Part shown: positions 1-64,000 of the stretch, piece by piece
Layout: each line of letters opens with the position of its first letter
How positions within the stretch are numbered: position 1 is the first letter of the stretch
Source of the DNA: Hormiphora californensis
Lineage: Eukaryota; Animalia; Ctenophora
Assembly: GCA_020137815.1 (NCBI GenBank)
Contig: CM035351.1
Span: 5,456,001 to 5,520,000, forward strand
Reading direction: 5' to 3'
DNA length: 64,000 nucleotides
Program-made: the position numbers and the translations under genes
Notes under the pieces: generated by a model
The model's database searches: none
The model's input: only the letters and a program-made list of their open reading frames with translations
What the model was told of the DNA's origin: nothing

Positions 1-616
1 CTTTTTAAGGGATCGGAGAAAATGTTCTTGGATGAGAGATCAATAGGGATAGTAGGACTGAGATAAAGCCAGCCTTTACATACATATATTTCGTGCTATG
101 GTATCTTACTATAATAGATGTTACTCGCTTGCAGAGCAGTTGCCGCACGTCGAAGTCGTAAAGAAACATTTCGGCTGACACCGACTGTTGGCCGGCTTTC
201 AACACCTGGCTTCGAAGTGGCTAGATTAATTGTAATCTAGTAGGCCAATATTTATTTTTTGACGCTAGTTGTCATGTTCTAGTTATGTAGTTATTATTTG
301 ATTAAGTATTTTACAACGATATAAGATAAAACATTGCGGTTTTGGGGCATTGCCTTTGGCACCAAGTGAGGAATTTCAACTTAAAAATTTCATCTGGTTG
401 GTTGGTTGGTGATACTAAGCCGACGTTCTACCAAGCTCTTTTTCATCTTTGCTCATTAACACTTAATTATTATTTTTATTACATTTGATATTACAGGTAC
501 ATACTGTGATGCGTGAATGACGCAACAAGGAAACCAATATATATATATACTCAGAGAAATAGATAATATTGAAAATGATATAACTAAGTAGCTAACGCAC
601 TATGTTACAATATTTT

Positions 617-702
617 CTGTCTGGCGCCGCACTCATGTTTGATCATGGCGTCACACTGTTTGATTTGAGAATCAGATGGCCGGGTTTGGCGCCGCCAGAC
701 AG
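617..702. mobile_element. micro-MITE of the CTGTC..GACAG family (older copy)
   Basis: Starts ctgtctggcgccgc and ends ggcgccgccagacag, the same termini as the copies at 50941-52510. Flanks aatatttt/tatatttg are a degenerate 8-bp duplication. Confidence 0.65.
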
Positions 703-1772
703 TATATTTGTGATGCTTGCAGTGAGAGAGGCCGGTCTATCAAGGAAATCTTATTAAATTAATGAAACATATGTTTGCTTAAAATTATTTAAACTCTTCT
801 CGACTTTATAATGTATCCAACAGGTCTTTATATTTTGCTTGCGAGTTTTGTAACTGTGCTTAGAATTGGAAGATGTCGATACCATTGCCGTACCAATTTC
901 ATTGAAAAGTTATAACTAGGAAATAAAATTATGATTGTTCCAACTGTTTTATCCAAATTTGTAACAGGAGAATGATTTTCCGGTTTTTCTGGGACAGAGA
1001 TCGGTTCATTCGGCCATGGCCCGAACGCTCTGGTGGAGGCGTCAAACCAGGTAACGGCTTGATTATATAATATAGCATTGATAGCTGTGCAGCAGCTCTG
1101 CTTTGAGTTTTGACTTTAGCCGAAAAATCCCATCCTCAATTCTGATTTCAAGTAGTCTTTGAGTGTATCATCCCAAAAAAAGAATTATGATGATCTCCGT
1201 ATAAAAGCTCATGACATGTAAAGCCGTGTGAAGCCGGAGACCGGAGCTATACACATATTAAATATTGCATGATAAACCACCACCAATGGACTACAGTTAT
1301 CATAAGCTCATCATATCATTTCTTATCTTTATACATATATATATGCAGGAAACGTTCGTGTATTTTCACTGACCTCACAGACCGGAATACCAGATATACA
1401 CGTGGCTCCAAGAGATATTATTAACTGCCCCCGTAATTTCTATTATTTCTCGTTTCCTTTTGGGTCTCTCAAATCTATATCTCTTTTCCTATTATTTTCC
1501 AGACAGCGCAGACATGTATTTTTTGCAATAGAATAGAGTATAATCTAGGCTCGTTAATTCAGCGTAATTCATCCCGTAGCATGATACAAGCTCTTGATTC
1601 TCTCGTTTTCTCTATCTCTCTTTATATCGCTCTCTCTCTATCTATCTCTCTCACACATTTCCTATCTCTTATATTCTCTCTATTACTGTCAGAATCGTGC
1701 CTGCTAGAGCGCTTTGCTAAATTTACCATGAGTTATACAGTTGCTCCTCCGGATCTCCTGATTGCCTGATTT

Positions 1773-1873
1773 TACCCACTTATACACGTGTATAATATAC
1801 ATAACACGTGTATAATATACACATACGGCTGTACCCACTTATACACGTGTATAATATACACATACGGCTGTAC
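1773..1873. repeat. short tandem duplication containing three CACGTG E-boxes
   Basis: Repeated unit acacgtgtataatatac. CACGTG at 1785, 1805 and 1844; ttatacacgtgtataa is a perfect 16-bp palindrome. Confidence 0.8.
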
Positions 1874-1915
1874 GGGGGGTCAGCTTGTGTTGAGGTCTGC
1901 TGCTGCAGGTCCCAT

Positions 1916-4900
1916 ATGCAAAATGACGAGGGACCAAACAACAGTTCCTCATGGTGCGGCGTTATAACTCGTTATTGTACTCCGAAGAAGGGAAAACAAC
2001 TATGCAGTTGTAGGTGTGATCTGTCATTTGTGTAGACTGAATTCAGCGCATTATTACGGATATCTAGATCATAAACTATAAAGCACTAACTCATATGATT
2101 CTGGCCCAAATCGTTTTAATGATACACCTTTTCAGATATAAAAGATTCGTTGAAAAGCAATGGAATGGCGGTGAGCCTTGGTTTGGTTCTTGCTAACGTT
2201 GCTTTTATCTCCATTTCAGCCCTTATCTTTATGGTAAGTTATTAAGAGTTTGAAAAAAGCGATTAAATTTAATATGTAAACTGTATGTAGTACATGTACA
2301 TAATTTATAAAATTTGTGATTTAGTAGTAAATGTATTCCATATGTAGTAAGTTTAGTACATAGTATACAGTCGGACCCCGATTTAGGGGCCCCCGATTTA
2401 GTGGCACCCCGATTTAGGGACAGGATTTTCCCCCCCGATATACGAAAATTAACATAATTTGAACCCGATTTAGTGGGTCCGACTGTAGTAAGCTATAATA
2501 AAATAATCCCTAACTATTCTCTCAGCACACGGAGAACGCTCACATCGAGGAAACGGTGACACATAAAGCAAAGCACTTTATCAAACTAAAAGGTTGGATG
2601 GCCCTCAAAAATAGCACCTTTGAAGACCCCTCAGCTTGGATAAAAATAAAGGCTTTATCAAAAAAGAGATGCTTCAAGGACAACAACAACATAGCAAGAT
2701 ATGAGCGGTTCAACTTTTGGACTTCACTCGATTTCTGTTCGACAATAATTTCGACAATAGGTATAAACTGGGCCTGTCCAGCGTGTGTAAAACCCGTTTT
2801 CACACGCTGAAAGAAAAAGTCAAGCTGCGTGTGCCAAACATAACTGGGCAGTCTTTTGGTAACGCATTGCGATAGTAAGGCACGTTTTAGCGTGCCCGCA
2901 ATGTAGGGGTAATTGCGTTACCAGGGCAGTCTTTAGTTTAAATCTAAAAAGTTGTTTGAAATCGCCACGTCTATTTGACAGATAACCAGTACTGATCTTA
3001 TTCAGGTTACGGGTCCTTGTTCCCCGATAGGGATATCGGCAAGATAGCGTGTATTTTCTACGCCCTGTTTGGTATTCCCCTCATGCTTTGCTTCCTAAAT
3101 GTGTGCTGTGACGCAGTTTCATCGGCCGTGTCAGACATTATCCGACAACTATCTCGACTTTTCCTACGCAGTAAGTAACTTCATTTGGACATCAGATGAT
3201 GTAAACCAAAACTAGAGACTTCAAATTTTGAGGTTTTTATTTAGACCCCAGACACCTCCCCCCTCTTGGTTTACTTTATATTAGTTTAATTCGAGTTTCA
3301 GACATTATTTGGAATGTTGTTATAGGTAGCTACCGACCACTCAACGTCGTTGACCGACGTGACGATGTCCACGTTAGATTTACTTCTGCCTCTGGTAGGC
3401 GAGGTAGCTGCGTCGATAGAATATGACAATTGACAAGGCGTGCCATACATACACAATTATTGTGATCATGAATAGGATGTAAATTATGTTTTCTCACCAA
3501 TTATACATCGTCAATTTGCATATCATTGAAAAAAAGTCAGGTCCAGAAATAGTTTGACGACTGCAGTACGTGACTGGGCCATTAGCCACCAAGTCATACA
3601 ATCCCCCCTCCCAAATACTGCTGAAAGATGGCCTATATAGCTGTTAATTTACCACTACCACACCTATTATCGTTTCTATCTGACCTCTCTCTTTCTCTCT
3701 GTTTGTCACCTCTTGAAACAAGCGATTATAGACCAACAAACTCACTAACAGGACGAGAAAACGGATGCTATGTCTCTTATATTAGAACTTACCATTTGGT
3801 GCGGTGCATTCTTAGTAGTAACTAGTAAGAAACCCCCAATCAAGCATAAACACAACAACTATTCAACAATACAACCGACAATGTGTTTGTAATTTGGAGT
3901 GCTCAGTGCAAACATTATATATGAACCTACAAGTACAAGGTACTACCCGCATCCTCCATATCCTTAAATCGATAGTGTTTACGCAGTGAATACAGAGCGA
4001 ATGCAGAGTGAATGCAGAATGAATGCAGAGTGAATGCAGAGCGAATGCAGAGCGAATGCAGAGTGAATGCAGAGCGAATGCAGAGTGAATGCAGAGTGAA
4101 TGCAGAGTGGTTCCAGAGTGAATACGCAGTGAATGCAGAGCGAATACGCAATCATTGGTAATATCCTACCAGAACTAGAATGCCGTAAATACGCAGTGAT
4201 AAAAAATTGGATATTGTATAGTAAGTCACAAGCAAACAGGCATGAGGCCGGTAACGCAAACAAAAGGGAGAGGGAGATAGAGAGGGAGAGGGAGATAGAG
4301 AGAGGGAGATAGAGATAGAGATAGAGAGGGAGATAGAGAGGGAGATAGAGAGGGAGATAGAGAGGGAGAGGGAGATATAGAGATAGAGATAGAGATAGAG
4401 ATAGAGAGGGAGATAGAGAGGGAGAGGGAGATAGAGATAGAGAGAGGGAGATAGGAGAGGAGGGAGATAGAGGAGAGGGAGATAGAGATAGAGATAGAGA
4501 GGGAGATAGAGGATAGAGATAGAGATAGAGATAGAGATAGATAGAGATAGAGATAGAGAGGAGAGGTGAGAGGGAGATAGAGAGGGGGAAGAGAAGAGGA
4601 CAAACCACTCTTTTCGGGTTGTAGGCAAAACAATATCCAATGTTTTTAATCCCACTGCGTATTTACGGCAGTTCTAGTTCTGGTATGATTGCCGTAATTC
4701 GCTCTGCATTCACTGCGTATTCACTGCGTATTCCGCTCTGTATTCACTGCGTATTTTCACTCTGTATCACTGCGTAACAGTTTTCTGGGTAGGATATCCC
4801 CAAACTGATTGCTTATTTCACTCGGCATTCACTTTGCGTATTCCACTTCTGGAAACCCCACTCTGCCATTTCACTCTGCTATTTCACTCTGCCATTCGCT

Positions 4901-6768
4901 CTGCATTCACTCTGCATTCGCTCTGCATTTCACTCTGCATTCACTCTGCATTCGCTCTGCATTCACTCTGCATTCGCTCTGTATTCACTGCGTAAACACT
5001 ATCGATTTAAGGATATGGAGGATGCGGGTAGTACCAAGTACAATACTATAAATAAAGACCAATATCCCGGTCTGACATTCCCACATCCCACATCCCTCTC
5101 TCTTACTCTCTCTCTCTGTCTCTCTCTCTTTCTCTCTCTCTCTCACCATCTCTCTGTTTTTCTTGCAATGTTCAAACTGGGATGGCCACCTGATTAATAA
5201 CTCGACGGACTCTTTTTCAACTGAGAAATCCAACACAGATGCTGCTCAACTGCTCAACCCCGACAAAAAACATGACATATTATTTTGTCACAGCATTCCA
5301 AAGAATATAGTAACCCTTTTCGATGTCTATAACAACGTTATGCTGATTGAATACCTTGCAAAACAAACCAAAATCTTTTCATCTCAGGAAATCAAATGTT
5401 GGCTCTGCAGACTGTCCGCATATTGAAAGTGTGTATAATTTTCCTGGTCTTATCGGGCTACATGACCTTACTTAGTTACATACTTCACATCTACAGCGGG
5501 GTAAGTACAACTTGAACTAGCAATTCTACAGGCCAATTATACTCTGACAGTAATTCTAGCACTATTAATTTAACTTTCAATCAACCTGAAACCGTTAAAA
5601 AACGTGTCGCCATTACAAGTTTTAGTAACTCACGTCAAACTATTCGTTACAGATGGATAACTTGATATCATCCTTTTACTTCTACGTAATCACACTGACA
5701 ACCACGGGTATCGGAGATATCAGTATGATCGACCACAATGCACTAATTCTTGTCAGAGTCTTTGCAGTATTCCTCCTTGGTCTCACCCTCGTGACTACCC
5801 TTATCAACTCCATACGAGATGCAGCAAAGGTAACTATTATACAGTGATTCACAATTTAATTATTGTGGCTTGAATGTTTGTGTCTTTTCTCTGTCTGTGA
5901 TTCTTTCCCTCTCATTGATTCGATGATGTCAATGTGCCCCACTGCATGGTACAAACCCCCAACCCCACCAACCGCCCATATCACCAAGCTTGGTTCACCT
6001 CAATTCTTGTGAAAAAAACTAACCTGATTGGCCCAGGCGACCACGACGCCTCGGTCCCGTCCTCCACCGGTCCAAATGCAATCAGTCATTGCAAGTGTTA
6101 TTGCAAAACATGGGCCTTTTGGTAAGGGCAACAACCCCTTGAAACTTTCATAGAAAATGCTCCGCCGCTGACAATAGTCCCCTCTTTTTGGGGTTGTACA
6201 CCGCTGAAAATAAAGATTTTATGTCAGCTGTGCTAATTCTTACTTCTTGAATGCATGTGTTTGTGATCATTGGCGTGTTAAATGTGTGAATTCGCGTTCT
6301 CATAACAGAACTACTGTAATACAGGTTGCCCCAAATACAATTCGCCCCCAATCAAAACCTATTATTCACCTAACCAAACCTTTTAATTTTAAAGCTCTCC
6401 CCCATATTTTCTCGCTGATTGCTAATTATAATTCCGAGAGACTCACCTGGAACAGGAATCAATTGTTTCAGAAACAGGCCAGAACGGCAACTCGATGGAA
6501 GGCACTGGGGGGCTTGGCAGCAGCAGTCCACCTCATGCCGTCGTCTCACTCAGCCACCGCGGTGGTGGATCCTCAATCCGGTATACAGCCATTGTACCAT
6601 GATCACGATATCGAGGAGGTGCAGAACGGTCATAAAGCTATTGAAGGAGAGGGATTAGAGAAGAAGGTGAACTTGATTACTGTTGTGAAACTGGCACAAC
6701 TAGCCCATGCGAAACAGCGGGCAGAGGAATCAGAACTGAAGATGGGGCCGCCGGAGGATAATCTGTGA
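1916..6768 (+). CDS. two-pore-domain potassium channel (K2P/KCNK family)
   Basis: Phase-compatible GT-AG exons at about 1916-2009, 2136-2233 (TM1 VSLGLVLANVAFISISALIFM), 2526-2760 (cap plus FWTSLDFCSTIISTIG), 3006-3170 (YGSLFP..IACIFYALFGIPLML), 5388-5500 (TM3), 5653-5829 (SFYFYVITLTTTGIGD plus TM4) and 6472-6768. This gives the 4TM/2P topology. The first exon is less certain. Confidence 0.93.
2368..2485. mobile_element. Tc1/mariner-pogo-type MITE
   Basis: TA|cagtcggaccc...gggtccgactg|TA with internal cccgattta repeats. A second, degenerate copy lies at about 13036-13133. Confidence 0.85.
3943..5031. mobile_element. Foldback-type DNA element with long TIRs built of 10-bp tandem repeats
   Basis: TA|ctacccgcatcctccatatccttaaatcgatagtgtttacgcagtg ... 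exact reverse complement|TA. Arms contain (gaatgcagag[t/c])n. Inner inverted repeats flank an AG/GATA microsatellite core. Confidence 0.9.
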
Positions 6769-7167
6769 CGCGGGACGGTGTAGTGTTGGAAAACTGTGAT
6801 ATTCGAGGGATATGAGAGAAAATAAGGAGAGAACTGAGAAGAGAAGAGAGGTGGGTAAGAGTTGATATGAAGTGAAGCTAGGGAAATTATGGTGTGAATA
6901 TTGGGAGATGAAGATCGAGAAAAATGTGAATTAACATAATCGAACTTATTTTTTACAAATTCTGTAAAATTGTCGTACTACTTTACAATTGTCAAACCGC
7001 ATAAACATTTCCCAAAAATTATTTCAAGGAACTCCAAGTTATAAATATATCTTACATTCTCTTTACACTTTACACTGTGCAACTGTTTACCGTCCGTTAT
7101 TGGCAGAGTTTGTACAGGTTTCATATCACACACACACATGGCACCCAGTATCACCAACTAGTATCCT

Positions 7168-7251
7168 CTGCCAGAGCATTGGCCTGACCCATTATCGTTT
7201 CTCTCAAACGCGGAGCGCGCGAGAACTGTGGTCAGAGCATTGGCCTGACAG
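7168..7251. mobile_element. 84-bp micro-MITE (CAGAGCATTGGCCTGA subfamily) with 8-bp TSD
   Basis: agtatcct|ctgcc...gacag|agtatcct. An inverted sister copy at 51501-51567 has its own 8-bp TSD gttaaaac. Confidence 0.85.
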
Positions 7252-7381
7252 AGTATCCTTCGATTATCCAGAGGTTCTACTTTACAGTTTACCCTGTTTC
7301 ACTGCGTTCAAAAAAGGGTTTGAACAAAACGAGGTCCAACCACAGGCAGTAGATCCCTCACTTGTTCCCCTCACTGGTTCT

Positions 7382-14575
<7,194 letters not shown>

Positions 14576-15599
14576 CTTCCTAAAAACACATTGAGAATTG
14601 AGTGGAAAAAAAAATCTTGACATATTTGAATATCATATAGGGGTCCCCCGTCGCTAAAAAATTACAGGGTACAGACTTTACACAACCTTTACACAGTCGT
14701 TACACCCAAAGAGGCGAGTTTATAATCTGGGTGCCTCTAAGCTAAGGCTACCTTTTAACATTCTTAGCCTCTAGGCTCTAAGTCTGTTAACAGGAGCACA
14801 ATACACTTGGACAGACCAACAAAATCGATGAATTGTTAGCACCCCGATTCTGGAGGCACTGTTTGGAGGCGCCGTTTGCCGTGTAAAGGCTGTACTTTTT
14901 AAAAACCCCTATTTGCTACACACATGCAACATGCCCGGCTCCTCAGTCCTCACGCGGTGCGGGATAAGGCAGCGCTCCTTATTTTTTTGGAACTAAAAAG
15001 TTTTAGAACGGAAAAAAATAAACCAAAAACGAAACCAAAATAAAAATGAAAATTAAATCAGTTTGCAGTTTTCCACGCTGCAATGTACAACAGCCGCCAA
15101 CTTTTTCATAAAAACGCAGCCGGCGAGCGCGCGCAATGCCTTTGCATTTGGAAATTTGTAAATTTAAAATTTGAAACTTTTCTAAAGTTTTTGAAACTTT
15201 TTTGAAACTTTTAAAATCACTCTTTACTTCAAACAGCAATCCGACAATACCGGGTTCCATGATGGATACGAGGGTACTCTCGACACTTCGGTGTTGTACC
15301 ACTTTGCAGGTTCACTCTGTGACCGATCGTGGTGTGCGTTTATTATCTGAGACCCCGGTGTCGGATTTAAAATCACTCACAAAATCAGATTAAAAAACTG
15401 TAATTTTTGAGTTCCTGTGACAATTGTTGTTAGTTGTGAGTAATGAATTTGCATGGGGCTAATTCAACAGGATATTTCCAAGAAAAAGAGATTCATTTAA
15501 GTTTTTAAAATCGTATCTGATGAGTGGCAAGTGGCGGCTGCTGGCTGCTGCGGCTGTCGGGTGACACTCAGCGGGTACCCGGGATGCATCAAAGACCAA

Positions 15600-16100
15600 A
15601 GTTCAGACTGATCGACCTTGTTCTTAACTGAGAGATACATACCAAGCGCTGGTTACAGAATGCCACAATTTTGTGGAACTCTCAACTCCTTGGAAAAGAG
15701 TTTATCGTCATCGCCCGTCACGACCGGTTGCAGTAAGTGGTCTGTGGTCTGCTGTCCACGGCTGGAATCTTGATACGAGAATTGTTTGCCTGGTAAGAGA
15801 AGTGCAATACTATTCGTATAAGCGTTATAATCATCGTTCGATGATGTATTTGTGTTGTTCAAAACGGAGTGTGAAAATCAATTTCAAGTTCAGACCAAAT
15901 CAATCCAGACCATTCGAGAGGATTCCTTTGAAATGCGAGCTATCCAGCTCTTCAACAGGATGCTGGCATCATTCCGTTGATCTAAATCTGTTGCCAACCT
16001 AAAAGTCAATCTTCTTGGTAAATTCCTCGGCACAATCCCTGATAAACCTCCGGTCGTAGGATACCTTACCACTGGGGGCAACTCTCTCTTTAGTCTGCTG
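15600..16100 (+). mobile_element. decayed 3' end of a CR1/Jockey-group LINE
   Basis: About 16015-16090 translates as KFLGTIPDKPPVVGYLTTGGNSL, resembling the typical ORF2 C-terminus (LDKFL..IPDQP...Y....NSL). Upstream frames are broken and the 5' boundary is approximate. Confidence 0.55.
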
Positions 16101-16719
16101 AGTGGTGACGGAAGGCAAGTAAGCACCTCACATCTCGCTACAAATTCACTCGGATGCGTAGGTTGAGCGTGGGTATAATTTATCTATTAGTTGTGTACAA
16201 TATCGAAACTAATTTTTGATTATTAAAATTTTTAAGTGTTATATTATACAGTGTTATATTACACAGTTATATTATACAATGATATTAAGATTTTATTAAT
16301 TGTTTTGTTCATACCTTTGAAGCTGACTGTGTGCAAGAGTCTAATTAATTTAATTCGTTCGTAAATGGGTTTTATTGAGACAAAGTATGCGAAACAAAAA
16401 ACACTGAGAATGAATAAAAGTATCGTAATATTTATCTAACTAATGATTGGTACTGTTTCAACTGAAAAGTTCCACCCATTATCTGTTATGCGTATCAGTA
16501 GTCTATCTAATACGGATTATAACGCTTCTTAAAGGAAACATATATTTTCCATTCATTTGTGATAGGTTTATAAACCAACAATTATAATATTATGTAGTAT
16601 GGAAAATTGTCTACTTTAAAAAGCAGTATGTTATTAATATCGCAGTTACACTATCAAACATTTGCACCTTGTTGTGTATTTAATTCTTAGAACTCATTTA
16701 GTTCTTAGAATTCATCTAA

Positions 16720-17480
16720 TTTTTTCCCCGCCCGGGTGAATGCCGAAGGCATTCACCCGGATGCCTTTTGCAAAAAGGCATAGGGGTTTAGAATTCGACA
16801 AGTTTACATACTAGTGAAGTGTCACGCTTTTTTTGTCCCGTGACGTAACCCATCCATAGCAACCATCCAGTGCGGAGTGCTCAAAATATCATTTGAAATA
16901 CTTCACACACGCTCTAATTCAAATTGCCCACGAAGGCGACGCCCGCAAAGTTATTACAGTGCTGAAATGACGCACTTTCATTAGAACGCGCAGCCCGGCG
17001 CCGTGCGCCCCTTCCTGTTTGCAATTCATAACGTTCATCGTTCGTCATGTGTTCGTCATTACAATTGCGCTCTGGTATTGCCATTGATTACATGAGGTGA
17101 GAGGTCAGTTGAGTGGAGATCACATAGACTAGAAAAGGAGCCTAATTAGGCAGCTCATCACCTGCACTGTTCTATCTCACCTTTCAGAATCTCAATGAAT
17201 GAGATCTGTTCAGGATTAAATAGGGAGGAAAATTAGAAAAATATCTGGCGAGGGCCGGGCTCGAACCGACAACCTCTGGGTTTAACCAACCATTCTTCCA
17301 CAACCGTGATCTGCCCGCTGTATGTTTCCCCTTCACTGTTGTACAGTAGGGCGTGTATGTGTGAGAGAGAAAGGGGTTAGGGGCAAAAAATTTAAAAAAA
17401 TTTTTCTGATTTGAACTTGGTCATAATTTACACCCTGGGGGGGGAAACCCCCGCATAGGGAAATATGAAAATTTTTTTTA
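16720..17480 (+). mobile_element. Helentron/DINE-1-like non-autonomous element (HINE), tentative
   Basis: Begins in a T-run with ttccccgcc, then hairpins ccgggtgaatgcc-gaa-ggcattcacccgg and atgcctttttg/caaaaaggcat. A candidate 3' sub-terminal repeat gggggggaaa and stem-loop precede a T-run near 17436-17479, in low-quality sequence. Confidence 0.45.
17245..17299 (-). mobile_element. tRNA-derived SINE head / tRNA 3' half remnant
   Basis: Reverse strand reads aacccagaggttgtcGGTTCGAGCCcggccctcgcca, a B-box/T-arm plus acceptor 3' side. No D-arm or A-box is recognisable, so this is not a functional tRNA. Confidence 0.5.
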
Positions 17481-20400
17481 TACTTACTTATAAATAGCAG
17501 GGTAAAAATGTTATATGAACAACCCTTTAGTCTTTATTTGTGCGTCCTTTCATCACCCTCTCTCTATGTTTCATAGTCCATCGATTTTGATTTACATGCT
17601 CCGTAAATCTCAAAGATTTGCGCAGAAAGGAAAGGGAAAAGAGGGAGAGGATGAAGGGAAAAAGGGTAAAAGAAATGGGCGAGGCCATTTTCCCTTTTTT
17701 AAAATTTTTTTTAAATTTAAATTTTTTTTTTTTCCCTTTTTTCGTTTTGCCCATCCCTCCTCATTTTAAAAATTCATTATATTTGCCCCATTCAATTCCC
17801 AAAGGAATTTAAAGAAATCTTTTTGGGGTTTTTTAAAAGAAAAAAAGGAAAATGGTTTCCCCCAATTTTTATTTGGTCTTTTGGGTGGAAAGGGGGTAAG
17901 AAAAGTAAACCGGGTGTCGGCCTTTTCCCATTCCTTCTTATATTATCTTGTTATTTTTCCATGACGTCCACTTTCCTATGTGCCCTTATGCGACGGGTGA
18001 GCTTTTCAGAGAGAGAAAGGGGGTATGAGGGGTTCTATGTAATGGAATTATTAAAATTCAGGGGTCCGCCAAACATCCAAGCTCTAACCAGAAAGTTCAA
18101 AGGATGTAGAAATTTGAGGGGCTGGGTTACAAAAATTAGTGTTACGAAAGGGCAGTAATTTACCCTGAAAATATTCCCAAATTTCCCCGGCAAAAACCTG
18201 GTTAAAAATCTTATTTTGGTCAGATTTTAGCCCCTCATTTCCCAAAGAACGAAGCAAAAAGAGAAAAAAAAAGGGGGAAACCAAAAAAGGGGAAAGGGAA
18301 AACGAAGAGAAAAGACGGGAGGAAGCCAAAATTTCCCCCCAAAGCGGTAAAAGGGGAAAAGGGAGGGGGGAAAAAGGAAGCGGGGTTTAAACCCAACCAA
18401 CCCTAAACGGACCAACAAATTGTCCTCAAACCCTCTTCCCCCCCAACTAAACCCAAATTCTTCCCCTTCTCCTCTCTCTCCCTCTCTCTCTCTATCTTCT
18501 CCTCTCTCTACTCTCTATCTCTCTCTCTCTCTCCTTTCTTTCTCTTCCTCTTTCTCTTTCCCCTCCTCCTCCCCCCCCGTCCCCCCTTCTCACCCCACAC
18601 CCCTTTTTTTTTCCCCCCAGCGGATGACAGCCCAGATTAAAAGAAGCAAACAAGAAATGTTCCACGGACTTTTATTCGCGCTCGACTAACTTCTCTCTCT
18701 TTTTCTTTCTCTCTATCTCCCTTTTTTTCTATCCCTATCCATAATCTCTATGTTTTATTTCTTCCTATCATCTATCTCTCCCATGAGTGTACGCTTGACT
18801 TCATTCAGCAGCTCACTTTCTCTATTACTATCTCTCTCTCTCTCTCTCTTGCCCTCTCTCTCACTATCTCCCCAATCCCCCCCTTTTTTTCTTTCCCTTT
18901 CATTTCCTAAATTTACGAGACCCTTCAAAAAAGGGGGTTTAACCCCTTTTTTGTAAAAGGGAATAAGGGAAAACCCATAAAATTTTTAAATTTTTGGGGA
19001 TAATACCTAACTTTACAGAGGGTAACCCAAAATTTTCCCAACTTTTGATTTTTAGGTGGTAAGGAGTTTAAAAAAAAAGACGGGGTTAAAAAATTTTTTT
19101 TTTAGCACTTTCCCTGAGGGGGTTTTTTTTAATCCCCGCAAATTAATTTTCAACCCTTTAAAGGGATATAAAAATCGTGTTTTTTTTTACCCTAACTAAT
19201 TTTGGGAAGGGGAAACCCCAAAAAACGGGGGTTTAAAACCCCGGGTAAAAAAAAGGGCAAAAAAAACACGTAACCCGAACATTTAAACCCCCAAAAAACA
19301 AAAAGGGGGAATAAAAAACCCGAAAAAGGGCAAACCCCCGGGAAAGGCCCGGAAATTGGAAAAAAAAGGGGGGGAAAACCCCCCAGGAATTTTTTATCGG
19401 ATTTGTGCCAAAAAAGCTGGATAAAGGAACAAAAAAGCCGTAAACGAACAAAAAGGGGGGGAAAAAAGGGGGGAAAAAATTTTGCCGGGGATAAAGTGTC
19501 CCGGAAAAAAATTTTTTTAAAAAATTCTTCCGATTTTCAACTTAGCCTCCCCAATTTCGATTTGAAACTTTTTTTTTTTCCCTTACCTATAAAACAAGTT
19601 TTTTTTGAAAAAGTTGGTTTTTGAGCTTCCTGGTAAACCCGGGAAAAAAGCGGCTAAAATTTCCGCCTGAAGAAAAATTGGGGGTTTAAAAAAACTGCGT
19701 ACTTTTTCAGATAAGTATTGTTAAAATATTTTACTACACCCTTCTTTTTTTTGGACTTTTTATGTTTGAGTGGTGGAAAAACAGGACCCCTCGTGTGAGC
19801 TTGGATCTAAAAAAAATTTGGCAAAATCAAAATTTTATCGGGCACCCGGCTCAGGGGTATTACAAGGTTTTTAAAACCTTTTTGTTCCCCAATTTTTGGG
19901 GTTTTTTGGGGGTTTTAAAAGGTTTTATTTTTTGTTTTTTTGGAAAATTTTAATTTTGGAAATTTGCTTTCGAAAAACAGGTGTTTTTTTTTTTTTGCTT
20001 TTTTGCCGGGTTTAACGCCGGTTCTGGTTTCTGGGGGTTTTTTTCCCCAAAGTTTTAAACTTAAAAAAATCTTTTTGGGCCCTTTGGTTCAAAACCTCAA
20101 AGGGTTTTCCCTTTTAAAAAACAAAAAAACCCCCCAGGGAAATTTGGGACCAAAAACCAATTTTCTGAAATTCTTAGTTAAACCCTTCCAACTAAAATCG
20201 CAATTGAAAGATTTAAATTTCCTTGTATTTTTAAAAAAAGGGAATAATTTATTTTGGGAAACCCCAATTTTTCGCAAAAATATTGGTTAAAACTCCAGAA
20301 ATTCCAGAAAAGAAGGGGGAATTTTTTTTTTAGCCGTTTTCCCTTCCCTTTACCCTTCCCTTTTTTTCTCTTTTCCCCCCATTTTTTCCCCCCTTTTTTT

Positions 20401-21250
20401 TAAAAAAAAAAAAAAAAAAAAAATTCCCCCCCTTTTTTTCCCCCCCCCCCCCCCCAAAAAAAGACCCCCCCCCCCGAACGGGAAAAAAAAAAAACGGGAA
20501 AAACTTGGAAAAACCTTTTTTTTAAAACAAAAAAAAGGGAAAAAGAAAAAACAAAGGTACCAAACAAAAAAAGGTTTTTTGGCTTTTGAAAAACCAAAAA
20601 GGATAACGCGACCTTTTTTTCCCCCTTGCTGGGACGTCAACAAACAAAACGGAACTGAAAAAAACCCCCCCCTTACCCCCTTTTTCCCCCCCCCACCCTT
20701 CTGCTTTCCCCCTTTCCTCCTCCCCCCCACCCCTCTCTCCCCCCCCACTCTCTTCCCTCTCCCCCCTCCTCTCTTCTCTTCTTTCTCTCATTATATCAAG
20801 AAGATAATAAGTGTTTCATAACAACAGCAGCAGCACGTGTTGTGAATGTGTGTAGCTTCTGGGTAGGTTCTCTCCTAACAGGAAGGTGTCTGCGACCGTT
20901 CATCCCGGGGCCCCGGCCCCCCCTCCCCCTCTCCCCTCCTTTTTATCTCGTCACCTTTCCTATTTTTTTTTTTTTCTTTTTTTCCCCTTCGTTTCTTCCT
21001 TTTTTTCCCTTCCCCTTTTCTTTCTCCTTTTCCTTCTTCTTCTTCTCTCCTCTCTCTCGCATCTCTCCCCCTTCTTTTAGACCTTTTTTCAGTTTTTCGA
21101 CTTTCGTACTCTTTTGAAGCCACATTTTGTAATTGGTAATGTAATTTAGTGCTTTCCATATAATAATGAATGTGGCTTCTAAAAAAACGGGGGGCCTACA
21201 GTTTTTACACTAACACAACTTAGAATTTGTAAAATTATATCCACCCCCCC
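17400..21250. other. low-quality, homopolymer-inflated assembly consensus (also about 23300-24296; N gap 24297-24396)
   Basis: Abrupt switch to runs of A/T/G/C of all four bases, unlike the rest of the window. Confidence 0.9.
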
Positions 21251-22810
21251 ACTCCCCCTTTCTTTTCTGTGTTGCGCGTGTTTGTGAACATCATCATTTC
21301 CCCGTGGGCCGTGTCTGCATTCCATGTGCCATATATTCACATCGAGAATCGGTGGACCGTGAAAAACATGAAAAAGGGGAAATAAAACTAACGGATGTGT
21401 GAGAGAAATGGAGAAATGAACAGAGAGCGAGAGAGGGAGAGAGAGAATGATGGAAAGATGGAGAGAGAAAGGGAGAGTGATGGACAATTGGAGAGAGAAA
21501 GGGAGAGTGGGAGTGAGAGAGAGAATGGTCGAGAATGGTCTGCATAATATCATCCTCTTCAGTCCTCCTCCTCCTTGGTCCTCCCGCTATCCTTCCACAC
21601 TTTACACGCACTACACGTTTCTCACCATCTTTTGTTCATCACTGCATACAAATTCACACACTCCAATCATGTCGTGGAGATGGTCTGATCTGATGCATCT
21701 GATTTATATTCAGTTAATGCTGTAACAATTAGTATAAACGCGTGTAGTTACATTCTGTATAGTGCAGTTTGGGTAACTCTTATATTTTGATAGTCTGAAC
21801 TCTGAAGTTTCTGTTTGTCGTTCTAAACGGAAAGAAAAAGGGGGGAGAGAAGAATGTAATACAAGTGTAGTATGAGTCTGAAACTAAAGTCTCAGTTATT
21901 GATGACAACAGAGGGAAATAGACAATACAAGAGGAAGATATATAATGGGAAAGCAAAATGAGTAGAAGAGGAACAAAGAAAGAGAGAAGGGGAGATAAAG
22001 AGAGAAAAGAAAGGAGAGAGATAGAGGGAGATAGATAGAGAGAGAAAGAGAGAGAAAAGAAATAGAAAGAGAAAGGGAGGGAGGGTTGGACAAATAGTAA
22101 GTACAGCTGTAAATGAAGGCATTTCCTCTCCCAGTAATAATAGGAAATGACAGCAATCGTAATTGTTCGAGAGAGAGGGAGAGAGAATGGTAACATCTAG
22201 AGAGACAGGGAGGCATACAGTTTGTCTGTAGATGTGGAGTCTAGGGTATCCATGCATTGCAACTGCATGGGTAAAGAAACCATTTATAAGTTCTAGAACT
22301 AAGCCATCTGACTATTAGTCATCCACTTATGTTACACATAAGTAACAGAAGAAGTAAGTGACAATCAAGAAGGTTATTACAGTTGTAATATTTCGAATAG
22401 TGCGAAATGTTTATTGTTGGTTTGAACGTCCTCCTCCGTCCATTGTGTTCGTCTGTGTTGGTTTGTCTGCATATGATTCCGCGTGTGTAATATAATGTTA
22501 TAATATTTAAAGAAGCTATATAACACACCGTGTGTAACGCTTCATCGCCCTAGCATAGTACAAACTAGAATGGCATATTATGTCCTCTCTCTCTCTCTCT
22601 CTCGTTCTCTATCTCGCTCGATCTCTCACCATCCCTTCATTTATAACCATGTATCTCTTTCTCCCTCACTTTCCCTCACCCTCCCTCTCGTTCTATCTGT
22701 TTCTGTCCCAGGTACAATGTGTTCATATTCGTTCCCCTGCTGCAGCACTGTGTAACAAGGGTCGCCCAGTGTACCCACTATTATAGAGCTCTCCTTCTCC
22801 TCTGTCTCTC

Positions 22811-22889
<79 letters not shown>

Positions 22890-22892
22890 CTC

Positions 22893-22943
<51 letters not shown>

Positions 22944-24429
22944 CTCTCTCTCTCTCCCCCTCTCTCTCTCTCTCCCTCCAGTGGGCCTGACGCACTACAC
23001 GTGCCAAAGTACACGGGGTCGTGGTGTGTGTGTGAGAGTGTAAAAATTAACACTCACTCTGCTACAATTGCTGCTGCTGTACCCCTCTAAGTGTCTCTAT
23101 CCGTTAGAGGCCTTGGTTCCATCAACTATGCACACTCGCATTCCCCGACACAATTGGACACAATGTAGTTACCAGAATAGTAATACATGAATCGACCCAA
23201 TTTCCCGATAAATATATGACTCTCTCTCTCTTCTCCCTCTCTTTTTTACCCTCCCTATCCATGTAACATATAATGCAAATTTCCAGTTGTCTGAGAGACA
23301 CACACACACATGGGTGGGAACATTTTCCCCTCTCCCCATGGTTGGGTTTTTACACAGCGCTTTTTCATAGTTTTTGTTCAATTGAATCCCTGCTAAAATT
23401 TCCCCTCCCTTTCCTCTCCTCTCTTCACCCCCCCCCCCCCCCCCCCCCCTCCCCTCTCCCCCCTTTTCCCCCCCCTTTCCCCCTCTTTCTTTTTCCTCGG
23501 CCCCCTCTCCCCCCTCTTTTCTTCCCCCTTTTTTAAAAAGGGGGGTTTTTTCATGTTGTAAGTTTGCTGCCGGCTCTGATATATACTTCCCTGTACTTTA
23601 ATTTAGAAAAGTATTTAAGAGATAGAAAGTCAGACTTCTGATACGGATAGAGAGAGAGGGGGGGGGGCAGAACAACAATGAATCACTGTATATCAAAAGC
23701 AGGGCGGTTTGGTGTTATCATTTGGCACAGTTCCCTCTCTTTACCTGACACCTCCTAAATTCTAGGCACGCGAATGCCATTTTACTCAGTCAGTCTCGAC
23801 TATCAATTCTTCCCAATATATATTCTTTCTATTTTCATTCCAAGTATCTCTCCCCTTTTTCAAGGGTTACACATCTTGCGCGGATGGATCTGGGGTGTCG
23901 TTGTCAAGGGGAGAGGAGGAGGTTGAATTCACAGTCCTTCTTTTGTTTCAAAAATTTTTCCCGTCGCTTTTCCCGTGTACCCTCCAAAATTATCTATTTC
24001 TCTCCCACACTATTTTTCCCCCAGTCCCCTTTTTTTTCCCCCTCTCCCCCCTTATCTCTCCCCCCCTTCTAGTTTCTTCCCCCCCGTTCTTGTCGTCCCT
24101 CCTTTAAATTTTATGGTAAAACCCGTAAAAACCGCTTTATTTTTTTCCTTCCCCGCGCTTCTTCCCCCTTCCCCCCCTCCTCCCCCCCTTTTCCCTCTTC
24201 CCCCCCCCCCCTTTTTATTTGCCTGCCCCAATTTCCTCATCCCACCCAAAACATGTTGTTTCCCTGCCAATCCCCCTCACAAAACAAGCGGGGAGANNNN
24301 NNNNNNNNNNNNNNNNNNNNNNNNNNNNNNNNNNNNNNNNNNNNNNNNNNNNNNNNNNNNNNNNNNNNNNNNNNNNNNNNNNNNNNNNNNNNNNNNTTCT
24401 TTTCTCTCTCTATCTTCTCTTCTTTCCCT

Positions 24430-27400
24430 TCTTACCAAAACCCGCACTACACAAACATCTATGTCGCCGCACGTGTGCAGTGGAGAGATAGAGAGAGAGG
24501 AAGAAACAGAGAGATAGGGAGAGAGAGAAACTTGTTCAAACTTCTGGGAAATGAAGCTTTAGTAAGGTTTGCACGGAAAGCAAAAGTTTACAAATTACCA
24601 CTACCACACACAGGTCACCATCCAAATTAGTAACGACTTGGCACAGATCATCCACCAATCAACCGTTCACTGTCTGCTTCAATCTCCATAATAGACGCTG
24701 GTATAGTACATTCCCTAAATACACACACTGTCTATTGTCTACGCTCGATATAATTGAAAGAGAATTAGACGCTTCTTTGCGCATTTTAAGTTGGTGCAGA
24801 TATTCAAGAACTGAAATATTTCATTCAATCGATTTTCCGTGTTGAAATATTCAGGATTGTGCAGAAGTCGGATTTTTTGAAGTTGACAACTTCAAAAAAT
24901 CCGACTTAACATATATTTTTAAAAGACATTTGAAACTCGTGTTCATTGGTGTAGTTCCTGGTCGGGGCCATAAGCCATAATAAGCTAGAATAAACAAAAC
25001 AGGCCAAGCGTAACGCATGGCCGAACATTACATAATTAGCGTAACCGCAATAATATCAAGCAAGCCTTACATCATATCAGATATTACCAACAAAAACCCT
25101 CCAGCAGACAGCTCTGACCCAAACCCCTCCCCCCTCCAGCACCAGACAGAGAATGGATTTATAGAGGAGCTCGGGACTCCCTCTCCCTCCACCTCGTCAG
25201 TAAACAGCCCCGGATCAACAGCATCAGACACGCCGCCCTACCTCCGGAGAAACTTTGCAACGAGAATGCGGAAAGGTGGTTTCAATTCGACCCATGAGTA
25301 TGAAATGGTCAGCTGCAGTGGGCATCTCAGGAAGTGGAATGAGGTAGCAAGAAGTGCAGCCATGGACGGGGACATGTTCCCTCAGGTATAGATATTAGTC
25401 TGTTTGTTGTTCTGTGTGTGCGTGAGTTTGTCTGTTTGTTTGTTTTTTCCTTCGTTTGTTTGTTCCTTCGTTTTTGTTGTTGTTCCTTTCTTTGTATCTT
25501 CAGTAAAGATTCTTCAGCCCCCCCCCCCCTCCATTACACGCCGTCCCCTATCAGGACGGGTACTGTTTAGTGGGTGTTGGTAGACTCCAGTCGACACAAA
25601 CTATCAGAGAAATGACGTCAGGAGCTCCCTCCCTAAACGCCTGGACCTCCCACCATAGGATGGACGCTAAATACATCTACGTGGACCAAAAGTGAGTTGG
25701 ACAAAATAATGGATACTTTGTACAATATTTTTGGTTGATTCTCTCATGTTGAGGGGGTGATCCCTGTAGTGATCTCACGGGGTTCGAAGTTTGGTCAGGC
25801 ATAGAAGACTCAGGATGTTACAAAGGTGAACAAATTTCAATAATTTCAATTTATTGAAATTTGTTCACCTTTGTAACATCCTGAGTCTTCTATGCCTGAC
25901 CAAACTTCGAACCACGTGAGATCACTACCGGGATCACTCCCTCAACATGTCTCTACCACGGACGGTGCCATCAGCCCTATAAAGCTGATCCATTGATTCT
26001 CTCAAATGTATAACTGCATACTAAACGCCCCCCCCCCCCCCCTAGTGCGCCATCCATTGTGGGATACTCCGCTGCAGAGCTACTGGGATCGAGTGCCTAC
26101 AATCTCTATCACGATGAAGATCTCAGTGGACTTGCTCGCAGCCATGTGGAATGTAAGTGCAGTATTTTCACAATGCTGTTATACACAGTACACACTGTTC
26201 TCCACATATAATATTTCAGAAATTATATGCATATATCAGAGTTATTGCAAGAACAGCTGGTCCCTTTCTTTTTATGAATCATAACCCCCTCTCCCTTACC
26301 ATCTAGTAAATAAGAACGGTACTGGCATGACGGGTCTGTACCGGTTTCTAACCAAGGGCCAACAATGGCTATGGATCAAGACCCATGGTATCCTGCAGTA
26401 CCGGGAGGGAACTACTGTTCCACAGTAAGTTCTAACAGTTGTATGCAATTTCTTGGTGCGCCATTATCAATTTACAACTGATATCAGTGATATTTGATAA
26501 TGGTGCACCAAGAAATCACATGATATTATTTCACAGTTTCAGTATTCAATTTCGATTCAATACCGGCTACCATGGTCCCCGGACCACTCAGTGTGTAGTT
26601 TTATCTTCACCTCCTGTATGAACTCCCTGCACAACCCATCCATCAATACCACTCTTCCTGTTCAATTTCACTCATCCCTCCAGGTCCGAAACTCACCCTT
26701 TCTCCAGGTCCGAAACCCACCCTGAATATCACCCCCTCCAGATCCGAAACTGACCCTCTCCATGTCCAGGTCCGAAACTCACCCCAATACCCACCCCCTC
26801 CAGGTCCGAAACTCACCCTGAATATCACCCCCTCCAGATCCGAAACCCCGAAACCCCTCACCCCCTCCAGGTCCGAAACTCAACCCACTCCCCCTCTCTC
26901 CAGGTCCATTATCTGCCACAATGTAGTAGTCAGCTACGGAGAGGTATGGAAGTACCTGCAGAGCAAGTCAAGACAGTATGGACCCAAGGAGAAGTCCTTC
27001 CTTACACCCATTGCACCACCTCCCAAAACGACCGCCCTGCCAACCAAGTCTGAGCTGGTCGCTACTGACGGTGAGTCTTCTGTTACGGTTCGTTTATTTT
27101 TCAATTTTCTGTCCCCCCTTTATTCTTTTCCGGGATTATTCTGTTTTAACCCTTGCATATTAAATATTCAACCTTTCCATGGATCCACACAAAAGAAAAT
27201 GTGCGGAAGAAGAGGGAGAGAGAAGAGAAGTTTTAAAATCCTAGAGATTCTAGAGTATTAAGAACATATATACTGCTCAGTGTGTGTGTGCGTTTGTTGG
27301 TGTGTGATGTATCGACAAATTGTATCGAGCTCAGTGTCTTCATGAGAAAGAAGGGAGAGAGAGAAATGAAGATAGAGGGAGAGAGAGGGAAATAGGGATA

Positions 27401-28887
27401 CAGAGGGAGAGAGAGAGATAGATTCTCAGCGTCATATCCTGTCACACACGAACACAATAGACAAATGTATGGCGACATACAACTGCTCAGCAGATCATCT
27501 CTCCTGTCATTGTCACGTTAAAGAAAATAATGAGACTAAAGACATGCTCGATATCTAGACCACTTGTCACCGTGTCCCTTCTTCCATATCTTACCATTGG
27601 TAGCTAGCTACCTGCTACCTATCCCCATCTCTTCCTCTATATTCTCGATACTTTACTAAATCTCACCACTCGTCTTCTACAGGTATAAAAGCGGAACAGT
27701 TCTCTCCCAAGAATGGGGTAACGAGTAGCTCGGTAGTTTACCAATCTGGTAGCTCATCCTCCGCTGCTGCTACTTCCTCTGCTGGTGCCTGCCCGGGCTC
27801 ATTTGAGGACTTATACCCTGGTTACCAACAGTCCTCAATCACAACGGAGGAATGTCACGGCCGGTTCAGGCCCCTTTTCAACGGGAAAACGTCTCCTCCT
27901 GCAGCGGCTGTTCCCGTTATAGGAAATGGAAAGTTTTACCGGGAGACACCGAACGTGACCTTTGTGGCGCAGATCGAGGAGCCAGTAGTTGGGCGGCCGG
28001 TCGATAGTTTACCCGATGTAGGATCATTCTACACCCAGCAACAACAGCAACAACCTCCCCCTCCTCCCTGCACTGAACAGAGTATCCCGGTACCAGTAGC
28101 ACCCCCTCAGGTGGCCCAACACCCCATATACCACCCAACGTATAACTTCTACCCTGCGGCACCAACCCCTGTTTCTGTGCCCAACAATCACGTTCAGAAC
28201 CATGTCCCGGCCGAGTACTCGGTGGTGACGCACTCTCAGCCAATGCCACCTCAACAACAGCAGCCGGTCATGTATCACGGCGGATCACCTAACAACTACC
28301 ACCAACCTCCCCCAATCTACAAGACACCACCCTACTCTACTCCCTCTGCGGTAGTGGTCTCTGCTCCAGGCCCCCCTCCACCTCAACACGCTATCTACTC
28401 ACCCTACCCCTACCCGGACTTCACCAGGCAGAACACATGTACGTATCTGTGTGTGAGTTCGTCTGTCTGTATGTGTGACTCTCAGACCCCGGTTCTACAC
28501 GATGGAAAATGTGTCGTTGTTTGTTTGTTTTAGAGTTATAGCCCCCCTTTTTTACATCTGTCACAATCGAGACTTTCAGGTGGCCAGGAAAGCCTCCCCT
28601 CGCATACCACGACTACAGCCCATCACCACCATCACGGCGTCATGACCTCTACGGCGGGGGCGACAAGAAAGGGCACTGTGGTTTATGATACCAGCCAGGT
28701 ATATATTGGGGAGGGAATCAAACTGACAAATTATATCTTGAGTGAAGTGCTTACTAATTCCTATTTCTGATTCCTATTGAACTAACCAAATCCTTTCTCA
28801 TTGTAGCAAACGCTGAAGCGGCAACGCGAGGATGATCTGTACCGATCTTACACCGCTCTAGATACAGGACAGGGTGGACAAACCTAA
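24430..28887 (+). CDS. CLOCK: CLOCK/NPAS2-like bHLH-PAS transcription factor (5' bHLH/PAS-A exons damaged or in the gap)
   Basis: Exons at about 24647-24700, 25105-25385 (RRNFATRMRKGG..YEMVSCSGHL), 25555-25691 (CLVGVGRL..IREM..WTSHHRMDAKYIYVD), 26046-26152 (APSIVGYSAAELLGSSAYNLYHDEDL), 26307-26424 (YRFLTKGQQWLWIKT, the CLOCK signature), 26904-27070 (IICHNVVVSYGEV), then Q/P-rich 27683-28438, 28581-28698 and 28807-28887. PAS-A remnants IYVAARV and NLFKLLGNE lie at 24430-24560. Confidence 0.88.
24865..24907. repeat. perfect 43-bp palindrome
   Basis: aagtcggattttttgaagttg-a-caacttcaaaaaatccgactt. Confidence 0.95.
25745..25992. mobile_element. tail-to-tail inverted insertion (about 99-bp arms) flanked by a 12-bp direct repeat
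   Basis: Arms 25745-25843 and 25851-25949 with 3 mismatches. ttgattctctca occurs at 25735-25746 and 25993-26004. Confidence 0.8.
26676..26907 (+). repeat. intronic minisatellite (ctccaggtccgaaactcaccc-like unit, about 7 copies)
   Basis: Repeated ccag[g/a]tccgaaac units ending at the true acceptor ctctccag|gtcc. Confidence 0.9.
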
Positions 28888-29062
28888 CAGAGAGAGATAG
28901 AAACTTCATCCGTTATACCCTGTACATACTTGAAGTGATGATACATACACCCTAATTCATTATGATCACCCCTCCCTCGTCAGCTTGGAGAGTCGATATA
29001 AGCATGCGGAGACAGACATTCAGAGGGAAAGGGGAGGGACGTGAGAGAGAGAGAGAGTGAGA

Positions 29063-29101
<39 letters not shown>

Positions 29102-29822
29102 TGAGAGAGAAAGAGAGACTGTCGTTATTTATTGAAATCTGGAGTACAAGCAAAGACTGAGATTTATGCGGTCTGTTTTTTATTTGGAGAGAAGCGTACT
29201 GTGTTAATCGCTCTTATTTCATCAGCCACAAGTTCTAGCCAACAGCAAATAGTTGTCTTCATCGTATCTTACCTTACTATCCCGATCCTCATCCTCTGCT
29301 GGAACGGGCGGCGATTTAGGTTGTAAAGATAATCGCGCGCCGCCTATCCTAAACCACGCTTAGAGTGCTGACTTCGTGCGCGGATGTGCTTTTCATGTTG
29401 TGTTATCTGCGCGCCCTCCGATTCAACACTCGAATGATCTGATTTTCTGATGAGAGACTGAGAAGTTAAAAACCAAACTTTAGCATAAACCAACACATGT
29501 AACATGTGTAACTTGCGATTGACATACACGAAAACCATCGCCACAAAACACACACACACAAACTAAATTCATAACATTACTAATTGGTGAGAAAGGGGCC
29601 TGGAAATTGGGGCAGCTTTCTCACGCATCGAAGTGTATACAGAAAAACCCTGTGTAGAAAATTTATTACGCGAAATATAGATCTCTAGAAGCGTCCTTGA
29701 ACGCAATTAATTGTCCTTGTTGCAGCTCTTCTCACTGCACCATCGATTGAGGAGGGAGCCATGGAATCTAGGCTGCTGCAGCACTTTTAGCTTTTAACAT
29801 CTCATGGAATGTGGTGCCTCAT

Positions 29823-35937
<6,115 letters not shown>

Positions 35938-36899
35938 TCTGTAACAGCAGCTAAAATCACGATAGAGAGATTTTAAGTTTAAAAATCAGTGGTACGTTCT
36001 AAATATGTTTTGTCTGTGAACGTAAGTAAAGACTAAAGAGTGATTTCCAAAACAAGGCGTAAAGCTTACACCAACGATTGTGTTTTTTATGGATCAATCT
36101 AAATCCATCGGATTTTGGTAAGTTGTCCGACCACTTAAAAACCAACAAAGTCTAACAAAAGCACCAACAAAAGCACTAACAAAATTCCTAACAAAAGCAC
36201 CAACCAATCCCCGTCGAAAGTATAAAAAGCACTAATAAAAGCTTTTACGAAAGCACTGCACAACCTATTTTGCTAATAGTTTTTTTGCTAATGGTTTTGA
36301 TATATGTAAATGTAGTAATCATTTATACATACATACTACTCTTTAGTGTAATAATATTGGAAAACTCAATTTTACAAATAAAGTTGGTGTTACACAACAG
36401 ATCTTCCCTTTATAATGGGTCCACCTAAATAAAAATTAAAATACTCGTCTCCACATGCCCTCTCTAGACACATATACTATACAGCACACTAAGGGGAAAT
36501 ATCATTGGGAAATGAGTAATGACGGATAACCTCTGACAGGGGGACGGTCATAAAAGCCTGTCAAAGTATTTGCCCAGGGATCATTTGAATTGACCTAAGC
36601 TTCCGCAAGAGTTAATGGCCGCTGGAAACCTATTCTATAGGTGAGCAGCTCTCGGTCGGAAGGAAGAATGGAACTGATTCGCCCTCCGGCCTCCAGGTCT
36701 CAGCTCGATATGGAAATGGTAGTGGGACACTTGGACTAACCTCATACCCAACCTTGCACTGTGTTGGAACACAAGGTTTGCTGAACTCGGAACAAACTTT
36801 GTGAATACTATGTAAAAAACTAACTGACTTGAAGGTAATTAATTTTATCCAGAGATCAGTGTTTTGCAGTGCATAAAAGACAACTGAAGCAGGGACGGA

Positions 36900-37130
36900 G
36901 CAGTTGGCCTATGCTACAGAAGCCGTGGAAAACGCGCGCACTTGGGGTCTGCAGCGCATGCCAAACGGAGCAGTTACTGAAGGAAAAAAGTTTGTAAAAA
37001 TATGATCAAAAAACTTTTGAAACGAGCACTTTGATTTTTGCTGACAACGCAGTGCGCGCGCGTCTAATGGCATGCGCTGCAATCCCATCGCGCGCCACAG
37101 TGAGGCGTTGGGCGACTTTTTTGCTACACA
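36900..37130. promoter_or_regulatory. putative bidirectional promoter between FoxP and the DCC1-like/SPT5 block
   Basis: Head-to-head arrangement with a local cluster of GCGCGC motifs (about 36934, 37054 and 37089) in AT-rich surroundings. Confidence 0.45.
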
Positions 37131-37296
37131 GTAGGGGTATCCAAAATCGTTCATTTCCAGTTTGTGTTTTTGCCGTTCGTTCGCTCTCTTCCCGATGCTC
37201 TTTGCTCAATCAACCCTTGTTGCCTGCTATGTTACCTGCTGTATTTTGCTTATTCGTTTTTTTCTATTGTGTCACTAATAAAATTTAATGATAGCT

Positions 37297-38042
37297 ATGC
37301 AACGGCTCTGTGCTGTACGTTTGTCCAGACAAGTCTGCACGCGGGATAAGTCCTCAATTAAAGTTTACGCTGACACAGGTTGTCGGATATCATATCCAGA
37401 GGTGCAAACTATCGCAGAAAGAGCCAATCAAACGGGTATACATTTAACGTTTGTTCGAGCATTTGATACCAGTATGAAATATCCAAGAATAATGCTGCAC
37501 TTTTTATCTACTAAATACTATCTATGATTTAGTGAAATATCCAAGAATAATGCTGCAGTTTTTATCTACTAAATACTATCTATGATTTAGTGAAAAACAT
37601 CAAACTAAAGCTGGGTATCTTTTAGGGAAACATCCTATTGAAATTGTGGATGTGTTGACTCGGTCCTACAATTCTGAACTCCATGGAGGTTTGACAAGAA
37701 GAGATGCTATGTTGGAGTTTCATGTCAGGACGGAAAGTGGGGAGATAATAAAGAATGTTGATGCCATTTTGTTTCTCTACAAGCATGTTGGTTAGTTTAA
37801 CTTGGTAACTTCATTGATTAATTGATTGACTTGCCGTTTCTTCTGGTTTCCTTTCTTTAGATCCAAAAGTGTACTGGCTACTTCGACCATTTTATATCCC
37901 GCTCGATCTGATATTTCGACATGTCTGGCTGCCCAACCGGTTTCAGCTCTACGGAAGGTGTGATGTAAGGATGGAGTTGGAAGAAGATGAACGGTACCTC
38001 AAATGGAGGAAAAATTTAGGACAAAAGCGATTGGGAAAATGA
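37297..38042 (+). CDS. DCC1-like (DUF393) thiol-disulfide oxidoreductase family protein, probable mitochondrial presequence
   Basis: Exons at about 37297-37435, 37626-37790 and 37861-38042: MQRLCAVRLSRQVCTRDKSSIKVYADTGCRISYPEV..IEIVDV..GLTRRDAMLEFHVRTESGEIIKNVDAILFLYKHV..WLPNRFQLYGRC. This matches the recalled family pattern (YDxxCxxC, HV...G...DA, NR..xGR). Confidence 0.8.
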
Positions 38043-38177
38043 AGCTATTGTGTGTTGTATGATGTTGTATATTCTTGTTAAATCTTTTTGATATTACACT
38101 GAACTCAAATGGCTTTTCAAACTATAATAGCATTTCAGCATATTCTTTCCCTGCTAACATGTTATCATCATTAGACT

Positions 38178-41100
38178 ATGAGTAAACGTCCGATAACAGA
38201 CCTCCAATCGGACGATGATTCAGATGTCGATCTTGATGAGGAATTCAGTGAGGATGAATTAGATGAAGTCCAACCAAAGAAATCAGCACCGAAAAAGTAA
38301 GATCTTTATAGTACATAACTCCCTCCCGCGCGGGCAGTTAATCAATAGACGCACTGCAGAGTCCCGAAGGGACCCGTGCGTTACAGCACTGTAAATCCCG
38401 AGCGTCAGCGAGGGGTTTACAGGTATATCTGCACGCTAGGGAGGGAGTTATGTTCTATAGACCCCGCTGGCGGGCACCTAGAAGCAAAACAAGCACAATT
38501 TACGTGGTTCTCAAACATAGAGCTCACACAAAACGGGTCAAACAGTTGGAAATGAAGCCACAGATTGCCTCTCTACATTCTTACACACTCGTAGCAATCG
38601 TTTTAACAATTCAAAAGGGTGGAATGCATAGAGAGATAACAGTTAATTGTGGGTCAAGAGGAACAGTTGCCAACAGACTGGCGGGCGCCAAATCTAGACC
38701 GAGAACGTTGTAGGTTGTACACACACTCCCTCTTGTGTTGCCACGTCATTTTATCGTGTTTCCAGTGATTCTTTGTGATCTTTACACAAATCTGTCAGAG
38801 GGCGTGCGTCTATCGAGATACAAACTCACGGCAGTGCACGGCCCAATAGACCAGTGCAAATTGTTCAAGCGCGCCGTGCGTCTATTTTAGCCAGCGGGGT
38901 CTATATACATTTGTTTCATTAATGCACCGGTTTATTGTCCCTTCCCCATTCGACCCATTATATGACCCCTTTCTCCCCTAGATCAAAATTCCTGCGGATC
39001 ACAGACTTCATCCAGGACGAGGCTGAGGTGGATGATGATGCGGATGACCTTGAGGAAGATGATGACTTGGAGGAAGGGTACAGTGAGCTGGTGAAGGAAG
39101 GTGCCGAGGAGCCGGAGGATGGGGAAGATGCTTACAGTAGTCGAATGAGGCTGCAACATATCATGGACATCGAGGAAGAGGACAAGATTGAGCAGTATTA
39201 CAGGTAGGAGTTGTTTGTTAGTTAATTTCTGTTTTGTTCATCTTTTTTCTGTTTTGTCCCTGTTTTGTTCCTGTTTAACTCCTGTTTGTATGGTTTCCTT
39301 GTGATAAATCTACGAATTGTTTAGGAACAAGTACGCCGAAGTTGACGACCAGGATGTTATTGACACCAGTGGGTATGCTAAGAACGAGGAAGTAAAACAA
39401 CAAAGTGCACTACCGGGTGTCAAGGATCCCCGGCTGTGGCAGGTTAAGTGTCGGATAGGAGAGGAAAAGGCAACCGCCATCAAACTCATGCGGAAGTTTA
39501 TAAATTTGGAGGCAAATAATGATCCACTTCAAATCAAATCAGTTGTTGTTCCTGTTGGTGTGAAGGGGTGTATTTACATTGAGGCGTACAAGCAGACCCA
39601 TGTAAAAGCAACCCTGGCGGGAGTGAACGCTCTGGGAATGGGGAAGTGGCAGCAGCCTATGGTACCCATTAATGAAATGCCTGATGTCCTCAAGGTGAGT
39701 CGACTATCTTTTTACTCGTCTCTAGTTGTTCTACATGTTCGAACGTGTTCTAATATTCGCTTGTTTATTTTTCACTGAAACCATGTCTCTCTCTCACAAT
39801 TAGGTGGTTAGCGAACCGTTGGCGATAAAGCAGAATTCTTGGGTCCGGATCAAACGGGGAATCTACCGGGATGATTTAGCACAGATTGACTACGTTGAGA
39901 ATAACCAAAACAAGGCTCTCTGTAAGCTAATCCCCCGGATAGATTACAAGAAGGTGAAAGCTGTCTACAAGGATGGAGAAACCGTTAATAACTTCCGGAG
40001 GTCTGCCAAGGGACGGCCGTCACAGCGAATTTTCAAAGCTGATGAGATCAGAGGTCTGGGAGGAGAGTTGAAGAAAGATGGAGATTTTATCATTTTTGAG
40101 AGTAACCGATACCGTAATGGCTTCCTCTACAAGACCCTATCCTTTTCCGGTATTTCCATTGATGGCCAGAAACCCACGGTTGAGGAACTGAAAATGTTTG
40201 ACGAGCAACCAGACAACGTTGACCCGGAGAATCTCCCCTCGGAAAAGAAGCTAACCACAGATGCAGTGTTTTCAGCGGGGGATGTGGTAGAGGTGTCAGA
40301 GGGAGAGTTGATTCACATGACGGGTACAATTATCAGCATAGCAGGAGATAAAGTTACCATTGTGCCAAACCACGCTGATCTGGCTAACGCTGGAGCACTG
40401 GAATTTCCAGCCAAGGAACTCCGGAAGATTTTCAAAGAGGGTGACCACGTGAAAGTGATCAATGGAAGTTTGGAGGGCGAGACGGGTGTTGTTGTGCGGG
40501 TAGATGACAATATTGCGGTGTTAGTCGCTGATAAAACCCTTGAGGAGTTCAAGGTTCGACCCCGGGACCTCCAGCTATGTACGGAAATGAACTCCGGTGT
40601 GGACAGCCATGGGATGTACCAGATTGGTGATGTGATCGAGATAAACCAGAGTACTGTCGGGTATATCGTTAGGATAGAGCGGGAATCGGTCAAGGTTCTC
40701 ACTCAGTACGGGAAAACTGAGTCAGTGAATAACAGGGCCATTATGAGGAAACTTCGGTGTGGCCAGGCCTTGGATTCACAGCAAAACTTCCTGAAGCACA
40801 AAGACATTGTTGATGTGAATGATGATAAGAAGAGAAGGGGAGAGATCAAGTTTATCTGGCGTCATTTCTTGTTTTTGTTTAACCGGGGTTTAGCGGAAAA
40901 TGGTGGAATTTTCGTTGCTAAATCACGCGGTGTAACGTTACCAGGTGCAAATAAGTCCACTGGTAGTTTTGTTGCGGCCTCCCCCCGTCTCCAGTCACCC
41001 TCTCGGAGTCCAATGCGGGCTGGGGGTGATGGTGGTGCGTCACCCAGGCATAGCCGAGGAGGGGGCAGAGGGGGCAAGAGCCAACGAGACAGAGAGTTCA

Positions 41101-42179
41101 TTGGCAAGACGGTCAAGGTTAAAACTGGTCCATACAAGGGTTATGTGGGTATCGTCCGGGATTCAACGGACACCACTGCCAGGATTGAGCTTCACACGGA
41201 CTGCAAAATCATTTCCGTCGAGCGGGGTCATCTTGCGGAGGTGACGACTCTGGCAAGTGGAGGTCACATCACTCCCTCCACTCCCTTCATCAACAAAACC
41301 CCCGCCTACACGAACAACCTGGGTGGAGCTACCCCAGTTTACGGGGCTCAGGGTTCACGGACACCCATGCAAAGTGGAAACAGGACACCCATGTATGGAT
41401 CTCAGACACCGTCCAGGGGAGATCGGACACCCTACTATGGCGCCCAGACACCCACCCATGACGGCAATGCGACCCCTCGGGCGGGATATAGTGCTTGGGA
41501 TCCCAACTGTCCGAACACTCCTGCCCGATCATCATCTGATGATTTTAATGATTTCTACGAGAACTCACCCTCACCTGCTCCCTTCAGCCCAGCGAACCCC
41601 CAGACACCGGGTTACGGTGAACCAATGACGCCAGGGTATGCCATAGACAGCATGGGTCCAGCCACCCCGGGCACTGATTACAATACCAGTAGTGCCCCGA
41701 GCCCGGCTTCTCCCTACACAGAACCCTCACCCTCACCGGGCGAGTCCAGTTTAGGACCCCCGTCCCCCGGATCAGACAGCTCCGTACCCACACCCTACAG
41801 TAACCTGGCAAGTCCAATGACCCCAGCATCAACACAAGAAAACTGGCCTCTCAGTGGCATTGAAGTTGTCATGTTAGAGAGTTTCGAGGATGGCCAATAT
41901 ATCGGCCAAACGGGATACATCAGGGCTGTGTCCGGGCCCATTTCAACTGTCTGGTTGTATGAAGAAGAACGGGAGTTTGAGTGCCAGAGTTATCAGATGA
42001 AACCTGTTGTGCCGAAGAAACAGGACAAGGTTGTGATAATAACCGGAAACAGGAGGGGTAACCACGGGCAGCTAATTAACATTGACAATGACGATGGTAT
42101 CGTGAAGGCAGACAAGTCCCTGGAGTTGAGGATTCTAAAACTGGATTCCCTCGCAAAGTTATCCGCTCACCACATGTAG
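38178..42179 (+). CDS. SUPT5H: transcription elongation factor SPT5
   Basis: Exons at about 38178-38296, 38982-39203, 39325-39694 and 39804-42179. Acidic N-terminus, LPGVKDPRLWQVKCRIGEEK NGN domain, multiple KOW motifs, GSRTPM/TPMYGSQTP CTR repeats and a C-terminal KOW. Confidence 0.99.
38313..38905. mobile_element. non-autonomous multi-hairpin element (Crypton-like, tentative) in SPT5 intron 1
   Basis: Branched palindrome 38313-38453 (inner gtcccgaagggac and ctgtaaatccc..gggtttacag). Inverted repeat tatagaccccgctggc 38456-38471 pairs with 38890-38905. Confidence 0.6.
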
Positions 42180-42463
42180 AGAGAGGGTATGTGCATTGGG
42201 GAGAGGGGATAGTTTGAACTTGGTAAAGATTGAAGTATGATGGTTGAGTGGTTTGTGGGTGAAAGGTGCTTTATTCATTTTTCAGTGTGACAATATTGCA
42301 ATATCAATATGTCACTGTATCATTGATTAATATTATTCAACACGTTTGACTCTTATTTAAATTGATCGTTTTAATCTACCTCTACATTATGGAGTCCATG
42401 AGTCTCTCCCATTTAACATAACACAAAGAAGTAAACCTTCCCATCTCTCTCCTCCTAGCTAGC

Positions 42464-42823
42464 ATGTCTATGGCATCAGACCCCCGGTCCGGTTCGCCGG
42501 CCTCCTCTCCCCTCTTCTCTCCCCCTGCCTCCCCAGCTGGCATGTCTCCAGCGGGTGGTCCAGGCTCCCCCGGTGGCATTGGATCCCCTCCCAACAGGAT
42601 CTCTCCCTCTGGCCTGAGCCCATCCATGCACGACCAGAACCTGCAAGCAGCTGCTGCCACTGCAGTAGGGTCCACTGTCAAGAAAGCCATGATTTATGTT
42701 TGTGGGGAGTGCCGTGGTGACAACGAGATCAAATCACGTGACCCGATCAGATGTCGGGAGTGTGGCCATCGGATTATGTACAAGAAGAGAACTAACAGAA
42801 TGATGGTCTTCAACGCACGATGA
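42464..42823 (+). CDS. POLR2K: RNA polymerase I/II/III shared subunit RPB12 with a long Ser-Pro-rich N-terminal extension
   Basis: C-terminal [44 protein letters not shown] is the RPB12 zinc ribbon. Intronless 119-aa ORF directly after an acceptor-like ctcctcctag. Confidence 0.97.
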
Positions 42824-42984
42824 GTTACAAGAAACACTACAGATAGAACTGTTTTAATATTTTTGCAAAATTAACACTTATTTATGTCTTTCAAAAGTCG
42901 TACCAGTTCATTTTAACAAGCGTAGTTTAATGTCTAAACTCTCAAAAGTATGCACAACTAAATCCTATACCTTCTCTCCAAGTT

Positions 42985-44930
42985 ATGCTACAGGCTGTAA
43001 GGGTTCAGCGGGCCCTTTCAGGGGTGCAGCTGTTGAAGCGATTCCGTCACCCCGATACAAAACCTAGTGATCAAACTGTAGAGATTCAACCTCAACAGGA
43101 GCTCATCTCTCGAGAATTGTTACGGCCAATTAAATCAATCCGGAATGTTACTTTAGGTAAGATGGAATTGGTCTCACTAGAAACCGTTTTATATACCCTG
43201 CTAACTTAAATAATGCGCCAGTCCCACTAGCGCGCTCTCAATATACAGCCAGTCCAGCGGCAGATTATTTCCCACTGGCAGGTTATTTATTTTTAACTCC
43301 TATGTAACATTCAAAGTGTGTGTAAATGATCAGTTCTTAAACTGATCATTTAAAATACAGAGGGAACACTATGTGTAACACTTACACACTACATTGGAGA
43401 GAAAGAAAGGACACATTCCGTCAATTACTCTCTCTTTATCTCCCCTTTTGTCTCACTATCTCTTCCTCTGTGTTATGTGTGACATGCCCCTTATCAGGCT
43501 ATTTCTTTCACTCTCTCTCCTTAGCAACTGCTTAGTAACTGTTACCAAACAGTGTACACTCAATTGTGAGGTGTTTTTAACTATTTCTCAGTCCTCTTTG
43601 TGTGTTTTGATTAGTGTTCTCTCTCCTGTTAGTGTGTAATACTTGAAACAAACAACTAAAGCAGGGTATATAACCTATAAACTCTGACCACTGGCACGTT
43701 ATTGGTTTAAACCCCTCCGCCTCTCCCTCGGCTCCGCCTCGGGATCGTCGTCGTGATTTAAACCAGTTTATCCGCCAGCGGCGGATAAACTCCAGCTAAC
43801 TTCTCCCAGCGGCGCGCTGGGAGAAAGTTATCTGAAATAACGCGCCAGTGGCCAGAGTTTATACCTCATAAATACTTCTTGGTATCTAAGAAATCAGAAA
43901 GACTAATACATTATTTTCCGTGGACAGTGCACGACCAGCCGTTAGATGGATGGACTATGAAACAGCCCACCAGACCTAACATCCTCAGACCACGGTGGCC
44001 AGAGCAGTTCATTATGGAGCCTGTCTTTCAGGGCCGCTATGCAATTGTTGCTTTGGAAACATCCTCTCTGGGCTTCAAAAACATGAAGGTACATACACAC
44101 TAATAAATTACCTAGCTCGAGTCTTTATGGGACTAGGGAGTGTTTGAGAAATGAGAGTCCCCTACTCCCCTTATAATGAATTACTATTTTCAGGCCAGTA
44201 AAGAGTTTGTGAACAAATGGCTCACTCGAGGTATCCATGGGTTATGGGTCAGGTACTACCCCGACTACCCTAGATCTATCCGATTACCGGGCATGCCCAA
44301 GAACGGTGGCGGAAAGGGAAAAGTGAAGCAGTGGCACGATTACGTTCATGCAGGTTAGTTTTTATTATAATTTTAAAACAGGAATCTGAATCGTTTTTGT
44401 TATTTGTAAAGTGGGGAGGAAAACGTTTGTATTACTGTGTAAGTCAAGGATTTTTACCCGATACTATTTTCAGGGCGAGTTTTGATTGAGTTCGACTCAG
44501 ATCCTTTGACATCAAAGATAATATTTGACGGAGTGTTCAAGAGGGCAAAGTTGGCTGTAATGTTAGTCGATGGAAATAAACATCGCCAGCCTGGATTGGT
44601 AAGTATAACGGATTTTTGTAACGAATCAGTCAAATTCCAATTCCAACTACATATTTTAAGGTTTACCCGCCGGTCCTTATATCCATCGGTTTTTCACAGG
44701 TGACAGATATTGGAGGACGCGATAGGCTCGGACACAAAGTATACGACTACAAGATTGAACGAGCATGTGGATCAACCTACGTTTTCAGGCTACCAAAAGA
44801 CATGTACAAAGACAATGAGGGTACACGCTGTACAATGGAGACCATGCAATTAAACTATTCTCATAACAAGCACCATAGCTTTGGCAATGATCGTCTTCGT
44901 GTTAGAACGGGGACTGCTCACGGATGCTGA
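42985..44930 (+). CDS. MRPL16: mitochondrial ribosomal protein uL16m
   Basis: Exons at about 42985-43156, 43928-44088, 44194-44353, 44474-44598 and 44700-44930. Arg-rich presequence, then GRYAIVALE, LWVRYYPDYP, GGGKGKVKQW..VHAGRVLIEF. Confidence 0.88.
43189..43863. mobile_element. non-autonomous multi-hairpin element (Crypton-like, tentative) in MRPL16 intron 1
   Basis: Inverted repeat ttatataccctgct 43189-43202 pairs with agcagggtatataa 43660-43673. Branched palindrome 43676-43863 is an inverted, diverged homolog of 13451-13649. Confidence 0.65.
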
Positions 44931-45492
44931 GTATTTCTCACTTTAATAACGAAGTCCTGTTGTGTAAGTTATTGATCTAAAGTTCTGTCCATTCTCCAAA
45001 TCGGCGCCTCTTTTTGTCTCAAGTTTTGAACTGTGATCCCCGAACGATCTCCTTGTAAAGAAAGCACATCCGCGCGCACCACGCGCGTTCACATTCGTGT
45101 CATTGTCAGAAATGATGCGACGCGCAAATAACTCCAATTTACTCCGCAAACAACTTCATTTTCAGGATGAAAGCTCAGATAACCATAGAGACGGAGCAAC
45201 TTCATTTCTCTGCAGTTCATCCTCCGCAGCTGAAGAGTTTGGTATTTCTCATTTGTTACACTTGTGTTCCCCTTGTTGAGTGAAGCTAAGTAGTAAATGC
45301 ATTTGCAATTCAATCTCTTTTGATTACTTAGCGAGTACATAACAGCATTTTATATCCACCTTACAGTCACACCTTAGCAGTTCATGTCTTGCGGGGCTTG
45401 TAGCACTGTATCAACTATCATGTATGCCAATTCCACTTTCGATTTAACTCAACCGTTATATATCATTTCCCTATTTTCTAGGTTAAGCGGTT

Positions 45493-48400
45493 ATGACAAG
45501 TCAGGCGATGAAATACACCATTCCTTCCACCAAATATACCCCTGAGCATACCCGGTATGGTATGCCTCAGACTGGTGTCACTCTCCCTGCTACTCGTTAT
45601 ACCATCCACGAGTGGACTGGCTCCAATGCGAACCAGTACCTGACGTCAAGTACCGAGCGAACCTCTTCACTAAATCTGCGACTTGAATCTGAGCGACTCC
45701 GATGTGAAACCGCCGACCGAACACGACGAACCCAGAATGACATCAACTCCAAACTCCAGGACCGGATCGAGAACATCACCTACTGGAAGACTGAGGTTGA
45801 CCGACAGCTCCAGAAGACCGACCAGGAAATTGCCAACTTAATGGCGTCCAAGAAACAGCTCGAGCAGGCTCATGTGGCCACTCAGCTGCCTTTCGAGGTT
45901 GCCACAACCTGTCTGAAGCACCGAGAGGGCCGTCTTTCCATTGATCTTGTACACGATGATGTTGAGGTGCAACTGCTGAAGGTGAGTTGGGATAATCGGG
46001 GCAAATTGGGCAGAAAACATTTTGTGTCGAAATATCTGAATTGCTTGCTTGTGACATGCTTCTCTCTCACTGAGAGTCTCAGGGACACTCAAACTTAATA
46101 CATAACATTAGCTGATATTCAACATCATTTGAGATATTCACAAATCGATAATTGCATCTTGTGAAATATGTCCTTCAATGTGTGATTCATCCGTAGTGGT
46201 TTCAAGCCAGTACACCTTTTTAATCAATATACAGAGACCACAAAAGATGGTTCGCTTTTATTTCTCTCGCTCTTTTTCACAACCAATCCTTTTTCTCCTT
46301 GGCATTCCCCAAGCATTTCATGCTCTTTCCTCCTCACAAAAATGCCTGCACTATCTCTCCCAATCACTTTCTCTCCCTCTCTATCTCCCCCCTCTCTCCC
46401 TCCTTCTCACTTTGTGTGGTAAAGGTGTCTATCTAAATGTGTGCATATATTTGCCACCTTGGTCAGTGTGTGGATGTGCTGCAGTATGATTGTCCGTCAG
46501 TTGGTCTGTGCGTGCGTTGGTCTCACATGTGAAACTCAATTGCTCTAATAAGTAATGAATTGATGTACATGTGATCGCATTTTGTCTCTCCCCTTCACAA
46601 CTCTCTCCCCCCGCAGGAAGTTGAGATGATAGAGAACGTGCAGGCTCTTCTCCAGCAGCGCATTCACGAGAGTGATAGGCAGCTCAGGTTTGTTCTTGTA
46701 TAAAGTGTGGGAGTCTTGATATAGAGGGATATTGATGGAAAAAAAGAAGATGCTGGGAATAGATGAATAAACGGTGTCTCAAAGAGACATATTATAATAT
46801 GCACGATACATGACATAGATCATAGAGCTTACTAAGCTCAGCTTGAATCGGTAATGTGTTCTATCTGTTCTCTATAACTGACCCAACCTAGTTATTATAA
46901 GTGGAGTAATAAGTTAAGAAAAAACGAGAGAAGAGAGAGTAGAGATGAAGGAAATAGACCGCCAGTGCCATTATCATTGTAAATCATGATCGGCCGAAAG
47001 AGAGAATTAGGAAAGATACTGCCGGCGAGAGACTTCCTAGAACGAGATGGAGAAAGAGAGAGAGAGATAGAGAGAGATAGAGAGCGCAAAAAAAGAAAGC
47101 TATAACTGATTAGAGGTAGAGAAGGGATAGACAGAGAGACAGAGCATGAGTGCTAAAGTGTAGCTGTTTATAGGCGGAAGCTTAGCTGCGCTAATAGTTA
47201 GCATCAGTGATCTGTCTATTATTGTCCTAAGTAACCATGGAAACTCGAATCTACCTCTCCCTTCCTAATCTGGTATTTCAATCTGCGGTATCTTGTTTCC
47301 CTTCATCATTCTTTCCATCTCCCTCTCTCCATCACTACTTCTGTAGCAGTACAGTAATTAAGACTTTACAAAGTTACAACCTATTTCAGTGAGCTAAGGC
47401 ACTGTAAGAGCAATCTTGAGGCTGATCTGAAGGACAAATGCTCCTCCTACGGACTGGATTCCCGGTGTGCTGGGCTCCATAATGGCTCTCTTGGCATGAC
47501 CATCCACAATAATGCCGTCAAGATTGACCCCAAGTAAGCACCTTATATGCATGAAATATTAGCTACATAAATATCTAGTTAGCACTTATCTCCCCTCCCC
47601 CGGCCCCTCTCTATTCGACTTCTTTTAACCAGGTCTGCCACTCCTGCTTCCTATGAAGCGTTCTCTCACGACAACATCACCAATGCCGAGAAGCAGCGGG
47701 TCTCTTCATGCCGACAGAGGGAACTGAACGAGCACACCATGCACCAGACCTCCAACGATCTCCACAAACAGGCTGAGACCGTCAATGAGTCCTTCAGGAT
47801 TAGGATCCAGGAGATGATCACTGCCAAGACCAACCTCGAGGAAAATCTTAACCAGGTATAATATACTTTTGTAGTTTTTGACCTCTCTTTCTTTCTGTGT
47901 AACTGATCGATGTGCACAGTGTGCACAAGCAATAAGAGCCACCCACTCCAGTTGGCGTTGAATCGTTGAACTTTTTAAACTGATGATAACTGCTCCACCT
48001 GCTGCACAGTTGCCTGATGTATAACGGATTCAGAAACTTTCTAAGCTTGCGAGAATCAAGTGTGTTAAAATTCGGTTTCCAAACAAAGACTTGTGTGCAC
48101 GTTTAGTTTTTACACAACTCCCTCTCTCTCCCTCCAACTAACTGTGCAGCCGCAGAATGCATTATGTAGTCATTAGAATTAGAAATCGCTCGTGCATGAG
48201 TTTTTAAACCATCCTAGCTATCAATCCATCTCTCGGGGGCTTATCTTGCACGTAAACATGTGCATTCCTGAATGACTGTTACTTAGTAACTTCTAATTGT
48301 GATCTTTCTGTAGAGAGACCACAATTAGTTTTAAACAACGTTGCTTAGGTTTAGCACATGTTGACACACATAGGTTCAATAATGTATTGTGGGAGTAATG

Positions 48401-49943
48401 AATGGTCGTTCGGCAACCGGTTTAATAAACACACGATCCTAGCATGATGAAGAACAATGTAATATGAAGTAAACAACCTCTCTTGACGCATATTGTTCTG
48501 TCCCTCTAGCTCTATTGAATATTATCTCTATTATAATTTGGAGATGAACGTCGTGGTCGAAGTCGTTCGTTCAGTGCGTTTCTACGCGACAGACTGCTCC
48601 TTCATTAAGAATTTCAGTGGCGTGTTGTGACGAAATATTGGTGAACTGACGTAACTACGGCAGCCAAGAAGGAAATCGCGCGGCGCGCACAGCACACACA
48701 GAAGACATTAGAAACTTTCAATTCAACTTCCTACCCGCGCGTTCCAGACACGTCATTTTGGTCGAGGTGTCGTCATAATCATTCATGTTGCTATAGGGAC
48801 ACCTTCTATTTCTACAGTTCTTTCAGATCCCCTGCTATCAGATCACATCAACCCTATTAGTTAACCTCATTAGTACCCCTGTCAGTGTCACATTTCTCAT
48901 CAGCTCAGTGCTCACATGTCTTTGTGACATGTATTCCACACCCATTAAATTATGGCAGTGTCGAATGGAACTTTGATGGAAAAGTACGCTAAACAGCCGG
49001 CTTTCTTCTTGGGAGCAGATGTTTAAACTCTGCTGGCAGTTAGTGATTATTTCGGAACATAATTTAGCAATTCAGTCTCCATAGTTACCGATTTAGTTGC
49101 CATGGCAACCATCAAATGTGGGAAAAAAGAGGGCCACCCGTCGAAGCCGGGTGGTTTGTGAACACCCCTTATTTGAGGCGCACCCAATGGGTGCGCTAGT
49201 TTAGGCTAAAAGAAAGATTTTGGTGGCCATAGACCTAGATGGTGGCCGGATGAAATGACCCAATGCTATCATGACCTGAGAGCTGCACTCCGGAATCGAC
49301 ATGCCCCTGGTCACACTCCGCGTCTGGAGGGCGCGATACGATCTGTGGTGACGCGCGCACGCAGCTGCTGCGCGCAAAAACACAACCACGCTCCAACCTT
49401 TCCAGTTCCTCTGAAAGCGCTGACAAGCTCCAAACACAAAGTTACCACTCAATCCCTCTCTTTTCAGACCGTCCTGGAGATCAGTTCTATGAACGAGAAC
49501 ATTGCCGCCCTAAGGGAGGCCATCAGGCTGAAGGACTCTCCCATGCGTGTGTCCCACATGAGGCTCAACACAAGGTCCATGAGGCCCAACATTGAGCTGG
49601 TGAGGGATCCCGTCCAGTATGGACTTGTTGAGGAAGTTGGACAGATCACCGACTCTGTTGAGGCTCTTTCTGTAAGTTTTAGAATCTAGTATAATGTCTC
49701 AATCTAATGTGGTATTTTCAAATCTCTAACCACCTTTACTTGAAATATGCCTATTGTATACCACTCTCTCCTCCCCAGGCTAAGCTGAACGAGAGCATTG
49801 AAAGGCTGCGAAACCTCGAGAGGAACAAGAAGGCTTTGGAGGAGGATATTGCCGTGAAAACTAACTCCCTGAACATCGATCAGTCTCAGTGCCTCCGATT
49901 GAGGAAGACCCTAGTTTGGAGAAGGCACGAAATTAGCTTTTAG
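45493..49943 (+). CDS. tektin (Tektin-1/4/3/5 class)
   Basis: Exons 45493-45981, 46617-46687, 47390-47533, 47633-47855, 49468-49671 and 49779-49943. Motifs RIENITYWK, CLKHREGRLSIDLVHDDVEVQLLKE, RPNIELVRDPVQYGLVEEV and LEEDIAVKTNSLNIDQSQCL. Confidence 0.96.
47231..47244. promoter_or_regulatory. RFX X-box in tektin intron
   Basis: GTAACCATGGAAAC. Confidence 0.6.
49096..49109. promoter_or_regulatory. perfect palindromic RFX X-box in tektin intron
   Basis: GTTGCCATGGCAAC, with an adjacent X-box-like GTCTCCATAGTTAC at 49075-49088. Confidence 0.75.
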
Positions 49944-50237
49944 ATGCGTATGGAACAGTGCAGGTTTCGTTAACAAGCCTGTAATAATGAGTAAAATGAA
50001 TAATCGCTGATCTGTTCCTTTACGCATGCACGCACGATCCACTTTACACGAATCACCAAACATTATCATTTTCTCTCTGCAGGGTTCTGCGGTCGGCGCA
50101 GGGAACATGTCGGGTCACATATCCATACGACAACATTATGACGTGTCACAAAGCCTAAACCATCTCACCATAGGTTACCACTTTTCATTTTCAATCATTT
50201 TCTAAGCTGATCTCTCTCAAATATTGAGATACAGTGC

Positions 50238-50426
50238 TGCTTGTAGTGGGAATACGGTGTCTGAATAATACGGTATTTGACCATTACGGTTTCTGAAATA
50301 CATATGTATTTGAAATACATATATATTTCGGTGTCACGTGTTGTCAATCCGGCGCTCTGATTGGTCTCGTCTTACCGTTTTTCACTGATACCGTGTTGAA
50401 CCGATACTGTATTCTCACTACAAGCA
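50238..50426. mobile_element. small MITE
   Basis: Inverted termini tgcttgtagtgggaatacggtgtc / gatactgtattctcactacaagca. Confidence 0.65.
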
Positions 50427-50940
50427 CCCTTGATACATCCTTCTCTCCAAGTAGTACCATGCTAACACTTAATTTTCTCTCCCTCAGTTATCGACCTGCG
50501 ACGATGTTCCTTGCCTCGTCTGTTAGTTCCCGGCACGAACCATTGATCTTTTAGAGCGAGGAAAACTATTTAGAATGGATTTTGAGACTAAGCGAGTGAA
50601 AACAATTTTGAGAGAACTGTGGATTTATGATGGATATTATGTAAATATGATTATTACACTGAGAGTAACACCCATGTATAAAGCACTCTTTAGGCGTAGA
50701 AACGTTTAGTTGAGAGATAATCTAGGACGGAGTTTTTTGTTTGAGTCATCTTTTTCTCAACTCCACTCATAATTCACATGTATTTATATGTCAAGTCACA
50801 TGTGTATAATAGGATATTTCGAATTTTCATCTTTTAAAATTTTCAAACAGTGGAATGTAAATAACCGTTAGTCAAGTAGATTTTATGAAGATTTGATGTT
50901 TGGTATTTGTCTAAAATAGTTGAAAATGAACCGATATAAA

Positions 50941-52510
50941 CTGTCTGGCGGCGCCGACTCGATCTGAGCGCTCTGAAGATCTGGCAACGCCAGGCAGGTT
51001 GTGAAGCAGATCAAGATCTGTCTGGAGGCGTCCCATCTGAACGCCACCAGACAGATCTGAGATCAAGGTCTAGACTGTATCATACAGTGTATGCTAGGCC
51101 CTGGCCGGTAGCCGTAGACCCGTCCTTAAATCTGTGACTGTTCTGTCTGGCGGCGCCATACCCCATTTTGACAGTACGCTCAGATTGGGTCAGCGCCACC
51201 AGACAGTGACTGCTCAAAATAGCAGTGTAGTGGTTCAATTTCAACTGTTTTTGTGTCATGCTATCGGAGCTGAGGATACTCGGATCGTGGCGGCCTTGAA
51301 GGGTTCCCAGTGTGTCTTACGCTGCCGCTTGTTATAGTGGCATTACCGTTATGGAATTACACTGTAATGGAAAACGGAGAAATGGTAAGAAGACGCCAAC
51401 CGTGGCAAGCGACCGGGTAAAGACTGGAAAGGGTGATTAGAAGGAACATTGGTCATCTGTGAAGGCCAGAATTGTCTGGCGGCGCCGATCCAGTTAAAAC
51501 CTGTCAGGCCAATGCTCTGACCACAGTTCTCGCGCGCTCCAATAGGGTCAGGCCAATGCTCTGACAGGTTAAAACGGGGTCTGGTGCAAGCCAGGCAGGC
51601 TCAGATCGGGTCGATAGACAGGCTGTATAATATTAGTAAAGACAACAAATAGAAACACGTTGGTTTACAAACAACGTGTTTCTATTTGTTCATGTTGTAC
51701 TATCTGCTCTCGGTTCCACGCCGATAGAGCTCTCTTGTGGCCTACAACCATATTGATATTAGTAAAGACCTAAGACGAACGTTGGTGGGTTGGCCGACGG
51801 CCGTTGCGGCTGGCTGCACTGAGCCCCTGGTACAGGTGAGGGTCGAGTCAGCAGAAGATTTGTGGTTACCCTGAAAGCGACTCAGACAGAAGTCAGACTG
51901 GGACACTATCTGGCGGCGTCTGTCAAATCGGAGTCTGGCGCACCAGACCCCGATTTGACCTGTCTGGCGCCGCGACCCATCTGAGAATCAAATTGGGGTC
52001 TGGCGCCGCCAGACAGGATTTGACAGTGACGTGGCGACATGAGCTCAGATAGGGTACCGGTACGCGGCGCCAGACAGCCGGGAATCTACTCAATTCAAAT
52101 CTGTCCGGGCGCCGACCCCGTTTTGATTCTTCCGCTCACCGCTGTCTCCAGACGTCTGGCGGCGCCTGTCTGGCGCCGCGACCCATCTGAGCACACTGTC
52201 GCGTGCTCAGATTAGGGTCTGGTGTCACAATATATCACGCAGCGCTGTCTGGCGCCGCGACCCATCTGAGCACACTGTCGCGTGCTCAGATTTGAGAATC
52301 AAATTGGGGTCTGGCGCCGCCAGACAGCGCAGCGCTGTCTGGCGCCGCGACCCATCTGAGCACACTGTCGCGTGCTCAGAGAATCAAATTGGGGTCTGGC
52401 GCCGCCAGACAGGGCGGCGCCGACCCGATCTGAGAATCAAAACGGGGTCTGGCGGCGCCAGAAAGTTTTTCCGAAAGTGCGATCAGATCGGGTGGGCGCC
52501 GCCAGACCGA
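50941..52510. mobile_element. nested cluster of CTGTC..GACAG micro-MITEs
   Basis: Copies with 8-bp TSDs: 51143-51206 (tgactgtt/tgactgct), 51501-51567 (gttaaaac), 51960-52016 (gatttgac) and composite 52166-52412 (ggcggcgc). Several more decayed copies are present. Confidence 0.88.
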
Positions 52511-53146
52511 CACAAATAAAAGTGTCTACCGTTTCACAATTCTAATTTGTACTTCCAGTCCTACGCACTCACACTCACAGCTAATCTGATTCACCGCCAC
52601 GTGTCCGACGTGCCAAATATAATTGGTACTGTCAATGTGCTATTTCAATATCCACCTTCCGAACAAGTTCAAAACAACAGTTTACTCAAAGGGAACTCAA
52701 CATTAACGAATAAAATTAACAATCAAAACAATTGTTTATAATTTATCTTCTGCTCAACAGAATCGATCAGCATTTTCAACCCCCCCCCCCCTTCGTATGT
52801 AATACCTCATACTCATACTAAGCTAGCTAGGCCTCACGCACTCGTCAAATTCAATGAAAAAGTAAAAGTAAAACTCTTGTACTAATTAAACTTATCCAAA
52901 GCTAAAAAGCTTAACGGGACGCTTTTCTTTGGTGTTCTTAAATGGAACAGTAAATATATTCTCTTTGGTGAGCTATAAGATTTCTAACAACCCAATCTTA
53001 AATAATGTCGGTCAGCTCACTGCCATGGATTGTCTTGTTGAGTAAGGGGTCCTCATCCCTTACTCAACATGGATTGTCTATATCAAACTGGTGATCAATA
53101 GTCTATGATAGTCTTTGGGGGAGAATGTAAATTGTTTTTCTCCTCG

Positions 53147-55790
53147 TTAAGCTTTCAGAGATTCCTCCAAGTTGATGGTTCCCCGGGACCTCCTCAACAA
53201 CATGGTCACAGTAAAGGCGATGGCAGTGAGAATGGGGATGATGGAGTAGTAGAGATAGGTGTCTCGGTATGACAGGCAATCAAGGAAGGTCCCTCCCATA
53301 ATTGAACCTGGAAGGGAAGGGAGGGTTAGTTACTGGTAGTAGTAGTAGTATCGCAAGTAGCAGTTCCGTTGCTTTGTTAGCTTGATATGATGATGGGTTA
53401 ATTTTTAGGGCACTGATAAACATTTGGCTTGGGTGCTTGAGAAAAAAACACAAATTAGTTGGCACTATCAGTGCCAGTGGGCCCCCGCATGTTGGATTTA
53501 GCTGGGAAGAAGCCAGGTTTCACTTTCTCTCTCACCCTTCTCAGTGAGAAAATTTCAGTATCCCTGATAAGGGCGGGCATCAAGGAAGTGCCTAACAGCG
53601 TTATCACGCCAGGGAGGGGGGGTGCCAGGTGAAATTGCATGTGCCTGGGAACTAACAACTTACCTACAAAGATTCCAAAGTAAAGGCAAGAATTTTGGAG
53701 GCCTGACAGTTGAGAGTTTAGAGATTTTTTGTTTCCATGGTGACGAGTTGCTTTGAGAAGGCATGGTAACCCAGCCACCTGAAAATAACGGGCGGTTTTT
53801 GGGTGAGAAAATGGGAGGATCATACAAAAATGAGTTCAAAACAAGGCAGTCTATAATAGCACACAACAATTCAACATACACTTACCCAGGGAATACTGCC
53901 GGCAAACCCAGTAATGGCAAGTCCCATTATGATTGAGAAGAGAGTGGGGTCAAAAGGTGGAATGGGGCCAAGGACACAATAACCAGCACTTCCCAATGCT
54001 AAACCAACCCCCAGTATTGAGTAGGGACCAATCGCATCGACCTGTGAAATAGGGGATATACATGTACCGACCCACAGAATATATGGGACACCCTGTATAT
54101 GTGTTGATATATTGATTCCTCATATATATGAGGAATCAAGTCTAAACTAATGCGGTAAATAGAAAAAACTGGGCCCTTACCAAGTAGCCAATTCCAATGG
54201 ATCCAACGGCAAAGAAAAAGTCTCTTAACAAAAACAGGCCTCCGATTGCTCCCTCTTTGAAGCCTGCATTTTCCAGGAATATACTCAGATTCGGTTCCTG
54301 GAAACCCAGAATTGATGACCCGACCATGGTCGTAAACAGGATGGAGAGAAGTTTGACATCCATCAGATTTTTTAGGGAGATGTGGTCTGCTAGCTGTACA
54401 TTGGGCACGAAGGGTATTTCCCGGGCTAGAGAGGCCCAATGGGATCCGTCCTTGCTGTCCGTGTAACCCACAATGGACTGCTCCAGACCGTCCTGAGGGT
54501 GGAGAGAGAGATTGGTTAAAATTGTGTTGCCACATTCAAATTGTCAACTACCCCGCTGGTATTGAATTAGGGAACCAAGTCACCGTCCGGAAAATCAGGT
54601 TAAATTCTTGTTCAAATGTGATGTGCATAAATTATCGCAAGATAACAAAACTTAGGGAGAATCAGAAAGCATGGGACAAAAAATAAGTTAGCTAGTGATA
54701 AAGGGCTGCAGTTTGCCAAGCTGGGAGATTACACAGAAGTTCGTCACGGTACTGACGTCACATTTCTCTCTCCTCTCTTACCCTCTCTCTCTCTCAACTC
54801 ACCTGTTCAACGTATGCGTACAGGCTGAATAATCGGCGTCTCTTGGGTGTTGACGGGGTGGTGGGTAGAACCAGGACCATTAGAACCCACATGACGAGGG
54901 TTAGACAACCCATCACGACGAAGGGCAGGAAGAATCCACCAATGGTGTAGAAGAACCCACCTAGTGGAGGACCAACCTGCGGGAAATTAGGGATGGTGAC
55001 GAACTTTTAAAACTTTTATAATGCACTCTGTACGGTACTAAATGAATGGAAAATTTCGGCCAGGTGTCTCACTTACCATAAATCCGACACCAACTGAAGT
55101 AGTGAGTATTCCGCTGACTTTTCCGACATTGTGACTGAACCTATCACTGACGATCGTGTACAGACTGGTATCCACAAATGCACAGCCACAACCCTTTAGA
55201 GGAATTAAGTTTCTCAAAATAGCCATTTGTGTTGGTGACGCAGTCACCCCTACACTAGCCGCGTGGTACTGATCAGAACACTTGAACAAAGACCAGCCTA
55301 GTAGTCACTAACCTGTATACAACGAAGTACAACCGAGACCAGAATGAACGCGATTTTGTTGGTGATGAGATTTAAAAATCCGAATAATATTGCTGATATT
55401 CCTGCTACGAGAATCCCCAACTTTAGTGTAAACTCGACGTTTAGTTTGCCAATTAGGATTGGTGTGACAGGGGCTACTACAAACACCGTTAGATGATACA
55501 TTCCAAGGATTAGCCCGATAACCGATTCTGAAACACCAAACTTGCATGCGTCACTGAAGGGTGGAAGGGATGAGAATAATAGTTTGTTAATAATAAGGGT
55601 TGAAAGGGATTTATGGAAATCAAAAATAGGTCTACCTGGGATAAAATGGAGATGCGAGGGAGGATACGGTGTTGACTACAAAGGCCGTTAAGCAGAGGCA
55701 AGTTAAAAGGAAGGCATTGCTTCGTCCTGACGATCTCTGATCAAGGTCCCGAAGTAGGGGGTCTGTCTCGAATTGCACTGCACCGGTCAT
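53147..55790 (-). CDS. MFS transporter, SLC18B1-like
   Basis: Multi-exon 12TM-type protein. Exon 1 MTGAVQFETDPLL..TAFVVNTVSSLASPFYP; then VVAPVTPILIGKL, LRCIQGCGCA, GVGFMVGPPLGGFFYTIGGFFLPFVVMG, GFQEPNLSIFL and GSIMGGTFLD; stop at 53147. Confidence 0.85.
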
Positions 55791-56577
55791 GACCCGCCTC
55801 CTGAGTCTAAAATAAGATGGTTGTGTTAGAAAAACGGAATGTACTGCCCCAATTTAGTTTCAATAAATGACTAAAGGGCAACTAAATGTGTTGTTGATTT
55901 GAAAAATGTCACAGTGAAAGAAAGCGACAATGTATGGAAGGGAATTTGGTCGTGTAACAACATGTAGCATGGATGAATTGTAGAATGGGAAACCGAAAAA
56001 CAAACAAAGTCTTGTCACACATTTTGTCATTCTTCTCTCCCTCTCTCTCATTCTCTTATTCTCTCATTCTCTCTTTTTTGGCACACTATACGGCTTTCAG
56101 GCTTTGTAAGCAACAGTATGATCGCCCATTAATCGAGTCAATAATAGTATCATGGAATCCTTTACCAGGGACTACTGGATTAGTCAAAAGTATTAGGCTA
56201 AGATTGACCTAGATACTATTTTGATTATCAGGACTGTGTCGGGGATTAGGGGGATATAGGAGACATCTTACTACAGCTTATAGTACATCACTGCACTGGC
56301 AAGTTAGAGACTTGTAGTTTGCTAGGTGAGATGATCTTGGAAATCCCTACGCCAGCCTAGATAATTGTGGCCAAAGAAAACTTAATAAAAACATATTATT
56401 CTAATATTAAGCAACCAGGAATAAATTTCAGGAAATGGTCCCATTCAAGCCAGGAAATAAATGAAGGCGAGCCGAGGAAAAGCAAGCGAGTTATTATCTA
56501 CGAGTTTCTGATATATCACCTTATCAGCTGAAATGTATGCGTGAGAAAGACATCTTACCCCAGCTGCTCTCTCTCTC

Positions 56578-56637
<60 letters not shown>

Positions 56638-56662
56638 GCTCTCTCTCTCTCTCTGACTCTCT

Positions 56663-56825
<163 letters not shown>

Positions 56826-56925
56826 CCATCTCTCAAAACATGTGACATGACTCTACCAAATAAAATTCAGCCTTAAATACTATTATAGCTGCTGCATGCT
56901 AGTTCATGCAGTAATATGACACGTA

Positions 56926-58031
56926 CCGCCTGGGCCAAAAAAAACGTGTGGTACGCCGAGCCTCATATCTCACAAATCGTAACTTCTATCACTCTGATAT
57001 TTTGACACAATTTTTGTATACCTACTCATTCGAGGAATCCGGAGTTTCAATTCCTAAAACTTCAAAATTCATTAATGAACTCAATTTTTCATTTTTCGGG
57101 TTTTTCGAGGTTTTCTCTTGTTTATATTCAATTTTATTCTTAAAAATGACCGCCATGCAATAGAACAACTAACAACAAATGGCAATCTGCATTTTTATTA
57201 AAATTGAATCAAGTTTAGTGGGTGAAATAAACAATATAAAACTGTTCATTTTTACCGAAAATCGATTTCGACCCGTTTTGACGAGAAATCGGTAATTTCA
57301 GGCGCTAAAAATTGGTAAGGCCATTGCACTTGATCAATGTTGATATTAGCCGGAATTTTAGCTCTCTATCTCAAAGTTCATTTTTCCAACTGGAATGAAT
57401 CCTGAATGAACTTGAAAACAGGAATGCTTTTTCAAACCGGAATTTCACAGTCGTCTTTGGGTATCGATTTCCTTTCAAACGCGACTAATTTTAGCTCAAT
57501 TTGCCCACCACAAGATACACAGTGGCTAGTTTTCTAACCCTAGGTCTGGTCATGTGACCCCCATTGAGACGCTAGTGTCATTACGAAGTGCCAATAAGCA
57601 GGTGTAACGGTCGAGTATCACGTATCACATCTGCTAATGAGGACGGTGTACCGATACAGCGTCCGTTAGAATGTAAGTTCTCTTGCTAACACGTCATAAT
57701 TTGATGGGGATCACATGACCCAACCTAGGCTTGGTAAACTGGTCACTGTGATTCTTGTGGTGATCCAATTAATCTCAAACCGGTCGCGTTCGAAAGAAAA
57801 TCGATAGCCAAACAAATTTGTGAAACTTTGGTACCGAAATATGGTCCCATTTTGATGTTCATTCAATGTTCATTCGGTCGAAAAAAATGAACTTTTATGT
57901 AGAGGGCTGAAACTCCGGATTCCTCGAATGAGTACCCATACAATTATTGTGTCAAAATATCAGAGTGATGGAAGTTAAGATTTGGGAGATATGAGGCTCG
58001 GCGTACCCCACGTTTTTTTTGGCCCAGGCGG
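56926..58031. mobile_element. Tc1/mariner-type non-autonomous element with long TIRs and a second inner inverted repeat
   Basis: TA|ccgcctgggccaaaaaaaacgt... about 120-bp TIRs ...acgttttttttggcccaggcgg|TA. Inner imperfect inverted repeat at about 57360-57565 versus 57703-57908. Confidence 0.9.
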
Positions 58032-59064
58032 TATATTCGGACATATATTATGGAATGGGTGGGGGTAAAAACCAATTTGAGGAATGACCAAAGGAACGTG
58101 AGAGGGACCCTGGTAGGACGAAACTGGACCCGGAAATTGCTAATCGTACACAATTTCAAACAAAAGACTTCCTTAATTGTACTTTCATCTTGGTATGTGA
58201 CCAGTTAAAGTTTCCCCAAAAAAGCAGAATAAGACAGTGTTTACTAGGTACAGCAGTAACAAGCAAGTATCGTGACACATGTATGTGTTTTTGATAATGA
58301 TGTTAGACAAGTGGCTATGGCGGACGCGGCAGTCGTGTCGCCAATGAATTGTAAGCGTGCACTTTTCCGCATTGTGTGAGTGAGTGCATGTGTACTGGTG
58401 GCCAAGTTCAGGGTGGCACCTAGCAAGTTAACACATGTCAATAACACATGTACCTTGCAATGCATCGGTATCATAGCATCTTAATTAATTAGAGCATCAA
58501 TTGTTAGTCTCATATTGGTGATAACCCGGTATAAGCAGGGAACAGGACAAAAGAAAATGAATTGAAACATACCCAGCATGTGAAGTATAGTGAAGGTCCG
58601 TCCGAGATGTTCATGGTATTGCAGATATTGGGCCCACAATTGCAGTACTTGGCAGCTTCTTGATGAGGCACATTCGGGATCGCTAAATGAAAAATGAGAT
58701 ATTTAGGCATCTGAATCAAGGGGTGGGGTTTTTCTTGTTCAAACTGTTTCTTGCACACGTCTAGAGATGCATTTTGAACTCGCGACAGTACTCTCAAATC
58801 GGGTCGGTTCTGCCAGACAGTTTAAACAGAACAAGGGGGGGGGGTTCGGGCATGAGACACATCAAAACAGTTTTATAAACTTTTAGCTGCAAATCGAGTG
58901 TTACAAAAATAAAGGGTTTTAAAATCGATTCTGTAAAGATCGTGTCCACAGCAGCACAATTCATTTAGCACACAAAGTTTTTCCATAGGTATATATTATG
59001 TTGATTCAACTACTGCTAAATAGGGCATTCTCTTTGATTGTTATTGTACACTTGCTTTCTTCCT

Positions 59065-62000
59065 TTACATGTACATGTCAAGATTGTAGAACTCCGTTTG
59101 TCGCACAGACGGATCGTAGTAGTCGGTGATGGTGACCTGAGCTGCGGCGAGGTTGCTGACCTTGAACTCCTCGACGAGTGGCATGGAGACGGAGTACATA
59201 TCCGGGCTGATACCGGGCTTCACATACAAGTGAACCCTCTGTCCTCCCTCCTTGATATCAAATCGGCTAATGATGTCACTGGCTGAGATGGTTTCCGTGA
59301 CCAGGGCCTTTCTGAAGGTGAAACCAGTTGGTGCCTTCATCTCTAGTAGAACCATTGATGCAGACCTTTCCTTGTCCACCTTGAAGTCGGCAGATACCAT
59401 GAAGTAACTGGTGATGGGATCCCGTACTGCAGACAACTTCAGTCCAAACACCGCACTAGACTGGTTGGTGGCAGTTGATTGGTGGTAGGTTGATATCAGC
59501 TGGACAAATGAGGTTCCCATTCCAGTCCATTTGATCTTGTATTTTCCGGTACTGGCAGGGAGGTCCACCTCCTTTACAGACATATCCTCACCCTTAATCC
59601 GCAGCTTCTCGAAGTACGACCTGCCCTTTCCGATCAGAATGGTCATGTCCGTTTCAGCCATGGCGGGGGCGTTCTTGATGGCATATGTTGAGAGAGCCTG
59701 GAGGGCAACAACAGTATCCTGACTAGACCTGAAACCTCCTGTCTCAGACTTCTGAGATGCGAGCCAAAGGATCAGTGGAGTACTATCATCGAATTGATCG
59801 ATAGTCATGTAGTAAAGAGCAGCGTAAGCGGTCGCCTCGATGCTCTTGCTATCTCCAGGGGTACTGCAATCAGCGAACACATCATATCCGTCCCTGGTCT
59901 CAGTGACACATTGGTCCTCAATTTCACGGAAGTCTGCGAAACCTTGTTTGCGGCAGAGTGCCATTGCATAGGTGTTCATGTGAGCAGTACAGCAGTCCTT
60001 CAGGGGCGCTTCACGGATCAGCTTGTTGCACAGGAACTCCAACTTGTCACTCTCACCGTACGGTGATCCAAAGTCACATCGGGGAGAATCGTAGGACTCG
60101 AGGAGGGAGATAAGGAAGTATGCCAGCCAGTTAGATTCATCATTAAATTGGGAGGGTGCCCATCCTTGTCGTGCTCCTAAACTGGATACACTGTTGTAAG
60201 TGCTGATAAGGTTAGTCAGAGCCCTCCTGTCACCAGTCACCACATCGGTACAGGGAACGTGAACACTGGAGGGGAATTTAGCGTAGGTTCGGTAGACGAA
60301 GGCGGTCAGCCAGTGGCTTACCTCACTTCCCGAGAACACAGAGTAGCCATTGTACTGCCTGTAGGTCATCTGTCGTTGGAGACCCACATTCAGGTTGTGT
60401 TCGATGTTGTATTTCAGATATTCAGGAAGCTCAACCTCACTCTGTACGTTGTTTAGGTATTGGCTAGCAAACACGTTCACTGCAATTTTGTGCATGTTCT
60501 GTTCCCCGCATCCAGTTGGAAGTTGGATCAGGCTGGCGATACCAGTGGCAGCGTTGCCAAGGAGATCACTATAGGCAACCACCTTCAGGTCATGTGATCC
60601 GGGAATATAAGAGCTAGGCAGGTTTACAGACAGGACACGCTTTCTGGAGGTGATTTCTTCCTCAGTGATGAGAATGTTTTGAACATCAACGGTCCTCACG
60701 CCACCCGGCTGGACAAAGAGAGACCTCTCAATGGCATCACTGTCCCCAGCGGAGGAGGAAGCGGACACAGTTATGGGGTGTCGTCCTGCCTCGGTTAGAC
60801 TAACTGTATAGTTCACAGTAGAGAAAGAGTTACTCTTGATTTTGATGACTTTGCTGGTAGCTTCCCAGAGACTGCTGCTCACCCTGACCTCACATGTCAC
60901 ATCAGTTTCCCTGTAGTTGAACACGCTGATAGGGATTGTGATCCTCTCACCGACAATTCCAGAATACGGGAGGTCTAGCTTGATAAAGAAGTTTAGGAAG
61001 GTGATGAACTCGACATCATTTGAGAATCCCACTCCGTTCTCGGGGGAGAGACCAAAAGCACTTCCCTTCCACCCAGTGATGGTGTCAGGGGCAGTGACTG
61101 TCAGGATACTCTTTCCGTCACTATCAGTTGTAACGTCAGTCCACAGCCAGGACTCAGGGAAGAAGTTCCTCAGTCTGGGTTCCTCCGTATCATTTGACAT
61201 GTCACCTTCATCCGTCACTTCGTCAATGGCATCAGTGTAATAGCTATCATCTTCCTCCGCCATAGCCATCTCCATGTACTCTGTTCGGTAATAATCGCCA
61301 CCTCTTCCGGGTGATCCATACCTATAGTCGTAGTCATTCCTCCTCTTGACAGGTGGCTTGTAATCAAACAGGTTCATGTTGGTATCAATACCAACTCCCT
61401 CGCTGGACAGAAGATCCTTGACATCGATTATTTTCACCTCAGTGTTAGAAGTACACTGGTAGGGATCGTCCCGCTGGCATGACTGATCCTTCTCGCTGCC
61501 GGTATCCTGGCCTCGTAGGAAGGATAGGGTCTCCTCCTTGGTGAGAACCTTACAGGGAGCTCTCATCAGGTCCAGGGACTTGTCACTCATGGAAATACCC
61601 ACGAATGAGGTGGGGTCTCCCCTCAGGTAGGCGGTTATGTTTTCACCGGGTTGCCCCATCTCCTTGCTGAGCGAGAATGTCAGGGAATGAGGAAGGAACT
61701 CAGTTATACAGAGGTCCAAGCCATCAGCCATCAGATGTCCATTGCTCTCGTGGGCAGTCAGCACCAAAAGACGGGATCGTACATTCAGAGTATCGGGGAT
61801 GTCGAACTCTCCAGAGGTCTCGAAGAGCCCATTCGGCAGCTCCTTCCACTGAGGGTTATAGCTCGAGGAATCCACAATAACACCCTTGGACATGATTACC
61901 ATGAACAAGACATCCTGCGCCCGAGATGCTCGGATCACGTACTCGGCCCTATCCCCGGGATTATAAGTGACGGGTTGCTCCTTGTGGAACCTCACGAACA

Positions 62001-62545
62001 AGTCCTTGTGGGCTACCATCCTGTCCGGTTGGAAGCACGAGAACACCGCCTCACAGGCATCATCACTCTCCAGCTCGGCTGTAATCTTAACCGCACAGGC
62101 ATCTTCAGGGACCTCAAATGAGGCAAAAGCCTTACCGTCCTGGATGATCACCTCCTTTTTCTGGTAGGTCAGAGTCTCCAGACCGCTCACCATGGTTACT
62201 TGGACTGTGGAACCATCAACGGCAGCCTTTTGGGACAGCGCCTTGACATCCATTTCCACGTAGTATGGGAACCCAGTTGAGTAGTGACGTTGGGTGTTCT
62301 TGTTGAAGGTCAGGGAGACTGCAGTCTGACTAAACTCAACGAAAGCTGTGGCAGGTTCTTGTTCCTCCTGGGGGGAGTAACACGTTAGCTGTGGATAATA
62401 AAACTCCCCAATCCATTTAATGTTTAAAATCTTTGCAACAAGAACTTACTTCCTCGCCAACTCGGGCGGTGATGGTCAATGATGAGGGAGAGCACCAGGG
62501 GTTGAACAGGTACTTCGTCTTAGCCATTACCAAATCAAGATCAAA
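59065..62545 (-). CDS. thioester-containing protein (TEP/CD109/alpha-2-macroglobulin family), 5' part outside the window
   Basis: Exons 62450-62545 and 59065-62367 (about 3.3 kb). Motifs LRNFFPESWLW, PDTITGW, PTGCGEQNM (thioester), WLTAFV, GGFRSSQDTVVALQAL and the receptor-binding domain DYYDP. Confidence 0.97.
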
Positions 62546-62577
62546 CTGATAAAATAATGAGTTCAATAAATAGTTCA

Positions 62578-64000
62578 ATAATAATAATAATAATAATAAT
62601 AATAACTATGTTTATATTCCGCCCATATCCGACAGGGACAGAGCAGCGGAACTGCTGCTGTCACTGAAGGATGATCTGAACGGTTAATATACTGGTAAGA
62701 CCTCGCAAACTTATCCCTAATAGAACAAAAAATAATAAAGAAAAAATACACCGGCTCACATTACTATCGGCTCACATAACTATCGGTGACTGATTACATA
62801 ACAGACTGAGTTAGAGTCCTGGAACTCTAAAAATTGATATAAAAGTCCGTAGATTGGAAACACAGAAAAACACTCGTGCTATGAAAAACCCCAATTTATG
62901 CTTCACACTTCTGCTCGCCACGAGCTAAAATACAGAAAAACAATTAAAAACGGGTACCAGCCAGAGCACATACCTCAGTAAGAAGGAGAGTGTTAAGAGG
63001 ACAGTCCAGTCTCACCAAAAGCCTCAGTGAAAAGACTAGTCTTGAGCTTAGACTTGAAAGATTCCACAGACTCAACAGCTCTCAGATCAAGGGGAAGCCC
63101 ATTCCAGACTTCAGGCAGGTAAACCGACGGACGTCTTCTTCTCAACTTGGAAGTCGCATTGACACTTGATAGCTTAGGGTACTTCAGCTTGAGGCCATCA
63201 GGCCAAGCATTTCCTCTAGTAGCCCGGATCACATGAAGTCCATCATCAACAGGGACCTGATCTTGCAGGTAGTCAGGGGCCAATCCATGTACAATCTTGT
63301 ACGCCATGAGGCATGCTTTGAATGTGACTCGTTGTTCCACAGGAAGAACATGCAACTCTTTCAAGTATGGCATGTAGGTGTCTTGGTGACCGTATAGGCC
63401 ATAAACAAATCTGACACACGAGTTCAAGACTCTCTGAAGGCTGTTGAGAAGCTTCTTAGGTAAGCCATGGTAAAGGACATTACAATAATCCAATCTTGAA
63501 ATGATGAGCTGCTTAACAAGGAGTATCTTGGTCGATTTATCCAGACATCGGTTTACTTGCCATAGATTCTTCAAAAGCAAACCACATTGTTTCTTAACAC
63601 TGTTGATTTGTCTCTCCATTGAGAGGTTGCTATCAAGGAACACTCCTAGTGTTTTTCCTGCATTACCCGTAAAGTCCACTGGGCTTATCTCCACTCCACC
63701 AAAGTCCACAGTGGGCTGATACACCATCTTATCCAGGGCACTGTTTTTGCCTAACAGAAGGAATTCAGTCTTTGCCTCATTGCACTTTAGCCAGTGCTTA
63801 CTCATCCACTCTTTCACACTTGACAAGCATTCCTCAGTCCTCTCCTTTGCCAGTTTCCAGTTTTCCTCATCAGGTGGTACAAAGCTGATGTACAATTGCG
63901 AGTCATCAGCATAAAGTTTAATCCTCAAGCCATAAGGTTTGACCAAATCTTGCAATTCCTCCACATACAGTAAAAACAACACAGGTCCAAGCAGTGAACC
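62578..64000 (-). mobile_element. L2-clade LINE 3' portion (RT C-terminus, 3' UTR, (TTA)n tail) in the TEP intron
   Basis: Uninterrupted ORF to stop at 62993 with LYADDSQLY, NEAKTE, LGVFLDSNLSM, SRLDYCN and LHVLPV. 3' end ..ggcggaatataaacatag(tta)n. Confidence 0.95.

What the first reader, a model, noticed from the sequence alone, without database searches (positions are those of the whole stretch)
37270..44930. Candidate trans-spliced operon: DCC1-like > SPT5 > RPB12 > MRPL16
Seen: four same-strand genes with stop-to-start spacers of only 135 bp (38043-38177), 284 bp (42180-42463) and 161 bp (42824-42984). Each ATG has a splice-acceptor-like AG 2-5 nt upstream: cactaat..gatag|ctATG, gctaac..cattag|actATG, ctctctcctcctag|ctagcATG and ccttctctccaag|ttATG. 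The three internal spacers are AT-rich, have no strong GTRAG donor or canonical AATAAA, and lack the GCGCGC clusters seen upstream of the first gene (about 36930-37095) and upstream of tektin (about 45070-45125). Established: nematode and tunicate operons have this geometry, are resolved by spliced-leader (SL) trans-splicing and are enriched in transcription and mitochondrial housekeeping genes; ctenophores have SL trans-splicing. Inference: one promoter, shared head-to-head with FoxP, drives a polycistron coupling Pol II elongation, a pan-polymerase subunit and mitochondrial biogenesis.
Basis: partly seen in the sequence, partly recalled or inferred. Interest (0 to 1): 0.88.

Follow-up and report, generated by a model that had tools for sequence, protein, structure and literature searches.

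The report
Likely four-gene operon in comb jelly
Four intact housekeeping genes of a comb jelly sit head to tail only 135-284 bases apart, and they are probably read as one long RNA that is cut into separate messages by adding a leader, as in worms and sea squirts, although no RNA spanning two of the genes was seen.

Summary
The geometry is real. In a Pleurobrachia-type ctenophore, DCC1-like, SPT5, RPB12 and MRPL16 lie on one strand with spacers of 135, 284 and 161 nt.

For an operon: (1) the published ctenophore leader is joined at the neighbouring tektin acceptor in two studies, so trans-splicing works at this locus; (2) a relative's RPB12 mRNA is polyadenylated 66 nt before the MRPL16 acceptor; (3) one MRPL16 contig begins exactly at that AG with 19 unaligned letters (not displayed); (4) the spacers are CpG-poor and lack good donors; (5) SPT5 and RPB12 occur on contigs of identical length in two distant ctenophores.

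Against or missing: no listed contig bridges a spacer; no leader letters were seen at any of the four acceptors; there are no start-site data. AG-before-ATG is no operon marker, since tektin and FoxP have it too. Absence of CGCG is expected by chance (61%).

Verdict: probable leader-resolved operon, best supported at RPB12>MRPL16, a known kind of system. I found no ctenophore operon in the library; I recall an unread 2014 prediction. The scan noted similar candidates in other animals, none in a ctenophore.

The parts
36933..37094 (.). CGCG/CpG-rich cluster, candidate promoter region between FoxP (minus) and the four-gene run (plus)
   Evidence: 7 CGCG, CpG o/e 1.35; promoter role inferred
37297..38042 (+). 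DCC1-like gene, about 173-178 aa; AG at 37293-37294; intron 37791-37860 confirmed, intron 1 inferred
   Evidence: Pfam PF04134 E 0.0098 on exon 2 only; spliced RNA contig in a relative; frames
38043..38177 (+). Spacer 1, 135 nt; 3' UTR of gene 1 and candidate acceptor AG 38173-38174
   Evidence: sequence; a relative's 3' UTR runs on for 32 letters past 38045; no RNA cover of the SPT5 5' end in 7 runs
38178..42179 (+). SPT5, 1028 aa; exons 38178-38296, 38982-39203, 39325-39694, 39804-42179
   Evidence: Pfam; 76% to Mnemiopsis SPT5; introns 2 and 3 seen in RNA contigs; intron 1 inferred
42180..42463 (+). Spacer 2, 284 nt; SPT5 3' UTR to at least 42291; candidate acceptor AGs 42457-42458 and 42461-42462
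   Evidence: X1 contig 42051-42291 unspliced, 0 differences; X6 contig begins at 42463 with 25 unaligned letters, not displayed
42464..42823 (+). RPB12 (RPABC4), 119 aa, intronless, with a Ser/Pro-rich N-terminal extension shared by other ctenophores
   Evidence: Pfam PF03604 E 5.8e-16; homologs P0149, P0269, P0270
42824..42984 (+). Spacer 3, 161 nt; poly(A) site after 42916 and acceptor AG 42981-42982, 66 nt apart
   Evidence: 19 A behind 42916 in one X3 contig, a relative; X6 contig laid from 42981 with 19 unaligned letters before it, the start predicted for a leader-joined read
42985..44930 (+). MRPL16, 282 aa; exons 42985-43156, 43928-44088, 44194-44353, 44474-44598, 44700-44930
   Evidence: all 4 introns seen in RNA contigs; open frame; Pfam L16 E 2.4e-4 on one exon
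45071..45124 (.). Second CGCG cluster, candidate separate promoter for tektin and likely end of the unit
   Evidence: 5 CGCG, CpG o/e 1.77; role inferred
45480..45481 (+). Tektin trans-splice acceptor AG; spliced leader joined here
   Evidence: loose ends before 45480 in X2 (18 letters) and X3 (28 letters), two studies, match the leader printed in PMC8527503; leader not encoded in the window
31376..35937 (-). FoxP, head to head with the run (span from the forkhead exon to the first ATG found; true ends not mapped)
   Evidence: Pfam FOXP-CC E 1e-18 and Forkhead E 3e-8; ATG with AG 1 nt before it

Best explanation
The four genes lie head to tail on one strand and are likely transcribed as one precursor RNA from a promoter near 36.9-37.2 kb, which would be cut at each gene's poly(A) site and re-capped by splicing the ctenophore leader onto the AG just before the next start codon. 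Shown: gene layout, cis introns, leader splicing at neighbouring tektin, and a poly(A) site 66 nt before the MRPL16 acceptor in a relative. Inferred: leader addition at the four acceptors, co-transcription, and the single promoter. Support is best for RPB12>MRPL16 (about 0.7), next SPT5>RPB12, weakest for DCC1-like>SPT5; all four in one unit about 0.5.
For: Ctenophore identity: SPT5 exon 76% to Mnemiopsis, at most 44% over full length to named non-ctenophores; the RPB12 cluster holds a Pleurobrachia bachei gene model. Leader at tektin: 18 of 18 letters (X2) and 27 of 28 (X3) match the published leader. Poly(A) behind 42916, 66 nt before the MRPL16 junction; published medians are about 100 bp for C. 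elegans and about 31 bp for Oikopleura (PMC7986045 passages). X6 record 18 is laid from 42981 with 19 letters before it, the exact start predicted for a leader-joined read, as observed at tektin. No good donor in the spacers, and X1 crosses the S2 GTATG sites unspliced. CpG 4 in 580 nt against 24 in 397 nt before gene 1. Linkage in other ctenophores: all 3 RPB12 homologs listed on long contigs (190,264, 224,988 and 540,174 nt) share that contig length with an SPT5 homolog; two of those SPT5 are 99% and one 87% identical to Mnemiopsis SPT5, although Hormiphora and Mnemiopsis share blocks of at most four genes (PMC8527503 passage). The P. bachei model P0268 fuses RPB12 with MRPL16 exons, so they are adjacent in that assembly too.
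Against: No listed contig bridges any spacer in 7 runs (36 and 24 pieces were hidden, cover was thin, libraries mostly oligo-dT or cDNA). None of the 41 displayed loose ends shows leader letters at the four acceptors (27 more hidden). The X3 contig of gene 1 starts at 37300 with no loose part; no run covers the SPT5 start; the X6 RPB12 contig starts at 42463, not at the predicted 42457 or 42461. The 19 hidden letters at MRPL16 could be adapter: loose ends of 12-21 adapter letters are common in X1, X4 and X5. The poly(A) call rests on one contig from a relative of about 90-95% identity, and internal priming there is not excluded. At least 56% of Hormiphora long reads carry the leader, so a leader does not imply an operon. 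5 of the 8 long contigs with a ctenophore SPT5 had no RPB12 of matching contig length in my lists; equal contig length shows linkage within 190-540 kb, not adjacency. Linkage of MRPL16 and DCC1-like in distant ctenophores was not obtained. The 500 nt before the MRPL16 acceptor hold 17 CpG, mostly RPB12 coding DNA, so an embedded promoter is possible.
Confidence: 0.62

Rival explanations
1. Four tightly packed but separately transcribed genes. Each has its own promoter inside the 3' coding part or 3' UTR of the gene before it, and leader splicing removes the overlapping outron.
For: Leader splicing is near-universal in these animals, so outrons can overlap upstream genes at no cost. No bridging RNA was seen. 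The GC-rich motif known from Mnemiopsis loop anchors marks only about 21% of other genes' promoters (PMC12221973 passage), so its lack would prove little; I did not establish that it is the CGCG motif seen here. RPB12 coding DNA is fairly CpG-rich.
Against: Three consecutive intron-sized spacers, whereas the next gene (tektin) has 563 nt with its own CGCG cluster. Only 66 nt lie between poly(A) site and acceptor. SPT5-RPB12 linkage is kept in lineages with little microsynteny. No CGCG in the 500 nt before any internal acceptor, against 7 and 5 before gene 1 and tektin.
Confidence: 0.22
2. A shorter or hybrid unit: only part of the run (for example SPT5>RPB12>MRPL16, or RPB12>MRPL16) is co-transcribed, or internal promoters supplement the upstream one.
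For: The RNA hints concern only spacer 3 and, weakly, spacer 2. Linkage evidence covers only SPT5 and RPB12. Hybrid operons are known in C. elegans (recalled).
Against: Spacer 1 is the shortest (135 nt), has no CpG and has the same branch-point-like and AG layout.
Confidence: 0.13
3. The AGs are ordinary cis acceptors fed by 5' UTR exons or by donors in the upstream gene, giving overlapping or dicistronic mRNAs.
For: Weak GTATG donors exist in all three spacers, one about 118 nt before the SPT5 AG, which is a normal intron length here.
Against: Donor scores are at most 4.0 against 7.6-11.8 for real donors. No such joint appears in the joint tables. RPB12 has its own poly(A) site.
Confidence: 0.03

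Closest known systems
Tunicate operons with one leader for operon and single genes (Ciona, Oikopleura; PMC7986045, passages read)
   Same: Same-strand housekeeping genes, short intercistronic distance, a leader used on operon and non-operon genes alike so that distance is the discriminator.
   Different: Ciona operons mostly have no intercistronic DNA and Oikopleura about 31 bp; here 66 nt at the one junction measured. Co-transcription not shown here.
C. elegans SL2 operons (PMC7986045, passages read)
   Same: About 100 bp from poly(A) site to trans-splice site; cleavage then leader addition.
   Different: No evidence here of a specialised SL2-type leader (not testable). The 66 nt after the poly(A) site are only 29% T, so no clear U-rich element.
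Hydra RFC140-flp operon (PMC3273482, passages read)
   Same: Non-bilaterian; stop codon less than 420 nt before the next gene's trans-splice AG; same initial argument from geometry.
   Different: Two genes, and verified by reporter constructs that showed no promoter in the spacer; no such test exists here.
Chaetognath operons (PMC12460157, passages read)
   Same: Defined as genes less than 250 bp apart with a leader on at least one; housekeeping content; up to nine genes; no operon-specific leader.
   Different: Different phylum and leader. Spacers 1 and 3 pass the 250 bp rule stop-to-start; spacer 2 passes once the 3' UTR (to at least 42291) is counted.
Ctenophore leader trans-splicing (PMC8527503, passages read); operon-like clusters predicted in Pleurobrachia (Moroz et al. 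2014, recalled, paper not held)
   Same: Same leader sequence, same animal group.
   Different: PMC8527503 has 0 hits for operon or polycistron. I recall that the 2014 genome paper reported several hundred operon-like clusters; I could not read it, so this cluster may already be in its lists.

Membership tests
SL-resolved animal operon | Two or more intact same-strand genes with very short spacing | tested here: met
   135, 284 and 161 nt; open spliced frames
SL-resolved animal operon | The organism performs spliced-leader trans-splicing | tested here: met
   leader at the tektin AG in X2 and X3, two studies; not encoded in the window
SL-resolved animal operon | Leader joined to each downstream gene | tested here: inconclusive
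   MRPL16: contig starts at the predicted base with 19 hidden letters; RPB12: 25 hidden letters, start 2-6 nt off; SPT5: no cover
SL-resolved animal operon | Upstream poly(A) site within about 100 nt of the downstream trans-splice site | tested here: met
   66 nt at RPB12>MRPL16, from one contig of a relative; not measured at the other two junctions
SL-resolved animal operon | Polycistronic precursor across the spacers | tested here: inconclusive
   no listed contig bridges a spacer in 7 thinly covering runs; contigs cannot show absence
SL-resolved animal operon | One promoter, none for the downstream genes | not testable with these tools
   no CAGE, GRO-cap, ATAC or ChIP data; only CpG composition
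SL-resolved animal operon | Conserved linkage in relatives (supporting, not defining) | tested here: inconclusive
   SPT5 and RPB12 share contig length in 3 of 3 long RPB12 contigs, 3 of 8 long SPT5 contigs; adjacency not read; metagenome scan gave 55 loci, none carrying SPT5 or MRPL16 and none above 81% identity
Nematode SL2-type operon | Specialised second leader for downstream genes | not testable with these tools
   leader letters at internal acceptors were not displayed
DCC1-like thiol-disulfide oxidoreductase (PF04134), gene 1 | Pfam score above the curated cut-off | tested here: inconclusive
   17.6 bits against 27.8, exon 2 alone; exons 1 and 3 gave no hit; NCBIfam 0 of 3; whole spliced protein not scanned

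The most novel reading that the evidence does not exclude
Probability: 0.4. Interest if true: 0.68.

Novelty: new member of a known kind. Interest (0 to 1): 0.46.

Why it matters
Leader trans-splicing is established in ctenophores, but my searches of the held library found no paper that describes or tests a ctenophore operon (judged from listings). Four ctenophore genome or chromatin papers have zero hits for 'operon'. A confirmed unit would add the deepest animal branch to the lineages where trans-splicing led to operons, which bears on whether operons follow wherever leaders arise. It would also explain fused ctenophore gene models such as P0268 and change how promoters are assigned. The mechanism itself is well known, and a 2014 prediction (recalled) may precede this.

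Tried and rejected
No whole genome is held for this window, so no genome-wide spacer distribution could be computed. The metagenome scan with RPB12 returned 55 loci; none had SPT5 or MRPL16 nearby and none carried the leader motif. MRPL16 exon searches found only fragments on contigs of 846-1881 nt, useless for linkage. No named Mnemiopsis or Bolinopsis RPB12 appeared among the 120 listed of 267 hits, so locus-tag adjacency could not be read. Parts without RNA cover (SPT5 start, FoxP side, spacer interiors) are not taken as evidence of absence. Rfam: 0 matches. The protein atlas did not answer for gene 1. The repeat finder was swamped by GA/CT tracts. The three spacers show no similarity to other parts of the window at E 1e-3. 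Rejected as operon evidence: AG before ATG, lack of AATAAA, and lack of CGCG taken alone. Moroz 2014, Derelle 2010 and one further PMC id were not held; the supplements of PMC8527503 could not be read and may bear on microsynteny and prior operon claims.
Full report
Organism. The large SPT5 exon is 76% identical to Mnemiopsis leidyi SPT5 and at most 44% over its full length to named non-ctenophore animals. The RPB12 cluster contains a Pleurobrachia bachei gene model that matches the window's RPB12 at 99%. The window is therefore a Pleurobrachia-type ctenophore. No whole genome is held.

Observation. All coordinates check out: spacers of 135, 284 and 161 nt, GC 0.30-0.37, and an AG 1-5 nt before each ATG. 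SPT5 (1028 aa), RPB12 (119 aa) and MRPL16 (282 aa) have open spliced frames. Seven introns of the run are seen as GT..AG joints in RNA contigs. Gene 1 is expressed and spliced in a relative, but its DCC1-like name rests on one sub-threshold Pfam hit. FoxP lies head to head, with its first ATG found at 35937. Tektin follows MRPL16 after 563 nt. Other Pfam-positive neighbours in the window (MFS, alpha-2-macroglobulin) are kilobases apart by their ORFs; their ends were not mapped.

Chance. An AG within 7 nt before an ATG occurs at 36% of 1039 ATGs, and zero CGCG in three stretches of these lengths in 61% of draws. Of 9 CGCG clusters in the window, two flank the run, two lie in tektin introns and the others elsewhere. 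AATAAA is missing after all 6 stops tested. Total CpG is lower than expected: 4 in 580 nt against about 14 in GC-matched stretches (P about 0.002, post hoc). The best donor-like sites in the spacers score at most 4.0 against 7.6-11.8 for the 8 donors the matrix was built from.

RNA. The run search listed 8 runs, 7 holding small shares; only assembled contigs were available. I laid 7 of the 8: X1-X4 at 90% (53 contigs), and X3, X5, X6, X7 at 80% (48 contigs). By their differences X1, X4 and X5 match the window almost exactly, X2 nearly so, and X3 and X6 are relatives at roughly 90-95%. Results: (a) At tektin, loose ends before 45480 match the leader printed in PMC8527503 at 18 of 18 (X2) and 27 of 28 letters (X3). 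The leader is not encoded in the window, so trans-splicing is shown at this locus. (b) In X3 a contig carries 19 A behind 42916, 66 nt before the MRPL16 junction. (c) X6 record 18 is laid from 42981 with 19 letters before it; a leader-joined read is predicted to start at 42981, just as 45480 was predicted and seen for tektin. The letters are hidden by the table cut and could be adapter. (d) X6 record 17 starts at 42463 with 25 hidden letters, 2-6 nt off the predicted starts. A related record (P0148) translates the upstream spacer almost unchanged but differs in the two codons before the Met, so a relative's leader-joined read could well start there; this is inference. (e) The SPT5 3' UTR reaches at least 42291 unspliced. 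(f) Against: none of 41 displayed loose ends shows leader letters at the four acceptors (27 hidden), the SPT5 start has no cover, the gene 1 contig starts at 37300 without a loose part, and no listed piece bridges a spacer (60 pieces hidden).

Relatives. All 3 ctenophore RPB12 homologs listed on long contigs share the contig length with an SPT5 homolog: 190,264 (P0150, P0126), 540,174 (P0270, P0134) and 224,988 (P0149, P0140). The first two SPT5 are 99% and the third 87% identical to Mnemiopsis SPT5, and 72-76% to the window where measured. I infer linkage within these contigs; I did not read the DNA, and 5 of 8 long SPT5 contigs had no such partner. PMC8527503 reports blocks of at most four genes shared by Hormiphora and Mnemiopsis, so kept linkage is informative but modest. 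P0268 fuses RPB12 with MRPL16 exons, a typical predictor error at tight gene pairs; it comes from the same or a very close species and is not independent evidence. The metagenome scan and the MRPL16 searches gave no usable ctenophore locus.

Mechanism. Most likely one Pol II precursor starts near the CpG-rich stretch 36933-37094. Cleavage and polyadenylation release each upstream mRNA, and the leader is spliced to the next AG, which supplies a cap (established chemistry of SL operons; inferred here). Tektin has its own CpG cluster and is probably a separate, also leader-spliced gene. The main rival is four separate genes with promoters embedded in the upstream gene, which near-universal leader splicing makes cheap (at least 56% of Hormiphora long reads). 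Sequence cannot separate the two; start-site data can. Nothing here supports a functional coupling of the four products or a promoter shared with FoxP beyond position.

Comparison. It works like tunicate and chaetognath operons, with one leader pool and distance as the criterion, and resembles the Hydra RFC140-flp case before its reporter tests. Membership: spacing, leader splicing in the organism and one short poly(A)-to-acceptor distance are met; leader on the internal genes and a bridging precursor are inconclusive; a single promoter is untestable here.

Literature. I saw passages of PMC8527503, PMC7986045, PMC12460157, PMC3273482, PMC12221973, PMC4824033 and PMC10282587. Term searches in PMC8527503, PMC12221973, PMC11797021 and PMC11184263 gave 0 hits for operon. 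Eight library searches (listings only) surfaced no paper on ctenophore operons. Moroz et al. 2014 and Derelle et al. 2010 are not held. I recall that the former predicted several hundred operon-like clusters in Pleurobrachia; that is unverified and lowers the novelty if right. Earlier notes of this scan list similar candidates in tunicates, arthropods and an unidentified invertebrate, none in a ctenophore and no look-alike stretch; they are unchecked and were not used as support.

Verdict. A real and probably polycistronic cluster, a new member of a known kind, with partial RNA support. Confidence 0.62, interest 0.46.

Noticed in passing
window 42464-42680: Ctenophore RPB12 carries an N-terminal Ser/Pro-rich extension of about 70 aa with repeated SP motifs, kept in P0149, P0269 and P0270 (72-77% identity overall); it could be a phosphorylation-regulated tail.
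   Followed up: partly
window 37470-37600: Near-perfect tandem duplication of about 60 nt inside the inferred first intron of the DCC1-like gene; real or an assembly artefact.
   Followed up: no
window 43188-43870 and 13469-13730: MRPL16 intron 1 holds a repeated, inverted-repeat-rich element with a 71% identical copy at 13.5-13.7 kb; related copies appear in RNA contigs. SPT5 intron 1 has another inverted-repeat element near 38307-38459.
   Followed up: partly
window 48585-48741, 49319-49374, 29334-29413: CGCG clusters inside tektin introns and between two gene 3' ends; possible enhancers or loop anchors of the kind described in PMC12221973.
   Followed up: no
window 42286-42314: Short AT-rich hairpin in spacer 2, near the end of the SPT5 3' UTR contig; no shuffle control run.
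   Followed up: partly
window 59068-62445 (-): Single open frame of 1126 aa encoding an alpha-2-macroglobulin / thioester-type protein.
   Followed up: no
window 17300-24500: Stretch rich in long homopolymer runs next to a 100-N gap; looks like low-quality patched sequence.
   Followed up: no
window 42843: RPB12 contigs of X1 and X5 (same study) both end here, followed by adapter; unexplained, possibly a library artefact.
   Followed up: no

Follow-up and report, generated by a model that had tools for sequence, protein, structure and literature searches.

The window analyzed here is a stretch of 64,000 nt from Hormiphora californensis, and its positions 42464 to 42823 on the forward strand carry an open reading frame (ORF) of 119 codons for RPB12 (RPABC4/POLR2K), a small subunit that is common to all three nuclear RNA polymerases in other eukaryotes and is among the smallest and most uniform of the polymerase subunits. 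The gene has a single, intron-free coding exon, covered by an RNA contig in which there is no joint. The RPB12 zinc ribbon (PF03604) was recognized at residues 78 to 109 (42695 to 42790, forward strand) with an E value of 5.8 × 10−16 and 58.3 bits against a cut-off of 24, the CxxC...CxxC pattern of the ribbon being present, and the human-type RPB12 chain in the PDB matched the ORF with an E value of 2 × 10−21. RPB12 chains of solved structures, which are 46 to 76 aa long, aligned from residue 58 onward only, while the basic C-terminal segment with its F-x-A-R terminus could be aligned as far as residue 119 against human-type, fly-type, and fungal chains; of the final 40 residues, 32 were identical to those of a mammalian RPB12. 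A whole-protein search of the Atlas yielded RPB12 clusters only, with a low score, and none of the 39 short matches of 30 to 64 aa was an RPB12 with the same core (best identity, 82%). These data confirmed what an earlier note on this DNA had read from the letters, namely, an RPB12 of 119 aa in which an N-terminal tail with nine Ser-Pro (SP) pairs precedes a normal zinc ribbon. Thus, the ORF is a real RPB12 with an extra N-terminal Ser-Pro tail.

As the earlier note had also stated, RPB12 lies directly behind SPT5 (38178 to 42179, forward strand), which is composed of four exons and gives a model of 1,028 aa in which KOW domains are present and the TP/SP repeats are intact (16 TP and 13 SP). 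The SPT5 stop codon is 284 nt from the RPB12 ATG, and the SPT5 3′ UTR is covered unspliced to position 42291 by an RNA contig (X1, record 4). The gene that begins 161 nt past the RPB12 stop (42985 to 44930, forward strand; 3′ end approximate) encodes a uL16-family ribosomal protein, probably mitochondrial, whose PF00252 match (E value, 2.8 × 10−4) falls under the curated cut-off; its introns at 43157 to 43927 and 44354 to 44474 were found joined in RNA contigs. Two intronic segments (38300 to 38910 and 43188 to 43870) align with RNA contigs that are divergent and differ in their flanks, which suggests small repeated elements, and the gene upstream of SPT5 contains a near-perfect tandem duplication of approximately 61 nt (37476 to 37598), either real or an assembly error. 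Elsewhere in the window, there is an uninterrupted frame of 1,126 codons on the reverse strand (59068 to 62445), which we take to resemble an alpha-2-macroglobulin/thioester-type protein, together with what are presumably a forkhead-like exon (31376 to 31747, reverse strand) and a reverse-transcriptase-like frame (62996 to 64000, reverse strand), and homopolymer-rich sequence of low-quality appearance flanks a 100-N gap at about 17700 to 24600.

Just before the RPB12 ATG is a pyrimidine tract with two AG dinucleotides at 42457-58 and 42461-62 (42437 to 42463, forward strand), a putative splice acceptor. A pyrimidine tract plus an AG at most 12 nt before the ATG was found for the RPB12, uL16-family, and tektin genes, a rule that holds at 4% of background positions, and SPT5 has the AG before its ATG but a weaker tract, so that three of the four genes pass. 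No good cis donor was identified between the SPT5 3′ UTR and the RPB12 acceptor AG: the upstream GT candidates are mostly inside the 3′ UTR, and of the two that lie past its end, one makes a poor donor and the other is only 28 nt from the acceptor. Since a good cis donor is lacking and, in an excerpt of the Hormiphora study, at least 56% of the long reads bear the trans-spliced leader (PMC8527503), the tract and AG likely constitute an acceptor for spliced-leader trans-splicing. The window contained no match to a segment of 16 nt from the Hormiphora leader. SPT5, RPB12, the uL16-family gene, and the tektin gene (38178 to 45500, all on one strand) thus probably form an operon-like, trans-spliced cluster, and the adjacency to SPT5 does not have to be explained in any special way, given that the next gene in the cluster encodes a ribosomal protein. 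A ten-codon ORF (42389 to 42421) lies upstream in the RPB12 frame and stops 42 nt before Met1; trans-splicing would remove it.

Two fusions were considered and set aside. Alternative splicing of SPT5 into RPB12 was rejected because no such joint was present in the eight RNA runs and SPT5 has its own stop after KOW7, with a contig over its 3′ UTR. The public 333-aa model of Pleurobrachia bachei, P0121 (EP00116_Pleurobrachia_bachei_P006316), comprises two RPB12 copies and part of uL16; the window shows the same RPB12-uL16 adjacency with a single RPB12 copy, and RNA contigs pass the RPB12 stop to reach 42843, so the fusion in P0121 is likely a prediction artifact.

The Ser-Pro tail comprises residues 1 to 56 (42464 to 42631, forward strand), with 15 Ser, 13 Pro, and 9 Gly and with no Tyr, Thr, or Lys. 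Its SP pairs start at residues 11, 15, 19, 23, 28, 35, 41, 47, and 52, giving a spacing of 4, 4, 4, 5, 7, 6, 6, and 5. When residues 1 to 56 were shuffled, the mean number of SP pairs was 3.5, and nine or more occurred in 27 of 100,000 shuffles (p = 2.7 × 10−4). Expansion of a DNA repeat was rejected as the origin of the tail, since its codons are varied and the DNA contains no real tandem array, the only tandem signal being a 19-nt match of 1.9 copies. The tail is followed by an Ala-rich linker at residues 57 to 74 (42632 to 42685, forward strand).

Three RNA contigs cover tail sequence. Contig X4 (record 26) spans 42471 to 42843 and holds tail and core in one piece with no joint, and X1 and X5 span 42541 to 42843 and 42497 to 42634, respectively. 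All three come from one study (P1) that used oligo-dT libraries, with DNA carry-over uncontrolled, and the runs behind them do contain spliced joints in the gene that follows; runs X3 to X8, whose word shares were small, were considered only where their contigs provide coverage. X4 differs from the window at 42766 and 42775, and both differences are synonymous and within the core, making them uninformative about selection on the tail. The 5′-most RNA base was 42471, and no contig from the eight runs reached the acceptor or the first seven bases of the ORF. This last observation leaves room for the tail being 5′ UTR, with the protein starting at Met56 or Met76, as does the fact that database models often over-extend RPB12 N-termini. 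However, the in-frame Met codons 1, 3, and 27 all precede Met56, and the start of the MHDQ segment, Met56, corresponds to V, A, or L in three related sequences (P0002, P0122, and P0123), which retain the frame, Met1, and all nine SP pairs. Moreover, P0001 is identical to the ORF protein over 119 aa, yet 4 of the 14 in-frame positions preceding Met1 differ, compared with none of the 56 tail positions (p = 0.001), and this divergence upstream of an identical protein places a constraint boundary at Met1. Taken together, these comparisons make a downstream start highly improbable, and translation very likely begins at Met1.

We then compared the window protein with its closest relatives. It is identical to the RPB12 unit of P0121 as well, and P0002, P0122, and P0123 grouped with it in a tree on the 48-column core with support of 95/85, the columns being few and the bootstrap unsettled; we infer that these three sequences are ctenophores. 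All four sequences, the window and the three relatives, start with M-S-x-x-S-D-P-R-S, and the invariant residues among them number 40 of 56 in the tail versus 9 of 18 in the linker and 43 of 45 in the core (residues 75 to 119). Within the tail, indels and substitutions fall between SP pairs and never inside them: the SP residues are invariant at 18 of 18 positions versus 22 of 38 for the other tail residues (Fisher p = 0.001 for four sequences, which the Fisher tests treat as independent although P0002, P0122, and P0123 are close kin). Conservation peaks in an (SPxx)4 ladder formed by S11, S15, S19, and S23 (42494 to 42535, forward strand), with 13 of 14 residues invariant and three successive S-x-x-x-S(P) steps in each of the four sequences. 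The four-step ladder has a p value of 0.023 given nine SP pairs, which is modest for a pattern picked after inspection. A second conserved block occupies residues 40 to 53 (42581 to 42622, forward strand) and reads G-S-P-P-x-R-x-S-P-S-G-L-S-P. No further tail-bearing RPB12 was present in the listed portions (120 each) of the 267 sequence matches and the 811 profile matches, or among the 39 short matches, and none of 80 metagenome-contig loci was of the tail type, the best identity in the tail region being <50%.

These results bear on whether the tail is a tolerated low-complexity extension of little function that persists through the closeness of the relatives. Across the homologs compared, the length and the content of the RPB12 N-terminus are freely variable, as that explanation would have it, but here the changes avoid the SP pairs, the tail is better kept than the adjacent linker, and the diversified codons with no DNA tandem array also speak against it; we consider it quite unlikely. 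The tail is very probably coding and conserved. The proposal that the lineage holds a restricted, conserved Ser-Pro tail translated from the first ATG was supported, with Met1, the frame, and nine SP pairs kept in three relatives and the downstream Met at MHDQ lost in them.

The AlphaFold2 model rendered the tail as low-confidence coil (pLDDT of about 47 to 56) with no secondary structure before residue 55, where a short helix was predicted (residues 55 to 65). This model was built on a four-row alignment and had a mean pLDDT of 54.5, being weak in the core too. The tail is probably disordered, as had been supposed; this conclusion derives mainly from composition, and the AlphaFold2 model is poor evidence for it.

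The tail had been described as "mini-CTD-like," and a true mini-CTD would be one to which the readers of the RPB1 CTD (capping enzyme and CID and SRI domains) bind, offsetting a degenerate RPB1 CTD or degenerate SPT5 repeats. Its S-P richness fits this description, hydrophobic-S-P units occur at three or four of the nine sites, and F-S-P-T-S is found in P0002 and P0122. Nevertheless, the label does not hold: the four sequences contain neither a YSPTSPS heptad nor S-P-x-S-P, and the tail offers no Tyr1 with a 7-residue period, as residues 1 to 56 lack Tyr and the spacing is irregular in the manner given above. Nor, at E values up to 10, did the tail match any PDB chain of RPB1 or SPT5, and it likewise had no match to the G-S-[QR]-T-P type of repeat or to PF12815. 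The neighboring SPT5 scored above the cut-off for PF12815, and since it has kept its own repeats intact, there is nothing for the RPB12 tail to compensate there; on ctenophore RPB1 heptad CTDs, the literature searched, which left most subscription papers outside, contained nothing. A special link between the tail and the SPT5 repeats was likewise not upheld, the alignment score of 49 falling short of the 60.7 averaged by shuffles in which the SP pairs were preserved. Duplication of the tail from these repeats was rejected, given that there was no DNA match and that the protein score was below the shuffles in 97% of 2,000. Thus, a mini-CTD is a quite unlikely reading of this tail.

To place the tail among RPB12 proteins at large, we counted S/T-P pairs ahead of the core in 249 other RPB12 sequences, these being the ones with a readable zinc ribbon among 260, with the 11 that lack the pattern left out. 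There were none in 195, one in 36, two in 7, three in 5, and four in 6, so the maximum outside the tail described here was four; of the six sequences that reach it, five are records of named ascidians and the sixth belongs to the Styela cluster. A general enrichment of S/T-P at RPB12 N-termini was rejected (35 observed versus 57.6 expected in 152 short tails). The ascidian RPB12 proteins (P0034, P0041, P0060, and P0258 to P0262, from Ciona, Phallusia, Clavelina, and Styela) possess a conserved tail of their own with three or four S/T-P pairs, which sit in G-R-T-P units and include full S/T-P-x-R sites. Among the proteins compared, the seven-residue motif S/T-P-S-G-x-S/T-P, which is present in the second conserved block as S-P-S-G-x-S/T-P, was found only in ctenophore and ascidian tails. 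Common descent of the two tails was rejected, because the whole-tail alignments did not exceed shuffles in any of four tests (p = 0.13 to 0.89), and these comparisons suggest that the tails are probably convergent. The separate ascidian tail suggests in turn that the RPB12 N-terminus has been used repeatedly for control of this type.

We propose that the RPB12 tail is a disordered, multisite proline-directed phospho-tail and that, on the assembled polymerase, it works as a docking arm switched by charge, with a probability of roughly 0.55. Of its components, multisite phosphorylation by proline-directed kinases is rather likely, and, if it occurs, action on the assembled polymerase is somewhat favored over a role in turnover. 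A priming proline-directed kinase of the CDK, MAPK, or DYRK class would first phosphorylate the C-terminal sites of the tail. The second block conserves S41-P-P-x-R and R-x-S47-P, which suit CDK- and DYRK-class kinases, and the full CDK site S-P-x-K/R is absent from the tail. Once primed, the ladder would be filled relay-wise in the order S23-S19-S15-S11; these serines are exactly 4-spaced, and this spacing is that of GSK3, for which an excerpt of one source gives the consensus SX3or4S(P) and a sequential relay on primed substrates (PMC5954166).

The ladder also invites an alternative, in which an FBW7/Cdc4-type phosphodegron, primed at S23 and phosphorylated by GSK3 at S19, marks unassembled RPB12 for breakdown and thereby sets the amount of all three polymerases. 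The ladder block does hold a weak FBW7-degron-like L-F-S-P-P-x-S-P, which appears as L-F-S-P-P-[A/T]-S-P in all four sequences, fits [TS]PPx[TS]P in each, and nearly fits phi-phi-S/T-P-P-x-S/T-P (PMC8955265, in part); the chance of such a match with two hydrophobic residues ahead was 0.005 to 0.013 in shuffles that keep the SP pairs. In contrast, it is relaxed at two positions relative to the optimum [^R][PLIVMFY][PLIVM]TPP[^RG][ST], carrying Phe at −1 together with Ser at 0, where one relaxation at most is allowed, and according to the excerpted text of the same source, motifs relaxed more than once were mostly weak or negative in tests (PMC8955265). The first lysines, K73 and K74, are >50 residues away, and a degron would account for only two of the nine SP pairs. 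We regard turnover by this route as unlikely.

For the docking arm, tethering to the zinc ribbon would hold the tail at the surface formed by the RPB2 protrusion and RPB12. RTF1 Plus3 contacts RPB12; no statement of this contact was found in the literature searched, and we do not count it as evidence. Arginine-bearing helices dock at this surface in mammals and fission yeast: in the parts of the sources available, Arg121 of U1-70K enters an acidic pocket made by the RPB12 zinc ribbon and the RPB2 protrusion (bioRxiv 10.1101/2020.10.19.344200), and helix arginines of Xrn2 enter the same pocket (PMC11695829). The tail would therefore lie near the U1-70K pocket, while U1-70K itself touches the zinc finger and not the N-terminus. 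With as many as nine phosphates added, the near-neutral tail could recruit and retain basic partners or readers of phospho-Ser-Pro, or compete for them. One might go further and imagine gating of the U1-70K/Xrn2 pocket, with an RPB12 phospho-tail grown twice, in ctenophores and in ascidians, in animals that trans-splice tight gene clusters; the gating would let Pol II read through internal poly(A) sites and skip U1 at trans-spliced starts, the tail providing a second, non-CTD phospho-code. This extension is speculative and very unlikely, and the RPB12 proteins of Macrostomum and Trichinella, which belong to trans-splicing phyla and have one or zero S/T-P, count against it.

The conserved, lineage-restricted Ser-Pro tail is what is new here, RPB12 itself being known. 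An N-terminal extension, phosphorylation, or a disordered tail of RPB12 was not described in the literature searched, which left supplements and most subscription papers outside. The excerpted text of a review of polymerase phospho-regulation names Rpb6, Rpb4, and Rpb2 and not Rpb12, and acknowledges regulation outside the RPB1 CTD as an open area (PMC13336285). An RPB12 of double length with nine selectively kept SP pairs, in an early-branching animal lineage, offers a natural test case with a short, swappable tail. Such a tail would bring all three nuclear polymerases simultaneously under kinase control, next to a surface that splicing and termination factors use; if it is inert, the finding is a lineage marker and an annotation correction.

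Compared with other RPB12/RPABC4/POLR2K/Rpc10 proteins, the window protein shares the zinc-ribbon core and C-terminus and differs by about 55 to 60 extra N-terminal residues with nine SP pairs. The ascidian tails resemble it as conserved S/T-P tails on the same subunit with the S/T-P-S-G-x-S/T-P motif, but they are shorter, Arg-rich, and contain Thr-Pro. Like the RPB1 CTD, it is a Ser-Pro-rich flexible extension on a polymerase subunit, although it is N-terminal, has nine sites only, and is free of Tyr and of the heptad period. With the SPT5 C-terminal repeats it has S/T-P richness in common (39% over 51 residues with the second repeat block of the neighboring SPT5), and it lacks their Thr-Pro and G-S-x-T-P repeat. 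GSK3 relay ladders and FBW7 phosphodegrons share with it the fourfold S-x-x-x-S spacing and the S-P-P-x-S-P core, while the tail departs twice from the optimal FBW7 motif; a GSK3-type ladder on a polymerase subunit was not described in the literature searched. The closest working analogue is the N-terminal tail of RPB6, and by this analogy the RPB12 tail would not be a heptad code. In the excerpted accounts, the RPB6 tail has TFIIH p62 as a binding partner and exerts an effect on Pol I, II, and III alike (PMC8754651). Both are flexible N-terminal tails on a shared polymerase subunit; the RPB6 tail is a phosphorylated docking site (PMC8754651; PMC13336285), as the RPB12 tail putatively is. The RPB6 tail differs in that it belongs to another subunit and another surface, is acidic and of the CK2 type (site at Ser2) instead of Ser-Pro, is widely conserved, and has a known partner, the TFIIH p62 PH domain.

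What the first reader, a model, noticed from the sequence alone, without database searches (positions are those of the whole stretch)
50941..52510. Family of extremely small (57-84 bp) self-nesting transposons with CTGTC..GACAG ends and 8-bp target duplications
Seen: gatttgac|57 bp|gatttgac (51960-52016); tgactgtt|64 bp|tgactgct (51143-51206); and ggcggcgc|247-bp composite|ggcggcgc (52166-52412), which contains further copies separated by cgcagcg. Several target sites lie inside older copies of the same family. Interiors are modular (gacccatctgag, cacactgtcgcgtgctcaga, gagaatcaaattggggtc). Established: 8-bp TSDs typify hAT, P, Merlin and Zisupton elements, but their usual termini are not CTGTC. 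Inference: a minimal-size non-autonomous family, possibly driven by an unclassified transposase with a preference for its own sequence.
Basis: partly seen in the sequence, partly recalled or inferred. Interest (0 to 1): 0.7.

Follow-up and report, generated by a model that had tools for sequence, protein, structure and literature searches.

The report
Ultra-short comb-jelly jumping DNA family
These are real, gene-less jumping DNA pieces only 57-86 bases long in a comb-jelly genome, one of which is cleanly absent from the same spot in another sample; they are likely moved by a borrowed cut-and-paste enzyme of the hAT or P type, although they are far shorter than the ends such enzymes are reported to need.

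Summary
The window is ctenophore DNA (SPT5 76% identical to Mnemiopsis). All three quoted target duplications are present. I found more copies, including a sister family with CTGTCAG ends (51501-51567 and 7168-7251, both 8/8). Seven of 12 paired elements have 7/8 or 8/8 flanking repeats, at length 8 only; 0 of 73,462 permutations reach that. A contig from another sample lacks exactly the 57-bp element plus one 8-mer. Dozens to over 100 different flanks end at the same termini in each of five runs of two related species. Their consensus suggests a palindromic target CW-STnnnnAS-WG, like hAT (Hermes, hobo) and P targets. No transposase was found, so the superfamily is open: hAT or P about 0.6. 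The 5'-CT ends fail Merlin's GG rule. Self-nesting is real in this cluster (3 of 6 window insertions lie inside older copies), but six copies sit in non-family DNA, and family DNA holds at most about twice as many good targets. Verdict: a new, unusually small MITE family, ordinary in kind but odd in size and termini.

The parts
51960..52016 (+). 57-bp element, CTGTCTGG family, 10-bp perfect terminal inverted repeat, 8/8 duplication GATTTGAC; inserted in an older copy; polymorphic
   Evidence: empty allele (run X5 record 13 joins 51951 to 52017)
51143..51206 (+). 64-bp element, CTGTCTGG family, 7/8 duplication, in non-family DNA
   Evidence: spanned (filled) by X6 record 17
52166..52412 (+). 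247-bp composite: left end of one copy, right end of another, 8/8 duplication GGCGGCGC; inserted in the terminal repeat of an older copy
52166..52237 (+). first unit of the composite: intact left end; right end decayed at CpG sites and cut short
52245..52327 (+). 83-bp inner element with a 7-bp repeat CGCAGCG on both sides; abuts the next copy's left end
52335..52412 (+). 78-bp inner element that supplies the composite's right end; no duplication of its own
51501..51567 (+). 67-bp element of the sister family (CTGTCAG ends), 8/8 duplication GTTAAAAC, inserted in an older CTGTCTGG copy
   Evidence: loose ends at 51501 and 51567 in 4 of 4 runs
51472..51597 (+). older decayed copy that hosts the 67-bp element
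51906..52077 (+). older copy (107 bp without the insert; flanks 5/8) that hosts the 57-bp element
52152..52465 (+). older copy of about 59 bp, split by the 247-bp composite
   Evidence: loose ends at 52413 and 52462
50941..51054 (+). two decayed copies (50941-50997 and a 37-bp hairpin 51018-51054), no target duplication
52476..52509 (+). decayed right end closing the cluster
617..702 (+). 86-bp dispersed element, CTGTCTGG family, 6/8 duplication, AT-rich non-family flanks
7168..7251 (+). 84-bp dispersed element of the CTGTCAG family, 8/8 duplication AGTATCCT, non-family flanks
58784..58820 (+). solitary decayed right end

Best explanation
These are gene-less DNA transposons (MITEs) of 57-86 bp with CTGTC...GACAG ends and 8-bp target duplications, repeated in two related ctenophore species and present or absent between samples, and likely moved by cut-and-paste by a transposase of the hAT or P type encoded elsewhere in the genome. 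Shown: the termini, the 8-bp duplication, one precise empty site, two sister families, nesting and one composite. Inferred: the enzyme binds the 10-15 bp ends and short subterminal modules, cuts the element out, and inserts it with an 8-base stagger at a loosely palindromic site (CW-STnnnnAS-WG); host repair makes the duplication. Inferred: the 247-bp unit moved when the enzyme paired the left end of one copy with the right end of a neighbour. Inferred: nesting comes mainly from short-range reinsertion or enzyme held on existing ends, in a tolerant stretch between genes, and only weakly from target resemblance. Odds: real non-autonomous cut-and-paste family 0.92; mover hAT about 0.4, P-like about 0.2, other or undescribed about 0.4.
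For: Duplication length and position. Empty site: X5 record 13 (119 letters left, 105 right, 65 skipped = element plus one 8-mer); X4 records 5 and 6 break at 51951 and 52017, as expected if that sample carries both alleles (inference). Interspersed repeat with exact ends: loose ends at 51501 (85, 79, 59, 145 contigs), 51567 (24, 36, 36, 35), L003:378 (103, 119, 87, 66) and L003:698 (71, 90, 104, 78), agreement 0.34-0.37. Independent locus L003, matched letter for letter by organism B runs X8 and X19, holds three more elements with 8/8, 7/8 and 5/8 repeats. Target consensus, counted by hand from table 7: C at -10 in 8 of 8 left rows (C is 9 of 160 letters further out), T at duplication position 2 in 7 of 8; A at position 7 in 9 of 9 right rows, C at position 8 in 9 of 9 (19 of 180 further out), G at +10 in 7 of 9 (12 of 180). 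Hermes prefers nTnnnnAn (PMC10368747); hobo GTNCGNAC/NTNNNNAN and P GTCCGGAC, both 8 bp (PMC3276498 Tables 3-4). No coding capacity.
Against: No autonomous element or transposase was found (no genome held). The ends are 5'-CT, whereas I recall YA for hAT and CA for P (not confirmed by any search). Characterised hAT elements need about 100-220 bp at each end and Anopheles P-MITEs are 205 bp or longer. In the nine individual sites I could read, T2/A7 alone is not enriched (6 of 18 positions, P=0.40); only the wider C..T..A..G pattern is (P=0.003). The consensus rows are not independent (two species, shared copies), A and T are the default majority letters, and four rows left out of the count differ: G at position 8 in three rows at 52462 and no C at -10 in the row at 52413. 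Only one empty site was seen; one search showed none at L003.
Confidence: 0.65

Rival explanations
1. The mover is an undescribed or unclassified DDE transposase with 5'-CT ends, possibly akin to the bacterial IS10/IS50/ISPepr1 subgroups of IS4, able to work on very short substrates.
For: PMC2266710 (passages) says IS10, IS50 and ISPepr1 preferentially show 5'-CT ends. No eukaryotic superfamily with CT ends and 8-bp duplications turned up in the passages read. Size is far below reported hAT and P requirements.
Against: A two-base terminal match is weak. No protein was found. None of the 68 other metagenome hits to the end pattern had a partner end with a duplication within the fetched DNA. The target consensus fits hAT/P. 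The list of eukaryote-prokaryote transposase links in PMC10045372 does not include IS4.
Confidence: 0.2
2. The elements are derivatives of another known 8-bp superfamily (Merlin, Mutator/MuDR, Zisupton, Novosib).
For: Merlin makes 8-9 bp duplications and has intact ORFs in ctenophore genomes (PMC8101967); FLYWCH genes of Mutator origin are expanded in ctenophores (PMC10027918).
Against: Merlin ends are 5'-GG in all families described there. The repeat length here is 8, not the 9 I recall as usual for Mutator. Zisupton and Novosib ends could not be checked.
Confidence: 0.1
3. The elements spread as single-strand hairpins by a replicative or template-switch route, without a DDE cut-and-paste step.
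For: All elements fold into hairpins as single-stranded DNA (-5.6 to -27.8 kcal/mol for the short ones), interiors are modular, and 57 bp is short for pairing both ends of one duplex.
Against: Fixed-length 8-bp duplications of unrelated sequences and a palindromic target are the marks of a staggered cut. Folding follows from the inverted ends and was not tested against shuffles.
Confidence: 0.04
4. The cluster is an assembly artefact or local slippage of a palindromic repeat.
For: The window holds low-complexity stretches and a 100-N gap; 52238-52420 scores as a 90-bp tandem of 2.1 copies; no listed contig bridges the whole composite or the filled 57-bp allele (table cut).
Against: Dispersed copies with their own duplications, an exact empty site and the same structure in a second species. 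Slippage might explain the 83/78-bp tandem only.
Confidence: 0.02

Closest known systems
MITEs in general (non-autonomous TIR elements of 50-800 nt; PMC4726161, passages)
   Same: Short, no coding capacity, terminal inverted repeats of about 10 bp or more, flanking duplication, many copies, between or inside genes
   Different: At the very bottom of the size range; GC-rich (52-65% for the short copies); repeated nesting and a composite in one 1.6-kb cluster
hAT elements and their MITEs (Hermes, hobo, Ac, Tol2, BuT2; PMC10368747, PMC3276498, PMC3942097, passages)
   Same: 8-bp duplication, short TIRs (10-25 bp), short subterminal repeats, palindromic target reaching beyond the duplication with T2/A7
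   Different: 5'-CT ends; whole element is shorter than one functional end of Hermes (about 220 bp), Tol2 (200+150), Ac (200) or Tag1 (about 100); BuT2 MITEs are 532-927 bp; no transposase linked
P elements, 1360 and Anopheles P-MITEs (PMC1562414, PMC3276498, passages)
   Same: 8-bp (P) or 7-bp (1360) duplication, GT....AC-type target, composite MITEs with ends from two sources
   Different: P TIRs are 27-32 bp and P-MITEs 205-2450 bp; ends here are CT with 7-10 bp of perfect repeat; no THAP transposase linked
Merlin (PMC8101967, passages)
   Same: 8-bp duplication; present in ctenophores
   Different: Merlin ends are 5'-GG with TIRs of about 23 bp or more
IS10 / IS50 (Tn5) / ISPepr1 subgroups of IS4 (PMC2266710, passages)
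   Same: 5'-CT ends; that the IS50 ends begin CTG(A/T)C and make 9-bp duplications is recalled, not from a call
   Different: Prokaryotic, autonomous; no such protein found here

Membership tests
MITE / non-autonomous TIR transposon | terminal inverted repeats | tested here: met
   10-bp perfect, 13 of 15 terminal bases in the CTGTCTGG family; 7-bp perfect, 11 of 15 in the sister family
MITE / non-autonomous TIR transposon | fixed-length target duplication | tested here: met
   7 of 12 elements at 7/8 or better, peak only at length 8
MITE / non-autonomous TIR transposon | many copies with different flanks | tested here: met
   24-145 contigs with unlike flanks per terminus and run; four separate places in the window
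MITE / non-autonomous TIR transposon | evidence of movement (empty site) | tested here: met
   one precise empty allele; none seen at L003
MITE / non-autonomous TIR transposon | 50-800 nt, no coding capacity | tested here: met
   57-86 and 247 bp; no transposase family among 143 window ORFs of 75 aa or more
hAT | 8-bp duplication | tested here: met
   rule from PMC3942097
hAT | nTnnnnAn target preference (Hermes, hobo) | tested here: inconclusive
   seen in loose-end consensus rows but not enriched in nine single sites; P targets share T2/A7
hAT | 5'-YA terminal bases (recalled rule) | tested here: not met
   ends are 5'-CT; shifting the boundary destroys the duplication; the rule itself comes from memory
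hAT | ends shared with an element encoding a hAT transposase | not testable with these tools
   no genome held; collection scans gave no long copy
P | 7-8 bp duplication with GT....AC-like target | tested here: inconclusive
   length fits, one 7-bp case; G at position 1 is weak (2 of 8 left rows) and positions 1 and 8 read as C or G
P | TIRs of about 27-32 bp, 5'-CA ends (ends recalled) | tested here: not met
   7-10 bp perfect TIR with CT ends
P | ends shared with a THAP transposase element | not testable with these tools
   as for hAT
Merlin | 5'-GG termini | tested here: not met
   one search rule; ends are CT
IS4 (IS10/IS50/ISPepr1) | 5'-CT termini | tested here: met
   one search rule; weak, two bases
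IS4 (IS10/IS50/ISPepr1) | DDE transposase with YREK motif | not testable with these tools
   no protein in hand
Zisupton / Novosib / MuDR | terminal consensus and transposase | not tested
   terminal consensus not found in the passages read; Repbase and Dfam not available

The most novel reading that the evidence does not exclude
The mover is an undescribed eukaryotic transposase lineage with 5'-CTGTC ends that cuts with an 8-base stagger and can mobilise elements of under 60 bp, several times shorter than the ends that studied hAT or P enzymes need, by pairing ends of neighbouring or sister copies; this would also build the nested and composite clusters.
Probability: 0.2. Interest if true: 0.7.

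Novelty: new member of a known kind. Interest (0 to 1): 0.42.

Why it matters
MITEs are common, so the class is not news. Two things are worth a specialist's time. First, a 57-bp element with an 8-bp duplication and a precise empty allele sets a very low size bound for enzymes that make long duplications; finding the mover would show how both ends are paired on so short a DNA and could yield a transposase with minimal end requirements. Second, these polymorphic GC- and CpG-rich inserts are abundant in ctenophore non-coding DNA, where high indel heterozygosity (PMC8527503) and a GC-rich two-CpG chromatin-loop motif near DNA transposon insertions (PMC12221973) have been reported; whether the element ends carry that motif is untested.

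Tried and rejected
Whole genome: none held, so no genome-wide duplication table or search for long copies. Collection scans: viral contigs 0 hits for both family patterns; prokaryote genomes 0 hits for the sister-family pattern; metagenomes 69 hits, of which 1 (L003) is a family member and 68 are single matches in GC-rich DNA without partner end or duplication. Pfam on 143 window ORFs (75 aa or more, low-complexity ORFs dropped): no transposase. Rfam on 50400-53200: one chance-level match, E 0.76. Second read-laying on L003: locus covered in organism B only, no empty site listed. Summed contig depth over the elements is thousands of times the flank depth, but the tool states that this is no copy number, so I did not use it as one. 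My idea that self-nesting follows from the target motif resembling the element's own ends was tested and is insufficient: top-scoring sites are 2.5% against 1.3% or 1.1% against 0.5% and mean scores are equal. A strict GT....AC target (my first reading, note) was relaxed to S at positions 1 and 8, because opposite-strand rows disagree. Shifted termini rejected. Earlier findings of the scan: nothing for this genome or sequence; the word search gave only bacterial and archaeal elements. Papers: searches listed no paper describing CTGTC-ended ctenophore elements (listings only). The Pleurobrachia genome paper (PMC4337882) and PMC3093488 are not held; Repbase and Dfam could not be consulted, so the family may already be catalogued. 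The loop-motif logo is in figures that are not held; two supplement PDFs of PMC12221973 had no text. PMC2817418 and PMC12595863 passages gave nothing usable ('nested' 0 hits in the latter). Runs with small word shares that I did not lay were not used.

Full report
Setting. The window is animal DNA: an SPT5 exon at 39804-42179 is 76% identical to a Mnemiopsis leidyi protein and at most 46% to named non-ctenophore proteins, so the host is a ctenophore other than Mnemiopsis. No whole genome is held. The cluster lies between the last tektin exon found (49695-49940, + strand) and an MFS-type transporter on the - strand (Pfam hits at 55041-55675), so probably between two gene ends (inference).

Observation. 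All quoted features are in the sequence: 57 bp with GATTTGAC on both sides, 64 bp with a 7/8 repeat, and a 247-bp unit with GGCGGCGC on both sides that holds 83- and 78-bp copies. The end 10-mer occurs 12 times against 0.06 expected. I found further members: a sister family with CTGTCAG ends at 51501-51567 and 7168-7251 (both 8/8), a copy at 617-702 (6/8) and a lone end at 58784-58820. On 12 paired elements delimited by hand, failures included, 7 have 7/8 or 8/8 repeats, 0 of 73,462 derangements reach 7, the signal peaks at length 8 only, and it vanishes when the ends are shifted by one or two bases. I left out of these 12 the inner 78-bp copy, unpaired or badly decayed ends, and one L003 copy with an unclear end.

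Movement. Of 22 runs listed I laid five. In one search, X5 record 13 runs from 51833 to 51951 and continues directly at 52017, with 119 and 105 letters on the two sides: exactly the 57-bp element plus one 8-mer is missing (65 bases). X4 contigs break at 51951 and 52017, which fits a sample carrying both alleles (inference). No listed contig shows the filled 57-bp allele or bridges the composite, but the table is cut. Loose ends pile up exactly at the termini, with 24-145 unlike flanks per terminus and run. One of 69 metagenome hits, L003, is a true relative; it matches organism B letter for letter and carries elements of 63, 81 and 68 bp with 8/8, 7/8 and 5/8 repeats. No empty site showed there. 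So both families exist in two related species.

Target site. From table 7, counted by hand: in 8 left-flank consensus rows, C stands at -10 in 8 (9 of 160 letters further out), A at -9 in 7, T at duplication position 2 in 7. In 9 right-flank rows, A stands at position 7 in 9, C at position 8 in 9 (19 of 180 further out), A/T at +9 in 9, G at +10 in 7 (12 of 180). Four rows whose loose part starts inside the terminus were left out: three show T2 and A7 but G at 8, one lacks C at -10. Rows that start one or two bases off the terminus were also left out. Left rows show G at position 1 in only 2 of 8, so positions 1 and 8 are best read as C or G. The result is a loose palindrome, CW-STnnnnAS-WG. 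The rows are not independent, and A and T are default majority letters. In nine single sites the C..T..A..G pattern is enriched (P=0.003) but T2/A7 alone is not (P=0.40). Hermes prefers nTnnnnAn (PMC10368747, passages); hobo and P give 8-bp duplications with GTNCGNAC and GTCCGGAC motifs that reach beyond the duplication (PMC3276498, passages with Tables 3-4). The signature therefore points to hAT or P without separating them.

Nesting. Removing inserts in silico restores three older family copies. Three of the 6 window insertions with an 8-bp repeat of 6/8 or better are inside older copies, while family DNA is 1,108 of 64,000 bases (binomial about 1e-4), with the caveat that the window was chosen for this cluster. 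The 83-bp copy abuts its neighbour's left end; its 7-bp repeat may be a true 7-bp duplication, or an 8-bp target that included the neighbour's first C with one C lost at the left junction (inference). The three nested insertions sit at the best-scoring targets (7, 6 and 5 of 8), but such targets are only about twice as dense in family DNA, so sequence resemblance alone does not explain the nesting. Six copies (three window, three L003) lie in non-family DNA. Joints between family pieces at other loci appear (tables 5, 5c) but cannot be quantified.

Mechanism. Best reading: trans-mobilised cut-and-paste MITEs. Shown are ends, duplication, polymorphism, dispersal, nesting and one composite. Inferred are the DDE enzyme, its hAT or P type, composite movement by ends of two copies, and nesting by local reinsertion or enzyme held on existing ends. 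The puzzle is size: Hermes needs about 220 bp at each end, Tol2 200 and 150, Ac 200, Tag1 about 100, and Anopheles P-MITEs are 205-2450 bp (PMC1562414, passages). A 57-bp duplex is stiff (general knowledge), so pairing of ends between neighbouring or sister copies is a live possibility and would also produce composites.

Comparison. The elements meet all MITE criteria (50-800 nt, TIR, duplication; PMC4726161, passages). They fail Merlin's 5'-GG rule (PMC8101967, passages). The YA and CA terminal rules for hAT and P are recalled and not met. 5'-CT ends are described for the bacterial IS10, IS50 and ISPepr1 subgroups (PMC2266710, passages), which is only a lead. Repbase classifies non-autonomous elements by matching ends to known families (PMC4455052, passages); I could not run that comparison. 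I therefore do not file the family under any superfamily. No transposase appeared in the window or in collection scans. Paper searches listed nothing on such ctenophore elements, but the Pleurobrachia genome paper and its supplements are not held and may describe them.

Side lead. PMC12221973 (section 9 read whole, other passages, supplement search) reports a GC-rich motif with two CpGs at ctenophore chromatin-loop anchors, and DNA transposon insertions in over 90% of looped promoters. The CTGTCTGG-family ends hold a GC-rich core with two CpGs, and older copies show CpG-type decay. The motif's letters are only in figures that are not held, so the link is untested (my odds about 0.1).

Verdict. 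Observation confirmed; interpretation partly supported. A real, apparently undescribed, very small MITE family with atypical ends: new member of a known kind, interest 0.42; 0.2 chance of an undescribed mover, which would merit about 0.7.

Noticed in passing
window 51630-51769: A 112-bp repeated insert beginning with a 47-bp hairpin lies between 14-bp direct repeats; a contig in X6 skips 51643-51773 and one in X4 is shorter there. Probably a second, unrelated polymorphic mobile element with a long duplication.
   Followed up: partly
window 50941-52510 and L003: The GC-rich two-CpG core of the element ends may resemble the ctenophore loop-anchor motif bound by CTEP1/2 (PMC12221973); the logo could not be seen.
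   Followed up: partly
L003:60-1040: The whole locus has high summed depth in both organism B runs and is absent from organism A runs except for the element parts; it may be part of a larger repeat.
   Followed up: no
window 51567 (table 5c): An X6 contig joins the right end of the sister family to a left end with 7 listed letters plus one matched base between, i.e. two copies 8 bases apart at another locus.
   Followed up: no
window 51060-51095 and L003:400-510: A short palindromic repeat (CTGTAT...ATACAG type) near the cluster resembles a longer palindrome beside the L003 element; possibly a further related family.
   Followed up: no
window 59065-62445: Single 1126-aa ORF of an alpha-2-macroglobulin / thioester protein on the - strand.
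   Followed up: no
window 62996-64000: Reverse transcriptase fragment on the - strand running off the window end.
   Followed up: no
window 31376-35695 and 38923-49940: FoxP-type exons, SPT5 with a 791-codon exon, a small RNA polymerase subunit gene and a tektin gene.
   Followed up: no
window 2375-2480: Short 15-bp tandem repeat with nearby inverted copies, probably another small repeat family.
   Followed up: no
window 17500-24300: Low-complexity, homopolymer-rich stretch ending at a 100-N gap, which looks like low-quality sequence.
   Followed up: no
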